Positions 1 to 64,000 of a DNA stretch of 64,000 nt are shown here, one piece after another. Every line of letters starts with the position of its first letter. Within the stretch, counting starts at the first letter, position 1. Source of the stretch: Candidatus Altiarchaeota archaeon. GTDB taxonomy: Archaea; SpSt-1190. Location of the stretch: positions 7,664 through 71,663 of the forward strand of contig JAAOXU010000002.1 in NCBI GenBank assembly GCA_018220935.1, written 5' to 3'. Made by a program: the position numbers and the translations under genes. Below the pieces are notes generated by a model that saw nothing but the letters and a program-made list of their open reading frames with translations, searched no databases and had not been told where the DNA came from.

Positions 1-265
1 TATCACCATACACATGTCGTAAAAATCTTTTGTATTTGTCTTTATTAATAAAATCCCTTTCAAGTCTAAGTGTGGTCAAATTCAAATTTTTTAGATAGTT
101 TTTTGATTCACTAAAACATCGCTCTCCTTTTTCTGGTGTGTTAATATTTAGTATTCTAACTCGACCAAGGGTTGTATCAATTGTATCTCCATCAATTACA
201 TAATTTAAGTCCGCTTCGACTAAAGGATAAACTAAAGCCAAAACTAAATACAGCAGTTTTATCAA
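1..265 (-). CDS. Secreted staphylococcal-nuclease (SNase/thermonuclease)-like protein, N-terminal part only (runs off the window edge)
   Basis: Not in the ORF track because there is no stop in the window. Manual minus-strand translation from TTG at 265-263 gives IKLLYLVLALVYPLVEADLNYVIDGDTIDTTLGRVRILNINTPEKGERCFSESKNYLKNLNLTTLRLERDFINKDKYKRFLRHVYGD. A hydrophobic leader is followed by SNase-type motifs (V-DGDT, R-x3-I-x-TPE, DKY-R-x-L). Confidence 0.6.
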   Translation of the reverse strand, partial: MIKLLYLVLALVYPLVEADLNYVIDGDTIDTTLGRVRILNINTPEKGERCFSESKNYLKNLNLTTLRLERDFINKDKYKRFLRHVYGD

Positions 266-3200
266 CTACCTCACTTCCATTCTTGTTGCAATTAAATTAA
301 GTGAATCTTTTAGTGATTTAAGGCTTGATGGTGCTCTTGCTTCATAATCATTTATTCCAAATGCACCTTGTGTTTGAGGATTAAGTTCTGCAATAAAAGC
401 AACATCTTGAGTTCCATCATACTCAGTTCCACCATCACTTTTGTCCCATATTAATCCAACTAACCAAGGTGACCCACTTGTGGCATTAATTACTGGGATA
501 TTTTCTAAGAGTATCCCATAAACAGTAAATGAACTAAAAGCGTCTGCGGTTCCGTTGTTATCTGAGTCATATGTTTTTTCTATATTGTCTGTGTAATTTT
601 CAGTCCCCAGTGCTAAATCTAATTCACTTAAGTCATTGGACTCATTCATAGGCCACATATTAAAAAAGTCAACACCTGAATCATAATCTACAATAAAAAC
701 ATTACCTTCTAAACTTTGTGGGGACCAAACGTAAACATTAGCACTTTCATTTGGTGCTGCTAGTCCTAATGTTCCTGTTGCGTTACCATAAAAATAAGAC
801 CATATTGGAACTGTTAAATTTGTAGTGTTCCAGTTATTGGTGTAGTCTTGGTCTAATACATTATCTGCAGGCCAAATACTTACATTTATTACGTGAGTTC
901 CTTGGATGAAAGTGGTTTGTGTACTAACTGTTGTTAGACCAACAGATAAATTTAATTCAACTAAACCGTGTGAAGAACTCACTCCATTCGAATCTGTTGC
1001 ATTAAACCACACAACTGTGTTGTTTGCGATTGTTGGCCCTAAATTGGTGATATTAGCTTCTATTATTACTTGGTCTTCTTCTGTTGGGCTGGTATTGTTT
1101 ACTGCTACTACGCCAACTAAAAGATCTGCAGTATAGGTGGTACTATAACTAAATTGGTCAGTCACGTTTAGTAAACCACTCCAAGAGTCATTTACCCAAA
1201 CCTGCCACTTTATGGTACAGTCAAATGTGTCATTCACTAATTTTGTAACATTTATCCACGATTCATTTGAACTTAAACTAATAAATGAATCATTCACAAA
1301 ATCCCCTGTACAATTATCATATGAGAAAATATATCCAGAAAGACTTGAATAATCTTCCCAATAAACGTTGTGACTTACATATTCACCAAGGGTGGTATCA
1401 TTAGTTGAATTACTGTACCATTTTGGTGGGTTTGTATCACTTTTTGTTAAGTATGTGAAAATTGATGTTGTATTCCAATTATCAAAAGAATCGTTAGTCC
1501 AGACTTGCCAGCTCACTTTAGTTCCGACTGTGTAATTTACAACTTTACTCACATTTACCCAGTATGAGGTTCCCCATGAAGTTGTCCAAGAATCATTAAC
1601 TAATATACCCGTTCCATTGTCCCAACTAAACACATAACCTGAAATATTAACTTCGTCTTCAAGTCTTAATTTATGTGAAACAGCCCAACCCGCAAGTGTC
1701 TTATCAGTTGAGTTATCATACCAAGTTGGTGGTTGATTCTCTGTTGTAAGATATGAAAAACTATCAGTTTCATTCCAATTATTGGAAGTATCATTTAAGT
1801 AGAATTTCCATTGTATGGTGCAACCTACTGAATTATTGATTCCTTTATATGCCGCACTTACCTCTTGTGTTCCAATCAAAGGAGTCCATGAATCATTCAC
1901 AAAATCCCCTGTACAATTATCATATGAGAAAATATACCCAGAAAGTCCACCATCATCACTCCAAGTAACTCCATGTTCAACTACTGCGCCTGCCACAGTT
2001 GAACTAGTGTAATTTGAATCCCACGCAGGAATAACATCGTCAGTTATACTAAAACAATTTACACTTTGAGTCATTGAATCATTAAGGTTTCCTGCTGTAT
2101 CGTTTGCATTCACTTTCCAACAAGTGTATGTATTGCCGTATCCTTTAGTTTGTATTGTAAAATTAGAGTAATCTGCTAATGACTCTGAAAAATCAAAATA
2201 ACTTTCATCAACCCACGAGCCAGTCTTATTAGTTGACAAAACTGAAATACCTAAACTACTTGAATCTTGCCAATAAACTGATGCTTTTACGAGTCCTGGG
2301 GCCTCAACACTTCCACTACTATTGTCAGTAATTAGGCTGTATATTGGGAATTCTGCATCACACTCTAAGGATATATCGCTTATAGTGGTCGTATTCTCAG
2401 TACTAGGATTATCTGTATCATTTGCCCACATAAACGAAAAATCAACGAGTGAATCAGAACTTGTACATTGCCAATCATAATACCATTCATTTCCAGTTCC
2501 TTGAATAAAACTATAGTTTAATCCGTTGATGGTTCCGTTTGCTGCACTGATTTGATCAGTTAAGTCAGTAATACTCAAATTAAATCTTGCAAATTGTTGA
2601 TTCGCGAGTAGAGTATTATTAACTGAAAAATCTAAAAATTGTGGGTAATCTGAATCATAATTTACTTCTAAGTATGATGCATAAACTACACACTGTTCTG
2701 GTGGATTTACATCAGTTAAAAGACACCCTCCAAGTTCAATACTCATATTAGAATAATTTCCACTAGGTGTTGTCCAATTACAACTAGACCAACTTGAACT
2801 AGTACTAACACCTATTGCAGTGTTACATCTATTAGTTCCGTTTTGTTGTAAATAATAAGTAAATTCTGCATTACTGCCCGTTGAAGTATGTACCCATAGT
2901 GTTATGTAATTTGGAACTTTTGTGATGTTTGAAAATTTGAATTCAGATACAACATCATCTGCAGCATCTGATGCTAAAAAGTCTGATCCAGTTGCTGGGT
3001 TGGTTGGTTCTCTTACAGCATCATCAATGGCTTCATATCCTAAAAGATCGCCATCCACCCAATTAGTTGACATATTTTCCTTTGGGTCATAATACTTTAC
3101 TGGGTCTGTAATATAATCAATCTCAACATAACTTGAAAAGACACCACCAATTGAAATTTCAAAATGTTTCGAAGGCCTTATTATATTATTTAAAAAAAAC

Positions 3201-3529
3201 TTATAGTGACCTTCTTCTTCAACTTTAATGTGCCCAATTATTATATTTTCTTGTTTAAACAAAATAAATACGTCTCGATTTAATGGATTTTTAAGATACA
3301 AACTAATATCATCTCGTTTGGTAAGTTCTGTATAAAATTCTAAACTAAAACTGTCTCCTACAAATGCATCAACATTCACGTTATCTTGGTACCTTAGTTC
3401 TGAATATACGTCTTTAATTTGTCCCGAGATCATATAGGCTTTTTTAAGATCTTTTGAAGAATTTGCAAATGCTGGGGTCATGCTAACTAACAGTAAACCC
3501 AATAAAACTCTAACCCAAACCCGGCGCAT
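266..3529 (-). CDS. Large secreted surface protein rich in N-glycosylation sequons (S-layer/adhesin candidate)
   Basis: 1087-aa ORF with an N-terminal hydrophobic leader (VWVRVLLGLLLVSMTPAFA). I count roughly fifty N-x-S/T sequons by eye. It has four ~100-aa tandem repeats (..SGYIFSYDNCTGDFVNDSW.. / ..SGYVFSWDNGTGILVNDSW..) and a CARDB-like stretch (IIEANITNLGPTIANNTVVWFNATD). No catalytic motif recognised. Confidence 0.6.
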   Translation of the reverse strand: MRRVWVRVLLGLLLVSMTPAFANSSKDLKKAYMISGQIKDVYSELRYQDNVNVDAFVGDSFSLEFYTELTKRDDISLYLKNPLNRDVFILFKQENIIIGHIKVEEEGHYKFFLNNIIRPSKHFEISIGGVFSSYVEIDYITDPVKYYDPKENMSTNWVDGDLLGYEAIDDAVREPTNPATGSDFLASDAADDVVSEFKFSNITKVPNYITLWVHTSTGSNAEFTYYLQQNGTNRCNTAIGVSTSSSWSSCNWTTPSGNYSNMSIELGGCLLTDVNPPEQCVVYASYLEVNYDSDYPQFLDFSVNNTLLANQQFARFNLSITDLTDQISAANGTINGLNYSFIQGTGNEWYYDWQCTSSDSLVDFSFMWANDTDNPSTENTTTISDISLECDAEFPIYSLITDNSSGSVEAPGLVKASVYWQDSSSLGISVLSTNKTGSWVDESYFDFSESLADYSNFTIQTKGYGNTYTCWKVNANDTAGNLNDSMTQSVNCFSITDDVIPAWDSNYTSSTVAGAVVEHGVTWSDDGGLSGYIFSYDNCTGDFVNDSWTPLIGTQEVSAAYKGINNSVGCTIQWKFYLNDTSNNWNETDSFSYLTTENQPPTWYDNSTDKTLAGWAVSHKLRLEDEVNISGYVFSWDNGTGILVNDSWTTSWGTSYWVNVSKVVNYTVGTKVSWQVWTNDSFDNWNTTSIFTYLTKSDTNPPKWYSNSTNDTTLGEYVSHNVYWEDYSSLSGYIFSYDNCTGDFVNDSFISLSSNESWINVTKLVNDTFDCTIKWQVWVNDSWSGLLNVTDQFSYSTTYTADLLVGVVAVNNTSPTEEDQVIIEANITNLGPTIANNTVVWFNATDSNGVSSSHGLVELNLSVGLTTVSTQTTFIQGTHVINVSIWPADNVLDQDYTNNWNTTNLTVPIWSYFYGNATGTLGLAAPNESANVYVWSPQSLEGNVFIVDYDSGVDFFNMWPMNESNDLSELDLALGTENYTDNIEKTYDSDNNGTADAFSSFTVYGILLENIPVINATSGSPWLVGLIWDKSDGGTEYDGTQDVAFIAELNPQTQGAFGINDYEARAPSSLKSLKDSLNLIATRMEVR
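1150..2330 (-). repeat. Tandem ~100-aa domain repeats inside the surface-protein gene
   Basis: The protein-level repeats are visible in the translation. At DNA level, 1286-1342 and 1889-1945 (offset 603 nt = 201 codons) are identical except for one base. Confidence 0.8.
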
Positions 3530-3556
3530 TAGTTATTCTATAATTGTGATATTAAA

Positions 3557-4549
3557 TTAGTTTCTTAGTATAAGGCGCCTTCTTTTGCCTCTGCCCGGAA
3601 TATCCTCGTCTTTAATCATCTGAAGTTCAATTAACTCTTTGACATACTTTCTAAAGGTTCGCTCAGCCCCCTTACCGCCAATTTCTTTATATTTGGCAAA
3701 TACTTCAACTGAACTTGCGCTGTTTTTTAATGCTCTAAGTGCCTCAATTACGACTTTGTGTTCTCCTTCTAGCTCCGTTTCTCTTTTTTCTTTCTTAGGA
3801 TCTTGTATTACTTCAACCGACCTAACGTGATTAATATTTAATGAACTATTGGTTTTTCCTGCAATTCTTCCTGCTTTTAGCAATAGGTTTAATCCGTATC
3901 TCACATCTGAATTATTTTTATAGGCTAATCTTGCTGCGACTTTAACTGCAGTCTCATCAAAATTTTTAAATGAATATTTTGCCCTTTCTTTTAGGATATC
4001 AAAGAGTTCATCAACACTATATCTTCCAAAAGTTACAATTGAAGGTGCTAAAGAACTTTTTACTCTCGAATCAAAATGACGCATGGCATACTCTTCGTTT
4101 GAAATCATTACAATACCAATTGGAATATTAGCTCGACTTAAGACATAAAGTACGCTGTCATCAGTTAAGGCGTCAACTTCATCTAGTATTATGATTAGTT
4201 TTTCACCCACAACATTTTGAGCAAATTCATCAACAAGTTCGTCAACACTTCTTCCTTTTCTTGGGACTGGATATGAGAGTTGTCTGAGGATTTCGGTTAG
4301 TACTGCTACTTCAGTTCGTTGATACCAACAATTAATGTATATGCCTCTTGCACCTTCTTCTCTAAAACTTCGTATAATAAATTTAGCAACGGCAGTCTTA
4401 CCAATTCCGGCAGATCCGTGAATAAAAAGATTAGTTGCTCGTCTATTATCTAAAATTGGTTTTAATGATTCAAAAACTTCACCCACTTCACCCTCTCTGT
4501 GCGGAAGCACTTCTGGTATAAAGTCCGGGTCAAGATATTCTTCTCTCAC
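3557..4549 (-). CDS. cdc6: Orc1/Cdc6 replication initiator
   Basis: AAA+ Walker A GSAGIGKT, Walker B IIILDEVD, and a C-terminal winged-helix-like tail. Length and layout match archaeal Orc1/Cdc6. GTG start at 4549. Confidence 0.9.
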   Translation of the reverse strand: MREEYLDPDFIPEVLPHREGEVGEVFESLKPILDNRRATNLFIHGSAGIGKTAVAKFIIRSFREEGARGIYINCWYQRTEVAVLTEILRQLSYPVPRKGRSVDELVDEFAQNVVGEKLIIILDEVDALTDDSVLYVLSRANIPIGIVMISNEEYAMRHFDSRVKSSLAPSIVTFGRYSVDELFDILKERAKYSFKNFDETAVKVAARLAYKNNSDVRYGLNLLLKAGRIAGKTNSSLNINHVRSVEVIQDPKKEKRETELEGEHKVVIEALRALKNSASSVEVFAKYKEIGGKGAERTFRKYVKELIELQMIKDEDIPGRGKRRRLILRN

Positions 4550-4570
4550 ACTTAAAAGTTAACGGAGTAT

Positions 4571-4577
4571 TTTATAT
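4571..4577 (-). promoter_or_regulatory. TATA-like box for orc1/cdc6
   Basis: ATATAAA on the minus strand, 22-28 nt upstream of the GTG start, which implies a short or absent leader. It lies within the last codons of cbf5. Confidence 0.35.
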
Positions 4578-5543
4578 GCTTTTTTTGGATGAGCTTTTCC
4601 ATGTTTTAGGATACACATCTTTTTCAAGTATAACTCTATCAGTTGAAACTGCGTCTCCATCCCAGTCTTTGACTATAGCTTTAGAGTCTCGTAGTGCGTT
4701 GCCAAAGGATACAAGTTCACCATTTTGTGTAAAGACGGCAGTCATTTTACCCATTTTAACTGATTCTTCGCATTGTGCAACTCCATTAACACCAAGACTA
4801 GCACCATGTGTGATACTACTAACTGCACTGCTCTTTACATAGACTTTTGGCGTGCCATACAGACCTTCTTCGACGGGTCGTATTAGTTTTTTTAAGAACG
4901 ATTCGTCTCCTTTTTCTTTATAGATTTCCCAACCTTCTTTTAGTTCATGGAGTGTGACTACTGTGTTTTCAGTAAAGGGACCCGCTTTAGTTCTTCTAAG
5001 TTCTTTCATATTAGCGCCGACTCCTAAAGCAACACCCATATCATGACATAATTTTCGAATATAAGTTCCGGCTTCAACTAAAGTCTTAAACAAAACTTGT
5101 CTGTCTTTAATTTCAAGTACTTCAAAATAATACACAGTTCTCTTCCTTGAGCGTCTTTTTACCGCACTTTTTGCTGGAGGCACTTGCATAATATCCCCTT
5201 CAAATTCCTTAATTACTTTCATCAACTTAGATTTTTTTACCTCACCGTGAAGATACATTACTCCAACATATTCTTTTGGTGACTTTAGCAGACCTTGTAC
5301 TATTTTTGTGGAAGAATTAAGCATTATGGGGAGTACTCCTGTTACTCCTGGATCTAGTGTTCCTGAGTGACCTGCCTTTTTTGCACCAAGAATTTGTTTT
5401 ACCCAGGCTGTCACTTGATGGCTTGTAGGTCCTGCTGGTTTGTCAAGTACAATTATACCCTTGTCTAATATTTCTTTTAGATCTCGTTCCCATGGGCTTT
5501 TTCCCCATTTTTTATGGTCTTCTAAGTCTCTTACTAACACCAA
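4572..5543 (-). CDS. cbf5: Cbf5, H/ACA RNP pseudouridine synthase (TruB family)
   Basis: TruB catalytic motif GHSGTLDPGVTGVLP and a C-terminal PUA-like domain. The start is TTG 5543 or GTG 5540. Confidence 0.9.
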   Translation of the reverse strand: MVLVRDLEDHKKWGKSPWERDLKEILDKGIIVLDKPAGPTSHQVTAWVKQILGAKKAGHSGTLDPGVTGVLPIMLNSSTKIVQGLLKSPKEYVGVMYLHGEVKKSKLMKVIKEFEGDIMQVPPAKSAVKRRSRKRTVYYFEVLEIKDRQVLFKTLVEAGTYIRKLCHDMGVALGVGANMKELRRTKAGPFTENTVVTLHELKEGWEIYKEKGDESFLKKLIRPVEEGLYGTPKVYVKSSAVSSITHGASLGVNGVAQCEESVKMGKMTAVFTQNGELVSFGNALRDSKAIVKDWDGDAVSTDRVILEKDVYPKTWKSSSKKSI

Positions 5544-5553
5544 AACCTTTCTT

Positions 5554-5679
5554 TAACTAGTTTATATGAGCTATGAAACGAGCTTTTTCCCGCCGAGCGG
5601 GATTTTCAAAAAAGCTCGACCAAAACATGACAGAAAAACAAGGTAAAACCGCTCTAACTAGTTTATATGAGCTATGAAA
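5554..5679. repeat. 76-bp hairpin-family insert (5579-5654) flanked by exact 25-bp direct repeats (5554-5578, 5655-5679)
   Basis: TAACTAGTTTATATGAGCTATGAAA occurs twice. The distal copy holds the stop and last 7 codons of ORF 5658-6974. The insert carries a nested palindrome: CGAGCTTTTT-CCCGCCGAGCGGG-ATTTTC-AAAAAAGCTCG (5579-5618). Confidence 0.8.
5562..5569 (-). promoter_or_regulatory. TATA-like box for cbf5 (inside direct-repeat copy 1)
   Basis: CATATAAA on the minus strand, about 20-28 nt upstream of the cbf5 start. Confidence 0.35.
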
Positions 5680-6974
5680 AGGTCTGGTGTCTCAATTACA
5701 TTATCACAATTTTTAACCCAAACCTCTGATTTTGGCAGTATGATGTGTTTTAGGCCTACATTTAGCTCATTACAGCTCTTTGGGGAGTAAAAAAACCACT
5801 CGGGTTCTGAGTATTCAAAAGTCGGACTTTTTGGGGTTGGGAGTCCCCTATATGCCAGATAATTTTGAGTAAAAAACATATCACTAGCCGCTTCAGGGGG
5901 GAATAATGTAGTAGTGTAGTTGCCGTCTAATTGGTCTAAATATTGGAAATTTTCACTAATTGTCCCAACCCAGGGCATGGGAACTATTAGTAGTATTGAC
6001 GTTATGAGTGTTAGTTGTTTCCAAACTTTTTGACTCCTTCGTAAAAGTAGATACGAGAATGGTGGGACTAATGTTGTGATTATTATTTGATTCCACCCTG
6101 GTATATTCAAATTAAAAGGTAGACCAAAAATATATGCCATTGGAAAAACGACCGCGATAAAAACAGAAGGGAGTGAATACAAACCTTCTTTTCCTAACAT
6201 AAAAATTGACATCAAAATTCCCATTGCAACTAATACAAGTGAAGTAAATATCCACCCAAAGCCTTGATTTAATAAAACTGCTTTTGCCATATCGTAGAGT
6301 ATTTCAGATCTTGGTGTAATCCACCCTAATTTTCCAAGTGTTGGTGGGATGTATAAAGCAATCCACAATAAGGTGAAACTACCCCAGTACCAAAAATGTT
6401 TAGCGATTTTTTTACTAATTGATTTAAAAAATAAAAGTGGACCATAAAATACCATTGTGGGTAGGTGACTTGTAGTTCCAATCATAAAGAGTGTGGTTGT
6501 AATTAACTTATTTTTTCCTTTGTCAATATAAAACAATAAAATTAGGAATGCAAGATGTGCCATAAATTCGAGTAGTCTTCCCGTAGTCATAAATGACTGG
6601 ATTGAGAGTGGAAATAAAATGGCAAGCAACATATACTTCTCATTACCTGGTGAAATTTTTTTAGTGACCCAATAACTTATGAGCAACATTAAAAAATAAC
6701 TTAAAAAATATGCAAACTTAGGGGGTAATACAAAAGCTAAAAATAAGAATGGGATTAATGCGGGCGGAATAAAAACACGAACGGGGAGATTTCCTTGTTC
6801 TGCATAACTTGTTATTCCTTCCCTTGCGACTGCTACAAATTTATTTATGTGAAATGAATGGTCGATATGAAAAAAGTGAGATGGAAAATTATCACCTAGT
6901 CTTGAAAAATCAAGAGACACCATAAGAAGTGCAAACAAAATATAGACTTCTTTCCACCTTTTTCGTATTAACAT
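5658..6974 (-). CDS. Polytopic membrane protein, family not recognised (GT-C-type glycosyltransferase is only a context guess)
   Basis: 438-aa ORF with ten or more hydrophobic helices and a ~90-aa C-terminal soluble domain. It abuts the GT2 gene with a 1-nt gap. Confidence 0.45.
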   Translation of the reverse strand: MLIRKRWKEVYILFALLMVSLDFSRLGDNFPSHFFHIDHSFHINKFVAVAREGITSYAEQGNLPVRVFIPPALIPFLFLAFVLPPKFAYFLSYFLMLLISYWVTKKISPGNEKYMLLAILFPLSIQSFMTTGRLLEFMAHLAFLILLFYIDKGKNKLITTTLFMIGTTSHLPTMVFYGPLLFFKSISKKIAKHFWYWGSFTLLWIALYIPPTLGKLGWITPRSEILYDMAKAVLLNQGFGWIFTSLVLVAMGILMSIFMLGKEGLYSLPSVFIAVVFPMAYIFGLPFNLNIPGWNQIIITTLVPPFSYLLLRRSQKVWKQLTLITSILLIVPMPWVGTISENFQYLDQLDGNYTTTLFPPEAASDMFFTQNYLAYRGLPTPKSPTFEYSEPEWFFYSPKSCNELNVGLKHIILPKSEVWVKNCDNVIETPDLFIAHIN

Positions 6975-6975
6975 A

Positions 6976-7887
6976 TTAGAACCTCAAAATTCCAGTGTGA
7001 AGACCTAAGATATATGCTAAGTATCTTATTGGGAGTAATATGCCGGCTAGAAAGCCGGATACACTCGTTTTTTTAGTTAGTCCAATTATTGCACCTATGA
7101 TAAATGGTAAAAATACTGAGCCTGGATAAATTAAAGATACGCCAAAATAAGAATATGCTAATAAAACTAAAAATGCAACTTTCTTTCCATAAGTTGTTTT
7201 AAAATTTAATCCAGCTTTACCGTCTCCATATCCATAAAGGAAAAATTGACGAAGCCATTTTTTTAGACTACTTCTCATTCCCCAAAATACAATGGCATCA
7301 TCTGCTACAACAAATTTTGCACCTGCTTTTTCCATATTGGCATTAAAGAGTGTGTCTTCTCCTGTGTATAAATTTGTTGGGTAACCTTTCACTTTTTTCC
7401 ACATTGATTTTTTAAAAAGTATACTTCTTGAACTTGGATTTTTATCTGTTGACCTTTTTACAAAAATTGATTGGATTTCTTCACTTAAATTTCTTGAGAG
7501 AGGTAAAAAATTTCCAGCTACAACGTCCCCTCCTTTATTTGTAAGATTCTTTAACCAATTTTTTTCTGCTATACATCCACCATCAATTGAAGCGATTAAA
7601 TTATAGTTCGCGTTTTCAATTGCAATATTTCTTCCTTCTGCAATATTGGCTTTGTCTTTTTTTATGATTTTAAACTTAATTTTTTCCTTATTGAATTTAA
7701 TTTTCCATTTTTGAAGCTTTTCAAAAGTCTGATCAGTTGATCCGCCGTCAACTATTATTACTTCATCTGGTTTGCGACTCTGAGTTAAAAGTGAACTCAA
7801 TAATTTATCAACACCTTTCCCTTCATTTTTTAAGGTACTAATTACGCTAACCTTTTCTGACGCTTTTAGTTTAGATGAGTGTACCAT
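6976..7887 (-). CDS. Family-2 glycosyltransferase with C-terminal TM helices (polyprenyl-phosphate hexose synthase-like)
   Basis: GT-A/GT2 N-terminal signature (VSVISTLKNE.., DEVIIVDGGSTDQT, SIDGG), then 3-4 hydrophobic helices. Confidence 0.75.
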   Translation of the reverse strand: MVHSSKLKASEKVSVISTLKNEGKGVDKLLSSLLTQSRKPDEVIIVDGGSTDQTFEKLQKWKIKFNKEKIKFKIIKKDKANIAEGRNIAIENANYNLIASIDGGCIAEKNWLKNLTNKGGDVVAGNFLPLSRNLSEEIQSIFVKRSTDKNPSSRSILFKKSMWKKVKGYPTNLYTGEDTLFNANMEKAGAKFVVADDAIVFWGMRSSLKKWLRQFFLYGYGDGKAGLNFKTTYGKKVAFLVLLAYSYFGVSLIYPGSVFLPFIIGAIIGLTKKTSVSGFLAGILLPIRYLAYILGLHTGILRF

Positions 7888-9040
7888 ATCCTACAAGTCT
7901 CCATTTACCTTCAACCCTTCTACTGATTACAAATCTGTCTTCTTTGTCAACACAAACTGGTTTTTTTAGTGTAATTGTAACTGTTTTTGCGGATCTTGTT
8001 ACTGTACCCACAATGACTGTAGTATTAATATTGATGATTAGGGGTTCCCCTTCGCGTAAAGGTGTGACTTTAACTTGCTTTTCAGCTTCAAGTCCAACAA
8101 CATGATCAAACAAATCAACGTTTAGTTCAACACTTTGAAGCATCTTAGGTAATTTACCGGGGTGACCAATTACGGCGCCAAGCATAGAATCTTTTTTGGT
8201 TAGATTTGGGTCAAGCTTAGTTCCAATTGCAATACTCCCTCCCGGACTTGCTGAATCTAATTTTTCATTTTCAGTTGCAAGGGATGTAATTTCTGTAGTA
8301 ATAGGTATCCATTCCCCGTTATTTTCTAGTCCAGGTCTAATTTCAATAGTTTCTCCTACTGCGATTTTCCCTCTAACTAATCCACCACCAAAAACACCAC
8401 CCTTTAAATTTTTGGCTTTAGTCCCTGGTTTGTTAATATCAAAACTTCTAACCACTAAAAACTTTGCATCTGCATTTGGATCTCTTTTTGGGGTTGGAAT
8501 AAATTTTTCAATAGCCTCAACTAGTAAATCAACATTCACTCTATGAAGTGCTGAGACTGGAATTATGGGGGCCTTAATATCGTAAGTTTTTAGAAATGTT
8601 TGAATATCTTCATAATTTTTTTTAGCTTCTTCTTCTGTAACTGAATCAATTTTATTTTGAACAACTACGATGTGTTTAATGCCTGCAATTTTTGCTGCCA
8701 TTGCATGTTCTTTGGTTTGGGCTCGTATACCCTCTTTTGCTGAAATTAAAAGAAGTGCACCATCCATTATTGAACTTGATGCTAACATAACTGCCATAAG
8801 TGCTTCGTGTCCTGGTGCATCAACAAAACTGACACATCTTTGGAGTTTTCCCTTTTTCTCTGCATTAAAGGTGTCGCCGTCTTTGTAAAAACAAGTATTT
8901 GCGTATCCTAATTTGATTGTGATTCCTTTCTTTAATTCTTCACTAAAAGTATCTGTCCACTTACCGCTTAGTGCTTGGGTTAAGGTGGTTTTACCGTGGT
9001 CGACATGACCAATCATACCAATATTTACTTCTGGCTTCAC
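7871..9040 (-). CDS. eif2g: Translation initiation factor aIF2 gamma subunit
   Basis: GTPase motifs GHVDHGKTT, DAPGH and NKID, followed by the beta-barrel domains II/III typical of e/aIF2-gamma. Confidence 0.9.
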   Translation of the reverse strand: MKPEVNIGMIGHVDHGKTTLTQALSGKWTDTFSEELKKGITIKLGYANTCFYKDGDTFNAEKKGKLQRCVSFVDAPGHEALMAVMLASSSIMDGALLLISAKEGIRAQTKEHAMAAKIAGIKHIVVVQNKIDSVTEEEAKKNYEDIQTFLKTYDIKAPIIPVSALHRVNVDLLVEAIEKFIPTPKRDPNADAKFLVVRSFDINKPGTKAKNLKGGVFGGGLVRGKIAVGETIEIRPGLENNGEWIPITTEITSLATENEKLDSASPGGSIAIGTKLDPNLTKKDSMLGAVIGHPGKLPKMLQSVELNVDLFDHVVGLEAEKQVKVTPLREGEPLIININTTVIVGTVTRSAKTVTITLKKPVCVDKEDRFVISRRVEGKWRLVGYGTLI

Positions 9041-9073
9041 AATCTAAAAAGAATTTGGGTGTTTATAACGGTT

Positions 9074-9469
9074 TTATTCTGACTTCTTCTCTTCTGTACT
9101 ACCAATAAGTTCTTCAAGTTTCTTAGTGCCAGCTTTTTTGACTTTAACATTAACTTGTGCTATATCTTCATCAATAACCTGACCCCTTACCATCTTTCGC
9201 TTTCTAATCCCTGCTTCTTTAGGTTTATATCCTGGGCCTACTGATAAAAGTAGTTTTTTTCTTACAGTTCCGCCTAATCCAGCCTTCATAGGAAAACCAT
9301 CTTTGTCAGTTCCGCCTCTAATCACGAATTCGTAGCCAGGAAAGCCAAAATCGTCTCCTTTGACTACGTCTCCTATTTTTTTACCTTTAAGTTTAATTGA
9401 TTGTTCAGAATTAAGACTAACTTGCTTAGTCATTTTATCATGGCCAATTACAAGCCTAGTATCTACCAT
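9074..9469 (-). CDS. rps6e: Ribosomal protein eS6
   Basis: eS6 core ..GFPGYEFVIRGGTDKDGFPMKAG..; 131 aa. Confidence 0.85.
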   Translation of the reverse strand: MVDTRLVIGHDKMTKQVSLNSEQSIKLKGKKIGDVVKGDDFGFPGYEFVIRGGTDKDGFPMKAGLGGTVRKKLLLSVGPGYKPKEAGIRKRKMVRGQVIDEDIAQVNVKVKKAGTKKLEELIGSTEEKKSE

Positions 9470-9518
9470 AAGAGTTTCTCAGTTAAATGGTTTTTAAGTC
9501 TTACCACAAAAATTAGCC

Positions 9519-11276
9519 CTAAATGTCTAACATACCCCATCTTTTCTTTTCTTGGCGCTTAATTTGAACTATTTCGTTAATCATTTCCTTTTCTGAGGCA
9601 TCAAGTAAATCTAGGTATTTGTTTAGTCCTTTGAATTCTTTTTCAGTTAAACTGACCCAAAGTTTATCACCTTCTTTAATTTGTCTGCCAACTGTAGGGC
9701 CATCAATACTAACAGCCAATTTTGCACCGACTTTTGCTTCCTTAACGGATTCACCTTGAACTTCAATTTGCTTAATATCCCCAACTATCATACCGTCTTC
9801 TTTCATAACTTCAACATTGTTTTTGAGGGTCCCACCAATTACTTCAACTCCAACTACTGCAGGACCACTATTTCTAAATACATATCCGGGTACAATCAAG
9901 AACTTAGAAGGTCTTGGGAGTTTGTTTAATTCATTCTTTCTCAAACTTTCTTTTTCATCTTCCACCCAAGTTTCATAGTCTTCAATAACACGATATATGA
10001 TGTCACCTGTGATTGCCTTAACTTTTTTCTCGTCACAAAGCTGGGCTTCTTGATTCTTAATATTTAATCCAATAATAACTCCGTAAAAAGGATCAATACA
10101 CTTAACTCGGTCAGCTTCCATAACATCACTTCTTGATATATCGCCAACGTGTGCGCGTCTAACTTTTATATTTCTTTCTTGGAGCATCTTAACTAAGGCT
10201 TCTAAAGTACCTAAAGTATCTGATTTAACAACAATTCCAACATCATCGGTTGAGAATTCAATACTTTGTCTTTCATCCTCAATAATTTTTACTGCTTCTT
10301 TTAGTCCTGAAGTATCAGCAACTAAAACTGAGCTCCCCGCAACTGCGTTTTCAAGTTGTGGTGCATGAATTCTTATCCCAGCTGCAGCATTAACTTCCTT
10401 AACTCTTAAAAATTTCTTTTCAGTCCTAATTTCCTTTAGAGCTTCAGGTTTCATAATACACTTAATTTTTGTGACAATGGCATTATCTGCACCACTAACA
10501 ACAATAGTATCTCCTTCCTTTAATTTTCCGTCATATAAAATGATGTCAGCAACGGCTCCAAGGCCCTTTTGTTGCTTAATTTCTAATATATTTCCTTTAG
10601 TTTTTCCTGTGAGTTCAAGTTTTTTATCAAGATATTTTTGACTTAATCCTGCTAGTAAAGCTAAAACGTCAATGATACCTTCTCCAGTAAATCCACTAGT
10701 TGGTACTACTACTACTTGATTGGTGAAGTCCTCTATTCTGTCAATTCTCTCAGCATCAAATCCTAATTCTTGAAGTTTGTTTACAATCTCATATAATTTA
10801 GTTTCAATCTTGACTGTGCCTTGTGGTGATTGTTTTAGATTATTCAAAAAACTTCCTTCCTTACTTTGGTAATCAGGGAGTATGTCTACTTTATTTGCTG
10901 CTACAATGAAAGGTACTTTGTATTGTTTTAGTATCTCAATACTCTCAATAGTTTGAGGTTTTACTCCACTCATAATATCAATTACAAGAATTGCTAAGTC
11001 AGCAACACTTCCACCCCTTTTTCTAAGATTAGTAAATGCTGCGTGTCCTGGAGTATCAATAAACAAAAGTCCAGGAATCTTTAATTCAATTTTTAGTTTG
11101 TCTAACATATTTTTACAGAATTTTTTGATATAACTTGCTGGAATTTCAGTTGCTCCAATGTGTTGAGTTATTCCGCCTGCTTCTCCTTGTTGAACGCGAG
11201 ACTGCCTAATATAATCTAAAAACTGGGTCTTACCATGATCAACATGACCCAAAACCGCTACAATAGGCTGTCTCAT
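9519..11276 (-). CDS. infB: Translation initiation factor aIF5B (IF2 homologue)
   Basis: GHVDHGKT, DTPGH and NKVD motifs plus aIF5B domains II-IV; 585 aa. Confidence 0.9.
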   Translation of the reverse strand: MRQPIVAVLGHVDHGKTQFLDYIRQSRVQQGEAGGITQHIGATEIPASYIKKFCKNMLDKLKIELKIPGLLFIDTPGHAAFTNLRKRGGSVADLAILVIDIMSGVKPQTIESIEILKQYKVPFIVAANKVDILPDYQSKEGSFLNNLKQSPQGTVKIETKLYEIVNKLQELGFDAERIDRIEDFTNQVVVVPTSGFTGEGIIDVLALLAGLSQKYLDKKLELTGKTKGNILEIKQQKGLGAVADIILYDGKLKEGDTIVVSGADNAIVTKIKCIMKPEALKEIRTEKKFLRVKEVNAAAGIRIHAPQLENAVAGSSVLVADTSGLKEAVKIIEDERQSIEFSTDDVGIVVKSDTLGTLEALVKMLQERNIKVRRAHVGDISRSDVMEADRVKCIDPFYGVIIGLNIKNQEAQLCDEKKVKAITGDIIYRVIEDYETWVEDEKESLRKNELNKLPRPSKFLIVPGYVFRNSGPAVVGVEVIGGTLKNNVEVMKEDGMIVGDIKQIEVQGESVKEAKVGAKLAVSIDGPTVGRQIKEGDKLWVSLTEKEFKGLNKYLDLLDASEKEMINEIVQIKRQEKKRWGMLDI

Positions 11277-11297
11277 ACGAATTTAGGCTTTTATTGA

Positions 11298-11305
11298 TTT
11301 ATAAG
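11298..11305 (-). promoter_or_regulatory. TATA-like box for aIF5B
   Basis: CTTATAAA on the minus strand, 22-29 nt upstream of the start at 11276. Confidence 0.35.
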
Positions 11306-11364
11306 GTGTTTGATCTAATTATTAACACTTCTTAAACTTTTTAAGGTATTAGTGCGCTGTTAAT

Positions 11365-14300
11365 TTATTGTGATTCGTCAACACTTTTATCCCTTAATTC
11401 TAAGTATAATTCTGCAGTATGCCACTTACTAAGCTGACCCTTTGTATCCCCAATTTGTACGTTTAGTCTCTTTCCGTTTTTTGAAATTGTATAAATTTTT
11501 CCATTAAGTTCAACTCTCCCGCCTAATTGTTTTACTTTATCAATTGCAGTTCGTGTAAGTCTTGAACCTAATTTTCTCATAGCATCATTAACTTGATAAG
11601 CCCGTCTATATGTACGTTTAATTTCATCTTGTCTTATGGGTCTCCATGCTTTCTCTTCTTGATCTCTAACTAATACGTTACCTTCCTTGTCTAGTTGATA
11701 GTGCAGTGGGCCATCTAGTGCAAGAGCCTTTCCTCCACCCCACCTCTCGTGTTCTTGAATACCTTCTTCTTCAATAGTCTTGACTATTGTATGCATCATA
11801 ATTCTGTCGTTTACTTCATCAAGTCTATCATCAGGGAGGGGATTCCAATTTTTGCCTTCCCTATAATATACGACACCATTATCTCCTAATAGATATTTTT
11901 CGTCACTACTTACTTCAAAAATTCCACCAGTTTTTACTGGGTGTACTTCAACTGAAGTACCATATCTAGTTGTTAGACCTTTGAGTTCTCTTCTTTTTTG
12001 GGTTGGACTATCAACCTCTTCATCATTTTTTGGTGTTTCCGCCCTTCTGGATGGTGTTGAACTATTTGATAATCTTCGTAATTCATCTCTATTAACGGCT
12101 AACCATCTAAACCCTTTACCGTCATTAAGTTCTCCCCATCTGTATGCCATGCCTTTTTTATCCATTGCATAGTTATCATTTCCATATTTTATGGGGTAAT
12201 AACCTCCAGGACCTTCCTCTACCTCTGCTTGATCAATTATTTGATTGATTAACTCGTTCCTATTGTCTATTACCGGGTCTGCATTTGGTGTGCTTTCTTG
12301 TTGTCCTACAACATTTAGATTAAGTCCAAGTTCCTCATTAATTCTTTCTTGTAGGTTTATTGCAGACTCTTCTGAAAAGCGTTTAGCAAACTCTTCAATC
12401 TGGCGTTTTGCTCTTTTCTTTGTTTTCCCTTGAGTGCGTTTCCAATCCTCTCTTTTGAATGGATACTTTAAGAATTTCAATACATTATCTATTGATTTTT
12501 CTTCGTCAGAAAGAACTACACCTTCAACTTCTTCTGGTTCTTGTTTTTCAGGTGGTGCTGGTTCTTTTTCATGTTCGGGTGTGGGATCGTCATCAACTCT
12601 GGGTATTTGATCTATTTTTTCTGGTAGTGCTGGCTCTTCTTTGTCTGGCGATTCTGGTATTTCGTCGTCTGGATGTGAACCCGCTTTTTCAGGAAGTAAT
12701 AACGGTGGTTTCCCTGGTGGCAATGCTAGCTGTCTGGGAGTTTTCCTTGGTGGTGCTGGTTTCTTTTCCTCTAGTGAAGCCGCTTTTTCAGGAATTAATA
12801 CTGGGTCGGGAGTTGATGATGGCCCTATTAGTCTAGGTATTCTATCTGTGGGTGGTGTTGGCGTTCTCCTAGGTGTTAACCCCCTTCGTCTGGGTGTAGG
12901 TCGCCCTCCTTGACCTTCAGGATCATCACCAATTTCTGGTAAATCACCACCGCCATCTTGCAATCCTGGGGGTCTTCCCCTACGAGTTGCGTGTGCTTGA
13001 GTTCTTGGATCATTTCCCACTTCTCTTCCTTTATGATCTGTTAAATCTTCCATTATCTCATTTCCCATCTGGACAGTTCCTCTGACAATTTGACGATCTC
13101 TATCTAAACTGTCTTGACTTACTCTGTCAATTCTTTCTTGAGTTTTTATGTGTCGCGCTTTCCCTACTCTGTGAACTTTACCAATCTGACCCCTCAAATT
13201 TTTACTGACGTTTGTGTTTTTAGTTAGCCGTTTATCCACACCAACTAACTGATCTGCAACATCATTAAAACCCATTGCTGTATCTTCTTGATTAGTTACT
13301 ACTTCTTGTTTGACTTTATCTATGCTTCTTTGAATTCTACCGTCTCTGACTTTAGAGGATTTATGAACTTTACCAATCTGACCTTGTAAATTACTTGCAA
13401 CGTTTCGTATTTTAGTTCGAGTTTTTTGTTCACCTTGAGTTCTTTTTCTAACTTCACTACTTAAAGTACCTATAATATTTGCGTCAGTTTCTGTACTTTC
13501 TCGTTCAACTCGTTCAACTTCTTGACCCAAATGAAAGAGGTCCGCATTAATGTCTTGTGGTGCTCCTTCTTGAAATAGTGCATCAATTGGATCTCTGATG
13601 TGATTGGCAGTTCCACTTTTATCAAAAGTTGCTACCCCTGTCATCTCACCATATTTAACCCACTTTTTACCTGTTGGTGTTGAGACTTCAAAATAAACTT
13701 TACCAGCTCTTGCAGCAAATTTATGGTCTACACCACCCCTTCTAAGTTTCATAGTTTGCCACACGCTTGGATTTAATACAGAAGTTGATGCAAACTCATG
13801 AGTGATTGCTATTTCTGCATTTCCTGGGGTTGTGGCGGTTGAATTATCCCACCTTCCAAATTCAAAGAATCCGTTGTTTCCTACACCAATTAGATGGTTT
13901 TTTAGTCCTCCTATCATTTCAGTTACCCCTGCTTGAGATTCCTCAAAAACTCTTAGTTTTCCACCTTCTCTTGTAACAAATCGTCTATTTCCTGATGTTG
14001 AATCTGTAATTCTTCTAACTTGAAGTTCTTTTTTAGCCCCTAACGCGTCAGTATATTCGTATTTTAAGAGCTGGCCTTCTGAGACTGTATCTACATGCGT
14101 ATTTATTTCGTTTCTAATATTATGGCTGTCTCGTCTTAAACCTGTATTTGAATCAATTACTTCACCTAGGTGCATACGAGAAATTACTTCTGGTGCTGCA
14201 GAACCTGCTGGTGGATCTAACTCAAATGATTCACTAAAATCTCTTAAATTTTGCATATTCTCAGTATTAGTTCCAGGAATTCGTGAAATCTCTTCTGTTT

Positions 14301-17300
14301 TAGTTTTCATTTGGGATAAAACTGCACTCATACCACTTCCCGTTACACTTCCTCTCTTATTAGTTCCTTCTTGACTATAATTGTAAAATGCTCTGGCTGA
14401 GGTGTCACCTTCCCCAGATGTACTAATAAAAGTCTCACCGCGTGATGACGCGGTATACATTTCTCTTCCATCTGCTTGAATTGAAATAACTTGTTTATCC
14501 CCAACTTTGACAAATGATATCTTTTTGTTTGGGTCTGTTGATCTCTCATATTCTCTTACTTTTTCTAACATTTCTTCTCTCTCTTCACTCCAGCCGTCCC
14601 CTAATGCGTCTGGGTCGTTTTCATCTATACTAAGCTTTTGTAATAAATTTTCTCTTATCTCTTCTGGGGTTCTAGTACCCATCACTAAAGATTCTTCAGT
14701 AGTTATATTCCCAGGTGAATATCCTTCAGTTTCTGCCGTTACAACTCTTTGATAAAATTCATTAAATCCACCTTCAGATAATCCAGCTACACTTCTATTT
14801 GTTACGTCTGGAGTTCTAACATTACTTACTTCCATGTTATTTTGTTTTAACTGAATTAGTACGTCTGTTATTTTTGCCGCTTCAAAAGTTCCTCTTTCTG
14901 TTATTGCTTTAACCCCTGCCCTTGTTTTTTCAAAAACTATTGGTACTGGATCTCTTGAAGCTGTGCTAGTTGCAAGCATTAATCTTACACCTTTTGATGT
15001 TGATAATGTTGTGTTTATTGACGCTGTTAGGGTGCGTAAACCTTTATCAATAACAATTCCAGATGTGTTAATGGCCGCAGCATGACTTTTAGACATTTGA
15101 GCCAGTCGTTGGAATTCCTTTTCGTCAACTTTAATTTTTCCTGAACCTGGTGCACCACTTGTTTCAATTTCTACAACACGTTTTGTTCCACCAAATAATT
15201 TTCTAAATCTACTCCCTCCTATTTTTTCTTCAAAGATTTTAACGCTAGCATTACCAAAATTAATTGTTTTTCCTGTTTGTCCTGCACGTCTCACGAAATT
15301 TGTTAGTTCTCTTCCACTAAGGTTTGAGAGTGAAACTGTTCTATTATCAAACGTAAAATCACCACTTGCTAAATGGCGGAGTGTGTTACCAATACCCCTT
15401 CCGTCTTCTGTTTTTATAGTTGTAGTTGTTTTACCATCACTTACTTCAAAAACTTCGTCTGCCGTCTTTTTGATTTGTAAAGCTCTACCTCTATTATCTA
15501 CAAACCTTATGATGTCATCATTTGCCATGATTTCTATTTGATTGATTGTACGTGAAGTATAAGTTGGTAATAGTGACACCTCATCAGTTATTGCATCAAT
15601 ATTCTTTGTAATATTATCTCTACTGAATTTTCCAGTTGTGCTGTCATAAAACTGAACTCCTGTTGCGGGTAAAAATTCCTGTGAAATTCCCGCTAAAATA
15701 TTTCGTGTGGCTGCTTTAGTTGGGTCCGCTAAAACTTTCTTTATTTCTGCCCTATCATCTGCACTTAATTTTCCTTTAGATAATGAATCAGTTAGTGGTA
15801 TGGGTGTTGCATTCCAGTTACCTGTTGTTACATCCTTTTTCATGGCAAATTGAGTGTTTCCTATTTTAAACACACTTCCATAAGTTGCGTGTTTACCCAT
15901 ATATTTTGCGCCAGTAATGCCTTTTGTTATAGTACCATCACTATTCATGCTGGTTGCAAGAAGTGAACGTGTACTTGTTGTTCCTTGTCCTGCGTGAAAA
16001 GTGTCTGCAATAAAAGCTCCTAAATTTTCAAGTGGACCGTTAAGTGTTCTAACTTCACCGGTATCCTTATTATGTACGATGTGTTGATTTCCAAAACTTG
16101 CAATTGTATAATCAGTTTTTGTTCTAGCATTGTCTTCTGCTGTGTGTGTTGCTTCACTAATTGATGTATTGGCGTCTTTTGATAACCTTGCTGCTTTAGC
16201 GGTGGCAGGAACAATAACGTCAACTGAACCTGTCGCATCTCTTCGTACCTTTGCTAACCTTCCTGTAGTCTTTTTTGTAGCAGCAATTGTATTACTTCCA
16301 ACTGCAGCGGCAGTTTCATCAACTAAGTTACTGAGCTCTTTAGACATGGCCTCAAAATCCCCACCTTTCATAAGGGCGGAAACATCGCCATCTGAAAGAT
16401 TAAATGCCGCAGCAAGATTCATCTTGTAAGCCATTGCAAATAATTTACTCGACACAAACATAGAGACTGCAACTAAACTGTGAACTACCCAGTCAAACCA
16501 TATGGTGTATAAAAACAAAACGCCAAAGAGCATAAGTGATGCTGCACCTGAAAGATCAAAAATACTAGATAGTCCTAGTGATTCAATTAACCCATTGTTA
16601 ATTGTGGTGACAATAAAAGTCATAATAAAAAGACTTCCCATCCATCTTGAGGCACTCTTAACAAAAGTATTACCTATGAAAAAGAAAATAGCCATAGTAA
16701 CCATGAATATGACAAGAAGTGCTTGCCAACCTAGTCCTGCTAAAATACCCATCGATATCAAAACGAGTGACATGAAGGCTCCTAAAATCATTATTGTACC
16801 TGTAAGGGATACTTCTTCTGGAATGAAAAATAAAAAGTAGATGTATTTTAGATATGACGGAAAAACAGTCATTACAAAAGGATACATCCTCCTACCTAAA
16901 ATTTGAATACTTCTCCAAAGCCAAACACTGAGTAACATTATACTCATAACATTTGCAATCCACGGGGGGAAGTGTATTATTGGATATAAAATTATTTCTA
17001 AAATACCACCAAATGTACCTAAATTACTCCCGCCTATAAAATTGGTAATTAAATCACTAAGAAGTGTGAAAATATCAAATGCAGATAATACATTAAAAAC
17101 AGTCATTAAGCTAACTATGATGAGAAGAAATGGTAAAAAATCCCTAAACCAACTAAAATAATCTATGAGTAAGTAAAGACCAACCATATCAAACTTATTT
17201 ACTTCATTTTTTATCGCACCTGAAACTTCCTTCATAACGGCTGAATATTCGTCTTCTAATTCTGCCCTCCTTCCTGTGTCTGCTTCTTTATAGTCTTCAA

Positions 17301-17439
17301 GAATTCGGTTTAATTTACTCTCAAATGCCCCTAGTGTATCAAGACCGGACAACCACTCAGTCCACATTTGACCTAGTGAAAAAGCCTTTAGCTCTTCATA
17401 TGAAAATGGTTTACTGTCAATTTGTTCTCTTTCAGCCAT
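11365..17439 (-). CDS. Giant (2,024 aa) membrane-anchored protein of unknown function
   Basis: Longest ORF in the window. An ATG start sits 3 nt after the upstream stop, with GGAGG about 10 nt upstream. Layout: ~85-aa N-terminal segment, ~9-10 hydrophobic helices (aa ~85-340), then ~1,680 aa of hydrophilic sequence containing a 64-aa internal duplication, a Pro/Arg/Glu-rich linker and four C-terminal ~50-aa repeats. No cysteine seen in the translation. No known domain recognised. Confidence 0.8.
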   Translation of the reverse strand: MAEREQIDSKPFSYEELKAFSLGQMWTEWLSGLDTLGAFESKLNRILEDYKEADTGRRAELEDEYSAVMKEVSGAIKNEVNKFDMVGLYLLIDYFSWFRDFLPFLLIIVSLMTVFNVLSAFDIFTLLSDLITNFIGGSNLGTFGGILEIILYPIIHFPPWIANVMSIMLLSVWLWRSIQILGRRMYPFVMTVFPSYLKYIYFLFFIPEEVSLTGTIMILGAFMSLVLISMGILAGLGWQALLVIFMVTMAIFFFIGNTFVKSASRWMGSLFIMTFIVTTINNGLIESLGLSSIFDLSGAASLMLFGVLFLYTIWFDWVVHSLVAVSMFVSSKLFAMAYKMNLAAAFNLSDGDVSALMKGGDFEAMSKELSNLVDETAAAVGSNTIAATKKTTGRLAKVRRDATGSVDVIVPATAKAARLSKDANTSISEATHTAEDNARTKTDYTIASFGNQHIVHNKDTGEVRTLNGPLENLGAFIADTFHAGQGTTSTRSLLATSMNSDGTITKGITGAKYMGKHATYGSVFKIGNTQFAMKKDVTTGNWNATPIPLTDSLSKGKLSADDRAEIKKVLADPTKAATRNILAGISQEFLPATGVQFYDSTTGKFSRDNITKNIDAITDEVSLLPTYTSRTINQIEIMANDDIIRFVDNRGRALQIKKTADEVFEVSDGKTTTTIKTEDGRGIGNTLRHLASGDFTFDNRTVSLSNLSGRELTNFVRRAGQTGKTINFGNASVKIFEEKIGGSRFRKLFGGTKRVVEIETSGAPGSGKIKVDEKEFQRLAQMSKSHAAAINTSGIVIDKGLRTLTASINTTLSTSKGVRLMLATSTASRDPVPIVFEKTRAGVKAITERGTFEAAKITDVLIQLKQNNMEVSNVRTPDVTNRSVAGLSEGGFNEFYQRVVTAETEGYSPGNITTEESLVMGTRTPEEIRENLLQKLSIDENDPDALGDGWSEEREEMLEKVREYERSTDPNKKISFVKVGDKQVISIQADGREMYTASSRGETFISTSGEGDTSARAFYNYSQEGTNKRGSVTGSGMSAVLSQMKTKTEEISRIPGTNTENMQNLRDFSESFELDPPAGSAAPEVISRMHLGEVIDSNTGLRRDSHNIRNEINTHVDTVSEGQLLKYEYTDALGAKKELQVRRITDSTSGNRRFVTREGGKLRVFEESQAGVTEMIGGLKNHLIGVGNNGFFEFGRWDNSTATTPGNAEIAITHEFASTSVLNPSVWQTMKLRRGGVDHKFAARAGKVYFEVSTPTGKKWVKYGEMTGVATFDKSGTANHIRDPIDALFQEGAPQDINADLFHLGQEVERVERESTETDANIIGTLSSEVRKRTQGEQKTRTKIRNVASNLQGQIGKVHKSSKVRDGRIQRSIDKVKQEVVTNQEDTAMGFNDVADQLVGVDKRLTKNTNVSKNLRGQIGKVHRVGKARHIKTQERIDRVSQDSLDRDRQIVRGTVQMGNEIMEDLTDHKGREVGNDPRTQAHATRRGRPPGLQDGGGDLPEIGDDPEGQGGRPTPRRRGLTPRRTPTPPTDRIPRLIGPSSTPDPVLIPEKAASLEEKKPAPPRKTPRQLALPPGKPPLLLPEKAGSHPDDEIPESPDKEEPALPEKIDQIPRVDDDPTPEHEKEPAPPEKQEPEEVEGVVLSDEEKSIDNVLKFLKYPFKREDWKRTQGKTKKRAKRQIEEFAKRFSEESAINLQERINEELGLNLNVVGQQESTPNADPVIDNRNELINQIIDQAEVEEGPGGYYPIKYGNDNYAMDKKGMAYRWGELNDGKGFRWLAVNRDELRRLSNSSTPSRRAETPKNDEEVDSPTQKRRELKGLTTRYGTSVEVHPVKTGGIFEVSSDEKYLLGDNGVVYYREGKNWNPLPDDRLDEVNDRIMMHTIVKTIEEEGIQEHERWGGGKALALDGPLHYQLDKEGNVLVRDQEEKAWRPIRQDEIKRTYRRAYQVNDAMRKLGSRLTRTAIDKVKQLGGRVELNGKIYTISKNGKRLNVQIGDTKGQLSKWHTAELYLELRDKSVDESQ
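11386..12225 (-). repeat. Four degenerate ~50-aa repeats at the C-terminus of the giant protein
   Basis: GGYYPIKYGNDNYAMDKKGMAYRW..DELRRL / GGIFEVSSDEKYLLGDNGVVYY..W..DDRLDEV / GGGKALALDGPLHYQLDKEGNVLV..W..QDEIKRT / GGRVELNGKIYTISKNGKRLNV..W..AELYLEL. Confidence 0.6.
12520..12990 (-). repeat. Pro/Arg/Glu-rich low-complexity linker (~157 aa) in the giant protein
   Basis: RRGRPPG..RPTPRRRGLTPRRTPTPPTDRIP.. followed by four (L/I/P)PEK motifs. It is locally GC-richer than its surroundings and generates spurious ORFs in other frames. Confidence 0.8.
13110..13410 (-). repeat. Internal duplication with ~64-aa spacing in the giant protein
   Basis: NLQGQIGKVHKSSKVRDGRIQRSIDKVKQE vs NLRGQIGKVHRVGKARHIKTQERIDRVSQD. 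The identical 20-mer TGAACTTTACCAATCTGACC occurs at 13172-13191 and 13363-13382. Confidence 0.8.
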
Positions 17440-17442
17440 TTT

Positions 17443-18696
17443 TTAACTTCCTCCCCTCTTTTGCCAACGTTTCCAAAATTTCCAGACTGATTCTTCATCT
17501 GCAGTGCCTTCGATGTCGTCATACTTAATTTTGTTTGGATCTGTGGCTTTTATCACGATTACAAATAATGCAAGAAACATAATCAGAGCAACCATTATTT
17601 GTGATTCTGGAATATTAGTTGTAACATAAGTTTCACTTGTTTCATTATACTCTCTAATTCCAGTCGGGAAACCAAAGAGTTGTGTCCACATAAGATATCC
17701 TATGACCTCAGTTGTTTCAAGTTCAAGTACTAATTCATCCGTTCCTTCGGGGACTAATGATTCTGCAACTCCGGTCACAAAGTCTCCTGTTGGACCTGCT
17801 GATGAGCGTAAGTTTCCAAATAATTCACCTAACATTGGATTCCCCACACTTATTGTATCTTGAAACTCTGGTGTGGTTTGCATGAAAATAAAGTAAGCTG
17901 GCATTGTAACTGCAATTAAAACCATTAAAATTATGACGATAAGAAAAATTACGTTGGTCCCGTCTTTTATGGCGTCCATTGGACTTGAATCTGGTCCACC
18001 AATCTTTTTTATTCTAGCACCCATTAGTAAGAAAAGCCCGATCATCAGGGATTTTATGACTACTAAATAGACTCCCGTTGCAATAACATCCATCTCTGGA
18101 TACGGAGCACCATAACCTGGTATAATGAAACTGAAAACATTACCACTAAGTATCATTGGGATTAGAAAATCAACAATTAAGAATGCAAAAAATGCACCCC
18201 AAATATTAAATTCAATAAAATTCAGCTCTTTTCCACTTCGCCTCAAAAATACGAGTAGGAGAATAACTTCTATTGCACAAATCATTAAAAGTAATCCTGT
18301 GGGGTTCTCAAGACCTAAAAGGTTCCAACCAAAGCCAGGATCTTGGAGCATAAAAATTAAGCTTAAAGTTAGTAGTGAGAGAGAATATCCCATAACCATT
18401 ACCCCTGCTGTTGCTCTGACTTCTGCAGCTTGTTTATTTGCGTTCTTTTTAGACCTTGCAGTGGACAAAATTGCAGGGAGTAACATGATAATACCCATAA
18501 AAAGAAAAATATCAACAAAGAGGGGTTTTTCTACTCCGGCACTCATTGATTCGAGTAAAAAAATAAATCCAAATCCCAAAAATGCAGTACCAAAAATCAA
18601 GTAGGTTACGCTGCTTTTTACACCTTTCTTAATGAGACCTCTAACTTTTTTAAACAGCGTCCCTATCCCACTAAAAACAGATCCTCCAACCATCAC
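17443..18696 (-). CDS. Polytopic membrane protein (417 aa), unknown family, first gene of the operon with the giant protein
   Basis: About 9-10 hydrophobic helices plus an acidic/basic C-terminal tail. The start is GTG 18696 or ATG 18693. The stop is 3 nt before the giant ORF. Confidence 0.6.
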   Translation of the reverse strand: MMVGGSVFSGIGTLFKKVRGLIKKGVKSSVTYLIFGTAFLGFGFIFLLESMSAGVEKPLFVDIFLFMGIIMLLPAILSTARSKKNANKQAAEVRATAGVMVMGYSLSLLTLSLIFMLQDPGFGWNLLGLENPTGLLLMICAIEVILLLVFLRRSGKELNFIEFNIWGAFFAFLIVDFLIPMILSGNVFSFIIPGYGAPYPEMDVIATGVYLVVIKSLMIGLFLLMGARIKKIGGPDSSPMDAIKDGTNVIFLIVIILMVLIAVTMPAYFIFMQTTPEFQDTISVGNPMLGELFGNLRSSAGPTGDFVTGVAESLVPEGTDELVLELETTEVIGYLMWTQLFGFPTGIREYNETSETYVTTNIPESQIMVALIMFLALFVIVIKATDPNKIKYDDIEGTADEESVWKFWKRWQKRGGS

Positions 18697-18738
18697 TTAT
18701 ACCTCTAAAAGCATTAAAGCAACCAGCTTATTACCTTT

Positions 18739-19806
18739 TTGATGAACAAGGAAGCTCCGTTGCGCATTGGAATTATCCTGATGATTATACTCTTTTCAGT
18801 TATGATTGCGCTTCAACGGGGCAGTGATAGTGATAATATTACGTATGAGGAGCGAGTAAAAGAAGATATTTTTGGTTCAGAAACTAAGGAAGGTTTTCTC
18901 CCCGCTCTACCTTTTGATATACGAGCTGTTATGAGTAAAGCAGGGCTTTCAAACAAAACGTTTTGTCCTTTCATTAATCCTTATATGTCTCAATTATTTG
19001 CTGCAGGGAGCTTAGAAGTGTCTAAAAATTATGGTAATCCATTGTATCATGCTTTACTTTATTCAATGAATAAAGAGCCACAACTCTGTGCGGATGATTG
19101 TAATAGGGCTCACCCTCCAATCGTTGTTGACTGTGAACCTGATGATAGGGCTTGTTTTGGGATATATCGAGCAGAAGACCAGATGCGTCAAGAAAACTTT
19201 CAAACTTGTGTTAATGACTGTATAGGAACTGAAGCAACTTGTGAGACTGCAATTTTAGCTGAATATGATTATGAGAATGAAAACTATGTGCTCTCTTGTG
19301 GTGACTATTCTCGAACTCTTGAAATTGATGAACTTGCAGATGGATTAAACCGATCAATTGCGTATTTAGGTTCAATTGGTCTTTCTGACTATGGGCTTTC
19401 GGTAAATGATAAGATTGCGGGTTGGCAATGTTTTGTTTTCTTTGGTATAATTCCATTTTTTGCTATGTACTTTTTCTTAATGGATATAATGGGTTTTACT
19501 ATGTTCTCACGAAAACTTAAAATTCTCCTTACTATTTTTGGATCTGTTTTAGCTATAATGTCTGGTACTTTTGCAAAATTCATCTGGCAACTTTCCTACA
19601 TTGCAGCTTTAGGTGTTCAAGGAACTTTTCTTTTAGTTATGGTATTTTTGAGTTTCATATCCCTAATCATGAGTTGGATTGGTTCAATTGGGGCTGCTAG
19701 TGGAGATGCTTCAAGAAGGTCTGCTGAACTCAGTTTAGGTATGGCAGAAAAATACACTTTTCAGGCCCTTGGCAGGGCCGTTCAACACGATAACAAGAAG
19801 AATTAG
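18739..19806 (+). CDS. Membrane protein with a Cys-rich ectodomain and conserved C-terminal TM module (paralogue 1)
   Basis: N-terminal signal anchor, an ectodomain of ~200 aa with ~11 Cys (FCPFINPY.., LCADDCNRAH..DCEPDDRAC..), then WQCFVFFGIIPFF and 3-4 TM helices. The likely real start is ATG 18742. Confidence 0.6.
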   Translation: MMNKEAPLRIGIILMIILFSVMIALQRGSDSDNITYEERVKEDIFGSETKEGFLPALPFDIRAVMSKAGLSNKTFCPFINPYMSQLFAAGSLEVSKNYGNPLYHALLYSMNKEPQLCADDCNRAHPPIVVDCEPDDRACFGIYRAEDQMRQENFQTCVNDCIGTEATCETAILAEYDYENENYVLSCGDYSRTLEIDELADGLNRSIAYLGSIGLSDYGLSVNDKIAGWQCFVFFGIIPFFAMYFFLMDIMGFTMFSRKLKILLTIFGSVLAIMSGTFAKFIWQLSYIAALGVQGTFLLVMVFLSFISLIMSWIGSIGAASGDASRRSAELSLGMAEKYTFQALGRAVQHDNKKN

Positions 19807-19841
19807 CAATGCATATAACTTAGTAATGACATGCCCTTCTA

Positions 19842-20798
19842 ATGAGAGGCAACTCAAAAGACACCATTTGGCTTTTTATGGGAGTTTTACTCCTCTTCAT
19901 GATTATGGCGTCTTTTTCTCCTGGTTCTCAGATTGGCAGTGCCTTTTTGAACTTTAGGGGGTCTATTGAAAAAGTGTTTGGTGGGGGCGTTGGATATTGT
20001 CCTTTCATCAATCCCTATGCTATGGCAATCTATTCAGCAGGGGAACTCTACATTACAGGGGGTCATGCGTTGTGTGATCCTGTTGAGTATACTTTAAATA
20101 AAGAGGATGCAGCAAACTTCCCTGCGGCTAATTTCCCACATGGTGATGCTACGTGTCAAAAAGATTATTCGATTAAAATTGGGTCGGGGGGACAATTTGT
20201 TGAAGATGGAGTTATTGCGGAAGGAGATTTTGATGAACTAGATAATCTACTTCTTGTAACTTGTATTGATTGTAATACTGTTGGTGTAGATACTGATACT
20301 GTGCTTCGTAGTGATATATTTTTCCAACACTTTGCTGATTACCAGATTGATCCAGCATTAGAGGGCTTAATTGAACCAGATAACAAAATTGCAATCCAGC
20401 TTCTAACAGAAAAGAGGCCAGCATGGCAATGCTTTTTCATCTTTGGTTTACTACCTTTCTTTGTAACATTTTACTTACTAAATGATATTTTGATGTTTGC
20501 ATATCTTAGGACAAACACGAGAAGACTAATTGCAATCTTTGCATCCTTACTTGCAATCCTAACGGGCTCATTTGCAAATATTCTAGTTGCAGTAGCAAGC
20601 TTTGTTGGACTATCAGTTGGTCAAAGCTTCTTAATGGCAATATTTTCACTAGCAATCCTATCAGTATTCTTAGGACAATTAACAGTTACAGCCGGAGTTG
20701 CTAAGACTACAGTTGATGCAGTTCAAAAGGCAGTTACTGGTGCACTTGTCCTAACTAATGTTGCTGGAGCAACTAATCCTGGTGCGAAAAAGGAGTAG
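19842..20798 (+). CDS. Membrane protein with a Cys-rich ectodomain and conserved C-terminal TM module (paralogue 2)
   Basis: Aligns by eye with the upstream ORF: YCPFINPY.., WQCFFIFGLLPFF.., NDILMF..R..IAIFASLLAILTGSFANI. Confidence 0.6.
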   Translation: MRGNSKDTIWLFMGVLLLFMIMASFSPGSQIGSAFLNFRGSIEKVFGGGVGYCPFINPYAMAIYSAGELYITGGHALCDPVEYTLNKEDAANFPAANFPHGDATCQKDYSIKIGSGGQFVEDGVIAEGDFDELDNLLLVTCIDCNTVGVDTDTVLRSDIFFQHFADYQIDPALEGLIEPDNKIAIQLLTEKRPAWQCFFIFGLLPFFVTFYLLNDILMFAYLRTNTRRLIAIFASLLAILTGSFANILVAVASFVGLSVGQSFLMAIFSLAILSVFLGQLTVTAGVAKTTVDAVQKAVTGALVLTNVAGATNPGAKKE

Positions 20799-20805
20799 TT
20801 AAGTT

Positions 20806-21648
20806 ATGAGGTGGGTTCTTTTATTTTTGGTTTTGGGTATGACTTACACTGGTGCGTATGCCCAAGGTTCATATGAGGAGGATGACACTATTAACCTTGA
20901 ATTGGGTGGACTTGATTTGAGTGAAATGCTAACGTCTTTGACCAATTCTTTAAAAAATGTTAATCTTATCCCTGATTTATCTTCATCTTGTAAGGAGCAC
21001 GAAGCTTGTGGTTCTGATGAATGTCCACCTAAAGTTTGTGAAATAAATAGTCAGTGTTCTAGTGATTCAACTTGTGTTGGTAATAGTTGTTTAATTAGTG
21101 ACTGCAACCCACTTAGTCAAGACAAGACTCGTGCATATTTTATGATACTTCTTTTGTTGTTTATGGCCTTTAGTATTGTAATTGGATTATCAAATATGCC
21201 TTCATCAATTTTTTCATTTTTCATTACGAGTTTTCTTTTCAATAATATTCCATCACTTTTTGAAGTAGCAGCCGCACAAGGATTATTTGAGTATGTATTC
21301 TCTGCACTTTTCATATTTTTATGGACTGATTATATCTTACAGTACATGTGGGCAATAAGTCCAATGACTCGTTTGTTCTTAGAGGCCTCAGTTACTTTGA
21401 TTGCATTATTTTTCATGAGCATTGGGGCAGTTTACGAGAGAATTGCCTGGATGCTTGAATTTTTCTTAGGAACAGTTGGATTTATTATGTTCATGTTCTT
21501 CATGTTAGGAATGCACTTCTTTAATGCCTTTATCAGTTTGACTAACGTTAAGGCTGCAAGAAATTTAAGGAAGGGTGGAAGTGTTGCAGTGCAAAACGTT
21601 GATAAGGATGTGGAGCGAAAAGTAATTGCGGAAGGGGGAGATAGGTAA
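20806..21648 (+). CDS. Membrane protein with signal peptide, a 9-Cys knot-like segment and a related TM module (distant paralogue 3)
   Basis: Signal peptide MRWVLLFLVLGMTYTGAYAQG. SSSCKEHEACGSDECPPKVCEINSQCSSDSTCVGNSCLISDC, then ~5 TM helices including TDYILQYMW..TRLF..LIALFFMSIG. AAGGAG lies ~12 nt upstream of the ATG. Confidence 0.6.
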   Translation: MRWVLLFLVLGMTYTGAYAQGSYEEDDTINLELGGLDLSEMLTSLTNSLKNVNLIPDLSSSCKEHEACGSDECPPKVCEINSQCSSDSTCVGNSCLISDCNPLSQDKTRAYFMILLLLFMAFSIVIGLSNMPSSIFSFFITSFLFNNIPSLFEVAAAQGLFEYVFSALFIFLWTDYILQYMWAISPMTRLFLEASVTLIALFFMSIGAVYERIAWMLEFFLGTVGFIMFMFFMLGMHFFNAFISLTNVKAARNLRKGGSVAVQNVDKDVERKVIAEGGDR

Positions 21649-22847
21649 TGGATTTAACTGCATTAATTCAAGCGGCTCTTGCATTTTTTTATCTTATGCT
21701 TACAATTGAAACTTTAGTATCCTCAACTAAGAACTTTTTAGCTAAACAACTCCCCTTTGAAGGGAGAATCCTGTTTTTGGCCTATTCTCACATGGTCTAT
21801 TTTGGTGGGTTTAGTTCAATGGGCCTTCGTATGTTTGAGAATATTTCAATCCTTGATTTTTTACTAAATCGACCTATTGTAATTGCATATGACTGGATAA
21901 ACGCATTTACTGTAAGTTTTTTTGGTCTCTCTTTTAAGACCAATCCATTTTTCATGTTCACATATTTAATTCCAATATTTTTTGTGTATAATTTTGTCGA
22001 ATACTGGTTTAGATATGGATTCTCAGACAAAAGAATCTCAAAATTAATTTCTTTTGCTGCTGTAATCTTGTATATTTCTTCAAATAATTCTTTAGGTTTA
22101 ATTGACCAATTTACTACCCCCTATGCGGGTCTTTTTGCGGCCCTAATTGCCGGGGGTGGTATTTTTGGTATGATAAACATGCTGATAAGTCTAATTAATG
22201 TAATTCCCATTTTTAATCTCACACCCCTTCAAAATTCAATTTCGTCAATAATTTCATACACACTTCCAATGGTTGGTGTTATTCAAACTGATAGTGGTGC
22301 TGAGGCTTCATGGTTATTGAATATTTTTGGTCCAGATTTAGCCCCTTTCATTGCTCTTATTGCAATAGCTGCCGTCTTAGCCGTTGTTATTTTTGTTGTT
22401 TATACAATGTATAAATACTTAATTTGGAAAATGACTTCAGATGCTGCTGAGGGTAAGTTACTAAAAACTTTACAATCCAGTGGAACATATATTTCTCTTT
22501 CATATATTATCTTTGGTGCTGGGTTTACACTAATGCTTTTGTTACTGAATGTAATTGGACTTGGTAAGGGATTTACTCTTGATACCAATGCGTTAATTCA
22601 GATACCGTTGGGAACTTTTAGTTTTGTTTTAAGTTTTATTTTAATTGCATTATTTTCAGAAGTCTTAGTTTTTGCTGCGATGCTTGTACTCTTTAACAAT
22701 ATGAAGTATGTGTTTAAGGGACGAGCTAGTTCTGGTGGTGGGGGTGGCAGTGGAGCAAACCCTACTGAAACAACTGAGGCTTCCGGACCAACACAAGAAG
22801 AAATTGATGCTGATCGAGAAAGATTAATTGGTATTGAAACTGATTAA
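21648..22847 (+). CDS. Polytopic membrane protein (399 aa), unknown family, Gly-rich acidic tail
   Basis: About 9 hydrophobic helices and a C-terminal SSGGGGGSGANPTETTEASGPTQEEIDADRERL. The start overlaps the upstream stop (TAATG), with GGGGGAG upstream. Confidence 0.6.
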   Translation: MDLTALIQAALAFFYLMLTIETLVSSTKNFLAKQLPFEGRILFLAYSHMVYFGGFSSMGLRMFENISILDFLLNRPIVIAYDWINAFTVSFFGLSFKTNPFFMFTYLIPIFFVYNFVEYWFRYGFSDKRISKLISFAAVILYISSNNSLGLIDQFTTPYAGLFAALIAGGGIFGMINMLISLINVIPIFNLTPLQNSISSIISYTLPMVGVIQTDSGAEASWLLNIFGPDLAPFIALIAIAAVLAVVIFVVYTMYKYLIWKMTSDAAEGKLLKTLQSSGTYISLSYIIFGAGFTLMLLLLNVIGLGKGFTLDTNALIQIPLGTFSFVLSFILIALFSEVLVFAAMLVLFNNMKYVFKGRASSGGGGGSGANPTETTEASGPTQEEIDADRERLIGIETD

Positions 22848-22883
22848 AGATAATCGTTTTATACTCATTAATGGTATTCCTCT

Positions 22884-23852
22884 GTGCTTAAATTTGTAAA
22901 TAGGGAAGCAGAACTTTGGCAGCTAAAGAATATTTTAGGTTCGGCGCCAAATTCAGTTTTATTTGTATATGGTCCAAAATCATCTGGAAAAAGTACTTTG
23001 ATGATGAAAATTTCTAAGATGTACCCTGGTGATATTTTGTTTTATGATTTTAGGGCACGAAGTCCTTCTGAAGTTCACCGCGTTCTTGCTAATCAAAAAC
23101 CTAGCTTTGGAACTCGTATGAGAAATTACCTTAGAAGAAAAGTTCAAAAAGACAATATCTATGATGGCATTGAACTTACTGAAGCTCAATTACAACAAAT
23201 GGCTAGAGGTAAGGTTGACGCTTTTGCACCCTTAATTAATAAACTAAAAAAATACAAGAATCCAGTTTTAGTACTTGATGAGATCCAAAACCTAGTACAC
23301 TCTGGGTTAGATGGTCAAGAGCTAGCACAACTTATGAATTTTTTAATTACAATTACAAAACGTCTTCACTTAGCACACGTAATTATTGTAACTAGTGATT
23401 GTCTTTTCATTGATGAGATTGCAAAGAAAGCTGCAATGGAGGAGGCTGCTGAATACCTATATGTTGGTGATTTACCCAAAAGCAGTGTTATTGAGTGGAT
23501 GAAAGACGAAGGTATGAGTCAGGCTATGGCAGCAAAGACGTACAGTTTAGTTGGTGGTAGGCCATATGATTTGTGGGTAATAGTCAACCATTTTCGTGCA
23601 ACTAATGATATTAATGTCATTGAAACTATGGTTAGACGAAAATCTTCAAGGGTAAAATTGACTCTAAAGTCTGTTGGTGCCCAAGAACTGCGGTTTATTC
23701 GAAAACTTGCAAAGGGTCCGCTCTCAATTACAGATATATCAAAAAAAGTTATGGAATGGGCAATTGATAACGAAATTGCCTTTTTTGATCCTGTTAATGG
23801 GGAAGTTTATGCTTTGAGTAAAAGTATGCAGGAAGCCTTGAAAAAAGTATAG
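22884..23852 (+). CDS. Archaeal-type P-loop ATPase (PF01637/ATPase_2-like)
   Basis: Starts with FVNREAEL, typical of this family. Walker A GPKSSGKS, Walker B VLVLDEIQ, and a C-terminal wHTH-like region. It has its own TATA-like TTTTATAC at 22857-22864, ~24 nt before the GTG. Confidence 0.65.
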   Translation: MLKFVNREAELWQLKNILGSAPNSVLFVYGPKSSGKSTLMMKISKMYPGDILFYDFRARSPSEVHRVLANQKPSFGTRMRNYLRRKVQKDNIYDGIELTEAQLQQMARGKVDAFAPLINKLKKYKNPVLVLDEIQNLVHSGLDGQELAQLMNFLITITKRLHLAHVIIVTSDCLFIDEIAKKAAMEEAAEYLYVGDLPKSSVIEWMKDEGMSQAMAAKTYSLVGGRPYDLWVIVNHFRATNDINVIETMVRRKSSRVKLTLKSVGAQELRFIRKLAKGPLSITDISKKVMEWAIDNEIAFFDPVNGEVYALSKSMQEALKKV

Positions 23853-23896
23853 TTGTTGCGTCTAAACGTTTTTAACTTCGTAAAACTCATAGTTCT

Positions 23897-25486
23897 GTGG
23901 AAAAAACTGTAATTACTGCCGCCTTACCATATGCAAATGGTGAGTTACACTTAGGTCACATCAAAAGTACCTATTTGCCTGCGGATATTTACACAAAATT
24001 TCTAAAATTTATTGGTTTACCTGCTATTTACTTATGTGCAAATGATGAGCACGGCACCCCTATTTTACTAAAATCTGATGATGAAAAGATAGCTCCCGAA
24101 GAATACATTAAACAATGGAGAACTAGACACTTAAACGATCTTAATTTTGTTTTGATTGATTTTGATAAATTTTATGCAACACACAGTCCTGAACACCTCA
24201 GTTTAACTCAAGAAATTTATAATAAACTAAAAAAAGCAGGTCACATAAAACGAGGAAAGGTAAAACAATACTGGGATTCAATTGAGAATACGCCACTGCC
24301 CGATAGATATGTAATAGGAACCTGTCCGCACTGTGATGCACTTGAGCAATATGGTGATCAATGTGAAAAATGCGCGAAAGTCTTTGTGGGTGGGGAACTA
24401 AAAAACCCAGTTGCAAAGAGAACTGGTAATAAAGCTGAAGTTCGTGAAGGTGAACATGTATTTTTTAAATTAAGTACTTTTAGTGATAAACTAAAAAAAT
24501 TTGTTGAAGAAATTGAGGCCCCACAAGATGTCAAGAATTTTGTTTTAGGCTGGGTAAAAGATGGCTTACAGGACTGGGATATTGAACGAGATATTAAATG
24601 GGGTATAGATGTTCCAGATTCAAATGGCGTCTTTTATGTTTGGTTTGATGCGCCAATTGGGTATTATAGTACACTAAAAAAATGGTGTATTGATAATAAT
24701 GAGAATTTCAAAGACTGGTGGAACGGCAAGGTTGTTCACTTTATTGGTAAAGATATAGCGTATCATCATTTCTTATTCTGGCCTGCTATGCTAATGGGTG
24801 CGGGTCTAAACGTGCCGAGTTCGATTCCAACGCGAGGTCACCTCACATTAGAGAACAAAAAATTTTCTAAGAGCCGTAATTGGTATATCTCAATAAAAGA
24901 TTGGAAAGATAATGGACTTGATCCAGAATACTTGAGGTTTTACATGACATATACTACGCCTCTAGGTTCAAGGGATAGTGATTTTTCAACTACTGAATTC
25001 CAAAAAACAGTAAATGAAGAGCTCGTAAATAACTTTGGTAACTTACTTCAAAGACTCTTAAAATTTGTAGAGCGCTTTGACTCTAAGCTTACAGAAAAGC
25101 CAGGAGAAGTATTTGATAAAGTACAAGCTTCACTAACTTTATTTGAAGAGTTAATGAAGGCTGGTGAATTATCAAAAGCACTACAACTCGTATCAAAACA
25201 CACTCACAAACTTAATGTATATTTTCAAGGGAAAGAACCTTGGAAAAACGAGAGTGAAGCCCCAAGTGTAATTGCAAATATTGCAAGTTCATTAAAATTA
25301 ATTAACATGATGCTCTACCCCTTCTTACCGAAAAAAACTAAGCAAGTTGCAGAACTACTAAATGTGAAATTAGAGTGGGATAATTCACCTCTACCAATTG
25401 GTCACAAACTAAAACCTGCAAAAATTCTTTTCCCAAAAGTTGATGATACAGTCTCAAAAAAACTAAAATCAATATACAACGCATAA
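23897..25486 (+). CDS. metG: Methionyl-tRNA synthetase (core enzyme, no C-terminal appended domain)
   Basis: HIGH-type ANGELHLGH, KMSKS-type KFSKS, and a zinc knuckle CPHC..CEKC. Confidence 0.9.
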   Translation: MEKTVITAALPYANGELHLGHIKSTYLPADIYTKFLKFIGLPAIYLCANDEHGTPILLKSDDEKIAPEEYIKQWRTRHLNDLNFVLIDFDKFYATHSPEHLSLTQEIYNKLKKAGHIKRGKVKQYWDSIENTPLPDRYVIGTCPHCDALEQYGDQCEKCAKVFVGGELKNPVAKRTGNKAEVREGEHVFFKLSTFSDKLKKFVEEIEAPQDVKNFVLGWVKDGLQDWDIERDIKWGIDVPDSNGVFYVWFDAPIGYYSTLKKWCIDNNENFKDWWNGKVVHFIGKDIAYHHFLFWPAMLMGAGLNVPSSIPTRGHLTLENKKFSKSRNWYISIKDWKDNGLDPEYLRFYMTYTTPLGSRDSDFSTTEFQKTVNEELVNNFGNLLQRLLKFVERFDSKLTEKPGEVFDKVQASLTLFEELMKAGELSKALQLVSKHTHKLNVYFQGKEPWKNESEAPSVIANIASSLKLINMMLYPFLPKKTKQVAELLNVKLEWDNSPLPIGHKLKPAKILFPKVDDTVSKKLKSIYNA

Positions 25487-25499
25487 ATACCTTGTATAA

Positions 25500-25919
25500 A
25501 TGCAAGGTATAAATGCGACCTCGTCTTTTTTCTCTATGACTAGTTTTACAGTCACTGGATACGGAGTGATCGTTAAAGGTGCTGAGGTTCTTTTAATTGA
25601 GCGAAAAAAGCCACCTGTTTGGGAGTTTCCTGGTGGGGGACTAAAAAAGGGAGAATCTATCCGGGATTGTATTTCACGAGAAGTGTTTGAAGAGGTTGAT
25701 ATAAAAATTAAGCCAGGTTTATTGATCCCTGTGATTGAAATTGAAGGCCATATTTCTGTTTTTGGTTTGTGTGATTACAAAGATGGGAATGTGGTAATTG
25801 ACAAAAACACTCATAATAATTTCAAGTGGGTTAGACTAAAGGAAGTTCCAAACGTAATAAATGGGCTTTCCATTGCTAGGTCTGTAAAAAGTTTTTTGGG
25901 CGAAGTTGTTAATTATTAA
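25500..25919 (+). CDS. NUDIX hydrolase
   Basis: Nudix box GGGLKKGESIRDCISREVFEEVDI. Confidence 0.75.
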   Translation: MQGINATSSFFSMTSFTVTGYGVIVKGAEVLLIERKKPPVWEFPGGGLKKGESIRDCISREVFEEVDIKIKPGLLIPVIEIEGHISVFGLCDYKDGNVVIDKNTHNNFKWVRLKEVPNVINGLSIARSVKSFLGEVVNY

Positions 25920-25930
25920 GAAAATAAAAG

Positions 25931-26085
25931 TCCCGCGGGCCGGATTTGAACCGGCAACAAGACGGTTTCTGATCGAGGGCTACTTTTCTCACCCCGCTAA
26001 GCGAGGGATTATCCCGTATTTCGGGTCCGTATGAGCATGCTCATCGGCTACAGCCGCCTGCTCTACCAGGTTGAGCTACCGCGGG
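25931..26085 (-). tRNA. tRNA-Tyr(GUA): tRNA-Tyr(GUA) with an 81-nt intron at the canonical 37/38 position
   Basis: Manual cloverleaf: CCCGCGG-UA-GCUC-AACCUGGUA-GAGC-A-GGCGG-CUGUAG[intron]A-CCGUC-UUGUU-GCCGG-UUCAAAU-CCGGC-CCGCGGG-A. Exons are 26048-26085 and 25931-25966; the intron is 25967-26047. It has the C1:G72 pair expected for archaeal tRNA-Tyr, and the anticodon loop CUGUAGA matches archaeal tRNA-Tyr. No CCA is encoded. The loop CUG can pair with the intron CAG, leaving an AA|A bulge at the 3' junction. Confidence 0.8.
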
Positions 26086-26130
26086 TCCATCCCGCAACGC
26101 GGGATCCAATAAGACTGTTTACTTTTTAGT

Positions 26131-26820
26131 TTAAAACACTTGCCTGTCCTTTACTAACGGATAAACTACTAGTGGTATAATTATTAGTAAACCAAGTAGT
26201 GCAATTGCCGTTGAAAGTGTATTGTATGACGCTTTTAGCTGAATTGGACACGGGTCTGCTTCAGTCTTTGGAATACAAACACCATCAACAATTTGTTCAA
26301 TTATTCTAGTTCTGTTTCCTCTAATACACTCCGTCCATTCACTTGGTTCATTACAGAATTTGGCTTCCCTAACTATTCCGATTACAAGATCCCCTAATTC
26401 AGTAATTTCAATTCTCACTAAGAATTTATTTGAGTCTTCACTTTGTTTAATCTTATCAATATTTTTCCACTTTCCACTATCATTCATGAAAATACGAATT
26501 TCTGAATAGCTAGCGTCCTTTATTTCAAGCCAAGTTTTTGGAATTGCAAACACAACTTGCATATTTGGAATGTATCCGTCTTTAAAGGCAGTATAATACC
26601 TATAAACTTCAATTTTTGAAGGCACGTCTAAAATATCAACTTGCTCGAGTCTTACACGTCCTTTAGGTCCACCAACTACTCTCACTGAATTTAATGAACC
26701 ATTTACTTCAAACAAGAAATCACCAACATCTGTAATATTAACATCAAATGGGTTGTAACTAACATCAAAATCACTAGCAAAAACTAGTCCCAGTAAAAAA
26801 ACTAGAATTAATTTCTTCAT
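26131..26820 (-). CDS. Secreted, C-terminally anchored protein (PGF-pre-PGF-like domain, tentative)
   Basis: Signal peptide MKKLILVFLLGLVFA and a C-terminal TM (AIALLGLLIIIPLVVYPLV). The central ..FAIPKTWL..IRIFMNDSGKWKNI.. resembles the archaeal PGF-pre-PGF domain. Confidence 0.45.
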   Translation of the reverse strand: MKKLILVFLLGLVFASDFDVSYNPFDVNITDVGDFLFEVNGSLNSVRVVGGPKGRVRLEQVDILDVPSKIEVYRYYTAFKDGYIPNMQVVFAIPKTWLEIKDASYSEIRIFMNDSGKWKNIDKIKQSEDSNKFLVRIEITELGDLVIGIVREAKFCNEPSEWTECIRGNRTRIIEQIVDGVCIPKTEADPCPIQLKASYNTLSTAIALLGLLIIIPLVVYPLVKDRQVF

Positions 26821-26841
26821 GTTTTAGTATGTAGTATCAGC

Positions 26842-27693
26842 TTAAATTTTTTCTTGATACGTGAGTTGCCAAAAAACTGCCCCTAATATGAAACCAAACC
26901 AAAGAGTCGTAAATCGAATTAACATCGTAACTGAAGTTGCAATTTTTCTACTAATATTAAAGACGACTAAAGTGCCAACCATTCCAGCTTCGGCCGCTCC
27001 AAGCCCCCCTGGAAGCATTGTTATATTACCTAAAATTAGGCTTGCTGAGAATGCAAAAATACTTTCAACCATAGTAATACTACCTCCAAAATACAGTACT
27101 GCTAGATAAATTTGGATGGCTTCAACCAACCAGGATGCGATAGAAATAAGAGTTGTGTAACTTATTAGCTTCCAATCACGAATTTGTTCAATTTCTTCTT
27201 TAACAAAGTGAAGCTTATGTCTAAAGGCATAAATTGCGAGTATTGCGGCTAAAAAAACCACCCCAACTAACCAAATACTTTTTAAAAATTGATTAGCAAC
27301 AAAAAGTCCAGTTACTCCTGCAAGTAAGAGGTGGGCAATTATGTCAAATGCACGTTCACTAAGCGTCAAAAATACCGTCTTTTTCCTACTAAATTTATGT
27401 CTTTTATACATTAATTCTGCCTTTATGACTTCTCCTGCCTTGGCGGGGGTTATAATAAAAAGTAATCCTGCAACATAGGTCTTAAACGCTTCAACAAAGC
27501 TAATTTTCATATTATAGTGAGCTAGTAAAATTTGCCACCGGTGTGCTTTTATCATATATCCAAAAACCGTCATTAAACAAAAAACTGAGACGATTTTCCA
27601 GTCTGGGAGTATTAATCCATCTGAAAAAAACACCAGTGCACTGTATGATACTATTGCGAGAATCAAAATTGAAAAGGCTAGTTTCTTCACCAA
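26842..27693 (-). CDS. UPF0104 / lysyl-PG-synthase TM-region (flippase-like) family membrane protein
   Basis: ~8 TM helices. HRWQILL..FVEAFKTYVAGLLFIITPAKAGEVIKAEL is typical of the family. Confidence 0.55.
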   Translation of the reverse strand: MVKKLAFSILILAIVSYSALVFFSDGLILPDWKIVSVFCLMTVFGYMIKAHRWQILLAHYNMKISFVEAFKTYVAGLLFIITPAKAGEVIKAELMYKRHKFSRKKTVFLTLSERAFDIIAHLLLAGVTGLFVANQFLKSIWLVGVVFLAAILAIYAFRHKLHFVKEEIEQIRDWKLISYTTLISIASWLVEAIQIYLAVLYFGGSITMVESIFAFSASLILGNITMLPGGLGAAEAGMVGTLVVFNISRKIATSVTMLIRFTTLWFGFILGAVFWQLTYQEKI

Positions 27694-27714
27694 TTACTTG
27701 ATTATGGCTATCTA

Positions 27715-27820
27715 AAAAGCTTTCTCGCGTAGCGGGACTTTTTCCCCGCTTTGCGGGGTTTTCTCACTCTGTGCGATTTTTTCCGCTCTGTGGAATTTTA
27801 CGAAAAACAGCGACCAAAAG
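27715..27820. repeat. Hairpin-family element: four tandem units in a divergent intergenic region
   Basis: AAGCTTTCTC, then units at 27724-27736 (CTCGCGTAGCGGG), 27744-27758 (CCCCGCTTTGCGGGG), a degenerate TTTTCTCACTCTGTGCGA and 27781-27795 (TTCCGCTCTGTGGAA), then the tail CAGCGACCAAAAG (27808-27820). Confidence 0.75.
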
Positions 27821-27902
27821 TACGCCCTGTGTATGTTGTCTCTAATTTTTGGTAACAATGTTTTATAATTTCAAATTTTCCAATAAACACTTCGTGATAT
27901 TC

Positions 27903-28922
27903 ATGTCAGTTGGCCAAAAATCAAAGACGCTGTTGGTTCGTGGAATTCCTGCGCATTTAGATGACGTTTGGGGGGATGAAGAAATTCATCCAGGCTTAGC
28001 TGAAATATATGACTTACCGCGAGTTGAACTAGTTGAAGACATTATTCCAGACAACTTAGATGACATCCCTTTTGAATCTGAATTACAGGAATCTATTGAG
28101 AGTAATCCTGAGACATCATCTTCTTATGAACAACTTAAACATCTTTACGCTTCTCTTTCAGAACGGGCAGATATGATTTTGAATCTCTCTGAACTTCTAG
28201 AAACGCAACTTGACTTGTCTGATATGTACAAACGTTCTGATAAAAAATTAGTTGTTAAAGCTGCAAGGGACCTAACTGAAAAATATTTTGATTATTCGCG
28301 ACTAAAAGACGTACTTTCTTATGAACCTATTGAAAGTGGAGCTATAAGTTATCTTTCTTGGTTACATGAAGTAGAAAACCAACTTTGGGACGAAGGTTTC
28401 AAATCATGGGAAAACACAAAAACTCATGATTTTTTTTATAAGGAACGTAAAGGTGGACGTCTATCTACAGGGGCGAAAATTGCAGATTTGTCCTACGGTT
28501 CTACCTTAGCTTCTTCGTTAGGTACGTGCCTGGTGTGGGCCTTTCGTATAACCCCCCCTTCAGCTTCAACTCCAACGGCTATTGACTTGGGTGCTGCATT
28601 GACTTGGACTGCTTTTTCTGCTAGTTTGGCCGTGCCTTATGTTTTAAATTCAGTCATTCCACGTTTCAATAAATACCGACACAGCAAAAAGTCTGAAACG
28701 CTTGGGAATAAATTAAGTTATTACCTACTTGATTTTTACCAAAACACAAGTAAAACTTTCAAAGACATTCATTATGATTTTGTAGGTAAACTTGTTTTGG
28801 GAAAACAAACCGAATATACAAATGAAGACATATCTAAACTCAATGAACTCTCTAATTCTATAAGTGTTGAAGAAAATCTCAGAAAGGCTGCCACTTTTTA
28901 TCTTGAATCTCAAAAAAAGTAG
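27903..28922 (+). CDS. Hypothetical protein with two central TM helices
   Basis: The ORF track opens at 27849 (TTG). I prefer ATG 27903 (MSVGQKSK..) because TTTTATAATTT at 27860-27870 looks like its TATA box. No family recognised. Confidence 0.45.
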   Translation: MSVGQKSKTLLVRGIPAHLDDVWGDEEIHPGLAEIYDLPRVELVEDIIPDNLDDIPFESELQESIESNPETSSSYEQLKHLYASLSERADMILNLSELLETQLDLSDMYKRSDKKLVVKAARDLTEKYFDYSRLKDVLSYEPIESGAISYLSWLHEVENQLWDEGFKSWENTKTHDFFYKERKGGRLSTGAKIADLSYGSTLASSLGTCLVWAFRITPPSASTPTAIDLGAALTWTAFSASLAVPYVLNSVIPRFNKYRHSKKSETLGNKLSYYLLDFYQNTSKTFKDIHYDFVGKLVLGKQTEYTNEDISKLNELSNSISVEENLRKAATFYLESQKK

Positions 28923-28947
28923 GATTTCAATTCTTACGTTACATAAC

Positions 28948-28966
28948 CCCACGTTAGTAACGTGGG
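28948..28966. terminator. Perfect 9-bp inverted repeat between convergent genes
   Basis: CCCACGTTA-G-TAACGTGGG lies between the stop at 28920-28922 (+) and the stop at 29014-29016 (-). Terminator function is an inference. Confidence 0.3.
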
Positions 28967-29013
28967 TTCAAATTTCACTAGATTCATTCAAGCTTTTTTC
29001 CGCTCCGCAAGAC

Positions 29014-29862
29014 TCACAAATTATACACTCTTTCAATCTCTAGATATGCAGTTGCTGGTGGTAAAAGTCCAATTTCAGTTACAATTCCTTGTATTCGACT
29101 ATTTGGTACTATCTCAAATGCAGGATTTATTACTTCAACTGAATAATTCCAAATTTCCTTTGGATCGCGTTTTTCAATCTCAACACTTTGTGCCATCAAA
29201 GACCCCTTGTCAAATTTTAGTCCTAATCCACAAGCGTATAGAGGAACTTCTAGACTCTCAGCAACTAAGGCGAGTAATCCCGTTCCAATTTTGTTAGCAA
29301 TACTTCCATTAGCAAACAAAGCATCAATACCAACTAAACATAAATCAACATTCTCTTTTTTCATGGCAACATACATCCCAGAGTCAACATAAAATTTTAC
29401 AGGAATTTTTAATTTTTTGAGTTCTTTAGCAGTTTTTTGCCCTTGATACCTTGGTCGAGTTTCAGTTGCAACAACTGTTATATTTTTACCTTCTTTTTTT
29501 GCTCGCTCTAAAATCCTAATTACAGTCATACTATGACAAATTGTTTGTACCACCATACCGTCTTTTATTAGTCTGCTTCCAATCTCAACAATTTTTTCCA
29601 TGCCATTATGAATTGTGTCAATAAAGTCTTGTGCCTTAATACCTACTTCAGTTGGATCTTCAATCTCCTTTAGTAAATTTAACATATTAATCATTAAGGG
29701 TTCAGTTGGCCTAGTTGAGATTAAAAGATCAATACCACTTCTAATCTTTTTTATATTGTTTTTTTTGGAGTATTCTTTTACGGCCTTTAGTGACTCCATT
29801 GCCACATTAGTTGCCCCTTGAACTTCAAGAGACTTTATCCGCTCTGCAACGTCTTTTAACAC
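29014..29862 (-). CDS. eIF-2B alpha/beta/delta-family protein, probable ribose-1,5-bisphosphate isomerase
   Basis: Family features: ..VQGATNVAMESL.., TETRPRYQG, and C-terminal NPAFEIVP..IVTEIGLLPP. The R15P-isomerase assignment rests on RuBisCO lying 1.2 kb away. Confidence 0.7.
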   Translation of the reverse strand: MLKDVAERIKSLEVQGATNVAMESLKAVKEYSKKNNIKKIRSGIDLLISTRPTEPLMINMLNLLKEIEDPTEVGIKAQDFIDTIHNGMEKIVEIGSRLIKDGMVVQTICHSMTVIRILERAKKEGKNITVVATETRPRYQGQKTAKELKKLKIPVKFYVDSGMYVAMKKENVDLCLVGIDALFANGSIANKIGTGLLALVAESLEVPLYACGLGLKFDKGSLMAQSVEIEKRDPKEIWNYSVEVINPAFEIVPNSRIQGIVTEIGLLPPATAYLEIERVYNL

Positions 29863-30000
29863 GTTAAACTTTGTTTTAGGAGTATTTATCTTGTTCTTAA
29901 TGTGGTGACGAAGTAATTTACGCTAATTGGCGATATATTACTGAAATTAACAAGTTAAAAAACGACATAGGCTTTTCTACTGCCTAATCGGTCTTTATGT

Positions 30001-31074
30001 GTGGGGAGTGAAACTATAACCTATCAAGGACTAAAGGTTCCAAAGACGTATTATGGTCTTACTGATAATTTTAAGACGGATGAATTTGATTTTGAATTTA
30101 ATCCAAAAAATTCACTAATGATAACTGGTGAAACAACTAATGGAATTTTAGGGGATGAAGTTTCAAGTCGATTTAGTGTGGGTGCTAAAGTTGTTTTATC
30201 AAGAGAAAACAAAGATTATGAGCACCTTAGGTTGGTTAAAGATTATTTTAAAATTGATGGGGATTCCCCAAAAACCATAATTGCTGTTGGTGGAGGTTCA
30301 ATTGCAGATTACGCTAAAGTTTTGGCTAAAGAACTTAAGGCTAATTTAGTTGTGTTTACCACGGCTTTGAGTCACGATGGGTTAGTTTCTGGTAGAAGTT
30401 CTTTAAGAAATAATGGAATTAAAGGTAGTTATGAAGCCAAAGTACCTGATCATGTTGTTGCTTTTTCAGAAATTATTGAGTCATCTGATTCTGATCTTAC
30501 TCTTAATGGTTGGGGTGATCACATCTCAAAATATTCTTCACTTTCTGAATGGAACTTTGCACTTGAAAAAAACCAGGGAGGTGAACTTTTTGATGAAACT
30601 ATTTATAATTCAATCAGAAATTCACTCGATAATCTCTCTGAAAGTTATCAAAACTTATTTGAGTACTTTGTAAATTCGGGAAATATTACTAATTCTTTTG
30701 GTTCTTCAAGACCCTTATCTGGTGGGGAGCACGCAATAGCACATGCATTGTCAGATACTAAAAAGAAAAAAGGTGACCTAACATATGATCTTGATCACGG
30801 CAAGAGAGTTGCTGCTTTTGGTTTATTCTTACTTGGAATTTATGAGGATGTTGGGGAAGTAAGTGAAATTCATTGGAAGGATTACAAAAAAGAAATGATA
30901 AACTTAGGGTTACCAACAACACTTCTAGAACTTGGCATAGGTTATGGTGAATTTAAGGACGCTGTTTACAAGGCACCAACTATAAGATCAAGATATGGTA
31001 TTCTAGACCACCTGGGTGAAAGACTAACTGATCAGCTAATTGATTACAGTGCTAAGCGAGTTGGATTAGTGTAA
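30001..31074 (+). CDS. egsA: Fe-ADH-superfamily dehydrogenase, sn-glycerol-1-phosphate dehydrogenase-like
   Basis: VGGGSIADYAKV (GGGxxxDxxK), TALSHDG, GGEHAIAHAL; ~350 aa as for G1PDH/glycerol dehydrogenase. Confidence 0.55.
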   Translation: MGSETITYQGLKVPKTYYGLTDNFKTDEFDFEFNPKNSLMITGETTNGILGDEVSSRFSVGAKVVLSRENKDYEHLRLVKDYFKIDGDSPKTIIAVGGGSIADYAKVLAKELKANLVVFTTALSHDGLVSGRSSLRNNGIKGSYEAKVPDHVVAFSEIIESSDSDLTLNGWGDHISKYSSLSEWNFALEKNQGGELFDETIYNSIRNSLDNLSESYQNLFEYFVNSGNITNSFGSSRPLSGGEHAIAHALSDTKKKKGDLTYDLDHGKRVAAFGLFLLGIYEDVGEVSEIHWKDYKKEMINLGLPTTLLELGIGYGEFKDAVYKAPTIRSRYGILDHLGERLTDQLIDYSAKRVGLV

Positions 31075-32457
31075 TCCCACTACTTTGTCTAAATTATATC
31101 CAAATTTATGTGAGTTCTTCTTGAACTTAGCTTTTTGTTGTGCTAATCTCTTTTTAGTTTCTTTTCTTGTAACGTAGCCCCACTTGTCTAAAGCTTGTTT
31201 TAGCTGGCGAACTTCTTTGGCTTTATCATAAAGTGATACCCCCTCTCCTATGGCTTCACTAGCTGCACGATGACCTCTCGCTCCACCAATTGTACCTTCT
31301 GGGTGACCGTGAACTCCACCCCCTGCCATGGCAGTAAACTCAGTTCCATAGATCTCAGAAAGACCTTCCATCAGTCCCGAGTGAAGACCCCCGCTTGCAA
31401 CGGGCATTATGGGTCTAATATTTTTATGCCACTTGAAATCTAAAAAGAAGGGTGAGTCTTTTTTTATGTTGGTTGCTGTAGCAATTTCTGCATATTTTTG
31501 AATCTCAAATTCGCTTCCCTCCATCTTACCAACTCCTGTTCCAGTGTGAAGTGAACTTACACCAAAAAGTCTGTAAATTTTTTCCCAAAAAGCATATCCA
31601 ACACCCCATGCCCCCCTAGTCTCGGCACCGTGTCCTGCTCTGTGAGCGTGAATTAAAAATTTCTTTTTATGAAGCTCATCAATTACTTCCTTTAATCCTG
31701 TAAGACCCATGACATATACATCAATCATACACATTCTCCAATCGTGATCAACTAACCAATCAATACGCTCTAACATGTTTGGCATGAAGTCTGTAATATT
31801 TGGGACATAAATTTTTCCATCTCCAGTCTCAGACTTAATTGATTCGGCAGCCTCAATAGTTCTATGTGCTCGGTCTTCCCATCTACAGAATTTTTGATCA
31901 ACTAAATTCTCATCATCCTTTACCATATCAAGCCCACCTAAAAATGCGTTTTCTGCCACTTTAGCCCATTCTTTTGCGGATAGTCCTACTTTTGGTTTTA
32001 CGATGGTACCAACATGTGGTCGCTTTTTTGTTCCAACTATTTTTCTAATCTCCTTTATTGAAAACTTAGGTCCTGAAAATTGTCTTTGAAATTTTTCTGG
32101 AATTTTCCAATCAAGAAGCTTAAGTTCTCTAATTTCTTTTAAGCCGTAAATATTCCCCCTTATACTCGCTAAAATTTGTAGGATATTCTTTGAGTCAAAA
32201 TGATCATAAGGATATGCAATATAAACAAAACCTGAATTTTTAGTTATTTTTACGGTCTTAAAAACTCTTGCACGTAAATTTTTCCACACATTGTCTTTCA
32301 TAGTCGTTAATTTAGTCCAAGTACCAACAGAACTCTCGGCCGCTAATCCTTCTGCTAGTGTATTAAATGGTGCGTCACCTTTTACCCATAAAACTGTGAC
32401 AAAATCATCTTTTTGAGGTGTGTACTTTTCAATATACGAATATCCGCCATATGCCAT
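31066..32457 (-). CDS. rbcL: RuBisCO large subunit, form III / II-III type
   Basis: Catalytic motifs are intact: GGLDMVKDDENL (carbamylated Lys), HAHRAGHGA, PVASGGLH, GGGVHGHPEG. No small-subunit gene nearby. It has a basic ~35-aa C-terminal extension. Confidence 0.9.
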   Translation of the reverse strand: MAYGGYSYIEKYTPQKDDFVTVLWVKGDAPFNTLAEGLAAESSVGTWTKLTTMKDNVWKNLRARVFKTVKITKNSGFVYIAYPYDHFDSKNILQILASIRGNIYGLKEIRELKLLDWKIPEKFQRQFSGPKFSIKEIRKIVGTKKRPHVGTIVKPKVGLSAKEWAKVAENAFLGGLDMVKDDENLVDQKFCRWEDRAHRTIEAAESIKSETGDGKIYVPNITDFMPNMLERIDWLVDHDWRMCMIDVYVMGLTGLKEVIDELHKKKFLIHAHRAGHGAETRGAWGVGYAFWEKIYRLFGVSSLHTGTGVGKMEGSEFEIQKYAEIATATNIKKDSPFFLDFKWHKNIRPIMPVASGGLHSGLMEGLSEIYGTEFTAMAGGGVHGHPEGTIGGARGHRAASEAIGEGVSLYDKAKEVRQLKQALDKWGYVTRKETKKRLAQQKAKFKKNSHKFGYNLDKVVGLH

Positions 32458-32480
32458 AAAGTTGAACGGTTTAAGAGTAT

Positions 32481-32891
32481 TTAACTGTTAAATTCTCCTT
32501 TATGCGCTTTCATAATACAAGTATCCTCAATTACTCTAACACCCCTTGATTCGAGTAATTCTTTTGCCTTTTGATTTTTTATACCTTCTTGCATCCAAAA
32601 CACTTTTGGTAATTTGTCTAACCTAATTAATTCTTCTGCAATTCCTAAAATTTCTTCACTTGGTCTAAAGACGTCAACCATCTCAAAAGCTTCCTTAGGT
32701 ACGTCTTCTAATTTTTTATACACATTTTTTTTAAGAATTATTTTTGCAAAGGGATTCACACAGTATACTTCAAATTCATGTTCACTGAGGTACTTTGGCA
32801 CAAAGTTAGCTGCTTTTTTTTCATCTCTTGAGCACCCAATTACTACTATATTTTTATGAAAATCCATTAGAGATAAATCCCTCAGGTGCAT
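32481..32891 (-). CDS. CoA-binding domain protein (YccU-like)
   Basis: IVVIGCSRDEKKAANFVPKYL..EVYCVNP, typical of the PF13380-type CoA-binding fold. Confidence 0.6.
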   Translation of the reverse strand: MHLRDLSLMDFHKNIVVIGCSRDEKKAANFVPKYLSEHEFEVYCVNPFAKIILKKNVYKKLEDVPKEAFEMVDVFRPSEEILGIAEELIRLDKLPKVFWMQEGIKNQKAKELLESRGVRVIEDTCIMKAHKGEFNS

Positions 32892-33335
32892 AAATTCTTT
32901 ATGATTACTGAAATGAGTGTTGGTTCAATTATATTTTTTGAAAACCAACTCTTACTCCTAAAGTATAAGACCAAAAAAGGTGATAAATTTTATTGGGATT
33001 TTCCAAAAGGACATCCAGAAAAAAAAGAAAGCAAGGAAAAAGCACTAAAACGTGAAGTAAAAGAAGAAACTAATCTAGATATTTCAATCATAAAAGGTTT
33101 TAGTGAACGTGCCGTTTATTTTTTTAGACAAAAAGACGAGTTAGTAAAAAAAACGGTCATTTTTTCTGTTTCAGTCACTGAGTCTAAGGATGTTAAAATT
33201 TCAAAAGAACACTATGATTTTATGTGGACTAGTCCTAAAGAGGCATTAATGCTAGTTAAACACCCTGCATCCAAAAAAATCCTAAAAGCCGCCGTAACTT
33301 TTTATGAGTCTCAAAAGAGATTAAGTGACTTTTAA
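32886..33335 (+). CDS. NUDIX hydrolase
   Basis: Nudix box GHPEKKESKEKALKREVKEETNL. Confidence 0.75.
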   Translation: MHKFFMITEMSVGSIIFFENQLLLLKYKTKKGDKFYWDFPKGHPEKKESKEKALKREVKEETNLDISIIKGFSERAVYFFRQKDELVKKTVIFSVSVTESKDVKISKEHYDFMWTSPKEALMLVKHPASKKILKAAVTFYESQKRLSDF

Positions 33336-33366
33336 ATTCATAAATACTCTTGACTCTTAGTTTTTT

Positions 33367-33807
33367 GTGCTTATTTGGGAATTGATTTTTAGTTTACTCT
33401 TAATACCTGTTGCTTTAGTTGATTATCTTATACAAATTCCAGTTAATTTTCCATCAACTCCTGCCACAATAAATGGCCAAAATTTTACACTCTACACTGC
33501 CTCGAACTTTACTCAGTGGCAGCAGGGCTTTAAGGATTGGGATGTGAAAAAAGACGAGGCTATGCTTTTTGAATTTTCAAATACTACGACTAGACATTTT
33601 TGGATGAAAGGAACTAAAACTTCTCTTGATATTGTATTTTTGGACGCGAGTTATATTGTAACTAATATTGTTGAAGGTGCTACTCCTTGTCGGATTTTTT
33701 GTAAGAATTACATGGGGCGTGCAAAATATGTGTTAGAATTTAAGGCAAATACTGCTAAAGCCCTTGGTTTTGAGCCTGGTAAAAAAATAGAACTAACAAG
33801 AAACTAA
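33367..33807 (+). CDS. DUF192-family protein with N-terminal anchor
   Basis: ..RHFWMKGTKTSLDIVFLD.. resembles the DUF192 (COG1430) core. Confidence 0.5.
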   Translation: MLIWELIFSLLLIPVALVDYLIQIPVNFPSTPATINGQNFTLYTASNFTQWQQGFKDWDVKKDEAMLFEFSNTTTRHFWMKGTKTSLDIVFLDASYIVTNIVEGATPCRIFCKNYMGRAKYVLEFKANTAKALGFEPGKKIELTRN

Positions 33808-33840
33808 AAAACATTTATAGAAACTTAAGCTAGTTTTTTT

Positions 33841-34278
33841 ATGATCTTTGTTGGTGCAGATCACGCCGGTTTTGAATTAAAAGAATCGATCAAAAAATAT
33901 TTAACTACTTCTGAAATTTCTTTTGAAGATTTTGGAGCTCACAAACTCAATGAAAAAGATGACTATCCCGATTTTGCTAAATTAGTTTGTGAAAAAATCC
34001 AAAAAGAAAGTGATCGTGGTATTTTGATTTGTGGTACGGGACAAGGCATGACTATTGCTGCTAATAAGTTTAAGGGTATTCGTGCTTCTCTTTGCTGGAA
34101 TGAAGAAACTGTTACTGTTGCAGCAAAGCATAATGATGCAAATGTTTTATGTTTGCCTGGCCGTCTAATTTCAAAAGAATTGGGTGTTAAACTGGTTAAA
34201 TTGTGGCTAAATTTTGAATTTTCTGGTGAAGTTCGTCATAATAGACGTATTGAAAAAATAAGAGGTTTTGAAGCTTAA
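33841..34278 (+). CDS. rpiB: Ribose-5-phosphate isomerase B
   Basis: GADHAGFELKE.., ICGTGQGMTIAANK, GIRA, and 145 aa fit the RpiB/LacAB family. Confidence 0.85.
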   Translation: MIFVGADHAGFELKESIKKYLTTSEISFEDFGAHKLNEKDDYPDFAKLVCEKIQKESDRGILICGTGQGMTIAANKFKGIRASLCWNEETVTVAAKHNDANVLCLPGRLISKELGVKLVKLWLNFEFSGEVRHNRRIEKIRGFEA

Positions 34279-34314
34279 AAGATTTGGATACATTTTTAAG
34301 ATTCCACTTAACTG

Positions 34315-34926
34315 GTGTGTATGGAAATATCTGATGCAATAAAAAAACCATTTTCAGATTTGGGTAAATTAGCTATTGGGTCTTTTTTGAGACTAATTCC
34401 AATTGTTAACCTTACTGTAACTGGTTATGGTCTTCAGAATGCAAAAAGCACAAAAAAACTCCCTGAGTTTAGTTTTGATTCTTTTATACTGGGATTAAAA
34501 TCACTTGGAGTTAGTATTGTTTATGGGCTTCTTACTATGTTAGTAATGCTTCCCTTTGCATTTGGAAGTTTGGCACCTATAATGTCATCTATGATGGCTG
34601 GGACATTTGATGTCTCAATGCTAATGCCCTTAATTAGTGTGGCTCTAATAGCAATTTTTGTTGGAATTTTAGCAATTCCACTAAATGTGGGTGCTCAGTT
34701 AGTTTTGGCAAGAACTGAGAGTATGAGTGAAGCGCTCAATATTCCAGTAGTACTAAAATATGCCTATAAGTGGGATTTCATAAAGTATATGCTAGTTATC
34801 CTACTAGTGGGGTTGTTAGTTGCAATACCTATTAGCTTAGTTCCCTTTGTTGGGGTGTTAGTTGCAGGATACGTAGTACCTGTGTTTACATGGACATATT
34901 TAGGTGCAAATGCGCCAAAAAACTAA
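34315..34926 (+). CDS. Membrane protein (DUF4013-like, tentative)
   Basis: About 5-6 hydrophobic helices. The N-terminal ..AIKKPFSD..LAIGSFL.. is reminiscent of DUF4013. Confidence 0.35.
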   Translation: MCMEISDAIKKPFSDLGKLAIGSFLRLIPIVNLTVTGYGLQNAKSTKKLPEFSFDSFILGLKSLGVSIVYGLLTMLVMLPFAFGSLAPIMSSMMAGTFDVSMLMPLISVALIAIFVGILAIPLNVGAQLVLARTESMSEALNIPVVLKYAYKWDFIKYMLVILLVGLLVAIPISLVPFVGVLVAGYVVPVFTWTYLGANAPKN

Positions 34927-35020
34927 AGTTTTGGTTGCCTGCCCTACGGGGTGGGTCTTAAAATTTTTTACTACCTTTTTAGATTACAAATGAATTTAAG
35001 TTAAATTATTTATTTTGTAA

Positions 35021-35614
35021 ATGACTAATGAGAAAGATGATCTGAGCCTCTTGAACTATATTTCTAAGCTTGTAATTGCCAATTCAAAATTATTTAGGAC
35101 TCAAGAATATTTAAGGGGTCTTGTACCTGCACCTGAATCAACTACTATGATACAAACTTACAGTGAACCAACTGAAAGTACCTCCATGAATAAGAATACT
35201 AAAGAATACTATGGTCGTATGGATAGAAACGTCTTAAAATTACTTGATAAATTAAATTGGGAGTTTTCAGAGGGTCTCATTAGTAAGGTAAGTTTAGGTG
35301 GGGTTGGTTTTGAACTCGATAATTATTCTAGTGACTTTGCACAAATTAAGGACGAGGAGAATAAATTTTCAATATATCGAACACTGGTTGGATATGGACT
35401 ATCTAGAAACAATAGCAATAAGGTAAATTACCGAAGTGGTCATGCCTATGTACTTTCTCCTTCGAGGATTCAAGAAGCAGACTTAGACCAGCCTTTAGTG
35501 GATTTAGACGACGCTTATGCCCTTGTTTTTCCTCAAGTTGAGACTGAGGCATCAAACGCTGTAATTGTGATAACTTTTGGTGATAATAGCTATTCTCTTA
35601 TCAATCCCTTGTAA
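35021..35614 (+). CDS. Hypothetical protein (paralogue of the next ORF)
   Basis: Motifs shared with 35678-36130: LDKL..E, GFEL(D/N), YAL(V/I)FP(Q/K)(V/L)E...IN. Confidence 0.45.
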   Translation: MTNEKDDLSLLNYISKLVIANSKLFRTQEYLRGLVPAPESTTMIQTYSEPTESTSMNKNTKEYYGRMDRNVLKLLDKLNWEFSEGLISKVSLGGVGFELDNYSSDFAQIKDEENKFSIYRTLVGYGLSRNNSNKVNYRSGHAYVLSPSRIQEADLDQPLVDLDDAYALVFPQVETEASNAVIVITFGDNSYSLINPL

Positions 35615-35677
35615 ATAATTCAGTAAATGGCCTTTAGACTGCTTTACAAAGCAATTTAATCTCGGGATTTTGGGATT

Positions 35678-36130
35678 ATGGTGAGTGATTTATCCGATAA
35701 ACAGCTTAATTCACACCCACTTGAGGGTGAAACTTACTCAAACTTAGAGCTTATGCTAGATAAATTACAAGACGAGTATGGACTGAAGCTTCGGGATTGG
35801 GTTAATCCTGATCGTCCTGGTTTTGAATTGAATTCTCAAGTACCTACAAGTTTTGTTAAACTTTCAAAAGGTAAAATTGAGTTTGGAGTCCATAAAAATA
35901 AAGTGGTGATGGATAGTATACATGCTATCTATCCCGATAATATCCGTGCTGATAACTTTGTTTACTCAATTAAGTCAGACGGGCAAATGTCTGCCACTGA
36001 ACTTAAAAAATTAAAATTTAGTCCAAACACAACATACGCTTTAATTTTCCCAAAACTTGAAAGTGATGGGGAACGTTCAGTTATGGCTTTAGTCAGAAAA
36101 GACGTGGGGTACACTAAGATTAATTATTGA
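35678..36130 (+). CDS. Hypothetical protein (paralogue of the previous ORF)
   Basis: See 35021-35614. Confidence 0.45.
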   Translation: MVSDLSDKQLNSHPLEGETYSNLELMLDKLQDEYGLKLRDWVNPDRPGFELNSQVPTSFVKLSKGKIEFGVHKNKVVMDSIHAIYPDNIRADNFVYSIKSDGQMSATELKKLKFSPNTTYALIFPKLESDGERSVMALVRKDVGYTKINY

Positions 36131-36159
36131 GGCTGGCAAAACTAATTAAAAAAATTTAG

Positions 36160-36744
36160 TTACTGCTTGTCAACCCACTTACCAAAGTCTTCGCCTTTTG
36201 CTTCGATGATTTCTGCTGCCATAATCACAAGTTGTCTTGCTGGCATTGCTCCAAAACTCTCAGCGTAAAATTCAAAAGTCTCTTCATTTAGTTGCTTGTA
36301 GAATGCATGACCTGCTTGCCACTTACTGTGTTCTTTAGCAGTTCCAACTATTGCCCATGCTTCTAATTCTATTGCTTGCCCATCAACCATTTTAACTAAT
36401 GGAATATCTGGGAATGCTGGTATAATTTCTGGATCCATAGGTTGTAGATCTCTACTGTATAAGGTTCCAGGTCCTTCACCCTTTAATACAAAAGCAACTT
36501 TGAAGTTTTTCTTACCCATATAATTTTCTGGGTCAGCTCTAATTGGGATTAATCCAAGTCTTAGTCCTAACATCTCATCATACACGACTGAATTATTTTT
36601 AACAAGATTAATATCTTCAATTGAAAGCACTGGAACTTCAGTAGTAATAACTCTTCGTAATGCATTGACAAAACTCACTGGAGCTTTTATCTTGAATCTA
36701 ATCCAGCTAACTGGTTCTTTACCTTCTTTAATTGCTTCAATCAT
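36160..36744 (-). CDS. rpoD: DNA-directed RNA polymerase subunit D (Rpo3)
   Basis: ..FVNALRRVITTEVPVLSIEDI..YDEMLGLRLGLIPI.., in the conserved position after S13-S4-S11. Confidence 0.85.
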   Translation of the reverse strand: MIEAIKEGKEPVSWIRFKIKAPVSFVNALRRVITTEVPVLSIEDINLVKNNSVVYDEMLGLRLGLIPIRADPENYMGKKNFKVAFVLKGEGPGTLYSRDLQPMDPEIIPAFPDIPLVKMVDGQAIELEAWAIVGTAKEHSKWQAGHAFYKQLNEETFEFYAESFGAMPARQLVIMAAEIIEAKGEDFGKWVDKQ

Positions 36745-36774
36745 TTTTTCACCCTTTTCCCTAATTACAGGGAA

Positions 36775-37170
36775 CTATAATCTTCTACCTCGCCTTCCGC
36801 CAGCTTTTCTTGTAGTATCATGAGGTATAGGGGTCACGTCTTCAATTTTACCAATTTTAAGACCTGCTCTTGCAAGTGCTCTTATTGCTGGTTGTGCACC
36901 TGCTCCTGGGTTTTTAGTCTTATGACCACCTGGAGCTCTAACTTGAACATGAACGCCACCAATGCCTTTTTCAATAGCTTCCTCAGCAGCGCTTCTTGCA
37001 GCAGTCATTGCAGCGTATGGTGTTCCTTCCATTCTGTCTGCCTTAACTACTCTTCCACCACTCCATCGGCTAATGGTTTCACTTTTTGTTATATCTGTAA
37101 TATGAATTAAAGTGTTATTTTTACTCGAATAAATATTTGCAATTCCCCACTTTAGTTTTTTCTCTGCCAT
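36775..37170 (-). CDS. rps11: Ribosomal protein uS11
   Basis: [20 protein letters not shown].. and C-terminal ..[16 protein letters not shown]. Confidence 0.9.
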
Positions 37171-38016
37171 CTATTTACTCTCCTCTTTTTTCTCTTCTAA
37201 TTCGACAGGTTTTTCTTCAGTAACTACCTCAACCTTGTCTTTTTCTGCCTTTTCTTCCACTTCGGTTTTAGTGGGGTCTTCTTTCTTTTCTTTAGCTTCA
37301 ACTGCCACCTCTTCCTTTACCTCTTTCACTTCAACTTTTTCCTTTTCTTCAGTTTCAGTTGTAGTCTTAGCTGGTTTTTCTTCAGCTTTACTTTCACTTG
37401 ACTTTTCTTTAGTCTCTTTAACTGGAGCTTTATCTTCAGTTGTAGTCTTAGCTGGTTTTTCAGCTTGCTTTTCAGTTTTATTATCAAATTGATTTTCAGG
37501 TGTCTTTTCCCCTTTTGCCTTTTCATTTGGAGGATTTCTTAAGGGGTGTTTGGGGTCGTTTATTGCTGACCTATCATTGTACTTGACTGTCTTTTCTTCC
37601 TCAACACTAACAATATGGCCAGGTATATCCATTACATTACCGTTTATGGTCACGTGTCCGTGTGTAATTAATTGTCTTGCTTGAACTGGAGTAAAAGCCA
37701 AACCCTTTCGTAAAACTATAGTTTGTAATCGTCTCTCAAGTATGCCTTCAACTCTTAGACTGAGTATATCGTCGAGTGTTGCTTCTTTTGTAAAAATACC
37801 TAATTTTGAAAGTTTGGAGAATAATTCTTCTCTTCCCGTCTCTTCAGTAAAAAGTCTTCTTGCCCTAGCTCTGAATTTTCGAACAACATCCTTTGCTTTC
37901 CAAAGTTCACGTTTATTCTTTAATCCAAATTCTTTTTTGAGCTTAGCTTCTTCTTCCAAACGGGACTTGTCCCATCGCTTAAACGGCCTTGTATACATTT
38001 TTCTCTGTCTTTTCAC
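37171..38016 (-). CDS. rps4: Ribosomal protein uS4 with a ~115-aa Lys/Glu/Thr-rich C-terminal extension
   Basis: The N-terminal ~165 aa are typical archaeal uS4 (S4 RNA-binding domain ..RRLQTIV..LA.T..QARQLI.HGH..). The tail contains repeats of EKPAKTTTE. Confidence 0.85.
   Translation of the reverse strand: MKRQRKMYTRPFKRWDKSRLEEEAKLKKEFGLKNKRELWKAKDVVRKFRARARRLFTEETGREELFSKLSKLGIFTKEATLDDILSLRVEGILERRLQTIVLRKGLAFTPVQARQLITHGHVTINGNVMDIPGHIVSVEEEKTVKYNDRSAINDPKHPLRNPPNEKAKGEKTPENQFDNKTEKQAEKPAKTTTEDKAPVKETKEKSSESKAEEKPAKTTTETEEKEKVEVKEVKEEVAVEAKEKKEDPTKTEVEEKAEKDKVEVVTEEKPVELEEKKEESK
37174..37540 (-). repeat. Low-complexity/tandem repeat region encoding the uS4 tail
   Basis: The exact 26-mer TCAGTTGTAGTCTTAGCTGGTTTTTC occurs at 37355-37380 and 37436-37461 (offset 81 nt = 27 codons). 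Confidence 0.8.
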
Positions 38017-38477
38017 TACTTACCACCTGTTGGCTTCATGCCTTTCTTTCTGTGAACTCCCAGAGCTTTACCACTTCGTCTACCTGTACTCTTGGTGCGT
38101 TGACCTCTTACACGGAGACCGAATGCGTGTCTCATACCTCTGTAGGCCTTTCGTTTCTTTAGATAATCAAGATCTTCCTTTTGTTTAATCATCAAATCTG
38201 AGGATATTAAATGTTCATCTTTACCAGTTCTAGGGTCAAATTTTCTATTTACGGCCCAAGTTGGTAAACCTTTAATCTCCATTAAGAAGTCTTCAAGTTT
38301 TGTGAGTTCGTCGTCTTCAAACATCCCAATTTGTTTATTTGGGTCTAATTTCATTAATTTAATTATGGAGTTTGACGTGACAAATCCAATTCCTTTAACC
38401 TTAGTCAAGGCTATTCTAACTGGTGTCTTTCCTTTCAATTCTGCCGCTGCCAAGCGGACTATGTGTCTAAACTCCAC
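38016..38477 (-). CDS. rps13: Ribosomal protein uS13
   Basis: ..IVRLAAAELKGKTPVRIALTKVKGIG..; GTG start. Confidence 0.9.
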   Translation of the reverse strand: MEFRHIVRLAAAELKGKTPVRIALTKVKGIGFVTSNSIIKLMKLDPNKQIGMFEDDELTKLEDFLMEIKGLPTWAVNRKFDPRTGKDEHLISSDLMIKQKEDLDYLKKRKAYRGMRHAFGLRVRGQRTKSTGRRSGKALGVHRKKGMKPTGGK

Positions 38478-38497
38478 ATCTCACACCAATTTCACCG

Positions 38498-38505
38498 AAT
38501 ATAAG
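38498..38505 (-). promoter_or_regulatory. TATA-like box for the S13-S4-S11-RpoD operon
   Basis: CTTATATT on the minus strand, 21-28 nt upstream of the GTG at 38477. Confidence 0.4.
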
Positions 38506-38513
38506 TATTACGG

Positions 38514-39110
38514 TTACCTCCTTGGTTGGAAGACAAATAAGAAATACTTCTCATCTCCTTCAAGTTCTGCGAGTATTCTCTCCTTTATGCCCTTCTTTGG
38601 ATCTGTAATTAGAGGTAATCGCTTTTTTATGTCTGCTAAACTAGTAAACGGCTTTCTTCGGTTCTCAATAATATCCCACATATGTTTTTTCCCAATACCT
38701 GGTATTAATTCAAGGCTGTGCATCCTTGTAGTTATGGGGGATGCTTTATTGAAAAAGTTAGTAAAGTCAGCTTCGCTCTCTATTATGATTTTTTCAATAG
38801 CCTCTTCCAATTCAGATCTGGCTGCTGAACTCAAATCACCACTATTAATTCTAACCCATGCAGGGATAGTGGTTTTATCACCCAGATCAACTTCATCTCC
38901 CAATTTTAGGGCTTTTTCTGGGGATGCAACTGCAACCATCAGCATAAGCCTATCTTTTGACAACATAAATGCTAAAGGTGTGTTAAGATAACCTCCTCTA
39001 ACTATACGCATACCACGTTTTCTAAGCTGTGAGTCCACTTCTTGCGTTAATGTAAATGGGGCTCCACTTGGTAGTATATCTAATACAACTGCTTTTTCCA
39101 TTTTTTTCAC
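38514..39110 (-). CDS. DUF655 / COG1491 predicted nucleic-acid-binding protein
   Basis: OB-like N-terminal part (AVVLDILPSG..) and a helix-hairpin-helix (LELIPGIGKKHMWDIIENR). It shows the conserved archaeal synteny L21e-RpoF-DUF655. Confidence 0.7.
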   Translation of the reverse strand: MKKMEKAVVLDILPSGAPFTLTQEVDSQLRKRGMRIVRGGYLNTPLAFMLSKDRLMLMVAVASPEKALKLGDEVDLGDKTTIPAWVRINSGDLSSAARSELEEAIEKIIIESEADFTNFFNKASPITTRMHSLELIPGIGKKHMWDIIENRRKPFTSLADIKKRLPLITDPKKGIKERILAELEGDEKYFLFVFQPRR

Positions 39111-39436
39111 CTATATTTGCCTAAAAGTTCAATGACTTTGTCTGTATCGGCCTTACTTAATGCTAAATCTTCTTTAGCAAAAACGGCTCTCAGCTCCTCT
39201 GCAGTCCTTGGCATAATGTCAATTAATTTTACAATATTACGTGGTTTAATTCTGGGAATTCCTGCTTCATTTAGTTCTTCAAAAAGCTCATCGGCTTTCT
39301 CACCGTTCAATTTTGCAAATTTGTTCACGTATTCAAAAGCCAAGTTTTGTTCATAATTTTTCTTCTTGACCTTAGTCAAGATCTCCTTTGCCTTTGCAAC
39401 GCTAACTGGTTTCTTTTCAATAATATCCCCAAACAT
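39107..39436 (-). CDS. rpoF: DNA-directed RNA polymerase subunit F (Rpo4)
   Basis: 109 aa; ..VAKAKEIL.., ..FAKLNGEKADELFEEL.., ..KLIDIMPRTAEELRAVFAKE.. matches the Rpo4 pattern; synteny supports it. Confidence 0.75.
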   Translation of the reverse strand: MFGDIIEKKPVSVAKAKEILTKVKKKNYEQNLAFEYVNKFAKLNGEKADELFEELNEAGIPRIKPRNIVKLIDIMPRTAEELRAVFAKEDLALSKADTDKVIELLGKYR

Positions 39437-39723
39437 TACATCACCCTCTTTAAGTGTACGGGATGGCTGATTAAAGTTTTAGTCTTGCCACCGTCTGTAA
39501 GCTCAACTAGATAGGCGGTTCCACGCTTACCCTTGATTGAGCCAATATTTCCGTGAAATCTTGGAAATGGCATCGCGCTATGTATACTAGGTTCAATTTT
39601 GATTACAACCTTGTCGCCGACTTCAAAGGTCTTTAGCATACTGTTTGGTTTAGGCATGCCTCGTACCTTCTTCTGTAATTTATGTCTAGTCCTTGCTCTT
39701 GGACCCTTTGCTTTGAATGCCAT
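39436..39723 (-). CDS. rpl21e: Ribosomal protein eL21
   Basis: ..RTRHKLQKKVRGMP..FEVGDKVVIKIEPSIHSAMPFPRFHGNIGSI.. Confidence 0.9.
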   Translation of the reverse strand: MAFKAKGPRARTRHKLQKKVRGMPKPNSMLKTFEVGDKVVIKIEPSIHSAMPFPRFHGNIGSIKGKRGTAYLVELTDGGKTKTLISHPVHLKRVM

Positions 39724-40210
39724 TTTCTTTCACCACGTACTCTGTAACTTTTACGTCACCTTTTATAACTATTGTTGTGAAGCTGGCAAGTCCTTTAACA
39801 GGTCCACTGGGCGCCCCTGTGGCTGAACCTGGGTTTACAACTAGTATATTGTCTTTTACAAAGTGCTCCTGCTTATGTGTATGTCCACAAACTAAAATAT
39901 CGTGTCCGTGAGCATACTTAGTTAACGAATCATAATTCCCGCGTCCAAATTGGTGGCCATGAATTAACATAATTTTCTTATTGCCGAATTTGAGGCTGTG
40001 CATTGGGGGTGCGTCCGTTTCATCCATGTTTCCCTTTACTGCATAAACTTCCCCCAGTGTTCTTAAAAAAAAGAGAGTTGAAAAATCAGTTGCGTCTCCC
40101 GTAAACAAAATTGCATTTGGAACTTCTTCTCGAATAAAATTAAGTATATGCTTGTTCAGGACTTTTTCTCTGTCGGGTATATGTGTGTCCCCTAATGCAA
40201 CAATTAGCAT
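39686..40210 (-). CDS. YfcE/MJ0936-type metallophosphoesterase
   Basis: Motifs GDTH, GDATD, GNMD, HGH, GHTH in order. The 3' end overlaps the rpl21e start. Confidence 0.8.
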   Translation of the reverse strand: MLIVALGDTHIPDREKVLNKHILNFIREEVPNAILFTGDATDFSTLFFLRTLGEVYAVKGNMDETDAPPMHSLKFGNKKIMLIHGHQFGRGNYDSLTKYAHGHDILVCGHTHKQEHFVKDNILVVNPGSATGAPSGPVKGLASFTTIVIKGDVKVTEYVVKENGIQSKGSKSKD

Positions 40211-40242
40211 TTTCTTCTTGGCCGTAGTGCTTAAATTAACCT

Positions 40243-40893
40243 TTGCATCTTAATACTATGATTAATGCAGTTATTTTTGATATGGATGGAGTTATTTCAG
40301 ATACACAAAAAGTTCATGCGGGAACAGAATCTAAACTCCTTCAGGATTTAGGTGTTACAGTTTCTCCTGATGAAATTACTAAAAGGTTTGCTGGTGTGCC
40401 TGATAGTGAAACTTTTAGAGTTCTTTTAGAAGAGAATGGAAAGTCTGCAGATATACAATCTTTACTTACACAAAAAATGGAAATTTTTGAAGCTACTCTT
40501 AGATCTGGAGTTGATGAAATTTTAGGCTCAGTAAATTTGATTACTTGGCTTCATGAAAAACGAGTACCTCTTGCAGTTGCAACTTCACTAAAGCGGAGTC
40601 TAATGGAAATTGTTCTTGATGAACTTCATATACGCGAATTTTTTACTGCAACTGTTCCAGGGGATGAAGTATCAAAAGGAAAACCTGATCCTGAGATTTT
40701 TTTGAAAGCAGCCAAACTACTAGGTGTAAAACCAGAAGACTGCATAGTTATTGAAGACGGCAAAAGTGGACTAAAGGGTGCAAAAAAAGCTGGAATGAAA
40801 ACGATTGGTCTTGGTGACCACGTTAGTGGACTTGGTGACTTTTCTGCTAAAACCCCCCTTGAAATTAAGGCGCACTTGAATAGTTTGATTTAA
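40243..40893 (+). CDS. HAD-superfamily hydrolase (beta-phosphoglucomutase-like subfamily IA)
   Basis: Motif I FDMDGVISDT, motif II ATS, and motif III/IV K..EDGKSG. Confidence 0.75.
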   Translation: MHLNTMINAVIFDMDGVISDTQKVHAGTESKLLQDLGVTVSPDEITKRFAGVPDSETFRVLLEENGKSADIQSLLTQKMEIFEATLRSGVDEILGSVNLITWLHEKRVPLAVATSLKRSLMEIVLDELHIREFFTATVPGDEVSKGKPDPEIFLKAAKLLGVKPEDCIVIEDGKSGLKGAKKAGMKTIGLGDHVSGLGDFSAKTPLEIKAHLNSLI

Positions 40894-41959
40894 TTGGAAC
40901 TTGTTGGGTGTAATCTGTAAATGCTGGTTGTTCTGTTGGTATGAGTTCTTGTGACCTTAATTTGTTATTTTGTATAAACTCAACTACTTCTTGAAAACTA
41001 GGTCTATAACCATTGGCTACTAAAAATCCACCACTGGCGTTTGCAAACTTTAGTAAAGCATCCCCCTTTAGTTTTTTGTAATGACCATAAATGAAACCGG
41101 CGTTCCAAGTGTCTCCAGCGCCTGTAGTTCTTATTTCTTTAATATTATAGGTTGGAACAACTTGACCTTCCATCCACGAGTAGTCTTTACTGTGCATCAA
41201 AATTTTGGTTTTTTTAAGTTCTTTTTGAAGTACTTTTGCAGAGTCGAGAGGGGAAATTCTGTATAAATCTAAAACACTTTTGGCACTACCATAATCGTAT
41301 TCGTTTTCTATAGCATACGCGAATTGTCTTACTTCATCTTCATTCATTGCCCAAAAGTCTAACCCTACGTCTTCAATAGTATCAACTAATTCTCTAAGCT
41401 CCCCTAAATCCTTTCCTGAGACGTCTCCCGCTTCAAGAAATGTGTAGGTACCACTTGCTTTTGCAAGTTGCGTGACTTCTCTTAATAATTCAGTACCATA
41501 TGTGTTTACACCCCAATTTCCAACTAAAACATAATCAGATTCGTTAATTTTTTCTATGTCTTTTGAGGTTAAGTCGCTTGGCCCAAATTCTGAATTTGAA
41601 TCAAGGTCTGAATCAATCATAATTTTTACAAGTTCTCCTTCTTTGTTTGTGCTTTCAATTACTATACTCTTTCCTGGTACTCCGTTTTTTCTAACTAACG
41701 ATAAGTCAGTTTTAGGTAGCCATTCTTCCAGTTGACTGTATGCATGATTGTCAACACTAGTTATTAGGGTAGTTTCTGCGCCGAGTTTACTTAAACCCTC
41801 AATTGCGCTTGTGGCGTAGCCCCCGAGTCGTTTTATCATACGCTTTCTTATGTTTCCACCTTGTTGGGTTAGACTTTCTAATTCGTGATCCGATAAGTCC
41901 AAAATAAAACGATCTGTGTAAAAGTCATGTAAACCCAGTATTTTTGGTTGTATTGTCAC
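40865..41959 (-). CDS. PfkB-family carbohydrate/nucleoside kinase
   Basis: C-terminal PfkB signature TTGAGDTWNAGFIY. Substrate unknown. Confidence 0.55.
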   Translation of the reverse strand: MTIQPKILGLHDFYTDRFILDLSDHELESLTQQGGNIRKRMIKRLGGYATSAIEGLSKLGAETTLITSVDNHAYSQLEEWLPKTDLSLVRKNGVPGKSIVIESTNKEGELVKIMIDSDLDSNSEFGPSDLTSKDIEKINESDYVLVGNWGVNTYGTELLREVTQLAKASGTYTFLEAGDVSGKDLGELRELVDTIEDVGLDFWAMNEDEVRQFAYAIENEYDYGSAKSVLDLYRISPLDSAKVLQKELKKTKILMHSKDYSWMEGQVVPTYNIKEIRTTGAGDTWNAGFIYGHYKKLKGDALLKFANASGGFLVANGYRPSFQEVVEFIQNNKLRSQELIPTEQPAFTDYTQQVPIKSNYSSAP

Positions 41960-42015
41960 GTCTTATCAAATCCCTTATGTAAAGAAACTTAAATAACTTC
42001 GGCTAGGCTTTTTTT

Positions 42016-43236
42016 GTGAGTATCTTTACAAAAAATATTATTCCAACTAAGCCACCCTTGGTAAGGGGGGATGGGATTTTTGTATATGATACTTCTGGTA
42101 AAAAATATCTTGATGGCTGTTCACAAACTCTCAATTTAAGTCTAGGGCATAATCATCCTAAAATAGTTAGTGCTACTAAAAAACAAATTGACCAGATTTA
42201 TTATGTTTCTTCTAGGTTTATGAGTCCTTCAATCTTTGAGTTGTCTCAAGCTTTAGTAAAAATAAGCCCAATTAATTTGACAAAAATTAATATTAAAGAT
42301 GTTTCGGGGAGTTTGGCAAACGAAGCTGCAATAAAATCTGCCAGAAAATACTCCGGTAAAAAAACCATTCTTTCTCTTGATTCAAGTCATATTGGTCAAT
42401 CAATTGAGATGTTACGTGCATCTGGGGATGCAAATCTTGATTATATTGGAAAAGATGGCTACAAAATGGTTAAACCCCCCTATTGTCCTGGATTCTTGTC
42501 ACATTCAGAAAAAGAAGACCTTACCAATCTTGCTTTGACTGAGGTTGAAAAAATTATTCAAGACTCTGCTGGGATAATAATTGAACCAATAATGGTTAGT
42601 TCTGGTGTTCTTGTACTTCCAAAACAATACATTAAAGGTGTTAGAAAATTAACTAAAAAACATAATTCTGCGCTTATTTTTGATGAGATTCAAACAGCTT
42701 TTGGCTGGATGGGTGAGGTTTTTGCTGCTGATTATTTTGGTGTTTCCCCTGATATCATGACGCTAAGTAAAGGACTTTCTGGTGGTTTTCCTCTTGCTGC
42801 AAGTTTATTTAGTGAAAAATATGATGTTCTAGACTATGGGGAACATGAGTTTACTTATGGTGCTCATCCTGTGTCTTGTGCCGCGGCCTTAGAAGTTCTA
42901 AAAGTTATGAAAGATGGTAAAACACTAAAACACGTTAAAAAAATGGGAGATTTATCTCAAAAATTACTTTTAGAGATTAAGGATGAATTTGATGTAGTTT
43001 ATGACGTCAGAGGTGTGGGGTTAATACGTGGTATTGAGTTTTATGACCAAAATAAACCTTCTAAAAAGTTAAGGGACAAAGTAGAAGAAAATTGCTTTAA
43101 CAATGGTCTGATTTTAAGAAATTCCTCTAGTAATCATAAGAACGTTCTCATATTCAAACCACCAATAATAATTATTGAAGAAGAAATTACTTCTGCAATG
43201 GAAATTTTAAGAACATCAATCCGAAAATCCCTTTAG
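42016..43236 (+). CDS. Class-III PLP-dependent aminotransferase
   Basis: ..FDEIQTAFGWMGEVFA..DIMTLSKGLSGGFPL.. (PLP lysine). Confidence 0.75.
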   Translation: MSIFTKNIIPTKPPLVRGDGIFVYDTSGKKYLDGCSQTLNLSLGHNHPKIVSATKKQIDQIYYVSSRFMSPSIFELSQALVKISPINLTKINIKDVSGSLANEAAIKSARKYSGKKTILSLDSSHIGQSIEMLRASGDANLDYIGKDGYKMVKPPYCPGFLSHSEKEDLTNLALTEVEKIIQDSAGIIIEPIMVSSGVLVLPKQYIKGVRKLTKKHNSALIFDEIQTAFGWMGEVFAADYFGVSPDIMTLSKGLSGGFPLAASLFSEKYDVLDYGEHEFTYGAHPVSCAAALEVLKVMKDGKTLKHVKKMGDLSQKLLLEIKDEFDVVYDVRGVGLIRGIEFYDQNKPSKKLRDKVEENCFNNGLILRNSSSNHKNVLIFKPPIIIIEEEITSAMEILRTSIRKSL

Positions 43237-43271
43237 TAAGACATATAAGCAAAACATGGCTTCTTGGCCAA

Positions 43272-43658
43272 ATGGGTGATAATAAATGGGGAAACCAAAG
43301 GGTTATGAAAAGTTATCAAAAAAGCAGGATAAATGTACTTGAGTACTTAGGTGGCTCTGGAATTACTCATCTTAACACTATGACTGATGATTTCATGTCT
43401 TCAGTAACTGAACCTTATAATATTGAGGTTGTTGAAATTTTTCATAAATACGCGTCCAATAAAGACATACTAATTGACGCTATTATGGCTGCAAAGAATG
43501 CAAATATATTCCCTACCAACATTTTGAGATACATTTCAATTAGAATTGAGGATGCTCTTGATAATACGAATGATTACTCAAACGTCTCTGATTTAGTAGA
43601 TAAAGCCGCGTCACGCGCGGTGAGAGACTTTTTAACGAATTGCTATGGTCGTAAATAA
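43272..43658 (+). CDS. Hypothetical protein
   Basis: 128-aa ORF with no recognisable motif. Confidence 0.35.
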   Translation: MGDNKWGNQRVMKSYQKSRINVLEYLGGSGITHLNTMTDDFMSSVTEPYNIEVVEIFHKYASNKDILIDAIMAAKNANIFPTNILRYISIRIEDALDNTNDYSNVSDLVDKAASRAVRDFLTNCYGRK

Positions 43659-43680
43659 TAGACTGCCTAAATAGACAAGT

Positions 43681-43687
43681 TTTTATT
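43681..43687 (+). promoter_or_regulatory. TATA-like box for the candidate box C/D sRNA
   Basis: TTTTATT lies 23-29 nt upstream of the C box. Confidence 0.35.
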
Positions 43688-43709
43688 CTTTCTTTACTTA
43701 TTTTCTTTA

Positions 43710-43766
43710 GTGATGACAGAATCCAATACTGACCCCACCGGGTGTGACGAATGATGGGCTGTCTGA
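43710..43766 (+). ncRNA. Candidate box C/D sRNA (2'-O-methylation guide)
   Basis: Located in a 147-nt intergenic gap. Layout: C box GUGAUGA (43710-16), 12-nt guide CAGAAUCCAAUA, D' CUGA (43729-32), 12-nt spacer, C' UGACGA (43745-50, one mismatch), 12-nt guide AUGAUGGGCUGU, D CUGA (43763-66). The 12-nt box spacing is the archaeal hallmark. The terminal stem is weak. Confidence 0.55.
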
Positions 43767-43805
43767 CCAACTTGAACCGAAACAAAATCCGAACTGATTT
43801 AATAC

Positions 43806-44183
43806 TTGAATTTGAATTTTTCGGTGGATAAAATTTACTTACATGCCTTTGGGTCTGAGTTTGACGGCAGTGATGCCGTTAAAGTGGCTACCTTTGAAGA
43901 TGGTACACCTTATTATGAAGATCATAATGGTGGGTTTCATATCAATCTCTATGATGACAAAGATGCTTTAATTCTCACTTATGCTTTGGGGGGCTTTGAC
44001 ATACAGGAAAAAACTTCTATGGTCTTTCGTGAAGTAGATTACCTGTTTTTTAAGATGAACACTGAAAATGGAGATTTTGGTACAAAACAAGATAATGGAG
44101 ACACTTTGTTTAATCCCGAAGAAACTGAAGATATCTACACCTTTCTAATTACGGGACTAAAAGGTCCAAACAATTATATTTAG
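43806..44183 (+). CDS. Hypothetical protein
   Basis: 125-aa ORF (TTG start in the track, so the true start is uncertain). No motif recognised. Confidence 0.35.
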   Translation: MNLNFSVDKIYLHAFGSEFDGSDAVKVATFEDGTPYYEDHNGGFHINLYDDKDALILTYALGGFDIQEKTSMVFREVDYLFFKMNTENGDFGTKQDNGDTLFNPEETEDIYTFLITGLKGPNNYI

Positions 44184-44225
44184 TCAAGCATTACAAACTT
44201 TTAGAAAAAGTTGGATTAAAACGTT

Positions 44226-44299
44226 GCGTCTGTCGTTCAGTTTGGCTAGGACTCTAGCTTCCCAAGCTAGTAACGCGGGTTCAAATCCCGCCAGGCGCA
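44226..44299 (+). tRNA. tRNA-Gly(CCC): tRNA-Gly(CCC)
   Basis: Manual cloverleaf: GCGUCUG-UC-GUUC-AGUUUGGCUA-GGAC-U-CUAGC-UUCCCAA-GCUAG-UAAC-GCGGG-UUCAAAU-CCCGC-CAGGCGC-A. It is 74 nt, with one G-U pair in the acceptor stem, no intron and no CCA. Confidence 0.85.
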
Positions 44300-44398
44300 T
44301 ACAAGCTTTTCTCACTCGCTTCGCTTGCTCCAAAACCTTGATCAAAAGGAGGTATCGGAACCTTGGTTCTGATTGGGTATCAAATCCCGCCAGGCGCA
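44300..44398 (+). repeat. 80-nt hairpin-family insert (44300-44379) followed by an exact duplicate of the tRNA-Gly 3' end (44380-44398)
   Basis: TCAAATCCCGCCAGGCGCA occurs at 44281-44299 and 44380-44398. The insert starts AAGCTTTTCTCACTC, contains GCTCCAAAAC, and has a 9-bp hairpin ATCGGAACC-TT-GGTTCTGAT. Confidence 0.8.
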
Positions 44399-44428
44399 CA
44401 TACTGTCTCTAGTTTGACGTGACAAAGG

Positions 44429-44438
44429 TTTATAATTA
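44429..44438 (+). promoter_or_regulatory. TATA-like box for the ChaC-like gene
   Basis: TTTATAATTA is centred ~26 nt upstream of ATG 44459. Confidence 0.4.
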
Positions 44439-44458
44439 GATCTTGACCTGATGAGCCT

Positions 44459-44995
44459 ATGGCAACAATATTAGGATACGGATCCTTGATGGATAAAAGT
44501 CAATTTGAGGCTTGGAAAAACCCGGTTCCTGTAACTGTCCACAATGTTAAGAGATCTTTTGCTAAAGACGCTTCAAGAGGTGCGTGGATGAATCATTCTA
44601 GTTATGTTTCTCCTATCTACACGGGTGTTCTTAGTGCTGAACTTAAATCTGGTTATGATACGTCTGCGGTGGCCTATGATATGGAAGATGCGGAAGTTGA
44701 AAAGTTAATGAATGATAGGGAGTTTGACTATGAACTCGTTGAGGTTGATTTTACGCCGTTATCTGACGAGTCTAAAATCCAAAAAGGGTTGATTATGATC
44801 CCAAATGTTCCAGATAAAATGAAAGACAATACACTTCCAATTTACAAATATATGGACGTTTGTTTGTCTGGTGCGGCTTCATGGGGTGAAGATTTTTTGA
44901 ATTTGTTTTTAGATACTACATACCTTGCTAACGGCAAAATAACGCTTAGAGATTATCTTGCGGTTGATTCGACCTACCACACTTCAAGTTACTAG
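44459..44995 (+). CDS. Gamma-glutamylcyclotransferase-like protein (ChaC/AIG2 fold), tentative
   Basis: The N-terminal ILGYGSLMDKSQFE, ..V.RSFA..SRG.., ..REFDYELVEV.. pattern resembles ChaC-like proteins. Confidence 0.4.
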   Translation: MATILGYGSLMDKSQFEAWKNPVPVTVHNVKRSFAKDASRGAWMNHSSYVSPIYTGVLSAELKSGYDTSAVAYDMEDAEVEKLMNDREFDYELVEVDFTPLSDESKIQKGLIMIPNVPDKMKDNTLPIYKYMDVCLSGAASWGEDFLNLFLDTTYLANGKITLRDYLAVDSTYHTSSY

Positions 44996-45010
44996 GTCTA
45001 AATTCAAGAA

Positions 45011-45029
45011 AGCTTCCCAAGCTAGTAAC
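45011..45029 (+). repeat. Exact 19-nt copy of the tRNA-Gly anticodon arm/variable region
   Basis: AGCTTCCCAAGCTAGTAAC is identical to 44256-44274. It is not part of any cloverleaf here. Confidence 0.8.
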
Positions 45030-45068
45030 TAAAGGAAAAATCTCACCAGACTAACTTAAATATCTAAA

Positions 45069-45497
45069 ATGTGCTCATTTTTTGTGAAAAACCTCGCACT
45101 AATCTTATTGGTGTTACTTGCTGGGTGTGTTACTAATGAGCGGACTTTTTCAAAATTAGGTACATCTGTTCAGCCTGTTGGAGTTCCTGAAATTGGAACT
45201 TTTGATGCTACAACTGAACAATATATTGTGAGTGATTTAGATGAAAGATATCATGTGAGTTATTTTCCAGTTGATGAAAAAACGTATCAAGACATAATGG
45301 GTACGGCAGCAAATGTTAGTGAGGAAGTTATTTCTAGTGTCACTGTTCACTTTAATTATCCTGGTGTAATCGATGATGAGCCTTTTGCACTAAACGCATT
45401 TATTGGTGGACACATGTATCAAGTTGGAACTGATTTTTCTGTAAAAAGAAAAGATGTTATGATTGATTTATTCAAATTTTATTTTGATCTAAGATAA
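45069..45497 (+). CDS. Putative lipoprotein
   Basis: Signal sequence with a lipobox-like LLAGC. No other motif. Confidence 0.45.
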   Translation: MCSFFVKNLALILLVLLAGCVTNERTFSKLGTSVQPVGVPEIGTFDATTEQYIVSDLDERYHVSYFPVDEKTYQDIMGTAANVSEEVISSVTVHFNYPGVIDDEPFALNAFIGGHMYQVGTDFSVKRKDVMIDLFKFYFDLR

Positions 45498-45505
45498 ATT
45501 TTAAT

Positions 45506-45658
45506 TTAACCTTTAGCTCTAATTACAAGGAATGAAATTAAAATTAAGATAATACCAATTACAATCATTCTAATATTAAATGAGAAACGTGATAATGTAA
45601 ATAAAAACCAATAAACGCCTTGTGTGATGAGTCCTAATATTATGAGTTCACCTGCCAT
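45506..45658 (-). CDS. Small two-TM membrane protein (50 aa), last gene of the MoxR operon
   Basis: Not in the ORF track. Manual translation: MAGELIILGLITQGVYWFLFTLSRFSFNIRMIVIGIILILISFLVIRAKG, ATG 45658 to TAA 45506. It lies 13 nt downstream of the DUF58 gene. Confidence 0.4.
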   Translation of the reverse strand: MAGELIILGLITQGVYWFLFTLSRFSFNIRMIVIGIILILISFLVIRAKG

Positions 45659-45671
45659 ACGTTTAGTTCTA

Positions 45672-47303
45672 CTAAGCATACATTAACCTCCATACAACTT
45701 TTTCTGGATTCACTTTTGGTATGACGTATGTTTTAGCTTTAGGCACTTTATCAAAGCTCGCAAATAATAATTGACTATGTTTAATTTTTGCAACTTTAAT
45801 TATTTCATCAACCATATTTTCTGTCATGCCTGGTGTAAGAACTAAAATTTTACCACTTTTTGTCATATTTTTCATAAAGCCTTTTATTGATGAATCAAAA
45901 CTATATTTTCTACTCCACTCAAACACACTTTTTGATTCTTTTAGTAACCCCGAGTAAAATAAAAATGATGATAATGAAATACCACTGTGTTTACATCTGT
46001 CTTCAATTTCTTCAACTTCGCTGCCCACAGCGTCCTTTAGAACGGCTCTAGCACCATCATGACTTAAACTTCTAAAATCAGACCAATGTCTAACCAAAAA
46101 TGACAGTAATTCCTTTTTCTTCGTTGAGTATTTTGCATATGAGTAATTTGGTGAAATTAAGTGAACTGAAATTTCAATATCTTTTCTTGTGAACGTTTCA
46201 ATAAATGCACGTGAGAATGCAAGAAGTGCTGCTTCTTCTTCCTTTGTTGCAAGTGGATTTGATAAATCAATTACAAGAATCCATCGATCTTCTGCTAAAC
46301 TGAAAAAATCTTTTTTTAACATTTTTCCACCCTTAGCTAATCCCTTCCACCATATTTTTGATATTGGATCTCCTGGTGAAAATTCTTTTATGCCTGCAAA
46401 TTCGAGTGAACTTCCACTTACCCTTTTTATTAAGTCTCCCGTTTCTCTAATTTGAAACGGGTTCTTATTATACAATACATTTTTTACTTTTATTTTTGGA
46501 AGGACTGTTATTTCAACTGGTTTAGTTGAAGTTTTAAAATATGTACTAAAAAAGAAGGGCATACTTGCAATTTCAAATTTTAACACATCAAAACGATAAT
46601 AACCCATGGGGAGTTTTGCAACCACCTCTAACTCGTGTTTTGTTTTTAGTAAATTTGATTTTACATGAGCACTTGCTTTAAATGGTAGTCGAGGATATGG
46701 GAGTAATGGAAGCTTAGATTCCATTAAAATTTTAAATTTAATTTCTTTCCCTTCTTCAAATACAGTATTAGTTAAGTCTGGCTTAATGGTTGAGAATTCA
46801 ACACTAAGCATTTTTATTAAGTGAACTAAAAAAAATGAAACTATCAAAGCTTCAAGTAAAAGTAAAAGGTCGGCATAGTAAAAGAAATAAAATGGTAGAT
46901 AAATTGGTAAAAGCCACGGGAGTGAACCAAAAAAAGTATTTAGTACTTGGCTCATATGTGTTCCTGACAAAGTTGGAAAAAGTAAGAGTACTAATACCAA
47001 AAGTGAATAAATTAGATTTTTTATTATTTTTCTTTTCTTTAGTCTGTACATTTCTTTTTCAATAAAACTTCTAGGGAGTGTTACCATCTTTATGGCAAAA
47101 AAAGCTGCTGAAGCTAGGACTCCTAGGGCTATAAAACGCAATATATTTGGGAGTATCATTGCAAATAATACCCAAATAAGGTCAAGATTCTTATTTGATA
47201 AGGTGAGCGATAATAATACATCTTTCCAGGGCATGGTAGAAACTAATAGTAATAATCCACCTATTGTTGCACGTTTTAAAATTAGTCTCCACTGTTTTCT
47301 CAT
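45672..47303 (-). CDS. DUF58-domain protein with N-terminal TM helices
   Basis: DUF58 core FAGIKEFSPGDPISKIWWKGLAKGGKMLKKDF. It shows the classic pairing with MoxR (4-nt overlap). Confidence 0.8.
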   Translation of the reverse strand: MRKQWRLILKRATIGGLLLLVSTMPWKDVLLSLTLSNKNLDLIWVLFAMILPNILRFIALGVLASAAFFAIKMVTLPRSFIEKEMYRLKKRKIIKNLIYSLLVLVLLLFPTLSGTHMSQVLNTFFGSLPWLLPIYLPFYFFYYADLLLLLEALIVSFFLVHLIKMLSVEFSTIKPDLTNTVFEEGKEIKFKILMESKLPLLPYPRLPFKASAHVKSNLLKTKHELEVVAKLPMGYYRFDVLKFEIASMPFFFSTYFKTSTKPVEITVLPKIKVKNVLYNKNPFQIRETGDLIKRVSGSSLEFAGIKEFSPGDPISKIWWKGLAKGGKMLKKDFFSLAEDRWILVIDLSNPLATKEEEAALLAFSRAFIETFTRKDIEISVHLISPNYSYAKYSTKKKELLSFLVRHWSDFRSLSHDGARAVLKDAVGSEVEEIEDRCKHSGISLSSFLFYSGLLKESKSVFEWSRKYSFDSSIKGFMKNMTKSGKILVLTPGMTENMVDEIIKVAKIKHSQLLFASFDKVPKAKTYVIPKVNPEKVVWRLMYA

Positions 47304-48220
47304 AATGCATCAACTTGACCCAAAATATCTTCAACCACACTCTTTGTAGTAACACCTTCAATTTCATTTTCTGGTTTTACCCCTATTCTGTGCTGCAGAA
47401 TTCTTATTGCATATTTTTTAACGTCACCAGGTGTAACATAGTTTCTTTCTTGTAAATATGCAACTGATCTACTTACAGTTAGTAGTGCAATCGATGCTCT
47501 TGGGGAGGGACCCCACGCAATTACTGGGTTCTCACGTAATCCATTCACAATTGATGCAATATATTCAACAATATTCTCTGAAACATAAATTTGATTAAGT
47601 TGCTCTCGTGCCTTTAAAATTTCTGCTTTATCAAAAATTTTTCCCAAATTCTTTTTTTCATTTGAAATTAACTTACCTATAATTAATTTTTCGTCATCTT
47701 TTGTTGGATAGTCAACATTAACTTTTAGTAAAAATCTATCAAGCTGTGCTTCTGGTAGTGGGTATGTTCCTTCCTGCTCAACTGGATTTTGTGTTGCAAT
47801 TACAATGAAAGGTAAATCTAAAGGATACGTAGTCCCTTCAATTGTTACTTGTTTTTCTTCCATGGCTTCTAGTAATGCACTTTGAGTTTTTGGACTGGCT
47901 CTGTTGATCTCATCTGCTAAAATTATGTTAGTAAATATTGGACCTTTTCTTATTTTAAATTCACTTTTTTTGGGGTCAAACATCATCGTTCCAACTATAT
48001 CAGTTGGTAAAAGGTCTGGGGTGAATTGAACACGCTTAAAGTCAGCACTGACTAATTTTGAAAATGTTTTTGCAAGTGTTGTTTTTGCCACTCCGGGGGG
48101 TCCTTCTAACAATACGTGACCCTTACATAAAATTGCCGTTAGAAGTGATTCTGTTATCTCTTCATATCCAACTAAAACCTGTTGTGAGCTTTCAATAAAA
48201 GCCTTGTATTTATTTTTCAT
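47300..48220 (-). CDS. moxR: MoxR-family AAA+ ATPase
   Basis: Walker A GPPGVAKT, Walker B ILADEINRA, ..VIATQNP.E.EGTYPLPEAQLDRF.. Confidence 0.9.
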   Translation of the reverse strand: MKNKYKAFIESSQQVLVGYEEITESLLTAILCKGHVLLEGPPGVAKTTLAKTFSKLVSADFKRVQFTPDLLPTDIVGTMMFDPKKSEFKIRKGPIFTNIILADEINRASPKTQSALLEAMEEKQVTIEGTTYPLDLPFIVIATQNPVEQEGTYPLPEAQLDRFLLKVNVDYPTKDDEKLIIGKLISNEKKNLGKIFDKAEILKAREQLNQIYVSENIVEYIASIVNGLRENPVIAWGPSPRASIALLTVSRSVAYLQERNYVTPGDVKKYAIRILQHRIGVKPENEIEGVTTKSVVEDILGQVDAL

Positions 48221-49209
48221 CCTCCGACCCTCCTAAGTGTTAATGCGAGAAAAATTGCCCCTGCACCAATTAGATAATATCCTATGTCTTTTGGCATATA
48301 ATCCCACATAGTTTTTGTTATCATTTCTTTTGCTGCTTTACCAAATTCACTTTTTACTTCGTCTCCAATATTACTCTCTTTTATGGCGTCTCCCATTTTG
48401 TCTAATGTTCCGTCTCTTGCAAGCTCTCTCATGTAATCTCTTGCAATCTTGTAAATGGCATCATAATCTAATTCCTTTAGTAATTTGTATAAAAGCTCCA
48501 TTTCTTCCTTCCCAATATTATTTTTTATTTGATCAAGTGCTTTTCTTGTTATATCTTCATTAATCTCACCTAGTTTACTTTGGATTTCATCTAGGGTTTC
48601 TTGATCTAGATACTTACTCAAATCCTCATCATTGATTTTGTTTAATGCATCTAGTATTTCGTCATAGTGTGAATAACCAACTTCCCCCATATCAATTGCA
48701 TCATACATATTCAAAAATTCATTTGCTAGATTTGGATCTAGATTGTCAAGAAAGTCAATAGCTTCACTAGCACTATCGAGTCCAAGACCATCTTCTAAAT
48801 AATTTTCTAGACTGCCATATCTTTGTGAATAATATGCATATTTTAGAAAGTCTTCGTCACGTAAAATTTCGTCATCAAAATTCATACCACCTTCAATTCT
48901 TAATAACGCCATTTCTTTAGCTGCTAATTCCATTTGTGAACTACCTATGACAAGACCATCATTTCCGGGTATAAGTGTTAAATTACCATAGGTTATACTA
49001 TCCTTAAAAGTTCCATTTTCAATGAATCCATATGGGATACCTAATTCATCAAAAAGTACAAATTTTTCTTGTAATTCTAATTCACCTAAAGCTGAAGGCA
49101 AAAAGGAAGTTGCAATAATGGTTTTGTTATCATCTGGGAATATTACTTCACTAAACCCACTAGATAGAACGGAACTGATCATAAAGATAAGTAACAGTTT
49201 TCTGCTCAT
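48217..49209 (-). CDS. Secreted acidic protein with C-terminal TM anchor, unknown function
   Basis: Signal peptide MSRKLLLIFMISSVLSSGFS and C-terminal YYLIGAGAIFLALTL. It overlaps the upstream ORF by ~50 nt. Confidence 0.5.
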   Translation of the reverse strand: MSRKLLLIFMISSVLSSGFSEVIFPDDNKTIIATSFLPSALGELELQEKFVLFDELGIPYGFIENGTFKDSITYGNLTLIPGNDGLVIGSSQMELAAKEMALLRIEGGMNFDDEILRDEDFLKYAYYSQRYGSLENYLEDGLGLDSASEAIDFLDNLDPNLANEFLNMYDAIDMGEVGYSHYDEILDALNKINDEDLSKYLDQETLDEIQSKLGEINEDITRKALDQIKNNIGKEEMELLYKLLKELDYDAIYKIARDYMRELARDGTLDKMGDAIKESNIGDEVKSEFGKAAKEMITKTMWDYMPKDIGYYLIGAGAIFLALTLRRVGG

Positions 49210-49597
49210 CGCTTATTCCACCCCCATATTTTTTGCTTTCAAATCCTTTGAAAATATTTGCTATAATTTTTTTCTCTTCCCCTTCTAAACTTTCAAGTAT
49301 TTTTTCTCTTGCTCTAAACCCTTCCCCATCATCATGAGAAATTTTACCTTTGTGTAAGTAAGTATTAATTACATATTCATACAAAGTTTCAAGACTGCTT
49401 GTGTCTCCTTCTTTTAATTTAACAAACCATTTTCTTATCCACAAAAATAATTTCCGGTCCGGTCTTTTTGCACCGAAAAATTTAGAGAAAACGTATGAGA
49501 CAATTAAAAGAATTAAAAAAACGTCAACTACTAAAACTAACATTAGTAATGGGCTTTCAATCATAACTTTTAGAATATCTCCAATCATCAAATCCAC
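49160..49597 (-). CDS. Small N-terminally anchored protein (DUF4129-like, tentative)
   Basis: N-terminal TM. The C-terminal ..FRAREKILESLEGEEKKIIANIFKGFESKKYGG.. is reminiscent of DUF4129 proteins found in MoxR/DUF58 operons. Confidence 0.35.
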   Translation of the reverse strand: MDLMIGDILKVMIESPLLMLVLVVDVFLILLIVSYVFSKFFGAKRPDRKLFLWIRKWFVKLKEGDTSSLETLYEYVINTYLHKGKISHDDGEGFRAREKILESLEGEEKKIIANIFKGFESKKYGGGISDEQKTVTYLYDQFRSI

Positions 49598-51102
49598 TTC
49601 CTAATTAACATGAACCCTATAGCTAGAATGGCCGTCAAAGTAGTTAAGATTATCGCAGCTTGTATTTCTTCGGTTTCTGAGAGTAGTGTGATGTTTATTT
49701 CACCTTTTTCTTTAACATCTTTGTATCCTTCTGCAACACATTTAACCGAAAAACTGAAGTCCCCTGATTCATTTAGTTGAACTTCAAAAGTTCCTTCACC
49801 AAATAGGTAATTATTATCTGTTACTTTAGTTATCCTAACTCCACTAGGCGACAAAAGAGTTCCTTCCAAATCACAATCAGCTTGAATTTTTGGGAAAACT
49901 GTAGCCTCAATACTAACAAATTCCCCTTCTTTAGCGTCTGGTGGGTGTTTTAGATTTAAAGTAATCTCAATAGGCTTTATATCAAAAAGTGCTACACCTT
50001 CAAATGTTTTGTATCCATACTTTGAGCAAGATACTGAAACGCTAGTTTCAAGTGGTCCTGCAGGTGCCTTAAAATACGCTTCTTTGGAGCTTTTTACGGT
50101 CTTAGTAACGTCTTCTAGTATTAATTCACAATCCCCATTAGTTATTGGATTCCAATTTTTATCATAGTAATTTGGCTTTATTGAAAATTGTTGAAATGAA
50201 AAAGGTCTCTCAGTTGAGAACTGTAATTCAACTCTTGTCTCAACTTCACTTGATATGAATTTTATATTTTCTGAGTTAGAATCGTAGCCTGGTGCAGAAC
50301 AATATACTTGAATATCCTTTTCTCCAAGAAAATCAATTTCTGCTGTTAATGTGTAATAGTATGATGATGTTTTTACCATATTACCTTGATCTGAATAACA
50401 TGTAGTAGTGTATGGTGAGATTGCAATTGAGATACTTCTGTAATCTCCAAAATTACCTTCAACTGAGGTTTCTGTTGGGGTAATAGTCACTGGTACTTTG
50501 TTTATGTCAAAATTTTGAGATCTACTTTGACTGGTGTGGTATGAGTCACTACAGTCAATATCAACATCATGATATCCACTATTAACTACAGTATAATATC
50601 CTCTAAATTCCCTTGACCCTGAATCATAAAATAAATTTAGACTCTCATATGCCCCTTCGTCAGGATCAATATAAGCAGTACAATATCCTGATGTTATGGG
50701 ATCATCACTCATGTCTTTGTAATCTGCACTAATTGTCAAAGTATCTCCAATTCGAGAAACTGAACTTAAACTCATAAAAATTTTGGAATTAGGATTTACT
50801 TCAAACACTTTTTGATCCTCGTCCCCATAACAATTAACTGTTGCTATGCGTGTTCCTGTTGAGCTAAATGATGTCGTTGATTCTGCTCTGTCTGTGTAAA
50901 TATCCATGATGTAGAATTGCTCAATATTTTCACCTTTTTTTATTTCAAGACTACAAGTTGGACTAGTCACGGGTGTTAGTCCATCCAGAACTACGGCACT
51001 AATTATCCAATCCTCATATACATCAACACTAGCACTCGCACTTATGTCCACAGTATATGCAAAAACTGGTAAGAATAATAGTGCAAATACGAGTGCTTTC
51101 AC
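49588..51102 (-). CDS. Secreted beta-rich surface protein with C-terminal TM anchor
   Basis: Signal peptide MKALVFALLFLPVFA, repeated Cys-containing Ig-like segments (..VNCYGD.., ..IDCSDS.., ..VYCSAPGY.., ..VSCSKYGY.., ..VKCVAEGY..), and a C-terminal TM. Confidence 0.55.
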   Translation of the reverse strand: MKALVFALLFLPVFAYTVDISASASVDVYEDWIISAVVLDGLTPVTSPTCSLEIKKGENIEQFYIMDIYTDRAESTTSFSSTGTRIATVNCYGDEDQKVFEVNPNSKIFMSLSSVSRIGDTLTISADYKDMSDDPITSGYCTAYIDPDEGAYESLNLFYDSGSREFRGYYTVVNSGYHDVDIDCSDSYHTSQSRSQNFDINKVPVTITPTETSVEGNFGDYRSISIAISPYTTTCYSDQGNMVKTSSYYYTLTAEIDFLGEKDIQVYCSAPGYDSNSENIKFISSEVETRVELQFSTERPFSFQQFSIKPNYYDKNWNPITNGDCELILEDVTKTVKSSKEAYFKAPAGPLETSVSVSCSKYGYKTFEGVALFDIKPIEITLNLKHPPDAKEGEFVSIEATVFPKIQADCDLEGTLLSPSGVRITKVTDNNYLFGEGTFEVQLNESGDFSFSVKCVAEGYKDVKEKGEINITLLSETEEIQAAIILTTLTAILAIGFMLIRKWI

Positions 51103-51175
51103 AATAAATCAAGTATTGGGGTGTAAATAAGCGTTTTACACAAGTTTAGTCAAAAAACTGTATAAATTATACGTT

Positions 51176-52372
51176 TTATAAGTTCAAATACTGGGTTTCA
51201 AGCTGCTTTTTGCTGTCAATTATGCCAATTGGTGCTGTAGTTTTGAGATACGTCCCTTCTGCTTTAGGTTCTTTAGTGTATATACTTTGTATTTCGTCAT
51301 GCGCTAAGTCTAATAGTTCTTGGAAAAATGTTGCGTATTTGTCTTTATGATTTTGGGTACTGTGTAAATGTTCTACTGTGTCTTGTGCTCCTTTTGAATT
51401 TAAGACGTTTTTTGCAACATTGTATAAATGATCTTTTGAAATTTCAATATTTCTTGACTTCAATCCTGCTTCAATTTTGTCTGCAAAATCTTCAATTTTT
51501 AGTGCGGCAGTCATCTCATAATTACCAAATTCACTACCTACAATTATACGATATCTATCGTTTAGTGCGCTTTTTGTTTGAGCATATGCTTCGCTAAAAA
51601 GATTTTCTAAATTTTTCTCAAAATTTATAATATCTGGATATACAATTGACTTTGCATAATCTGAAGATAAAAAACTCATGACCGTTTTTAGTTTCTGTGA
51701 GAAAATTTCACCAAAATTATTTACTTCTGATAATTCCTTTATTCTATCCAGGTAATTTCTATTAACTTGTGCGAGATGTTCTAAACTGGTTGGATTTTCA
51801 TATTGGAGTATCGTTATATCTTCATGACTATGTGCTCTTCCAATGCTGACGTCTCTGAAACTTTCAAAAAGTGTTTTTAGTGCCATACCTACTACAAGTT
51901 CTGGACCTAGGGGATTACTTGAATATGTTCTTATTGCATCTTCGAGTTCGTTTATTGGATTTTTGATGTTATCATGATATGCCCAAACAACTGCATTATT
52001 TCCAATATCACTCATCATATTGTCGACGTATCCTTGTATGCCGTCTAATACAGTCTTATCATCTAATGAAATTACCGGCATTTGTGAAATTAAGTTAGCT
52101 GTACTCCCTGGTGTATTAACCTCATTAATTCTGCTTTCTGCCGCAATTACTGCTGAGCGAAAAGCAAGACCATATGCTTCTGGAATTCCTAACGTAGCAT
52201 ATTTTTGTATAGTTTCTACAACTGAATCTGAATTTAAAATTGAATCACCTATAACATTTTTATCTACAGTTCCTGCACTTAGTTTACTATTGTTTAAAAT
52301 TAATTTTTCAGCAAAATCATTAGCGGTATAGTAATTCTCCCCTAAAATTGCTTGATATTGTTCCCCTAACAC
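51176..52372 (-). CDS. Hypothetical soluble protein (398 aa)
   Basis: Long ORF with helical-looking composition and no motif recognised. Confidence 0.45.
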   Translation of the reverse strand: MLGEQYQAILGENYYTANDFAEKLILNNSKLSAGTVDKNVIGDSILNSDSVVETIQKYATLGIPEAYGLAFRSAVIAAESRINEVNTPGSTANLISQMPVISLDDKTVLDGIQGYVDNMMSDIGNNAVVWAYHDNIKNPINELEDAIRTYSSNPLGPELVVGMALKTLFESFRDVSIGRAHSHEDITILQYENPTSLEHLAQVNRNYLDRIKELSEVNNFGEIFSQKLKTVMSFLSSDYAKSIVYPDIINFEKNLENLFSEAYAQTKSALNDRYRIIVGSEFGNYEMTAALKIEDFADKIEAGLKSRNIEISKDHLYNVAKNVLNSKGAQDTVEHLHSTQNHKDKYATFFQELLDLAHDEIQSIYTKEPKAEGTYLKTTAPIGIIDSKKQLETQYLNL

Positions 52373-52440
52373 ATAATTCCTTATTTTTTCCTATTTATAT
52401 TCTTTACTCATGAGTAATAAACTTAAGGGGAAATGAATAA

Positions 52441-52692
52441 ATGTATCCTGTTTCTAGTTTTGAAATGTCTGTAATTTACGATTCTTCTGCTGTTTTTGAG
52501 TATTATACTCACTTAAAGGCAAAAGGTGGGATAAAAATACCGTTTAAACAAGCAATTGAGGTATTTGGTATTAAAAAGGCAGTTGAATCCCTAGATGCAA
52601 AATTCAAAACTGAAATAATTTATGTAGTACCAAGCCTTAGTGGGAATAAAGGTCCACTTGAGATTAATGGTAAAAAATTTTATGAGTATTGA
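52441..52692 (+). CDS. Hypothetical small protein (83 aa)
   Basis: ORF only. Confidence 0.3.
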   Translation: MYPVSSFEMSVIYDSSAVFEYYTHLKAKGGIKIPFKQAIEVFGIKKAVESLDAKFKTEIIYVVPSLSGNKGPLEINGKKFYEY

Positions 52693-53372
52693 TGTGCTAA
52701 CTTTATTACGTCTTTTGGGGTGAGTTCTCTTACCTTTTTTTGTATACCACACGGAGTGTATCCACCAAACTTTAGTGCATTGTCAACTGTCTTATTTGGA
52801 TATGGAAACACACGTCTGATAAAGTCTTCACATTTAATAAATTCTTCCCACATATTAGGCTCAAGTCTTATTACTGATAACCACACTCTTGGTTGCGGAC
52901 TAAATACTGTTGGTGGAAAACTTTTCAGTAATTCTAATTTAAATCTAATTTGACTTGAAACACTAAGTCTGCCGTATCCACTCTCTCCTGCAAGGGTTAC
53001 CATTTTTTTAGCAAACTCTTTTTGAAGCCCTAAGACTGCTGGTTTTTTCGGCAGTGAAAAAATCAATTTACTTGATATGTAAAAAGGAACATTTGAGACT
53101 ACAATATCACACTTTGGAAAACCAGTCTCTAGTACATCCCCATATATGATTTCGGCACCAATATTTTTTAGGTGTGGTTTTAGTGATTCGTCCTTTTCTA
53201 TTGCAATGACTTTTTTTGCATTTTTTACTAAGTACTTAGTTATCATACCTTTTCCTGGACCAACTTCAACTACCGTTTCTTTACCGGTTAACTTGGCGGC
53301 ATCACTGATAAATTTTGCAACTTCTTCACTGTTTAGAAAGTGCTGACCTAGTTTTTGTCCCACATTAATCAC
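52680..53372 (-). CDS. rsmA: 16S rRNA (adenine-N6,N6)-dimethyltransferase KsgA/Dim1 (short form)
   Basis: GQHFL and SAM motif VVEVGPGKGMIT, NVPFYISS. Confidence 0.85.
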   Translation of the reverse strand: MINVGQKLGQHFLNSEEVAKFISDAAKLTGKETVVEVGPGKGMITKYLVKNAKKVIAIEKDESLKPHLKNIGAEIIYGDVLETGFPKCDIVVSNVPFYISSKLIFSLPKKPAVLGLQKEFAKKMVTLAGESGYGRLSVSSQIRFKLELLKSFPPTVFSPQPRVWLSVIRLEPNMWEEFIKCEDFIRRVFPYPNKTVDNALKFGGYTPCGIQKKVRELTPKDVIKLAHQYS

Positions 53373-53403
53373 TGACTTCTTATCTTAAATATGGGTTGCT
53401 TTA

Positions 53404-54168
53404 GTGAACTTTGTGGAAGTATTAAGTCCTCCAAGAAAAAAACGTCTTAGTGGTGATTATTGGTTTATTCATGGTAATGACAAAAAAAATCAATTTATTT
53501 TTACCTTTGGCACAGCTAGACGCAATATACACGTAAATGGAAAAAGTGCACAAGATCCAAATTATGCCGCACTTTTTTGGGGTTATTATGATGGTGAGAA
53601 AATAATAAAATTCGAAGATTCCTTTCCTTTAGATTTTCCCCCAACTGAACCGTTTGTATTCAAAAAAACTAAAGCTGGATACTTGTTTGAGTATCAAGAT
53701 ACTAGACTGAGGTTCTTAGAGTCATATGCCCCTTCAGTTGATGGAAAAATTTTAACTAACCATATCAAAAATGAATACTTAGTTGTTAAGGGTAAATTAT
53801 TTGGTAAAAAGTTTAATGGGAAGTCTTATGTGCAAAAGGTTGAAGTGAATACTCCTTTAAAATCTTGGGACTGGTTGAGGTTTCAAGGGGAGACTGTTGG
53901 TACTATGTTTCATATACTAAAAAAACCGACACTATTTTTTAATAAAAAAAGTTACAAAGTTAATATTACTGCAAGTGATGGACACATTAAACTAAAATCA
54001 AATGAAGTTGATTTAGAAGCAGTACCATATGCACATCATCGCGTACTTATTAGGGGTCTAACTGTTTTCAAGTATGATGAATTTTTTGTTGAGGTCAAAG
54101 GAACAATTGGTAAAAAAGAAATCCATGAATTTGGTATGAGTGAGGAAGCGAGAGGAATTGTTTTTTAA
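53404..54168 (+). CDS. Hypothetical protein (254 aa)
   Basis: ORF only, with beta-rich composition. Confidence 0.4.
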   Translation: MNFVEVLSPPRKKRLSGDYWFIHGNDKKNQFIFTFGTARRNIHVNGKSAQDPNYAALFWGYYDGEKIIKFEDSFPLDFPPTEPFVFKKTKAGYLFEYQDTRLRFLESYAPSVDGKILTNHIKNEYLVVKGKLFGKKFNGKSYVQKVEVNTPLKSWDWLRFQGETVGTMFHILKKPTLFFNKKSYKVNITASDGHIKLKSNEVDLEAVPYAHHRVLIRGLTVFKYDEFFVEVKGTIGKKEIHEFGMSEEARGIVF

Positions 54169-54188
54169 CTCCCCCTAAACTAAAACGT

Positions 54189-54842
54189 ATGGAACTCAAA
54201 CACAAAGTTGTACTAATAACCGGATCAAGTGTGGGTATTGGGGCTGAAGCTGCTAAGTTGTTTTCATCTGAAGGTTCACAAGTTATTTTGACTTACAAAA
54301 AAAATAAGAGTGAAGGGGAAAAATTGGCTAGTGAAATTAATGCAAAACTAATTCAACTTGATGTTTCAAATAAAGAGTCAATTGATGCTTTAGTAAAAAC
54401 AGTGATTAGTGAATTTAATCATATAGATATTTTGGTAAATAATGCTGGAGTATTAACTTGGAAAAAATTACTTGATCAGAGTGATGAGGAACTAAAAGAT
54501 CAGGTTTTGACTAATTTACTTGGATTAATTAGAGTCACAAAAGCTGTATTACCTCATCTTAAGGGTATGATAATCAATATAGCCAGTGGTGCTGGTAAAA
54601 CCGGTTTTGGGGGGTTATCTCCATATTGTGCTACAAAGTTTGGTGTTAGGGGATTTACTCAAAGTATGGCTAAAGAAATTGATTTACCTCTATATTGCGT
54701 GAATCCTGGGATGACTGCGACTCGAATGACAAATTACAAGGGAATTGAACCAAAAAAAGTAGGACAAGTTATACTAAATACAGCTAAAGAAACTTTAAGC
54801 AAAAAAAGTGGGGATGATGTTGATGTTTGGGATTACTACTAG
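54189..54842 (+). CDS. Short-chain dehydrogenase/reductase (SDR)
   Basis: TGSSVGIG, NNAG, S..YCATK catalytic tetrad elements. Confidence 0.85.
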   Translation: MELKHKVVLITGSSVGIGAEAAKLFSSEGSQVILTYKKNKSEGEKLASEINAKLIQLDVSNKESIDALVKTVISEFNHIDILVNNAGVLTWKKLLDQSDEELKDQVLTNLLGLIRVTKAVLPHLKGMIINIASGAGKTGFGGLSPYCATKFGVRGFTQSMAKEIDLPLYCVNPGMTATRMTNYKGIEPKKVGQVILNTAKETLSKKSGDDVDVWDYY

Positions 54843-56053
54843 TTTATTTCCAAATAACTTTCATCCAGTGAACCTAGAATTATTTGTCTACTCTCGTCAT
54901 CAACATAATTTCCAAAGCTAAAACTACCATTTCCATTAGTTGTAACGTGTCTTGAAAGTTCTTGTTGGAATCTATGATAAAATAAGCTTTCTCTATCTTC
55001 TTTAGAATCCATCTTTCTTACACTATTATCCTCACTAAATAAATCCCTTGCAACTTTGTGAGCTATTGCATAAATTAATGGGACTCGTTTGTGTGGGTGA
55101 TGTCCTATCCCTTGTGGGGTTTCTAGATAAAATGCACCTGGGTTAAATTCATCATCATCTGTCTTAAAAGATAATTGATCGTCGTTATTGTAGATAACTA
55201 ATCTATCAATTCCCCCAGTAATGTCTTCTCCGTTTCCTATTTGCTCAACTAACTTTTTGTGATATTTCTCTATTGCAGTTATGGATTTGTATAAGTCCTT
55301 ATTTGGGATCTCAACTTTTCTAGTCATATGAATTTCTTTTTCTTCTGCTTCTTTAGCGTGTTTTTTTGCATAAGTTCTTGTTGCTTTTTCTGCTACATTT
55401 AAAATCCTGTCAGGGACAAACCTAGCAATTCTTTTTATCAGTTTAATCTTACCTGCAAATGCAGTATTCTCTGGATTATATACTGGTGAAGATAAAATCA
55501 CACCAACTGACTTATCATTTAATTTTGAACCTTCAATTGCCATTGGTGCATGAGCAGAATTAGCCGTCCAAATTATCTTACCGTCAATTTGTGGTATAAT
55601 CTCTGAATCCCCACTGTAAAGATATTCAACTACTTCTCCAATTGCTTTTGCAAAGTTTTCCATAGTTGCTTTTTTCCTATTCATAGTTGAACCATAATGA
55701 CCTGGAGTGTTAGGTGTAAATATCCAATCATAGGTATGTTCGAGCATATGATCTTTCATTTTAAAAAACGTTCTAAGACTTGAAGTTACTCCATGTTCAG
55801 CTACAAGTCCGTGACCGTGTGTTTTCTCACTATCCTTTTTTCTATAAAGGGAGCCAACAATTTCAAAACCATCTTCAGTTCTAAATTTTATTGAATATTG
55901 TTCTATTTCTCCACCATATACTGAGTATGTGTTCTCTTCTTTTTGCACTTCAAGGACTTGTTTGTCCTCTGGTTGTGCCCACTCTAATAGTGACTCTAAC
56001 TCAGTCATTTGATAATTTTGCTTATGGAGTATATAAGTATTGTCGTGTAACAT
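54839..56053 (-). CDS. Hypothetical protein (possible alpha/beta-hydrolase fold, weak)
   Basis: 404-aa ORF. HG..-type and ..NSAHA.. segments are only loosely hydrolase-like. Confidence 0.35.
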   Translation of the reverse strand: MLHDNTYILHKQNYQMTELESLLEWAQPEDKQVLEVQKEENTYSVYGGEIEQYSIKFRTEDGFEIVGSLYRKKDSEKTHGHGLVAEHGVTSSLRTFFKMKDHMLEHTYDWIFTPNTPGHYGSTMNRKKATMENFAKAIGEVVEYLYSGDSEIIPQIDGKIIWTANSAHAPMAIEGSKLNDKSVGVILSSPVYNPENTAFAGKIKLIKRIARFVPDRILNVAEKATRTYAKKHAKEAEEKEIHMTRKVEIPNKDLYKSITAIEKYHKKLVEQIGNGEDITGGIDRLVIYNNDDQLSFKTDDDEFNPGAFYLETPQGIGHHPHKRVPLIYAIAHKVARDLFSEDNSVRKMDSKEDRESLFYHRFQQELSRHVTTNGNGSFSFGNYVDDESRQIILGSLDESYLEIN

Positions 56054-56107
56054 TTAGACAACTGCCGATATGACTTTTAAACTAATCTCAAAATTTACTA
56101 AGAATGT

Positions 56108-56737
56108 CTACTTCTTGTTTTCTTTTGCATACTCTTGGTATGAATAATACAATAGATAGAGGGTCAAAGTAAGAATCATTACAACAAACCACAACATTTT
56201 TTCAGGGAATATTACAAAAATCAAAGTAAAAACAGCCATGTATTTGAATAATTTAGCTCCAAGTTCGTGGGTTTTTTTCCAAACTTTTTTGCTACTAAGA
56301 GTCCAAGGGGTTCTAATACCAATAAACCAAGTCTGTTCGCTGTGTTTTAGTAAGTCTGAAACTTGCCAAAATAAAACTGCAAGTGCTGGAATAATAAGGC
56401 GTGTAACATCAATTAGAAATCCCATATTGTATGCGAGAGTAAGTACGTGAACATATAGTAAAAATGCAATTATTTGTTCAATAAACTTATGATACTGTGT
56501 TTCAAATTTTTTGAGATTTTTCTTTAATGGGTCAAGTTTTGGAATGATTCTCATAAGAGCATACATAAAAATTGCCATTATTGGCATCAAGAACAATCCG
56601 AATGTTTTTGAGGAGTATCCATTAACTTCTCCCTTTGCATTCCAGTGAGTTGCTAAAGTGTCGGGGAGTTTTGGATATGCGAGTATACTGACTAAAAAGC
56701 CAAGTGCAATCATTAGGTGTATTAATTTGATCTTCAC
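56108..56737 (-). CDS. DUF1648/SdpI-family membrane protein
   Basis: LPDTLATHWNAKGEVNGYSSK (DUF1648 motif), followed by SdpI/YhfL-like TM helices. Confidence 0.6.
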   Translation of the reverse strand: MKIKLIHLMIALGFLVSILAYPKLPDTLATHWNAKGEVNGYSSKTFGLFLMPIMAIFMYALMRIIPKLDPLKKNLKKFETQYHKFIEQIIAFLLYVHVLTLAYNMGFLIDVTRLIIPALAVLFWQVSDLLKHSEQTWFIGIRTPWTLSSKKVWKKTHELGAKLFKYMAVFTLIFVIFPEKMLWFVVMILTLTLYLLYYSYQEYAKENKK

Positions 56738-56785
56738 AATACACTTGGTTTTTTGGTCTAATTAAGCATTTATAGCCCTTCCAAT

Positions 56786-57550
56786 TTGATTTGTGTGGAT
56801 GAACTAAAGGTGGCAATTAAGGCCGCTAAACAAGCAGAAAAAATAGCAAATGAATATTGGGGCGAGCTAGCTTCAAGGAAAGCAGATAATTCTCCTGTTA
56901 CTATTGCTGATACTTTGGCAGAAGACGTAATAAGAAAAACTATTTTAGAAGAGTTTCCAGATCACTCAATTTTAGGTGAAGAAAAAGGCAAGTCTGGTGA
57001 ATCTGAATATGTGTGGATAATTGATCCAATTGATGGGACTTTATTTTATTCTAGGGGTATGAAATATTTTTCAACATTAATTTCTTTAATGAAAAAAGAT
57101 GAACTTGTGTTGGGTGTGTCTAATGCACCAAAGCTTGATGAACTTATGTATGCCAAAAAAGGGGAGGGGGCTTACCTTAATGGAAAAAAAATTAAAGTTT
57201 CAAAAGTCTCAAAATTTGAAGACTCCGTGGTTTTTCACAGTAGTGTTGCATCATTTTCTAAAACCAAAAAACTGACTAATCTAGAAGCTTTAGGCCTAAA
57301 TGTGTGGAGAACTGTAGGGTATGCTAACTTACTTGGCTCACATGCAATCGCAACTGGGGGTGTTGAAGGCTTTGTTGGTGCTAAATTAAAAATTTGGGAT
57401 ATTGCAGCTTTAGCAGTAATAGTTGAGGAAGCAGGGGGTCGTGCAACAGAACTAGGTGGTGGGGCGTTAACACTTGATTCAACCTCTGCAATCCTGACAA
57501 ATGGGTTAATTCATGATAATTTGTTGAATTTCTTTAGTAAGTCCTTGTAA
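56786..57550 (+). CDS. suhB: Inositol monophosphatase / FBPase-family phosphatase
   Basis: ILGEE, WIIDPIDGT, WDIAA motifs. Confidence 0.8.
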   Translation: MICVDELKVAIKAAKQAEKIANEYWGELASRKADNSPVTIADTLAEDVIRKTILEEFPDHSILGEEKGKSGESEYVWIIDPIDGTLFYSRGMKYFSTLISLMKKDELVLGVSNAPKLDELMYAKKGEGAYLNGKKIKVSKVSKFEDSVVFHSSVASFSKTKKLTNLEALGLNVWRTVGYANLLGSHAIATGGVEGFVGAKLKIWDIAALAVIVEEAGGRATELGGGALTLDSTSAILTNGLIHDNLLNFFSKSL

Positions 57551-57565
57551 AACGGGGAAGTAATC

Positions 57566-57575
57566 GTTTTAAATT
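57566..57575 (+). promoter_or_regulatory. TATA-like box for rpl29-sui1-rnp1
   Basis: GTTTTAAATT is centred ~24 nt upstream of GTG 57594. Confidence 0.4.
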
Positions 57576-57593
57576 GACAGTTTGTTGTGACTT

Positions 57594-57782
57594 GTGAAAA
57601 ACAAAGAGCTTAAGGCTATGTCAAAGGGAAAATTAGTGGATGAACTAAAGAATTCCAGGCTTGAACTTATGAAAATCAAGACCAAAAAGAAACTCGGAAC
57701 CGCGGAGAAACCAAGTATGGTAAAAAATGCCAAAAAGCGCGTTGCAAAAGTATTGACATTCCTTAACCAAAAGGTGAATTAA
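57594..57782 (+). CDS. rpl29: Ribosomal protein uL29
   Basis: ..ELKAMSKGKLVDELKNSRLELMKIK.. Confidence 0.85.
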   Translation: MKNKELKAMSKGKLVDELKNSRLELMKIKTKKKLGTAEKPSMVKNAKKRVAKVLTFLNQKVN

Positions 57783-58085
57783 TTGACTGATGATTTTCTA
57801 AAATCTGCAGGATTACCTGATGAACTCTGGGAAACTATTGCAAAGGAAAAGCAAAATATTCTAGTTAGAACTGAAAGACGACGCTGGGGAAAATATGTTA
57901 CTATTGTTGAAGGCTTTGATAAATCAGTTGATGCTAAAAAAATATCAAAAGATCTGAAGACTAAGCTCGCATGCGGTGGTACTTACAAAGATGGTCGAAT
58001 TGAACTTCAAGGGGATCACCGAAAACAAGTTGGAAAAGTATTGACGAGTTTAGGTTTTCCAAAAGAAAGTATTGATGTGAAATGA
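57783..58085 (+). CDS. sui1: Translation initiation factor aIF1 (SUI1)
   Basis: ..GKYVTIVEGFD..LKTKLACGGTYKDGRIELQGDHR.. Confidence 0.9.
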   Translation: MTDDFLKSAGLPDELWETIAKEKQNILVRTERRRWGKYVTIVEGFDKSVDAKKISKDLKTKLACGGTYKDGRIELQGDHRKQVGKVLTSLGFPKESIDVK

Positions 58086-58375
58086 TTATCGAAGATGAGC
58101 TAATTGGGCTCTCCGTTTTAATTGAGACTTCAACAGATCCAAAAAAACACGGCATTGCTGGTCGAGTAGTTGACGAGACAAAAAACATGTTAACAATTGA
58201 TACTAAAGATGGCATAAAAAAAGTTGCAAAAGGTGAATGTGATTTTGTTTTCATGTATATGGGTGAACAAATTCAGGTTGAGGGCAAGTTAATTATGGGA
58301 AGACCTGAAGACAGAATAAAAAAAGGTAAACACTGGTCAAAAAAGTGGAGACTTCCAAAATTCTTTTTCAAATAA
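58082..58375 (+). CDS. rnp1: RNase P protein component 1 (Rpp29/Pop4)
   Basis: ..LIGLSVLIETSTDPKKHGIAGRVVDETKNMLTI.., in the conserved position before rps17. Confidence 0.8.
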   Translation: MIIEDELIGLSVLIETSTDPKKHGIAGRVVDETKNMLTIDTKDGIKKVAKGECDFVFMYMGEQIQVEGKLIMGRPEDRIKKGKHWSKKWRLPKFFFK

Positions 58376-58396
58376 AAAGTACGGCCTCTTTATTTT

Positions 58397-58858
58397 TTAA
58401 TAAGTTTCCCCTTTTATTTTTTTATACTTACTAAGAAGTTCAAGACATTCCATTGACAAAAAGTCCCCTTCAATTTCAATTTTTAAATTTCCTAAAAACT
58501 TTAGTGTAAAATCCTTAATTGGCATCTCATTAAAACCTAATTTAGCAACATCTTCAATTTTAGTACCAAAAACTACCTTATCAATTTTAGCCCAGTGAAT
58601 GGCAGAAAAACACATGGGACACGGTTCAGTTGTTGAATAGATTACACAACCAGACATATCTTTTCCTAATTTTTTTGATGCGGCCCTTATGGCATTAATT
58701 TCTGCGTGTGCAGTTGGATCTCGAGAAAACAATACGGTATTATGAGCCTTAGCAATAATTTTATCATCTCTTACAATAACAGCACCAAATGGACCTCCGT
58801 CTTTAGCTTTTATGCCACTAGTTGCTTCTTTAATTGCTTCTCTCATAAATTCTTCCAC
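58397..58858 (-). CDS. CMP/dCMP-type zinc deaminase (guanine deaminase/TadA-like)
   Basis: HAEINAI and PCPMC zinc-binding motifs. Confidence 0.8.
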   Translation of the reverse strand: MEEFMREAIKEATSGIKAKDGGPFGAVIVRDDKIIAKAHNTVLFSRDPTAHAEINAIRAASKKLGKDMSGCVIYSTTEPCPMCFSAIHWAKIDKVVFGTKIEDVAKLGFNEMPIKDFTLKFLGNLKIEIEGDFLSMECLELLSKYKKIKGETY

Positions 58859-59060
58859 ATTATTTTCTTAACTGAATACAAATAAAGTTTTCTAAAAAAT
58901 TTTACTTATAAAGGTGTAATCGTTAAAAACTCAAACTTTAAGTCTAGATTACTCAGATTACCTATTTGGCTTCAAATTCTCCTTATTTTTATTAAAATAA
59001 GGCATTTTGGTCCATTTTACCCTAAAAAGGCATTGAGTTACTTAAAGTTACCAATAGGAA

Positions 59061-59070
59061 TATATTTAAA
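59061..59070 (+). promoter_or_regulatory. TATA-like box for the rps17-...-rps5 operon
   Basis: TATATTTAAA is centred ~28 nt upstream of ATG 59093. Confidence 0.45.
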
Positions 59071-59092
59071 AACCCTTTTCCGTGTCAAAGGT

Positions 59093-59371
59093 ATGGATAG
59101 CAATAGGCCCATAGCTGTTAGGGGACAAACCTTTACTGGTAAAGTAATTAAGGCTAATTCCCCAAATTCAGCCGTCGTTGAATGGGACCGAATCGTGAAG
59201 GTAAAAAAATACGATAGGGCCTACAAAACTAGTTCAAAAGTTCTAGCTCACGTTCCAAAGGGAATGCGTGTTAGAGTCGGAGATCATGTTAAAATTGGCG
59301 AGACAAGAAAATTGTCCCGTGCTAAATCCTTTGTTATAGTGGAGATTACAAACGATGGTAAGAAGAATTAA
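59093..59371 (+). CDS. rps17: Ribosomal protein uS17
   Basis: ..RGQTFTGKVIKA..VGDHVKIGETRKLSRAKSF.. I place the start at ATG 59093 because the track's TTG at 59033 would cover the TATA box. Confidence 0.85.
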   Translation: MDSNRPIAVRGQTFTGKVIKANSPNSAVVEWDRIVKVKKYDRAYKTSSKVLAHVPKGMRVRVGDHVKIGETRKLSRAKSFVIVEITNDGKKN

Positions 59372-59396
59372 GACTGTTTTGAAAAGACCTCCTAGG

Positions 59397-59780
59397 ATGA
59401 GGACAATTAGAGCTTTGCCTAGTAAGGCTAAGATGCCAGCAGTATGTAACTCTGGTGCAAAAATTGTTGAAGTAATCTCAGTCATTGGATACAAAGCTAC
59501 ACGAGGTCAACAACCTTCAGCCACTATTGGTGATATGGTTGTAGCTTCAGTGAAAAAGGGAAGTCCTGATTTGAAGAAAAAAGTAGTTCGTGCCATTATT
59601 GTCCAGACTAAACAAAAGTTTAGAAGGATTGATGGTAATTTTGTTCACTTTGAGCAGAATGGGGCTGTTGTAGTGGATGAGGATGGTAACCCTAAGGGAA
59701 CTGAAATCAAGAGCCCAGTTGCAAGAGAGGCAGTTGATAGATGGCCTGGTTTAGGTAAGATTGCAAGTATGGTGGTATAA
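59397..59780 (+). CDS. rpl14: Ribosomal protein uL14
   Basis: MRTIRALPSKAKMPAVCNSGAKIVEVISV... I prefer ATG 59397 to the track start at 59355, which overlaps rps17. Confidence 0.85.
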   Translation: MRTIRALPSKAKMPAVCNSGAKIVEVISVIGYKATRGQQPSATIGDMVVASVKKGSPDLKKKVVRAIIVQTKQKFRRIDGNFVHFEQNGAVVVDEDGNPKGTEIKSPVAREAVDRWPGLGKIASMVV

Positions 59781-59781
59781 G

Positions 59782-60063
59782 TTGAAAGGAATAAATTCAA
59801 GACTGGGTGAGGAACTTCGAACTAAGTATAAGAAGAGAAATACACCCATTAGAACTGGAGACAAGGTCAAAGTAAAAGTTGGTCAGTTCAAAGGTAACAT
59901 TGGAAAAGTCTTGAGTGTAATTAGTTCCGGTCATGTTACTGTTGAGGGTCTTGAGAGATCTAAAGCAGACGGAAGTAAAATTCACGCAAAAATTCACGCA
60001 AGTAATGTTCAAATAATTGAGTTAGTTGAAGATAAATGGAGAAAAAAAATACTTAAGAGGTAA
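59782..60063 (+). CDS. rpl24: Ribosomal protein uL24 (short form)
   Basis: KOW motif ..IRTGDKVKVKVGQFKGNIGKVLSV.. The start is uncertain (in-frame TTG at 59782, just after the rpl14 stop). Confidence 0.75.
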   Translation: MKGINSRLGEELRTKYKKRNTPIRTGDKVKVKVGQFKGNIGKVLSVISSGHVTVEGLERSKADGSKIHAKIHASNVQIIELVEDKWRKKILKR

Positions 60064-60068
60064 AAAAA

Positions 60069-60758
60069 ATGATTAGACACTTAAAACGGGTTGTGAGTCC
60101 AAAGTTTTGGCGAGCAGGTAGAAAGAATTTCCTGTGGATAACACATCCAAATCCAGGACCACATGCAGCAAGAAGCTCAATCCCACTTCAAGTATTAGTT
60201 AGAGATGTATTGAAATTGACAAAGACGGGGCGCGAAGCTAGGGCGGTAATTAGAGCTGGCCAAGTTTTTGTTGATGGAGTAAGACGAAAGGAACACAAAT
60301 TCCCTGTAGGCTTACTTGACGTCATTGATTTTCCTGCCCTCAAGAAACAGTACAGAGCCGTTCCGTACGAAAAAGGCTTGAAGGTAGTTGAGATATCCGC
60401 CGCCGACGCGAAGCTGAAACCTATTCGAGTTATATCGAAGCAGCTTGTGAGTGGTGGAAAAACTCAAGTTACGACCCACGATGGCCGTAACTTTTTGGGT
60501 GCGTCCGCCAAAGTTGGCGACACCCTCCTAATCGAAAATAACAAGATCAAGAAAATTTTAGAAATGAAACCTGGTCAACTTTGTTTAGTCTTTAGGGGAA
60601 GACAAGCAGGTCGTATGGGTAAGTTACTAAAATTTGAAGGATCTGCACAAAATCAAGGTCTAGCTCAGCTAGAAGGAAATAAAGATGTTTTTGAAGCCCC
60701 TGTAAGCTACATTATGGTAGTTGGGGAAACAAAACCAGTGGTGAGTGTAAATGCATAG
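60069..60758 (+). CDS. rps4e: Ribosomal protein eS4
   Basis: MIRHLKRVVSPKFWRAGRKNFLWITHPNPGPH.. Confidence 0.9.
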   Translation: MIRHLKRVVSPKFWRAGRKNFLWITHPNPGPHAARSSIPLQVLVRDVLKLTKTGREARAVIRAGQVFVDGVRRKEHKFPVGLLDVIDFPALKKQYRAVPYEKGLKVVEISAADAKLKPIRVISKQLVSGGKTQVTTHDGRNFLGASAKVGDTLLIENNKIKKILEMKPGQLCLVFRGRQAGRMGKLLKFEGSAQNQGLAQLEGNKDVFEAPVSYIMVVGETKPVVSVNA

Positions 60759-61251
60759 TCCAAGAATTGAGAAGGTTACAGTAAATATTGGTGCTGGAGA
60801 GGGTGGTGCCAAGTTAGAGAAAGCTGTAAAGCTTTTACAAAAATTAACTGGAAACAAACCAGTAAAAACTAAGACTATGAAAAGAATCCCAACCTTTGGT
60901 GTGAGACCTCGAATGTTTGTTGGAACTCTAGTAACTTTACGAGGTGAAAGTGCTCACGATTTCTTAAAGCGTGCTTTGGCTGCTAAAGGTAATAAACTAA
61001 AAATAAAATCAATTGATAAATTTGGTAATTTTTCATTTGGTATTAAAGAATATATTGATATTCCAAAAGTAAGATATGATCCAGAGATTGGAGTGTTTGG
61101 TATGGATGTTTGCGTTACTATGGGAAAACCTGGATACAGAGTCAAAAGGAGACGCGTTAAAACATCAAAAGTTGGTAAAGCTCAATTAGTTACAAAAGAG
61201 GATGCAATTGTGTACCTCAAGGAAAATTTCGGTGTAGAGGTGGACAAATGA
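60751..61251 (+). CDS. rpl5: Ribosomal protein uL5
   Basis: ..[14 protein letters not shown].. ..[24 protein letters not shown].. Confidence 0.9.
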
Positions 61252-61484
61252 AATCTAAGATGGTAAAAAAATCAAGGCTACAAGAACTTCGTGATCAATA
61301 TGGTCAAAAGCATGTTAAAAGAACAACTATAATTCAAAGGCTAAAAAGAAAGTTTGGTATAGGGTCAAGAAGATGCTCAAGCTGTGGAAGCTATGGCAGC
61401 CACTTAAGAGTATATAGTCTTGGAATGTGCCGACAGTGCTTTAGAGAGAATGCACCAAAATTAGGATTTAAGAAATACGGGTGA
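61248..61484 (+). CDS. rps14: Ribosomal protein uS14 (zinc-ribbon type) with an N-terminal extension
   Basis: C-terminal ..[34 protein letters not shown]. 78 aa as the ORF is drawn. Confidence 0.8.
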
Positions 61485-61491
61485 AAAAAAT

Positions 61492-61881
61492 ATGTTAAAT
61501 GATACATTAGCAAATCTGTTGAGTTCAGTAAAAAATGCTGAGAGGAGTGGTAAGAATGGACTTCTTTACAATCCTGTTAGTAAGTTGTCTACTAGTGTAC
61601 TTATGATTATGAAAAATGGTGGATATGTTGATGACTTTGAGGCGATCCAAGATGGGAAAGGTGGAATTTACAAAATTAAGTTGACTAAAAAAATCAATGA
61701 TTGTAATGCTATTAAGCCACGTTTTCCTGTTACCAAAGATAACTTTACTAAGTGGGAAAAGAGGTTCTTACCTGCACAAGGTTTTGGTATTATTATTCTT
61801 AGTACAAGTCAAGGAGTTATTACTCACACTGAAGCTAAAAAGAAAGGTATTGGAGGTAGACTACTAGCTTATGTCTACTGA
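61492..61881 (+). CDS. rps8: Ribosomal protein uS8
   Basis: MLNDTLANLLSSVKNAE.. ..ILSTSQGVITHTEAKKKGIGGRLLAYVY. Confidence 0.9.
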   Translation: MLNDTLANLLSSVKNAERSGKNGLLYNPVSKLSTSVLMIMKNGGYVDDFEAIQDGKGGIYKIKLTKKINDCNAIKPRFPVTKDNFTKWEKRFLPAQGFGIIILSTSQGVITHTEAKKKGIGGRLLAYVY

Positions 61882-61902
61882 GCAAAAAAAACTGGTGAAA
61901 AA

Positions 61903-62436
61903 ATGAGAGCAGAAATCGAAATTACGGAAGGGGCAAAAGTTGAAGTTAAAGGTAAAGTGATTACTCTCACAGGTCCTTTAGGAACTTTAACTAGAGATTA
62001 CACTCATATGCCTCTAGTTAGTTTTTCTGTTAAAGATAACCTTGTAATTATTGAGACTCCAAGGGAAAGAAGACAAGACAAGATGTTTTTGAATACTGCC
62101 AAGTCACACGTATCAAATATGATTACAGGTGTAACAAAAGGATACAAATACGAACTTGAAATTGTTCATGTTCACTTTCCTATCAGAGTTAACGTTAAAG
62201 GTAATGATATTGTAGTTGAGAACTTCCTTGGTAGTAAGGTCCCAAGAAAATCATGGAAGTATGAGGATGTTACTGTTAAAGTTAATGGTAAACAAGTTAG
62301 TGTTGAAGGCTTGAATAAAGAGCATGTGGGACAAACATCAGCTAATCTTGAACACCTAACACATGTTAGGGACAAAGATAGACGTGTATTCAAAGACGGC
62401 GTATATCTAACAAATAGAGGTCATATCAATGAGTAA
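61903..62436 (+). CDS. rpl6: Ribosomal protein uL6
   Basis: Two-domain uL6 pattern: ..VKGKVITLTGPLG.. ..GYKYELEIVHVHFPI.. Confidence 0.9.
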   Translation: MRAEIEITEGAKVEVKGKVITLTGPLGTLTRDYTHMPLVSFSVKDNLVIIETPRERRQDKMFLNTAKSHVSNMITGVTKGYKYELEIVHVHFPIRVNVKGNDIVVENFLGSKVPRKSWKYEDVTVKVNGKQVSVEGLNKEHVGQTSANLEHLTHVRDKDRRVFKDGVYLTNRGHINE

Positions 62437-62788
62437 GGACTTTAAGAGACAGGAACATTGGAAGTACAAGAGCCTTGGCACTAAATGGCGAAAGGCTAGA
62501 GGTGCTAAAAATCCATATAAAGAAGGTAGGGGTGCTGGTAAGCCAGCAACACCGTCAGCAGGTTATAGAAGTCCAAGAGCTACTCGTGGTAAGCATCCAA
62601 GTGGTCTAATTGAAGTTAGAGTATTTAGGCCTAAGGACTTAGAAGGATTGTCCAAAGAGACTAACATTGTCCGAATTGCAGGAACTGTTGGTGCAAAAAA
62701 GCGAATTGATATATTCAAAAAGGCCAGGGAAACTGGCATAAGGGTGATACAAAATGAACCTAAAAGTTCAGAAAAGAATAGCGGGTGA
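62429..62788 (+). CDS. rpl32e: Ribosomal protein eL32
   Basis: ..RQEHWKYKSLGTKWRKARG.. ..GYRSPRATRGKHPSG.. Confidence 0.85.
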   Translation: MSKDFKRQEHWKYKSLGTKWRKARGAKNPYKEGRGAGKPATPSAGYRSPRATRGKHPSGLIEVRVFRPKDLEGLSKETNIVRIAGTVGAKKRIDIFKKARETGIRVIQNEPKSSEKNSG

Positions 62789-63206
62789 ATTGCTTAAGTG
62801 TGGTAAGGACAGAGTCTGGTTTAATCCAGATGAGTTGTCATCTATAGCTAAAGCCATAACAAGACAAGATATTCGAGGCCTAATGAATAAAGGCTTAATC
62901 AAGAAGAAGCAAGATAAGGGAGTTAGTCGAGGACGTGCTCGTGAAATCATGGCAAAAAAGAAAAAGGGCCGAAGAGTTGGTGCGGGAAGTAGAAAGGGTA
63001 CTAAGTATGCAAGATTCCCTAAAAAGGATAGATGGATGCTAAAGATTCGTGCACAACGAAAAGTTCTAAAAACTTTACGTGACGCAGGAGAAGTAACAAG
63101 AAGCCTGTACCGGAGACTGTACCTTATGGCAAAGGGTGGAGTATTTAGAAGTAAAAATCACATGGGTGGTATCATATTACAAATTAAGGAGAGGGAGAGT
63201 AAATGA
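62754..63206 (+). CDS. rpl19e: Ribosomal protein eL19
   Basis: MNLKVQKRIAGELLKCGKDRVWFNP.. Confidence 0.9.
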   Translation: MNLKVQKRIAGELLKCGKDRVWFNPDELSSIAKAITRQDIRGLMNKGLIKKKQDKGVSRGRAREIMAKKKKGRRVGAGSRKGTKYARFPKKDRWMLKIRAQRKVLKTLRDAGEVTRSLYRRLYLMAKGGVFRSKNHMGGIILQIKERESK

Positions 63207-63805
63207 AAAGACTTAATCTAAAAAGACGTGTTAAGGGAATCACTGACTACAAAAAGCGTTTGAATCTATTGAAGTCTGGTAAGACTAGACTCGTAGTTAG
63301 AAAGACTGCTAATAATATTGTAGCACAACTTATTGATTATGTACCTGAAGGCGACAAAGTAATTCTTACAGTTGACATGAAAAGTATTAGAGCAAATGGG
63401 TGGAGAGCAGGAGTAAATACGCCTGCTTCATACCTTATAGGATATGCGTTAGGGATTCGTGCAAAGGAGCATAAAATTAGTAATGCAATTCTAGATACTG
63501 GACGACATGCAAAATCAAGCAAGATTTTTGCTGTTGTTAAAGGTGCAATTGATGCTGGACTAAAAGTCCCAATGGGAGAGGGTGCGGCACCAAGTGAAGC
63601 TAGAATTTCTGGTTCACATATTACTGCGTACCAAAAAGATGCTAAAGGTCATCAATTTGCAAAATACAAATCAGAAAAAATAGATATTGCTAAAGACTTT
63701 GATAAGGTCTTAGCTAAGATGAATCCCGCAAGCGGGAAAACTCCTGTAAAATCCCGCACAGCGGGAAAACAGGAAAACCCCGCAAGCGGGGAAAAAGGTG
63801 TATAA
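63203..63805 (+). CDS. rpl18: Ribosomal protein uL18 with a 28-aa C-terminal tail encoded by hairpin units
   Basis: ..RLVVRKTANNIVAQLI.. ..AILDTGRH.. The tail is MNPASGKTPVKSRTAGKQENPASGEKGV. Confidence 0.9.
   Translation: MKRLNLKRRVKGITDYKKRLNLLKSGKTRLVVRKTANNIVAQLIDYVPEGDKVILTVDMKSIRANGWRAGVNTPASYLIGYALGIRAKEHKISNAILDTGRHAKSSKIFAVVKGAIDAGLKVPMGEGAAPSEARISGSHITAYQKDAKGHQFAKYKSEKIDIAKDFDKVLAKMNPASGKTPVKSRTAGKQENPASGEKGV
63723..63796. repeat. Three hairpin-family units inside the rpl18 3' end
   Basis: CCCGCAAGCGGG (63725-36), CCCGCACAGCGGG (63753-65) and CCCCGCAAGCGGGG (63778-91), each flanked by A-runs (T-runs on the minus strand). Confidence 0.8.
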
Positions 63806-63806
63806 T

Positions 63807-64000
63807 ATGGATAATTGGATTCCAAAAACAAAACTAGGAAAAATGGTTAAGTCTGGTGAGATTAGTTCCATTCACGAAATCCTAAATAACGGGATAAAAA
63901 TAATTGAACCAGAAGTAGTTGATACTTTAGTTCCTGGTCTAAGAACTGATTTAATGAAAATAGGCCAATCTAAGGGTAAATTCGGCGGTGGAGCAAGGCG
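63807..64000 (+). CDS. rps5: Ribosomal protein uS5, N-terminal part (runs off the window)
   Basis: Not in the ORF track. Manual translation from ATG 63807: MDNWIPKTKLGKMVKSGEISSIHEILNNGIKIIEPEVVDTLVPGLRTDLMKIGQSKGKFGGGAR. It is in the expected position after rpl18. Confidence 0.85.
   Translation, partial: MDNWIPKTKLGKMVKSGEISSIHEILNNGIKIIEPEVVDTLVPGLRTDLMKIGQSKGKFGGGAR

Follow-up and report, generated by a model that had tools for sequence, protein, structure and literature searches.

A conserved seven-gene locus of Undinarchaeota encodes six orphan membrane proteins, one of them giant, and an ATPase that are likely to form one membrane module

The DNA analysed here (the window) is a stretch of 64,000 nucleotides of contig JAAOXU010000002.1, deposited under the name Candidatus Altiarchaeota archaeon SpSt-1190. 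Related contigs are labelled Undinarchaeota, 'Altiarchaeota' or Nanobdellati, and the organism is a member of the Undinarchaeota, a reduced DPANN lineage. Seven adjacent genes occupy 12.5 kb of the window (11365-23852) and encode six membrane proteins and an ATPase. Two of them lie on the minus strand: G (11365-17439), an ORF of 2024 aa specifying a giant membrane protein with an N-terminal cytoplasmic helix, a core of six transmembrane (TM) helices and a Cys-free tail, and F (17443-18696), a polytopic protein of 417 aa. A short divergent promoter region (18697-18741) lies between F and the plus-strand genes A (18739-19806; 355 aa), B (19842-20798; 318 aa), C (20806-21648; 280 aa), D (21648-22847; 399 aa) and E (22884-23852; 322 aa), the last of which encodes a cytoplasmic P-loop ATPase. 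The flanking genes, aIF5B (9519-11276, minus strand) and MetRS (23897-25486, plus strand), were identified through the Pfam families of their orthologues. All seven ORFs and both flanks were found where the first-pass annotation, made from the letters alone, had placed them. The genes are real, since orthologues at 35-86% identity exist, and the sequence composition of the locus is uniform.

The spacing and the Shine-Dalgarno-like motifs also agree with that annotation. A gap of 3 nt separates F from G, and GGAGG stands about 10 nt ahead of the G start codon ATG; AAGGAG precedes C and GGGGGAG precedes D, and the stop of C and the start of D have one base in common. The divergent intergenic region measures 42 nt and carries ATTAAA at 18713-18718, 23 nt upstream of the ATG of A, and its ...cttattacctttttgATG stretch is kept in relatives. 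The true start of A is probably the ATG at 18742, which gives a protein of 354 aa. Roughly 30 to 35 TM helices are predicted for the cluster from hydropathy and reading of the sequences, all topologies being the product of hand and hydropathy analysis rather than of a trained predictor. The cysteine pattern is as previously stated; the counts are ten in A, six in B, eight in C and none in the giant, with none in D and one in F.

A and B are both predicted to span the membrane four times, and in A an acidic, Cys-rich ectodomain of about 200 aa lies between TM1 and TM2. By sequence comparison the two are ancient paralogues (BLASTP 2e-23), and their orthologue groups separate cleanly. Alignment of B reveals invariant C53-PFINPY, C105 and W195-Q-C197, and a TM module with a mean pairwise identity of 74%, compared with 30% for a hypervariable ectodomain insert that ranges from 76 to 137 aa in length. 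C has a cleavable Sec-type signal peptide (…AYAQ/G), a short variable ectodomain, about five TM helices and a basic C-terminal tail; its TM module shows weak similarity to that of A and B (hhalign E 0.016). The first-pass annotation had described three Cys-rich ectodomains. Those of A and B are conserved as such, but only the window and its closest relative carry a Cys-rich insert in C. Cysteine accounts for 0.8-4.5% of residues in the ectodomains of A and B and for 9.4% in that of the window's C, and K+R makes up 2-10% of the ectodomains and of the large F loop, as in proteins with signal peptides. D is polytopic, its conserved part being the N-terminal ~160 aa (…FVYNFVEYWF.YGF.D.RIS…). Identity between the window and the related contig L001 is 72% for B, 59% for C and 48% for A and D.

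F reads as a protein of eight TM helices with both termini inside and an acidic outside loop of about 95 aa (aa 270-365; K+R 2.1%). In four relatives (L005, P0032, P0033 and L014) F and G are one polypeptide: residues 249-344 of the window F align to residues 211-309 of the L005 giant, and residues 12-763 of the window G to residues 372-1116 of the same protein. This arrangement bears on the N-terminal segment of G (aa 1-95; 17155-17439, minus strand), which is acidic and helical, with helices in an AlphaFold2 (AF2) model, and which is predicted to be cytoplasmic since in the fused relatives it comes after the cytoplasmic C-terminus of F, as read from the F sequence. F and G are about 35% identical between the window and L001. 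Low constraint or disorder, and not an arms race, may be what makes these two proteins evolve fast.

The segment that follows (G aa 96-340; 16420-17154, minus strand) is a conserved polytopic core with the motif SVWLWRSIQILGRRMYPFV...FIPEEVSL and, in the alignment, invariant W175, R184, P194, Y201, F205, E208, G235, G268, H320 and S326. Its hydropathy and K/R profile fits six TM helices with N-in and C-in termini, and only under this model do the K/R clusters at 176-184, 261-265 and 332-340 all lie inside. Beyond the core, the membrane-proximal part of the tail (aa 341-810; 15010-16419, minus strand) is weakly conserved, with a small beta domain at about aa 425-467 and invariant G468, G474 and F476 directly after it. 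Further along lie two copies of a basic repeat of about 64 aa (…NL(Q/R)GQIGKVH…; aa 1336-1429; 13153-13434, minus strand), an acidic proline-rich linker containing 24% proline (aa 1501-1620; 12580-12939, minus strand) and a highly charged C-terminal region that is disordered-like on a charge-hydropathy plot and weakly alignable even to the closest relative (aa 1621-2024; 11368-12579, minus strand). The two-copy repeat scores 82 in self-comparison, against at most 44 in shuffled sequences; it alone stands out, and an array of repeated domains was rejected as a description of the tail.

The first-pass annotation had considered both an inside and an outside position for this tail of ~1,680 aa. 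The tail probably lies in the cytoplasm, as indicated by the positive-inside rule, by the absence of cysteine and by a K+R content resembling that of cytoplasmic proteins. G orthologues are 1689-2065 aa long, and in all seven compared the tail has 14.7-21.6% K+R and 0-0.2% Cys. The whole of G has 15 sequons, or 0.74 per 100 aa, where about 0.8 per 100 aa is expected from tail composition and where a secreted protein of 1087 aa has 5.2 per 100 aa. With its tail predicted inside, G would not form an outward attachment fibre and does not look like an adhesin, a candidate identity against which both composition and topology speak.

E belongs to Pfam ATPase_2 (PF01637), matching profile positions 1-222 of 225 at 108.1 bits (cut-off 33.2), and is the sole ATPase of the module. 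From the translation, it has a Walker A motif GPKSSGKST at aa 30-38 and a Walker B motif VLVLDE at about aa 128-133. A putative MJ1010-like winged-helix region (PF21690) at its C-terminus has an E-value of 0.14 in the window and an unflagged match in the L003/L004 orthologue. E is a full-length member of the ATPase_2/MJ1010-like archaeal ATPases with intact Walker motifs, but its association with a membrane-protein operon is seen in this clade and is not known to be a wider trait of the family; a literature search found no established function for PF01637. The proposal that E has its own TATA box is strengthened by comparison: the box (TTTTATAC; 22857-22864, plus strand), its spacing and the GTG start are the same in eight of eight orthologous loci. 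Its position 19 nt ahead of the GTG points to a leaderless transcript starting at or near that codon. E is 86% identical between the window and L001. Being separately transcribed, it could be a mere syntenic neighbour of the other genes.

The cluster occurs in 8 of 185,579 GTDB species, and a search of 5.8e9 proteins yielded 28; an exhaustive HMMER search with the giant recovered only five family members among 1.84e9 representatives. The first-pass annotation had staked its reading on linkage of these genes in related genomes, and every related contig of sufficient length carries the cluster order. A-B-C-D-E is kept in L001/L002, L003/L004, L005, L006/L007, L008, L010, L013 and L016, and L015 retains A-B-C-D up to the end of its 4-kb contig. 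G is divergent from A in L001, L005, L006 and L014, and the window, L001, L006 and L014 have an aIF5B-like GTPase on the far side of the giant. The downstream flank varies, being MetRS on the plus strand, a MetRS-like gene on the minus strand or RrnaAD. Housekeeping genes are 65-84% identical between the window and L001. Undinarchaeota lineages are predicted to have different partners (PMC7414124), and the position of the module among translation genes in such lineages fits a housekeeping function as well as a contact function.

Family, profile and structure searches bear out the orphan status that had been assigned to the six membrane proteins, none of which has a match in Pfam, NCBIfam, PADLOC, PHROGs, PDB sequences or profiles or, for models of the G core and B, by Foldseek. 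Relatives of A-D, F and G were detected only within the clade. PDB profile searches with five family alignments returned noise (SNAPIN, a designed claudin, PilE1), and the cores of D, F and G are not related to one another (hhalign probability <1%). The AF2 model of B (27 sequences, pLDDT 75) gave best E-values of 1.7 against the PDB and 0.2 against BFVD, and a claudin-, tetraspanin- or fusexin-like identity of the A/B family was rejected for lack of fold similarity in these searches. The G-core model is of low confidence (5 sequences, pLDDT 59), making it a weak fold-level test, and found nothing in the PDB. An exact-sequence look-up of the window's own proteins gave no record, a word-index search with the full giant, in which low-complexity words swamped the candidates, returned only the giant itself, and a further search with a G-core alignment gave no matches. 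IMG/VR, PLSDB and phage records contain no match to the cluster. Literature searches for DPANN giant membrane proteins found nothing relevant, and neither the main text of the Undinarchaeota paper nor its available supplements refer to the cluster (PMC7414124).

Several known systems share part of this architecture. The VirB6/TrbL proteins of type IV secretion systems (T4SS) resemble G in having a multi-TM N-terminal domain and, after it, a very long hydrophilic extension, and in being encoded together with several small membrane proteins. The lead from the giant to VirB6/TrbL, however, did not hold up: no Pfam or NCBIfam match was found, PDB profile searches with G, D and F were empty, as was Foldseek with the G model (pLDDT 59), the cluster lacks a VirB4/VirD4/HerA ATPase, relaxase or pilin, and the locus is not mobile. 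The earlier statement that T4SS, pilus and Ced motors, integrase and relaxase are missing was upheld by a scan of the module and of window ORFs of at least 300 aa outside it (aIF5B and MetRS being named via the Pfam families of their orthologues), which found no VirB4/TrbE/VirD4/HerA/FtsK-type motor, integrase or relaxase. Nor does any of the seven proteins or of these ORFs encode a PilB/FlaI or CedB (HerA-like) ATPase, PilC/FlaJ or a prepilin peptidase. T4SS, Ced and pilus systems were rejected for want of motor, platform or pilin components, and a mobile element or provirus was rejected on uniform composition, a syntenic core locus and the lack of viral or plasmid matches. Giant proteins that make up a sizeable share of a tiny genome are also known from Nanohaloarchaeum, whose SPEARE proteins are extracellular host-interaction proteins with recognisable domains, and the Mycoplasma attachment organelle has cytoskeletal scaffold proteins with acidic proline-rich regions, recalling the acidic proline-rich segment and apparent internal-scaffold character of the G tail. 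No sequence or domain similarity to either was detected, and in contrast to the extracellular SPEARE proteins G has a tail that is predicted to lie in the cytoplasm and to lack domains.

Tight and conserved linkage makes it likely that the genes form one co-functional module, as the first-pass annotation had suggested from operon structure, and the fusion of F and G in four relatives agrees with this; we consider it highly probable, on the sequence evidence, that all seven act as one membrane complex. The contrary proposal, that these are unrelated orphan genes whose clustering reflects inherited synteny and that E functions independently, can draw on the separate promoter of E and on the long-range synteny of small DPANN genomes, but it is quite improbable given that F and G fuse, that A and B are kept everywhere as a tandem paralogue pair, that the genes overlap or lie very close with ribosome-binding motifs, and that A-B-C-D-E remain joined while their flanks change. 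Less probable again is a conflict or defence module, either a STAND/AAA+-like ATPase acting with membrane effectors or a membrane sensor of the Zorya kind whose cytoplasmic tail is long. Zorya ZorA/ZorB and MotA/ExbB-type stators do combine a polytopic core and long cytoplasmic tail with small partners that have domains outside the membrane, ATPase_2 proteins resemble STAND/Orc-like NTPases, and PADLOC matched G residues 1304-1441 to positions 345-477 of the ZorA tail (E 0.002, 14.7 bits) and E to mad8 (E 7e-6). These matches, however, fall well short of family level; that of G is in a coiled or charged tail and that of E is at P-loop level, and A-D and F have no PADLOC-DB matches. Moreover, no MotA_ExbB or OmpA domain was found in the cluster with Pfam, leaving G without the channel domain and without an OmpA/peptidoglycan-binding partner of the ZorB/MotB type, viral, plasmid and phage collections contain no match to the module, and its stable core-genome position is not that of a defence island; membership in Zorya is not supported.

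Two further explanations are each unlikely but deserve more weight. According to one, the module is a transporter or channel specific to this lineage, which might carry, for example, lipids, ions or the products of nucleic-acid breakdown; A-D, F and G would form the conduit and E would energise or gate it. The large number of TM helices and the high conservation of the B TM module would suit this, as would strongly conserved polar or charged residues in or at the ends of TM segments (D215 of B; E208, D316 and H320 of G; D70 of D), and Undinarchaeales, with incomplete lipid synthesis, must import many compounds (PMC7414124). Against it, A-D, F and G match no transporter or permease family in Pfam or NCBIfam and none in the PDB, E is not a transport-type ATPase (ABC_tran 17.2 bits, cut-off 25), so that an ABC transporter was rejected, and a cytoplasmic tail of 1,000-1,700 aa together with hypervariable ectodomains would be unusual for a transporter. 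The other explanation, of similar standing, is a housekeeping envelope or cell-biology module serving, for example, S-layer or membrane anchoring, cell shape, division, or tethering of nucleoid or ribosomes, with the G tail as internal scaffold. In favour of such a role, the locus is single-copy and syntenic and keeps its place in the core genome, between aIF5B and MetRS, over deep divergence; further points are the housekeeping-level conservation of E and B and a cytoplasmic, basic/acidic tail with K/R/H-rich repeats. Core cell-biology machinery would nevertheless not typically have hypervariable surface inserts or components diverging as fast as F and G, and Pfam and NCBIfam searches found no similarity to known division, cytoskeletal or S-layer-anchoring proteins.

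The reading we put forward is that the module is specific to Undinarchaeota, vertically inherited, and forms a heteromeric complex in the cytoplasmic membrane, which in this full form is plausible rather than probable. According to this model, A, B, C and the large F loop would expose acidic, K/R-poor, disulfide-stabilised surface modules with hypervariable middle parts. D, F, the six-TM core of G and the very conserved three-TM modules of A and B would make up the membrane core. The G tail, with 950-1,680 residues, charged, Cys-free, fast-evolving and partly disordered, may serve as a cytoplasmic scaffold or tether, and E may assemble, regulate or energise the complex from its conserved cytoplasmic side. 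We only tentatively suggest that the complex is not a secretion or pilus machine but a surface-contact platform, one that links recognition of a partner or host surface to the inside of the cell. Host attachment, cytoplasmic bridging and uptake, the roles put forward in the first-pass annotation, are likewise hypothetical. More speculative still is the picture of a phylum-specific transmembrane nanomachine without kinship to known secretion, pilus or transport systems, whose hypervariable, disulfide-bonded surface modules (A, B, C and the F loop) would recognise a partner cell and whose conserved polytopic core (D, F and G) would couple this event to the tether of ~1,700 residues and to an AAA+/STAND-like ATPase, for host contact, cytoplasmic bridging or signalling.

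Undinarchaeota, whose genomes measure about 0.6 Mb, are believed to rely on partner organisms. We know of no cultured member and of no molecular apparatus for this dependence. The Undinarchaeota paper names only LamG or Ig adhesins as candidates (PMC7414124). The module accounts for about 2% of a genome of this size and includes one of the largest proteins of the cell, whose giant cytoplasmic tail on a membrane core is an architecture with few parallels. It comprises six new membrane-protein families with no relatives elsewhere, and it offers a concrete, testable candidate for a lineage-defining function of the cell envelope. If the contact or bridging reading is true, it would represent a new type of cell-cell interface machinery; if that reading is false, the locus would in all likelihood still be a compact set of six new co-functioning membrane-protein families.

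The seven genes form two divergent runs between a gene for aIF5B (9519-11276, minus strand) and one for MetRS (23897-25486, plus strand), and an ORF map of the window gives exactly the layout drawn by the first-pass annotation. On the minus strand F (17443-18696, 417 aa) is followed after 3 nt by the giant gene G (11365-17439, 2024 aa), and 42 nt separate F from A, which opens a plus-strand run: the membrane proteins A, B, C and D (355, 318, 280 and 399 aa) and then E, a P-loop protein of 322 aa. The ribosome-binding motifs claimed in that reading are present (GGAGG before G, AAGGAG before C and GGGGGAG before D), its cysteine pattern is correct (10 in A, 6 in B, 8 in C, 1 in F and none in D or G), and base composition is even throughout the window. 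Translation of A probably begins at the ATG at 18742 rather than at the start of the annotated 355-aa ORF, since …cctttttgATG is kept in relatives and a database protein 98% identical to A is 354 aa long.

None of the six membrane proteins had been assignable to a known family from the sequence, and within the reach of the tools used they are indeed orphans. Pfam and NCBIfam gave no match to any of them; only E belongs to a known one, as a clear member of ATPase_2 (PF01637, 108 bits in Pfam). PADLOC and PHROGs returned nothing beyond a 14.7-bit match between residues 1304-1441 of G and part of the ZorA tail, and PDB searches gave noise only, both with single sequences and with profiles from each of the five family alignments (shallow for C, D, F and G, at 5-7 sequences). 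An AF2 model of B (27 sequences, pLDDT 75) had no Foldseek neighbour, the best E values being 1.7 in PDB and 0.2 in BFVD; nor had a model of the G core, a negative that counts for little given the weak model (5 sequences, pLDDT 59). An exhaustive HMMER search of 1.84 billion cluster representatives with G residues 1-1200 found five proteins, all of one family, and a combined A and B profile found 28 among 5.8 billion.

These families are confined to a narrow group of archaea. The named database matches to the A and B profile are metagenome-assembled genomes labelled "Candidatus Altiarchaeota", the B family occurs in 8 of 185,579 GTDB species scanned at one genome per species, a metagenome scan with the D profile yielded no more than five loci, and the module was not found in IMG/VR, PLSDB or phage records. 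The titles of the eight species records read Candidatus Undinarchaeota, Altiarchaeota (DPANNHV bins), "archaeon" or Nanobdellati, and NCBI records of module-bearing genomes likewise disagree, some reading 'Candidatus Altiarchaeota' and others 'Candidatus Undinarchaeota' or 'Nanobdellati' (L009, L012 and L013 against L010, L011 and L014 among the related loci that we retrieved, L001-L016). The name Altiarchaeota here looks like a holdover from an older taxonomy. Undinarchaeota are a DPANN phylum with genomes of ~0.4-0.7 Mb and predicted partner dependence (PMC7414124). A gene like that for ribose-1,5-bisphosphate isomerase (29014-29862), whose orthologue in L001 carries Pfam IF-2B, lies near a form III-like RuBisCO (31066-32457) in the window; this pair corresponds to the nucleoside/AMP salvage pathway reported in Undinarchaeota (PMC7414124), and the neighbourhood recurs in L001 and L005. 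The window also holds a 155-nt Rfam tRNA match (25931-26085, minus strand, 47 bits) that ARAGORN did not report and that is probably an intron-containing archaeal tRNA.

Within this group linkage of the genes is conserved rather than lost. The order A-B-C-D-E is present in every contig long enough to hold it (L001/L002, L003/L004, L005, L006/L007, L008, L010, L013 and L016), L015 shows A-B-C-D as far as the contig end, and in L001, L005, L006 and L014 the giant gene points away from A. An aIF5B-type GTPase lies beyond the giant gene in the window, L001, L006 and L014, and the gene past E varies: it is a plus-strand MetRS, a minus-strand MetRS-like gene (L006) or RrnaAD (L003/L004). The shared order, the shared aIF5B and the varying flanks together point to an ancestral locus in which aIF5B and G/F were divergent from A-B-C-D-E followed by MetRS, and to a module that has held together as the genes around it changed place. 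Of the two outcomes that the first-pass annotation named as refuting, confident homology to characterised families and a lack of conserved linkage, neither was found. One lineage (GCA_027002005.1 and a related contig) carries a further gene between the giant gene and that for aIF5B. Its 1129-aa product (L006, 504-3893, minus strand) has 20 Cys, 17% K+R, no TM segment and no Pfam match, and may have joined the module in that lineage alone.

Relationships among the proteins extend this picture. A and B are paralogous (BLASTP 2e-23), and the clean separation of their orthologue groups indicates that the duplication is older than the sampled divergence. The TM modules of C and of A/B may be related, but the hhalign comparison (E 0.016, probability 2.8%) is not significant; the cores of D, F and G showed no mutual relatedness by hhalign. 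F and G are a single polypeptide in L005 (1899 aa), L006 (1689 aa), L014 (2031 aa) and the database relative P0033 (2065 aa); in L005, residues 211-309 align to 249-344 of the window's F and residues 372-1116 to 12-763 of its G. Separate F and G genes also occur in L001 and, judging by its N-terminal alignment, probably in a second relative of G, P0030, which argues that the split in the window is not a sequencing error. Their fusion in these relatives is a separate line of evidence for a joint function of F and G.

E has a promoter of its own. As claimed earlier, a TATA box (TTTTATAC, 22857-22864) stands 19 nt upstream of its GTG. At the equivalent sites in L001, L004, L005, L006, L008, L010 and L013, as in the window, a GTG start and a T/A-rich TATA box recur at a fixed distance of ~20 nt (8 of 8 loci), the box being TTTTATAC in five and a close variant in three. 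Such a layout typifies archaeal promoters that give a leaderless mRNA, as predicted here, a neat case of its conservation within a gene cluster, and argues that E is a separate transcription unit. Its Walker A and Walker B motifs are intact, and the fact that E is still beside D although MetRS moved suggests, without proving, a functional tie to the rest of the module. We found no established function for the ATPase_2 family in the literature. An Orc1/Cdc6-type AAA+ protein of the window (3557-4549, minus strand; AAA_22 and Cdc6 lid) has a sub-threshold ATPase_2 match, which illustrates the closeness of E's family to Orc-like ATPases.

Members of the module have diverged at very different rates. 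L001 is the closest relative of the window; between the two, identity is 65-84% for housekeeping proteins and runs, within the module, from 86% (E), 72% (B) and 59% (C) to 48% (A and D) and ~35% (F and G). Mean pairwise identity in the B family is 74% in the TM module and 67% in the CPFINPY region of the ectodomain, with invariant residues that include C53, C105, W195-Q-C197, P205, D215 and G242, and 30% in a central ectodomain insert of 76 to 137 residues. Family-wide alignment of G is limited to the N-terminal helix, the TM core and ~150-450 residues beyond; over the remaining tail, length class (950-1,680 aa) and composition are kept and sequence is not.

The first-pass annotation had left it to be settled whether this tail lies inside or outside, and composition and hydropathy favour the inside. 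As a yardstick we used K+R content, which is low in confidently outside segments of this organism and its relatives: 4.2% in a 1087-aa signal-peptide protein, ~8% in the LamG proteins of L003, 7.7-9.7% in other signal-peptide proteins, 2.8-9.5% in the A/B/C ectodomains and 2.1% in the F loop. Soluble cytoplasmic proteins have 10.7-21.4%, the G tail 14.7% (12-19% by segment) and six orthologue tails 16-21.6%. Cys makes up 0-0.2% of G-family tails against 0.8-4.5% of A/B ectodomains, and N-X-S/T sequons occur in G at 0.74 per 100 aa, where tail composition predicts ~0.8, and in the secreted 1087-aa protein at 5.2. Separately, the alignment-averaged hydropathy profile of G has conserved hydrophobic segments at ~100-120, 160-178, 213-235, 238-258, 267-285 and 298-330, with K/R clusters at 176-184, 261-265 and 332-340; only if G has six TM helices, N-in and C-in, are all three clusters inside, with the highly conserved segment 186-211 (YPFV…FIPEEVSL) at the cytoplasmic face. 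F reads as eight TM helices, N-in and C-in, with a ~95-aa outside loop, a predicted topology that fits the fused forms. These topologies were read by eye from hydropathy, composition and sequence rather than taken from a trained predictor. Taken with the fit to the fusions, they make it likely that the G tail is cytoplasmic. A charge-hydropathy plot marks residues 346-845 of G as foldable-looking and most of the rest as disordered-looking; residues 1501-1620 contain 24% proline, and the sole clear internal repeat is 1336-1365/1400-1429.

The 1087-aa protein itself (266-3529, minus strand), with a Sec signal peptide (…MTPAFA/N), 56 N-X-S/T sequons, 12 Cys and no Pfam match, is likely to be the organism's major surface (S-layer-type) glycoprotein. 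A second run of orphan genes (45672-52372, minus strand; 543, 330, 145, 504 and 398 aa) encloses a MoxR-type AAA_3 ATPase (47300-48220, E 5e-66); the four orphans of at least 300 aa had no match in a Pfam scan, the 330- and 504-aa proteins are K/R-poor with a signal-peptide-like start, and the run may be another surface-related module.

Six new membrane-protein families and an ATPase_2 protein thus form a conserved, clade-restricted and co-inherited set. Their identity as a T4SS, Ced system, pilus, ABC transporter or catalogued defence system is rejected, as defining features of each are absent, in line with the earlier view that this is not a recognisable T4SS, pilus or Ced-like module. In architecture the set resembles the Zorya ZorA membrane stators, through their long cytoplasmic tail, and VirB6-type proteins, through their long extensions, but every defining feature of either that was put to the test is absent. 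That the genes share only synteny and form no joint system is improbable; the F-G fusions and the order kept from A to E are set against it. A conflict system is more improbable still. We give somewhat more room, though still little, to a novel transporter or channel, and about as much to a housekeeping envelope or scaffold module, for which the position between translation genes and the diverged ectodomains pull in different directions. No description of the cluster was found in the literature, and the module does not fit any kind of system known so far.

The proteins most likely build one heteromeric membrane complex together, with three faces. Its outer face would consist of acidic, disulfide-bonded and partly hypervariable modules (A, B, C and the F loop), its middle of a conserved polytopic core, and its cytoplasmic face of the huge tail of G, perhaps E, and highly conserved loops, among them residues 176-211 of G and YLRTNTRR in B. 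Our best guess, a tentative one, is that such a complex may serve these archaea as a platform for contact with a partner or host, coupling the cell surface to the interior.

Follow-up and report, generated by a model that had tools for sequence, protein, structure and literature searches.

Why should a compact, AT-rich archaeal genome carry short GC-rich hairpins flanked by runs of T at scattered and dissimilar positions: are they signals on which the host depends, or DNA that has moved in? The question is raised by a four-unit array between a flippase-like gene and an orphan gene, in a window (the whole stretch of DNA analyzed) of 64 kb from one 76-kb contig, with a G+C content of ~35%, a very compact gene map and two tRNA genes, tRNA-Gly(CCC) and, on the minus strand, a tRNA-Tyr that contains an intron. 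A preliminary description had argued for a miniature element, mobile or recombinogenic, and against a specific regulatory site, and this has held up: every comparable locus is an insertion without counterpart in relatives. The reading favored here, which we regard as moderately probable, is that the hairpins belong to young, lineage-specific, non-autonomous mobile DNA modules in an AT-rich archaeal genome.

Five related contigs were compared (L001, L002, L003, L124 and L125; 74 kb in all), together with two sediment read sets (X1 and X3) of ~3-5x depth, whose short contigs left most hairpin loci uncovered. In public data, the closest relatives came from MAGs labelled Altiarchaeota/DPANN and from a JGI sediment sample, which contributed three contigs. 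Amino-acid identity to the nearest comparable genomes is 71-80% for the flippase-like protein and Cbf5 and 67% for uL18, with nucleotide identity of ~85%; a contig search with uL18 returned one distant relative only. Expected counts came from dinucleotide shuffles for the hairpin pattern, and from shuffles also for the T-run-flanked and frame patterns. The alignment of the units (A1, 29 columns) was too poor in information for a covariance model, and pattern counts and shuffles were used.

The impression that the hairpins are conspicuous in this DNA is borne out by counting: the perfect form, CCCGC-N2-6-GCGGG, occurs six times in the window, with 0.02 expected. GC hairpins with T-rich flanks on both sides number 4-5 (0.35 expected), and GC-rich 5-bp hairpins of all types 34 in nested counts (5 expected), much of the excess being of the CCCGC type. 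The hairpin enrichment is robust. A shared frame had been described at three loci (a, c and e; Table 1), and it is found in full at a and c and only in a looser version at e. The pattern AGCTTT-N10-110-GACCAAAA occurs twice in the window (5581 and 27718, loci a and c only) against 0.12 expected, and GC-N0-2-GACCAAAA[CG] twice (only 5614 and 27810) against 0.10, figures that are indicative only, since the patterns were defined after the data had been seen.

Neither the CCCGC...GCGGG hairpin nor the frame occurs in the 74 kb of the five related contigs, where ~7 hairpins would be expected at the density of the window. The X1 reads hold an extra 44-nt copy of 5583-5626, with five differences and flanks foreign to the window, at a depth matching that of the window organism. 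Copy number is small, with five loci in the window and at least three more copies in the X1 and X3 reads; loop length and unit spacing vary within the family, and modules run from 45 to 140 nt. The absence from 74 kb and the extra copies in the reads indicate a multi-copy, modular family restricted to the present lineage and closely related ones. Some pairs of units c1 and c4 are G·U, which favors pairing as plus-strand RNA, but they are too few to count as evidence.

A scan of metagenomes for the unit pattern gave no family copies among the matches listed: bacterial terminators, CRISPR repeats and an unrelated motif came up instead. The conserved metagenome motif CCCGC...GCGGGATTTCGTTTCGTTCAAC was set aside as unrelated to the hairpin family. 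Several unrelated AT-rich metagenome contigs (L035, L064, L080, L043, L006 and L028) share TTTTTCCCGC-N3-GCGGGATTTC(A/G)TTTCGTTCAACATTTT, a conserved element of another organism group, possibly an sRNA or tracrRNA tail, which is likewise unrelated.

Table 1. Hairpin loci of the window, with their inserted elements and duplications.
Feature	Position	Strand	Remarks
Locus a, target-duplication copy 1 (28 nt)	5551-5578		now cbf5 promoter; direct-repeat family D3
Locus a, inserted element a (73 nt)	5579-5651	+	frame module 5581-5626; absent from L124
Locus a, target-duplication copy 2	5652-5679		last seven codons and stop of membrane-protein gene 5658-6974 (minus strand)
tRNA-Tyr leader hairpin TCCCGC-AAC-GCGGGA (~18-21 nt)	26087-26106		between conserved tRNA-Tyr promoter and mature tRNA 5' end
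Locus c, left AAGCTTT core	27717-27723		overlaps ancestral motif CTAAAAAGCT, promoter of flippase-like gene 26842-27693
Locus c, four-unit array	27724-27820	+	tandem hairpin + T-run units, then 3' frame GCGACCAAAAG (27810-27820)
Locus c, array units	c1 27723-27737; c2 27744-27758; c3 27762-27776; c4 27781-27795		c2 perfect
Cargo gene	27903-28922	+	orphan protein, 339 aa
Right end of 1.27-kb insertion	28955-28996	+	tRNA-Gly-like fragment, then AAGCTTT (28990-28996)
Locus e, duplication copy 1	44281-44299	+	last 19 nt of tRNA-Gly(CCC), T-loop TCAAAT to discriminator base
Locus e, inserted element e (80 nt)	44300-44379	+	left half 44303-44347, right half 44344-44379
Locus e, duplication copy 2 of tRNA-Gly 3' end	44380-44398	+	from direct-repeat search
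Locus f, in-frame uL18 insertion (66-75 nt, 3' end)	63722-63796	-	three hairpin units, T-run orientation minus strand
Perfect hairpins	5589, 26091, 27745, 63725, 63753, 63779		pattern scan of window

Are the loci insertions, and into what? At locus a, L124 has the same gene order (eIF2-gamma, GT2, membrane protein, cbf5, Orc1-like) and a Cbf5 80% identical; there the membrane-protein gene overlaps cbf5, and one ATTCATAGTCAATATAAAC stands against the two 28-nt copies of the window (alignment A2). The two copies are identical at 27 of 28 positions, with a spacing of 101 nt, and the first holds the cbf5 TATA box, ~26 nt upstream of a leaderless TTG/GTG start (5543/5540, minus strand). Locus a is on this comparison the insertion of a 73-nt element that duplicated 28 nt of its target; 5559-5915, element included, recurs without change in an independent X1 contig. 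Within the element, the hairpin TCCCGC-CGA-GCGGGA (5588-5602) sits inside a GAGCTTTTT/AAAAAGCTC stem, with GCTCGACCAAAAC after it (fold of -21 kcal/mol, z -3.4). The tail, AAAAACAAGGTAAAACCG, is similar to the sequence with which the right half of locus e begins, and from this likeness (AAAAACAAGGTAAAACC in a, AAAAGGAGGTATCGGAACC in e) the two elements appear to be homologous along their length.

The focal array is part of something larger. In L125 the IF-2B-like and flippase-like genes adjoin across a 55-nt spacer containing CTAAAAAGCT, with no such cargo gene between them, versus 1.32 kb in the window. The empty site reads CTAAAAAGCT|TATAG in L125, and the X3 relative has CTAAAAGC|TTTTCCGC. 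The X3 junction contig, from a relative ~84% identical, runs ...CCCTACTCTAAAAGC|TTTTCCGCTCCGC... without the window's tRNA-like fragment to the left; because it reads across the junction, the ancestral spacer is intact in that relative, and from 28997 on the window too continues as ancestral spacer. The flank is identified as flippase upstream DNA by the shared CTAAAAGC motif and the L125 gene order; in a whole-window search the 30-nt flank had no significant similarity to the flippase upstream region. The stretch 27717-27820 is then the left end of a 1.27-kb insertion bounded by 7-nt copies of AAGCTTT, with a right-end fragment, TAGTAACGTGGGTTCAAAT, that is identical to tRNA-Gly at 17 of 18 positions and like its 3' half.

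The four tandem units reported at locus c are retained, and they are absent from both L125 and the X3 relative. A degenerate copy d (28990-29017) is not: it consists of ancestral IF-2B/flippase spacer plus the duplicated AAGCTTT, and the X3 relative's empty site has the spacer. The AAGCTTT strings at c and d, formerly counted as two independent frames, are the duplicated junction core of one 1.27-kb insertion. This insertion delivered an orphan gene: among 1.84 billion representative proteins the cargo protein matched only itself, from residue 19 of the long ORF, and it has no Pfam or PHROG match. The array lies between two divergent promoters and upstream of both, one of them that of the cargo gene. 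An integron attC site or gene cassette was considered and rejected, since loci c and d contain no RYYYAAC...GTTRRRY core, the window contains no intI, and a TATA-like box of its own precedes the cargo gene at ~27860. A CRISPR array or solo repeats was rejected as well, since successive units begin 19-27 nt apart and are separated by T/A runs alone.

At tRNA-Tyr, two kinds of hairpin have to be told apart. The L125 gene has an identical promoter block, GCAAGTGTTTTAAAC, and identical exons, and is short of 21 nt, GATCCCGCGTTGCGGGATGGA, which in the window immediately precede the mature 5' end (alignment A4, otherwise 83% identical); the contig of an X1 relative likewise skips the leader hairpin, which is thus an insertion. 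The 81-nt intron (25967-26047, minus strand) has a counterpart in L125 (3861-3940) with the same architecture: a 14-nt palindrome ATGAGCRTGCTCAT, two hairpins and a tail GAAAAGTAGCC. The hairpins differ by compensatory changes (ACCCG...CGGGA versus ATCCC...GGGGT, and TCCCA...TGGGA in X1). Two intron units (25992-26007 and 26013-26025) had been included in the family, and are ruled out on the strength of this conservation: with the TTTTCTCAC string at 25984, they are ancestral intron structure, the TTTTCTCAC-like tail and the hairpins being conserved in relatives. It may be that the intron itself is functional.

The fourth comparison concerns ribosomal protein uL18, which has 200 aa here, 175-179 aa in eight of its ten nearest homologues, and 159 and 161 aa in the other two, so that it is 21-25 aa longer than its full-length relatives. 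The junction is uninterrupted in L001, L002 and L003, where the stop of uL18 adjoins the start of uS5 or overlaps with it. The three-hairpin stretch in the uL18 gene is an in-frame insertion, encoding NPASGKTPVKSRTAGKQENPAS(GEK). Its units fold as one long palindrome (-38/-43 kcal/mol, z -6.6/-8.2), and they lie in coding sequence with their A-runs in the mRNA, the non-terminating orientation.

Other features of the window were noted in passing. The uS4 gene (37171-38016, minus strand) codes for a protein of 281 aa whose S4 domain spans residues 95-141, and the 3' part of the gene consists of imperfect 34-nt direct repeats (37235-37600): a core protein has been extended, not by the hairpin type. 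Beside it, an apparent 285-nt gap (38017-38301) looks like a gene-calling issue rather than a real spacer, as its minus strand probably codes further ribosomal or RNA polymerase operon genes; the adjoining plus-strand ORF (38302-38991, 229 aa) is without a Pfam match. A C/D box sRNA candidate occupies 43709-43768 on the plus strand, in a 147-nt spacer, and has the textbook archaeal C/D layout (TGATGA, 12 nt, CTGA, loop, TGACGA, 12 nt, CTGA), yet no Rfam call.

Orthologous loci could thus be compared at a, the tRNA-Tyr leader, c and f, and the insertion is missing from the relatives at all four, which shows that the insertions postdate the split from the nearest sequenced relatives. The earlier list of family members is amended accordingly: 5589, 26091, the c array, e and f stay, while the two intron units and copy d are removed.

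These absences bear on another possibility, that the hairpins are sites selected by the host: intrinsic-type terminators, hairpins for RNA stability or processing, or operators (TCCCGC-N3-GCGGGA) for a dimeric protein. A 6-3-6 dyad is plausible as an operator, with loci a, b3 and c promoter-proximal, and a hairpin with a T-run resembles a terminator, the one after tRNA-Gly being correctly placed. Nothing of the kind is present at the orthologous positions in any of the relatives examined, however; three copies stand in uL18 coding sequence in the non-terminating orientation, loop length and spacing are variable, and the focal array is upstream of two divergent promoters, with nothing to terminate. 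Selection by the host is therefore a very improbable origin for the family. A general terminator role fits only locus e, after tRNA-Gly, and was rejected, c being between divergent promoters, f within a gene and a antisense; the contexts speak equally against a general operator role. Units in the T-run orientation, such as those after tRNA-Gly and upstream of the cargo promoter, probably act as a terminator or insulator.

Structural readings were also tried. Small RNAs (an H/ACA RNA by cbf5, a C/D box RNA, or a tRNA-like minihelix suggested by a GACCA ending) were rejected for want of boxes and of Rfam support, and the loci are also absent from relatives. Among Rfam 15 families only the two tRNAs reach threshold in the window, and at a, c and e even the strongest of the weaker hits, with E values of 0.15 or more, stay far below the gathering score. 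Reading TTCCGCTCTGTGGAA as a replication-origin ORB was likewise dropped, because the sequence is one lone unit within an insertion and Orc1 context is missing at that site.

Locus e is read without a relative's tRNA-Gly locus, on the basis of its duplication and of copies in X3. The 19-nt repeat of the tRNA-Gly 3' end is perfect (19/19), with a spacing of 99 nt. The left half of the element, AAGCTTTTCTCAC...CTCCAAAACCTTGATCAAAA, carries the looser version of the frame (44304-44347), and the right half holds a GGAACC-TT-GGTTC hairpin. An X3 copy is collinear with the left half, without the right: it has the canonical GCTTGACCAAAA, reads CTCCAAAAGCTTGACCAAAA, and then diverges. The right half (44344-44378) sits in X3 at a different tRNA, ...GGGGGTTCAAATCCCCCTGACCCCA, whose own 19-nt TCAAATCCCCCTGACCCCA is repeated after it. 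The suggestion of mobility gains from this, there being two loci in the window with long, near-perfect target duplications, and copies in other contexts outside it.

After the next gene, which is ChaC-like (44459-44995), comes a decayed tRNA-Gly 3' copy (39 nt, 45011-49), and over 44226-45049 three nested copies of the tRNA-Gly 3' part bracket the 80-nt insert and the ChaC-like gene. The arrangement looks like serial integration and gene capture at tRNA-Gly.

Such an arrangement raises the possibility that the loci are scars of integrase-mediated integration, the modules being terminators and arms next to the att sites of one or more integrative plasmids or viruses, with tRNA-Gly as target and AAGCTTT as secondary site. 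Elements a and e would then be interior-deleted remnants, and the hairpins would not themselves be mobile. The three nested copies (44281-44299, 44380-44398 and the decayed one) fit such a history; so does the end of the cargo element, where a tRNA-Gly-like fragment is joined to AAGCTTT much as tRNA-Gly, TAC and AAGCTTT follow one another at 44299-44309. The overlap region of a tyrosine recombinase would give a shared core of 7 nt, as seen here, and the 19-nt repeat spans T-loop to discriminator, which we take to be a classic att sub-location. Against this, the 28-nt duplication at a is at a non-tRNA site, and its sequence is not one that an element could plausibly have carried beforehand; the right-hand module in X3 stands at another tRNA and duplicates the 19 nt of that tRNA, which is expected of a target duplication more than of a carried attP; the uL18 and tRNA-Tyr leader insertions have no att-like context; and no integrase was found in the window. 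Integration scars are on balance a rather unlikely explanation of the whole set.

The duplications differ in length: 28 nt at a, 19 nt at e and 7 nt (AAGCTTT) for the cargo element. One enzyme making cuts with a fixed stagger would not give these lengths, and it may be asked whether an enzyme is needed at all. Hairpins might stall replication, with the nascent strand switching to another copy and returning upstream, so that a module is copied and a variable stretch of target duplicated, tandem units arising by slippage. Variable duplication lengths (7-28 nt) would be natural on such a model, as would tandem amplification (c3 and c4 share the loop CTCTGTG) and the tRNA-Tyr leader hairpin, whose first nucleotides repeat the GGA-CCCGCG of the neighboring tRNA 5' end; the window also yielded no mobilizing enzyme. 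The junctions at a and e are clean, however, module boundaries recur at unrelated sites, and the T-loop insertion point is identical at two different tRNAs, which suggests site recognition. Templated insertion of this kind is on these grounds improbable.

For the mobile modules preferred here, insertion, target duplication, modular composition, tandem unit variation and lineage restriction are all observed, and the following scheme could account for them. The basic module is ~45 nt long: AGCTTTT, one or more units, each a T-run, (T)CCCGC-N2-3-GCGGG(A) and a further T-run, and then AAAAGC(TC)GAYCAAAA(C/G). It can be joined by a second module on the right, by a cargo gene, or by hairpin units (19-27 nt) multiplied in tandem. 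A trans-acting enzyme encoded outside the window would make staggered cuts, or recombine at short cores, and paste the module in, duplicating the target; the number of units could then shift by slippage or unequal exchange. Copies would persist only where harmless, and in coding sequence only in frame. Inside transcription units the A-run strand would be the sense strand, as oligo-T stops archaeal RNA polymerase, which is sensitive to it; element a is antisense to both adjoining genes, and in the copies within transcription units at a and f the T-runs are antisense, the orientation rule counting only three or four cases.

What might the enzyme be? Besides the uneven duplication lengths and the small copy number, it weighs against mobile modules that no transposase, integrase, reverse transcriptase or Cas1 is found among the ~45 ORFs of the window, and that, with the nearest genomes so distant (~85% nucleotide identity), no presence/absence polymorphism was seen within a population. 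Duplications of 28 and 19 nt speak for cuts with a wide stagger or for template switching. The 7-nt core (AAGCTTT) and the arrangement of tRNA fragments favor an integrative element of the tyrosine-recombinase type, and the short copies might then be its scars or miniature derivatives. One lead is a DDE_Tnp_1 (IS4-family) transposase encoded at 12790-13731 of L002, because some IS4-family members make long target duplications.

A bolder possibility, which we consider unlikely, is a new class of archaeal non-autonomous element moved by a structure-specific enzyme with very long staggers (19-28 nt). Its cuts would include a precise one in tRNA genes, from T-loop to discriminator. If this were true, the enzyme would keep placing short hairpin-rich inserts inside and beside tRNA genes, and could give rise to non-canonical tRNA introns, to fragments of tRNA genes and to core-protein peptide extensions in DPANN archaea. 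The long clean duplications (19 and 28 nt) point outside the usual archaeal IS/MITE chemistry; if so, the enzyme is worth finding.

DPANN genomes are usually seen as streamlined by loss; here at least five recent small insertions lie within 64 kb. They touch core machinery: a uL18 tail of ~25 residues, a structured tRNA leader, a duplicated promoter, and an orphan gene between conserved genes. Such genomes thereby have a concrete source, and one that can be dated, of new orphan genes, lengthened proteins and rearranged tRNA genes, and hairpin insertions also explain assembly breaks at these sites.

How do the modules compare with known systems? To our knowledge, no such hairpin element family has been described in DPANN archaea, and a full-text literature search on Undinarchaeota found nothing on repeats. 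Archaeal integrative elements in tRNA genes, with gene capture and with SSV-type and pNOB8-type integrases, have reportedly been described by She, Garrett and colleagues. The likeness lies in partial tRNA 3' ends repeated downstream of an intact tRNA gene, captured genes bracketed by fragments, and a short shared core at the junctions. Unlike those elements, the inserts at a and e are only 73-80 nt and have no integrase halves, and a is a non-tRNA site with a 28-nt duplication. Direct repeats of the tRNA 3' part are present at tRNA-Gly, and the DNA that they bound consists of 80 nt and the ChaC-like gene, with no integrase. The IS1634 group of the IS4 family has long, variable direct repeats, and shares with the modules target duplications far above the usual 2-12 bp; unlike that group, the elements here have no clear terminal inverted repeats matching any IS.

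As in MITEs, the modules are short, non-coding and multi-copy, with target-site duplications and an empty site in relatives (28 nt at a, by comparison with L124; 19 nt at e; 7 nt for the cargo element), lengths that are mutually inconsistent. Terminal inverted repeats of a parent IS are not found, the AGCTTTTT/AAAAAGCT inverted repeat of locus a being internal, and the window holds no transposase. REP/BIME elements and REPINs are mobilized by RAYT (Y1) transposases (PMC3733652). They too are hairpins of 20-40 nt, often tandem or inverted, extragenic, and sometimes terminators or mRNA stabilizers; REPs have a GTAG/CGTC terminal tag and no target duplication, whereas here there are duplications and no tag in the unit alignment (A1), and no RAYT/TnpA-like (Y1) gene is present in the window. 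Judged by terminal inverted repeats, parent transposase and sequence tags, the modules are formally neither MITEs nor REPs.

By behavior, the closest analogues appear to be Rickettsia palindromic elements and the GC clusters of fungal mitochondria. The former are intragenic MITEs that insert in frame into genes (PMC10969869): like them, the modules are palindromic and non-autonomous, occur in a reduced genome and can enter essential genes in frame, adding a peptide (uL18 here). The Rickettsia elements are ~100-150 bp, bacterial and mostly intragenic, whereas only one of about five loci is intragenic here and the units are 19-27 nt. Mitochondrial GC clusters (in yeast, for example, GC42) are GC-rich palindromes in AT-rich DNA, with target duplications, merger and shuffling, and an enzyme that is unknown (PMC4478555). 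In both cases, GC-rich palindromes of 20-80 nt are scattered in a compact AT-rich genome, with presence varying between relatives, putative target duplications, modules merging into composites, some copies in coding sequence and no dedicated enzyme known. The mitochondrial clusters are organellar, with duplications of 2-3 nt (AG/TAG), as against 7-28 nt on an archaeal chromosome, and unlike them the units here have T-run flanks and the AGCTTT...GAYCAAAA frame; no sequence relationship is implied. The modules are, on the favored reading, mobile junk-like DNA of a broadly known kind, and what is unusual about them is the length of their target duplications.

Follow-up and report, generated by a model that had tools for sequence, protein, structure and literature searches.

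Exact tRNA-Gly(CCC) fragments beside the intact gene in a DPANN-type archaeon: probable scars of two insertions, one tied to a recurrent hairpin

Two different 19-nt fragments of tRNA-Gly(CCC) lie downstream of the intact gene in the window (the whole 64,000-nt stretch of DNA that was analysed), and we consider it reasonably probable (about 0.6) that they are the scars of two separate insertions at a hot-spot tRNA gene and not the parts of a split tRNA. The original prediction had noticed both fragments; it had missed that the inner repeat is one case of a recurrent layout, in which a gene 3′ end (X) is followed by a spacer, by a conserved hairpin of 27–28 nt (H) and by a copy of X. In the outer event, a segment of ∼0.7 kb carrying its own tRNA 3′ part and a ChaC-like gene would have been joined at the anticodon-stem region; the working tRNA would now use the incoming 3′ part, and the original 3′ half would have been displaced downstream to 45011–45054, where it is probably decaying. 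In the inner event, which we infer to have come second, a small module ending in H would have been placed after the tRNA, with a second copy of the last 19–23 nt of the tRNA directly behind H. Such arrangements are produced time and again, both within this family of archaea and among other DPANN, X being the terminal 15–29 nt of the gene beside the module. This gene would stay whole and the extra copy would be a dispensable relic, either made at insertion (target duplication) or brought by the element (attP-like). Integrated elements that leave tRNA-gene fragments are a described phenomenon (PMC9897764; PMC3293823).

The tRNA-Gly(CCC) gene stands intact on the forward strand at 44226–44299 (Rfam, 60.6 bits, E = 6.8e-12; called at 44225–44300 by ARAGORN) and holds the left copies of both fragments. 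Its 3′-terminal 19 nt (TCAAATCCCGCCAGGCGCA, 44281–44299) have an exact second copy at 44380–44398, the two being separated by 80 nt, and its positions 27–45 (AGCTTCCCAAGCTAGTAAC, 44256–44274) are found again without a mismatch at 45011–45029. This outer copy begins 15 nt past the stop of a 178-aa ORF (44459–44995), which is, as had been noticed, the sole ORF between the outer repeats. The intact gene and both recurrences are confirmed by ARAGORN, by Rfam and by 19-mer counts over the whole host assembly (850,445 bases, 88% complete, from a DPANN-type archaeon; G000). Each 19-mer occurs there exactly twice at 0 mismatches, with no copy beyond the known pairs, and a reversed-pattern control gives 0 matches in the same assembly. 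At ≤2 mismatches, two tRNA-Arg genes carry TCAAATCCCGCCAGGCGCA at their 3′ ends; AGCTTCCCAAGCTAGTAAC has no further match in the assembly. Since only two exact copies of each exist and the control is empty, chance is ruled out, as is the common dispersed repeat that the original prediction had named as its possible refutation.

The inner repeat is a direct repeat of the tRNA 3′ part up to the gene end (positions 55–73, exact), and its right copy (forward strand, 44375–44398) opens with GGGTA, which corresponds to tRNA positions 51–54 plus one extra A. The 80 nt between the copies consist of a palindromic flank motif (44303–44348) and of H (forward strand, 44348–44374); the spacer (forward strand, 44300–44347) belongs to the family of this flank motif (AAGCTTTT...AAAACCTTGATCAAAAG), which follows many tRNA genes in this genome. 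The outer copy (forward strand, 45011–45054) runs on in register for 25 further bases (45030–45054) up to tRNA position 73, with 13 matches out of 25, a score reached by 236 of 200,000 random genomic 25-mers (p about 0.001). Its mismatches are mostly from G/C to A/T, and its A69 would make a pair with T4, where the working tRNA has T4–G69. The outer copy is probably the original 3′ half of the tRNA, moved from its place, and would be attR-like. It is uneven for neutral decay, since its first 19 nt are perfect and its next 25 carry 12 mismatches.

H is made of GGAGGT, a ATCGGAACC/GGTTCTGAT stem of 9 bp with one G–T pair and a final T; it takes the general form GGAGGTATCGGAACC-loop-GGTTCTGATT and has four copies in the host genome. 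We found it in 77 public loci (designated by L-numbers), almost all from DPANN, and it is nearly identical in MAGs of Woese-, Iain-, Aenigm-, Micr-, Parv- and Nanoarchaeota; one Iainarchaeum MAG is rich in H, having about 10 copies. A loose pattern of H run over genome contigs gave mostly chance bacterial matches, and its output was filtered by stem pairing. The stem extensions covary, and the stem G–U pair varies both to G–C and to A–U. With model R1, the copy at 44348–44374 scores 48.6 bits, and 17 matches are obtained in six of ten family genomes. H has no family match in Rfam: between 43000 and 46500 the tRNA alone is above gathering score and the 80-nt insert has no match, and over 15 H-bearing loci the search returned tRNA and 5S rRNA only (E up to 0.01). 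A scan of viral contigs for H gave 0 matches, and no paper printing or describing its sequence was found in the main texts of the open-access literature.

An ATG immediately follows H in 9 of 80 copies (about 1.25 expected), and a same-strand tRNA begins 0–3 nt past it in 5 of 77 loci. In 11 of the 77 loci, a canonical tRNA intron opens with the reverse complement of H (ARAGORN), which by eye is also seen in T-loops at L179, L205, L213 and L218. Directly 5′ of H stands the flank motif ...GAYCAAAAG, at G002:C13 as at the Gly and Cys loci. The 3′ arm of H (GGTTCTGAT) is similar to the T-arm GGTTCRAAT, and the reverse complement of H may resemble the 3′ end of 16S rRNA. As a side observation, the 16S contig of the host genome stops short of the 16S rRNA 3′ end.

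The anatomy and the recurrence of the layout can be read directly from these genomes. In the host, it is present again at tRNA-Cys (X of 20 nt) and at tRNA-Val(GAC) (X of 18 nt, the two copies enclosing an ORF of ∼250 aa). Among relatives (other G-numbers; G001 is from the same genus and G004 from the same family), it is found in G001 at a tRNA 3′ end that is present three times and in G009 at tRNA-Gln. Eleven model R1 matches outside the host genome were inspected for the identity of X, which proved to be the end of tRNA-Pro (24 nt), tRNA-Ser (20 nt) or tRNA-Met (16 nt), that of a tRNA-Arg on the opposite strand (19 nt), or the C-terminus of a thermosome-like gene together with its stop codon (25 nt); twice X was non-genic DNA (21 and 15 nt), and two more copies were decayed. 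The layout duplicates protein-gene ends as well, and hence is not tRNA-specific. In all nine cases where X matches a tRNA exactly, the tRNA 3′ end and that edge of X which is closest to the gene end are offset by no more than −1 to +2 nt. Visible decay affects the right-hand copies of G009 Gln, G002 Pro and G000 Val, and a second Pro fragment on C15.

Among 75 public copies of H, 10 have a second occurrence of the 20 nt on their 3′ side (at least 17 of 20 matching) no further than 250 nt upstream, against 0/74 and 0/73 in the controls. The duplication is therefore not obligatory, since the other 65 of 75 copies have no flanking repeat. Genome-wide, 6 of 56 local exact repeats (at least 15 nt, within 1.5 kb) involve tRNA 3′ parts, whereas tRNA genes make up about 0.4% of the genome. 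The length of X varies from 15 to 29 nt and reaches 65 nt in a case without H at tRNA-Arg(TCG), unlike the fixed stagger of a transposase. The junctions share a microhomology of 1–2 nt, which is the final T of H. Two duplicated protein-gene ends differ between their copies, at L149 by the synonymous AGT TTG TAG versus AGC TTA TAA and at G002:C4 by TGA versus TAA. Such synonymous changes favour a gene end that arrived with the element over a simple duplication of the target; in contrast, the presence of one hairpin beside more than ten different X sequences fits target duplication better. Two other sources for the repeats were considered and set aside. CRISPR arrays do not account for the 27–29-nt repeats around H at L149, L151, L154 and L158, as each repeat occurs only twice per locus. 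An RNA-mediated origin from mature tRNA is unlikely, because CCA is present in none of the copies and some repeats extend into the gene flank (the 65-nt one at tRNA-Arg(TCG) and that of G001:C10).

Presence and absence of the fragments differ between relatives. In line with the att-like insertion footprints that had been proposed, tRNA-Gly(CCC) of G001 and G004 has no fragment in the ∼900 nt downstream, where other genes are located, and the orthologous tRNA-Val/tRNA-Cys locus of G001 shows neither H nor fragment. G005 has its own exact 19-nt copy of tRNA-Gly(CCC), behind a different hairpin. This implies either that such events recur at tRNA-Gly(CCC) or that the likeness of the copies is maintained, in which case a function would be suggested. 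In G000 and G005, the right-hand copy matches the tRNA-Gly(CCC) of its own genome, the matching position not being the same in both lineages. Around the MoxR gene, whose synteny was followed, the nearest relatives have contigs that stop short of the tRNA locus. A metagenome scan for the junction between the right inner copy and its flank gave 0 matches; two public runs contain the locus, as contigs only, and these break at the repeats, no joint being seen in them.

The ORF between the outer repeats (forward strand, 44459–44995) encodes a divergent protein of 178 aa with a gamma-glutamyl-cyclotransferase fold (ChaC/AIG2-like). Its match to Pfam ChaC (PF04752) covers residues 4–112 and is borderline, with 22.1 bits for a cut-off of 21. 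A word-based homologue search returned only the protein itself, and an exhaustive one gave 105 distant relatives, the best non-self match having 38% identity; out of 12 scanned, four pass Pfam ChaC and two have sub-threshold AIG2/GGACT matches. An AT-rich stretch (GGTTTATAATTAG, forward strand, 44427–44439) located ∼26 nt before the ATG may be a TATA-like box. Among the 21 genomes searched, the gene is present only in its own and was found in none of the 20 relatives. Within this set the cargo is restricted to this lineage, and the sites of G001 and G004 are empty over the ∼900 nt considered, the relatives being drafts of 72–94% completeness.

The search for a mobilising enzyme was negative. 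No integrase had been noticed in the window, and this now holds for the whole 88%-complete genome, with 0 matches to PF00589. PF00239, PF07282 and PF01867 (the latter two searched for guide-using nucleases and Cas1), PF00078, PF01548 and PF01797 likewise have 0 matches in this genome; the seven families cover recombinase, transposase, RT and Cas1. The element itself contains no recombinase, the ChaC-like ORF being alone between the outer repeats. The failure to find a mobilising enzyme of these families and the absence of H from viral contigs count against the insertion reading.

Three other explanations have to be weighed against the double insertion. H and X could be a working small RNA or a 5′ leader, in which a scaffold would be followed by a programmable, guide-like X tail. 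H is directly preceded by a promoter-like palindrome and opens with a strong Shine–Dalgarno-like GGAGGU followed by a stable hairpin, and its right edge is placed at functional boundaries far above chance, as the ATG counts and the same-strand tRNAs 0–3 nt past it in 5 of 77 loci illustrate. The ...GAYCAAAAG in front of H points the same way, such a motif ending 3–10 nt before five tRNA 5′ ends, and a G–U pair that changes to G–C and A–U is what is expected for an RNA helix made from this strand. The right-hand copies of G000 and G005, each of which tracks its own tRNA-Gly(CCC) at a different position, would then be kept alike because they are used. Yet the decay of several right-hand copies (G009 Gln, G002 Pro, G000 Val and the C15 Pro fragment) does not suit a functional tail, X is sense-oriented and so unable to pair with the RNA copied, and the guide-using nuclease families PF07282 and PF01867 were not found in the genome; we regard this explanation as rather improbable. 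We hold about the same opinion of a scenario without any mobile element, in which palindromes that stall replication or are cut would lead template-switch repair to copy a nearby stretch, the hairpins being ordinary regulatory sequences. It would leave unexplained the near-identity of H across the Woese-, Iain-, Aenigm-, Micr-, Parv- and Nanoarchaeota MAGs, its presence at tRNA-Cys in G000 and absence in G001, the synonymous differences at duplicated protein-gene ends and the 0.7-kb foreign cargo of the outer repeat. In its favour, G000 shows the same layout with two other, unrelated hairpins, namely the GGGGTTTAGAAAGGG... hairpin at C36:22523/22594 (21 nt) and C13:29579/29641 (16 nt), which also forms a tandem unit on C11, and the flank-motif palindrome at C35:13217/13318 (25 nt). 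The variable repeat lengths, the junction microhomology and the failure to find the searched transposase and recombinase families in the genome are equally in keeping with it, and the likeness of GGTTCTGAT to the T-arm could guide switching at T-loops.

Far less probable still, and largely refuted, is a split, permuted or intron-containing tRNA, with the second 3′ piece as an alternative exon or with tRNA-Gly in halves. This fragmentation history had been offered in the original prediction and did not hold: the gene is complete and scores high without splicing (60.6 bits), tRNA-Gly(UCC), (GCC) and (CCC) are all intact among 46 tRNAs, which excludes a missing Gly isoacceptor, and the 19-mers are only at their known places, so that no orphan 5′ half-tRNA was found elsewhere in the genome. 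By eye, the would-be junctions (44279/44380 and 45011) show no bulge–helix–bulge, that is, no 4-bp helix with 3-nt bulges. The MFE fold of 44226–44420 does pair the 5′ acceptor strand with the second copy (z = −2.69); the same fold shows plain hairpins. Introns that start with the reverse complement of H in other DPANN (11/77), with further cases in T-loops, lend the idea some appeal, but the orientation of H at this locus is opposite to that in introns.

Considering the double insertion further, its closest parallels are elements integrated in tRNA genes. In Pyrococcus yayanosii, 44-bp direct repeats of tRNA-Gln flank the integrated element PYG1 (PMC9897764). As in that account, the repeat starts inside the tRNA gene and reaches its 3′ end, the copies enclose foreign cargo and the gene remains functional (PMC9897764). 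On the other hand, the inserts are here of 60–860 nt versus 9–23 kb there (PMC9897764), no integrase is found in locus or genome, and a single hairpin accompanies many repeated gene ends, including those of protein genes. In Caldiarchaeum subterraneum, a 1.8-kb recombinase-encoding mobile element disrupts a tRNA gene; its integration and recombination scatter tRNA-gene fragments, as at our locus, and this process is linked with the gain of tRNA introns (PMC3293823). Unlike in that report, our locus shows no recombinase gene, and what is shared between sites is a 27–28-nt hairpin (PMC3293823). To find pieces of a tRNA gene next to the intact one is ordinary in itself, being well known from integrated elements. 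What is not ordinary is the combination of a recurrent layout with a near-invariant hairpin across distant DPANN in whose genomes no recombinase was found.

H itself, which we infer to be mobile, has relatives in form among smaller elements. Miniature inverted-repeat elements are short, non-coding, dispersed, multi-copy and palindromic, and are flanked by direct repeats of their target. H shares with them its small size, its non-coding and palindromic nature, its dispersal and its position beside direct repeats; it differs in that these repeats are long and variable (15–29 nt, up to 65) and accompany about one copy in seven, that one of its ends is sharp (CTGATT/X) and the other ragged, and that no matching transposase was found. 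No fixed-length target duplication flanks each young copy of H. The transposed bulge–helix–bulge tRNA introns of Thermoproteales, reportedly described by Fujishima et al. in 2010, also present one conserved short sequence at different positions in different tRNA genes. Unlike these introns, H is found outside tRNAs as well (start codons, tRNA leaders and gene ends), and in the window it stands outside the tRNA in the opposite orientation. Finally, type V-K CRISPR-associated transposons use a delocalised crRNA that matches a tRNA gene, and the omega RNAs of IS200/IS605 have right-end guides. Similarly to such homing guide RNAs of mobile elements, H would be a hairpin scaffold ahead of ∼17–20 nt that repeat the end of the conserved gene next to it; in contrast to them, neither a Cas12k/TnpB-type nor a Cas1 protein was found, and no transposon body is present.

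It is tempting, though on balance doubtful, to take H for the mark of a so far undescribed process that moves or rewires DPANN DNA, in which H would land precisely at gene boundaries. These boundaries would comprise both ends of tRNAs (5′ and 3′), start codons, T-loops and the intron site of the anticodon loop, and H would write the last 15–29 nt of the neighbouring gene behind itself. This would amount to a new insertion mechanism that also seeds tRNA introns, or to a scaffold-plus-guide RNA programmed by its insertion site. If H is mobile, it would provide a concrete sequence for testing the origin of archaeal tRNA introns and tRNA fragments, and would show how single genes, the ChaC-like cargo for instance, enter genomes below 1 Mb. 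On the practical side, such relics can be mis-called as tRNA genes or break assemblies.

The locus includes two further elements on the forward strand. The palindromic flank motif recurs at 44195–44222 (AAACTTTTAGAAAAAGTTGGATTAAAAC), where it ends 3 nt before the tRNA and may be promoter-like. At ≤3 mismatches, the motif AAAAGCTTGAYCAAAA ends 3–10 nt 5′ of 5 of the 46 tRNAs and starts 13–56 nt past the 3′ end of 14 of them. At 43706–43768 lies a C/D-box sRNA-like element (Rfam sR2, 21.2 bits, under the gathering score of 42) with matches beside tRNA-Gly(CCC) in G001, G004 and G005; it is a syntenic neighbour of this gene and belongs to the context rather than to the scars.

We read the two 19-nt repeats of tRNA-Gly(CCC) (44226-44299; 60.6 bits in Rfam and also called by ARAGORN) as two insertion scars at a hot-spot tRNA gene, with a probability of about 0.6. 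The inner copy (44380-44398) repeats the last 19 nt of the gene and the outer copy (45011-45029) its positions 27-45. Both are exact, as the original prediction had it. A search of the host genome finds each 19-mer at two places only, and the reversed-pattern control had no hit. The 80-nt insert between the gene and the inner copy consists of two parts, a palindromic member of a flank motif family (AAGCTTTT...AAAAGCTTGAYCAAAAG; 44300-44347, motif proper 44303-44348) and a 27-28-nt conserved hairpin module, hereafter H (44348-44374), made of GGAGGT, a ATCGGAACC/GGTTCTGAT stem and a final T. Directly 3' of H stands GGGTA, which corresponds to tRNA positions 51-54 with an additional A, and then positions 55-73 are repeated exactly.

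The flank motif, AAGCTTTT-(variable)-AAAAGCTTGAYCAAAA, is enriched beside the tRNA genes of the host. At up to 3 mismatches, it starts 13-56 nt past the 3' end of 14 of the 46 tRNAs and ends 3-10 nt before the 5' end of five, tRNA-Gly(CCC) included (44195-44222). Judged from sequence, it may act as promoter and/or terminator and looks like a combined element. An exact 25-nt direct repeat surrounds a flank-motif palindrome in non-tRNA DNA as well (5554-5578 and 5655-5679, forward strand), in a layout like that of the inner copy but without H.

The arrangement at tRNA-Gly(CCC), in which a gene-end stretch (X) is copied directly after H, recurs in the host genome, where H has four copies. Downstream of tRNA-Cys (contig C35:1201-1272) lie the flank motif, H and 20 nt identical to the end of the gene. 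tRNA-Val(GAC) (C34:95-171) has H and an 18-nt copy ∼860 nt downstream, beyond an ORF of ∼250 aa whose stop codon lies inside the H loop; the fourth copy, on C2, precedes an ATG. With a covariance model built from 35 H sequences and 9 base pairs, 17 copies were identified in six of ten genomes of the family, and most of the 11 copies inspected outside the host show the order [X]-spacer-H-[X]. There, X is the 3' end of tRNA-Pro (24 nt), tRNA-Ser (20 nt) or tRNA-Met (16 nt), the end of an opposite-strand tRNA-Arg(CCU) (19 nt), a thermosome-like C-terminus with its stop codon, which is TGA in one copy and TAA in the other (25 nt), or, in two cases, non-genic sequence (21 nt and 15 nt); another two copies are decayed. 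In a genome of the same genus (G001), H lies between two of three copies of one tRNA 3' end. In G009, 270 nt that include a small ORF separate tRNA-Gln from H, behind which the tRNA end recurs in decayed form. In all nine exact tRNA cases one edge of X falls within -1 to +2 nt of the tRNA 3' end, and the other lies in the T-stem or T-loop.

Comparison among relatives points to H having been gained, not inherited, at the tRNA-Cys and tRNA-Gly(CCC) loci of the host. G001 has kept the tRNA-Val/tRNA-Cys pair, with neither H nor fragment after tRNA-Cys, and both G001 and G004 carry other sequences and genes downstream of tRNA-Gly(CCC). Just upstream of that tRNA, G001 (C48, locus L014, reverse strand) carries the same 18 nt, tRNA positions 1-15 with 3 nt of flank, on both sides of a flank-motif palindrome, which mirrors the 3'-end layout at the 5' end. 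In G005, of another genus, ∼110 nt ending in a different hairpin (GGGGTTTAGAAAGGGGCGAAGCCCCTTCT) lie downstream of tRNA-Gly(CCC) (locus L016, C19:1501-1900); the last 19 nt of the gene are then repeated exactly, and once more beyond a scaffold gap. At a position where the two lineages differ, the copies in the host and in G005 agree with the tRNA of their own genome, so either this site has been hit repeatedly or gene and copies are kept in step. A C/D-box sRNA-like sequence (43706-43768, forward strand; C, D', C' and D boxes; Rfam sR2, 21.2 bits, below gathering threshold) is conserved beside tRNA-Gly(CCC) in G001, G004 and G005 at distances of ∼60 to ∼1400 nt, so the upstream side is variable too. 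This match, the intron-bearing tRNAs found by ARAGORN and the relatives of the window's MoxR ATPase (nearest in Nanobdellati/DPANN MAGs, 73% and 69% identity) make the source genome look archaeal.

The outer repeat extends beyond its exact part, as 13 of the next 25 bases match the tRNA T-arm and acceptor strand in register (p ∼0.001), with mismatches mostly from G/C to A/T. Decay is thus uneven (0/19 mismatches, then 12/25). At position 69 the relic has an A, which would be able to pair with T4, whereas the working tRNA has T4-G69. This suggests that the insert brought in the 3' part now in use and that the relic is what was once the gene's own 3' half. The gene enclosed (44459-44995) encodes a divergent ChaC/AIG2-like protein and was found in none of 20 relatives. 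Integrated elements leave partial tRNA genes, a pattern described in two reports (PMC9897764, PMC3293823) that the outer repeat fits; the att-like footprint originally proposed was right in kind, and the fragments as first noted are a fresh example of a known phenomenon.

The split-tRNA history offered as an alternative is wrong, as the gene is complete, all three isoacceptors are present among the 46 tRNAs found by ARAGORN with intron search (Gly(UCC) on C32, Gly(GCC) on C36, Gly(CCC) in the window), and the host genome holds no orphan 5' piece. No bulge-helix-bulge motif was seen by eye at the copy junctions. For 44226-44420, the minimum-free-energy structure joins the 5' acceptor strand to the second copy (z = -2.69), which shows no more than that this copy could rival the genuine 3' end for pairing. 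tRNA-Tyr(GTA), with an 81-nt intron (25930-26085, reverse strand), appears only when ARAGORN searches for introns.

For the inner scar, two models may be considered under the insertion reading. Target duplication on insertion would account for one hairpin beside many different X sequences, while an element carrying a gene-end copy, attP-like, would account for X stopping at the gene end and for synonymous differences at duplicated protein-gene ends. Neither covers every observation. Tyrosine or serine recombinase, IS110, IS200, TnpB, Cas1 and reverse transcriptase families all gave no match in the host assembly, which is 88% complete (850,445 bp, 37 contigs, 35.7% G+C; the window is C35:7664-71663). 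Hairpins could instead have provoked the duplications through repair, with no mobile element, which we consider improbable. It is likewise doubtful that H and X together form a functional RNA. The reverse complement of H, AAUCAGAACC-loop-GGUUCCGAUACCUCC, resembles the last hairpin and anti-Shine-Dalgarno tail of the general 16S rRNA sequence, the 16S 3' end of the host being unassembled; on that likeness, H could be read as a Shine-Dalgarno sequence in extended form.

An exact-pattern scan of public genomes, one per species, gave 77 loci with 80 copies of H, nearly all in Woese-, Iain-, Aenigmat-, Micr-, Parv-, Nano-, Altiarchaeota or Diapherotrites MAGs, plus two Bathyarchaeia and one bacterial MAG. 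Nine of the 80 copies are immediately followed by ATG (∼1.25 expected). In 10/75 copies, the 20 nt that come next are found again (17/20 or more identical) within 250 nt upstream, against 0/74 and 0/73 for control 20-mers 80 and 160 nt further on. At one locus the C-terminus of a histone-like gene is duplicated, with 29 nt exact and then AGT TTG TAG versus AGC TTA TAA. CRISPR arrays were rejected as the source of such repeats of 27-29 nt at four loci, this one included, each repeat being present just two times in its locus. At 11 of the 77 loci, H falls within a tRNA gene that has an intron and is read from the opposite strand; these introns begin (A)AUCAGAACC...GGUUCCGAUACCUCC, and four more copies were placed in T-loops by eye. 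Within 0-3 nt after H, a same-strand tRNA starts at five loci and an opposite-strand tRNA ends (3') at four. H has no match in Rfam and was not found in viral contigs or in the literature searched, and the module with its gene-end duplications looks undescribed. Seven Clostridia/Bacillota MAG loci (L062, L063, L083, L098, L102, L106, L132) carry an intergenic GGAGGTATCGG-AGGGCC...GGCCCT-CTGATT, which shares with H the flanks and the basal stem including a G-T pair but differs in the distal stem; six of them, all but L063, have no Rfam match.

Fragment copying in the host is wider than H. For six of 46 tRNAs (Gly, Cys, Val(GAC), Arg(UCG), Ala(GGC) and Glu(CUC)), at least 14 nt of the 3' end are repeated exactly nearby, each time with a hairpin immediately 5' of the right-hand copy. 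Six of the 56 local exact repeats of at least 15 nt involve tRNA 3' parts. Two further hairpin types are flanked by other repeats in non-tRNA DNA, and tRNA-Pro and tRNA-Thr fragments occur elsewhere. On C17 (48560-49800, reverse strand), three tRNA-Thr(GGU) fragments, two 3'-end pieces and one 23-nt piece from anticodon loop to T-stem, lie around a cupin-like ORF and a second ORF, with the intact gene on C21. A decayed tRNA 3'-part relic also lies in the window at ∼28945-28995 (forward strand); it comprises a variable region, GTGGGTTCAAAT resembling a T-arm, and a strand like that of an acceptor stem, with the AAGCTTTT flank motif behind it and no intact tRNA adjacent.
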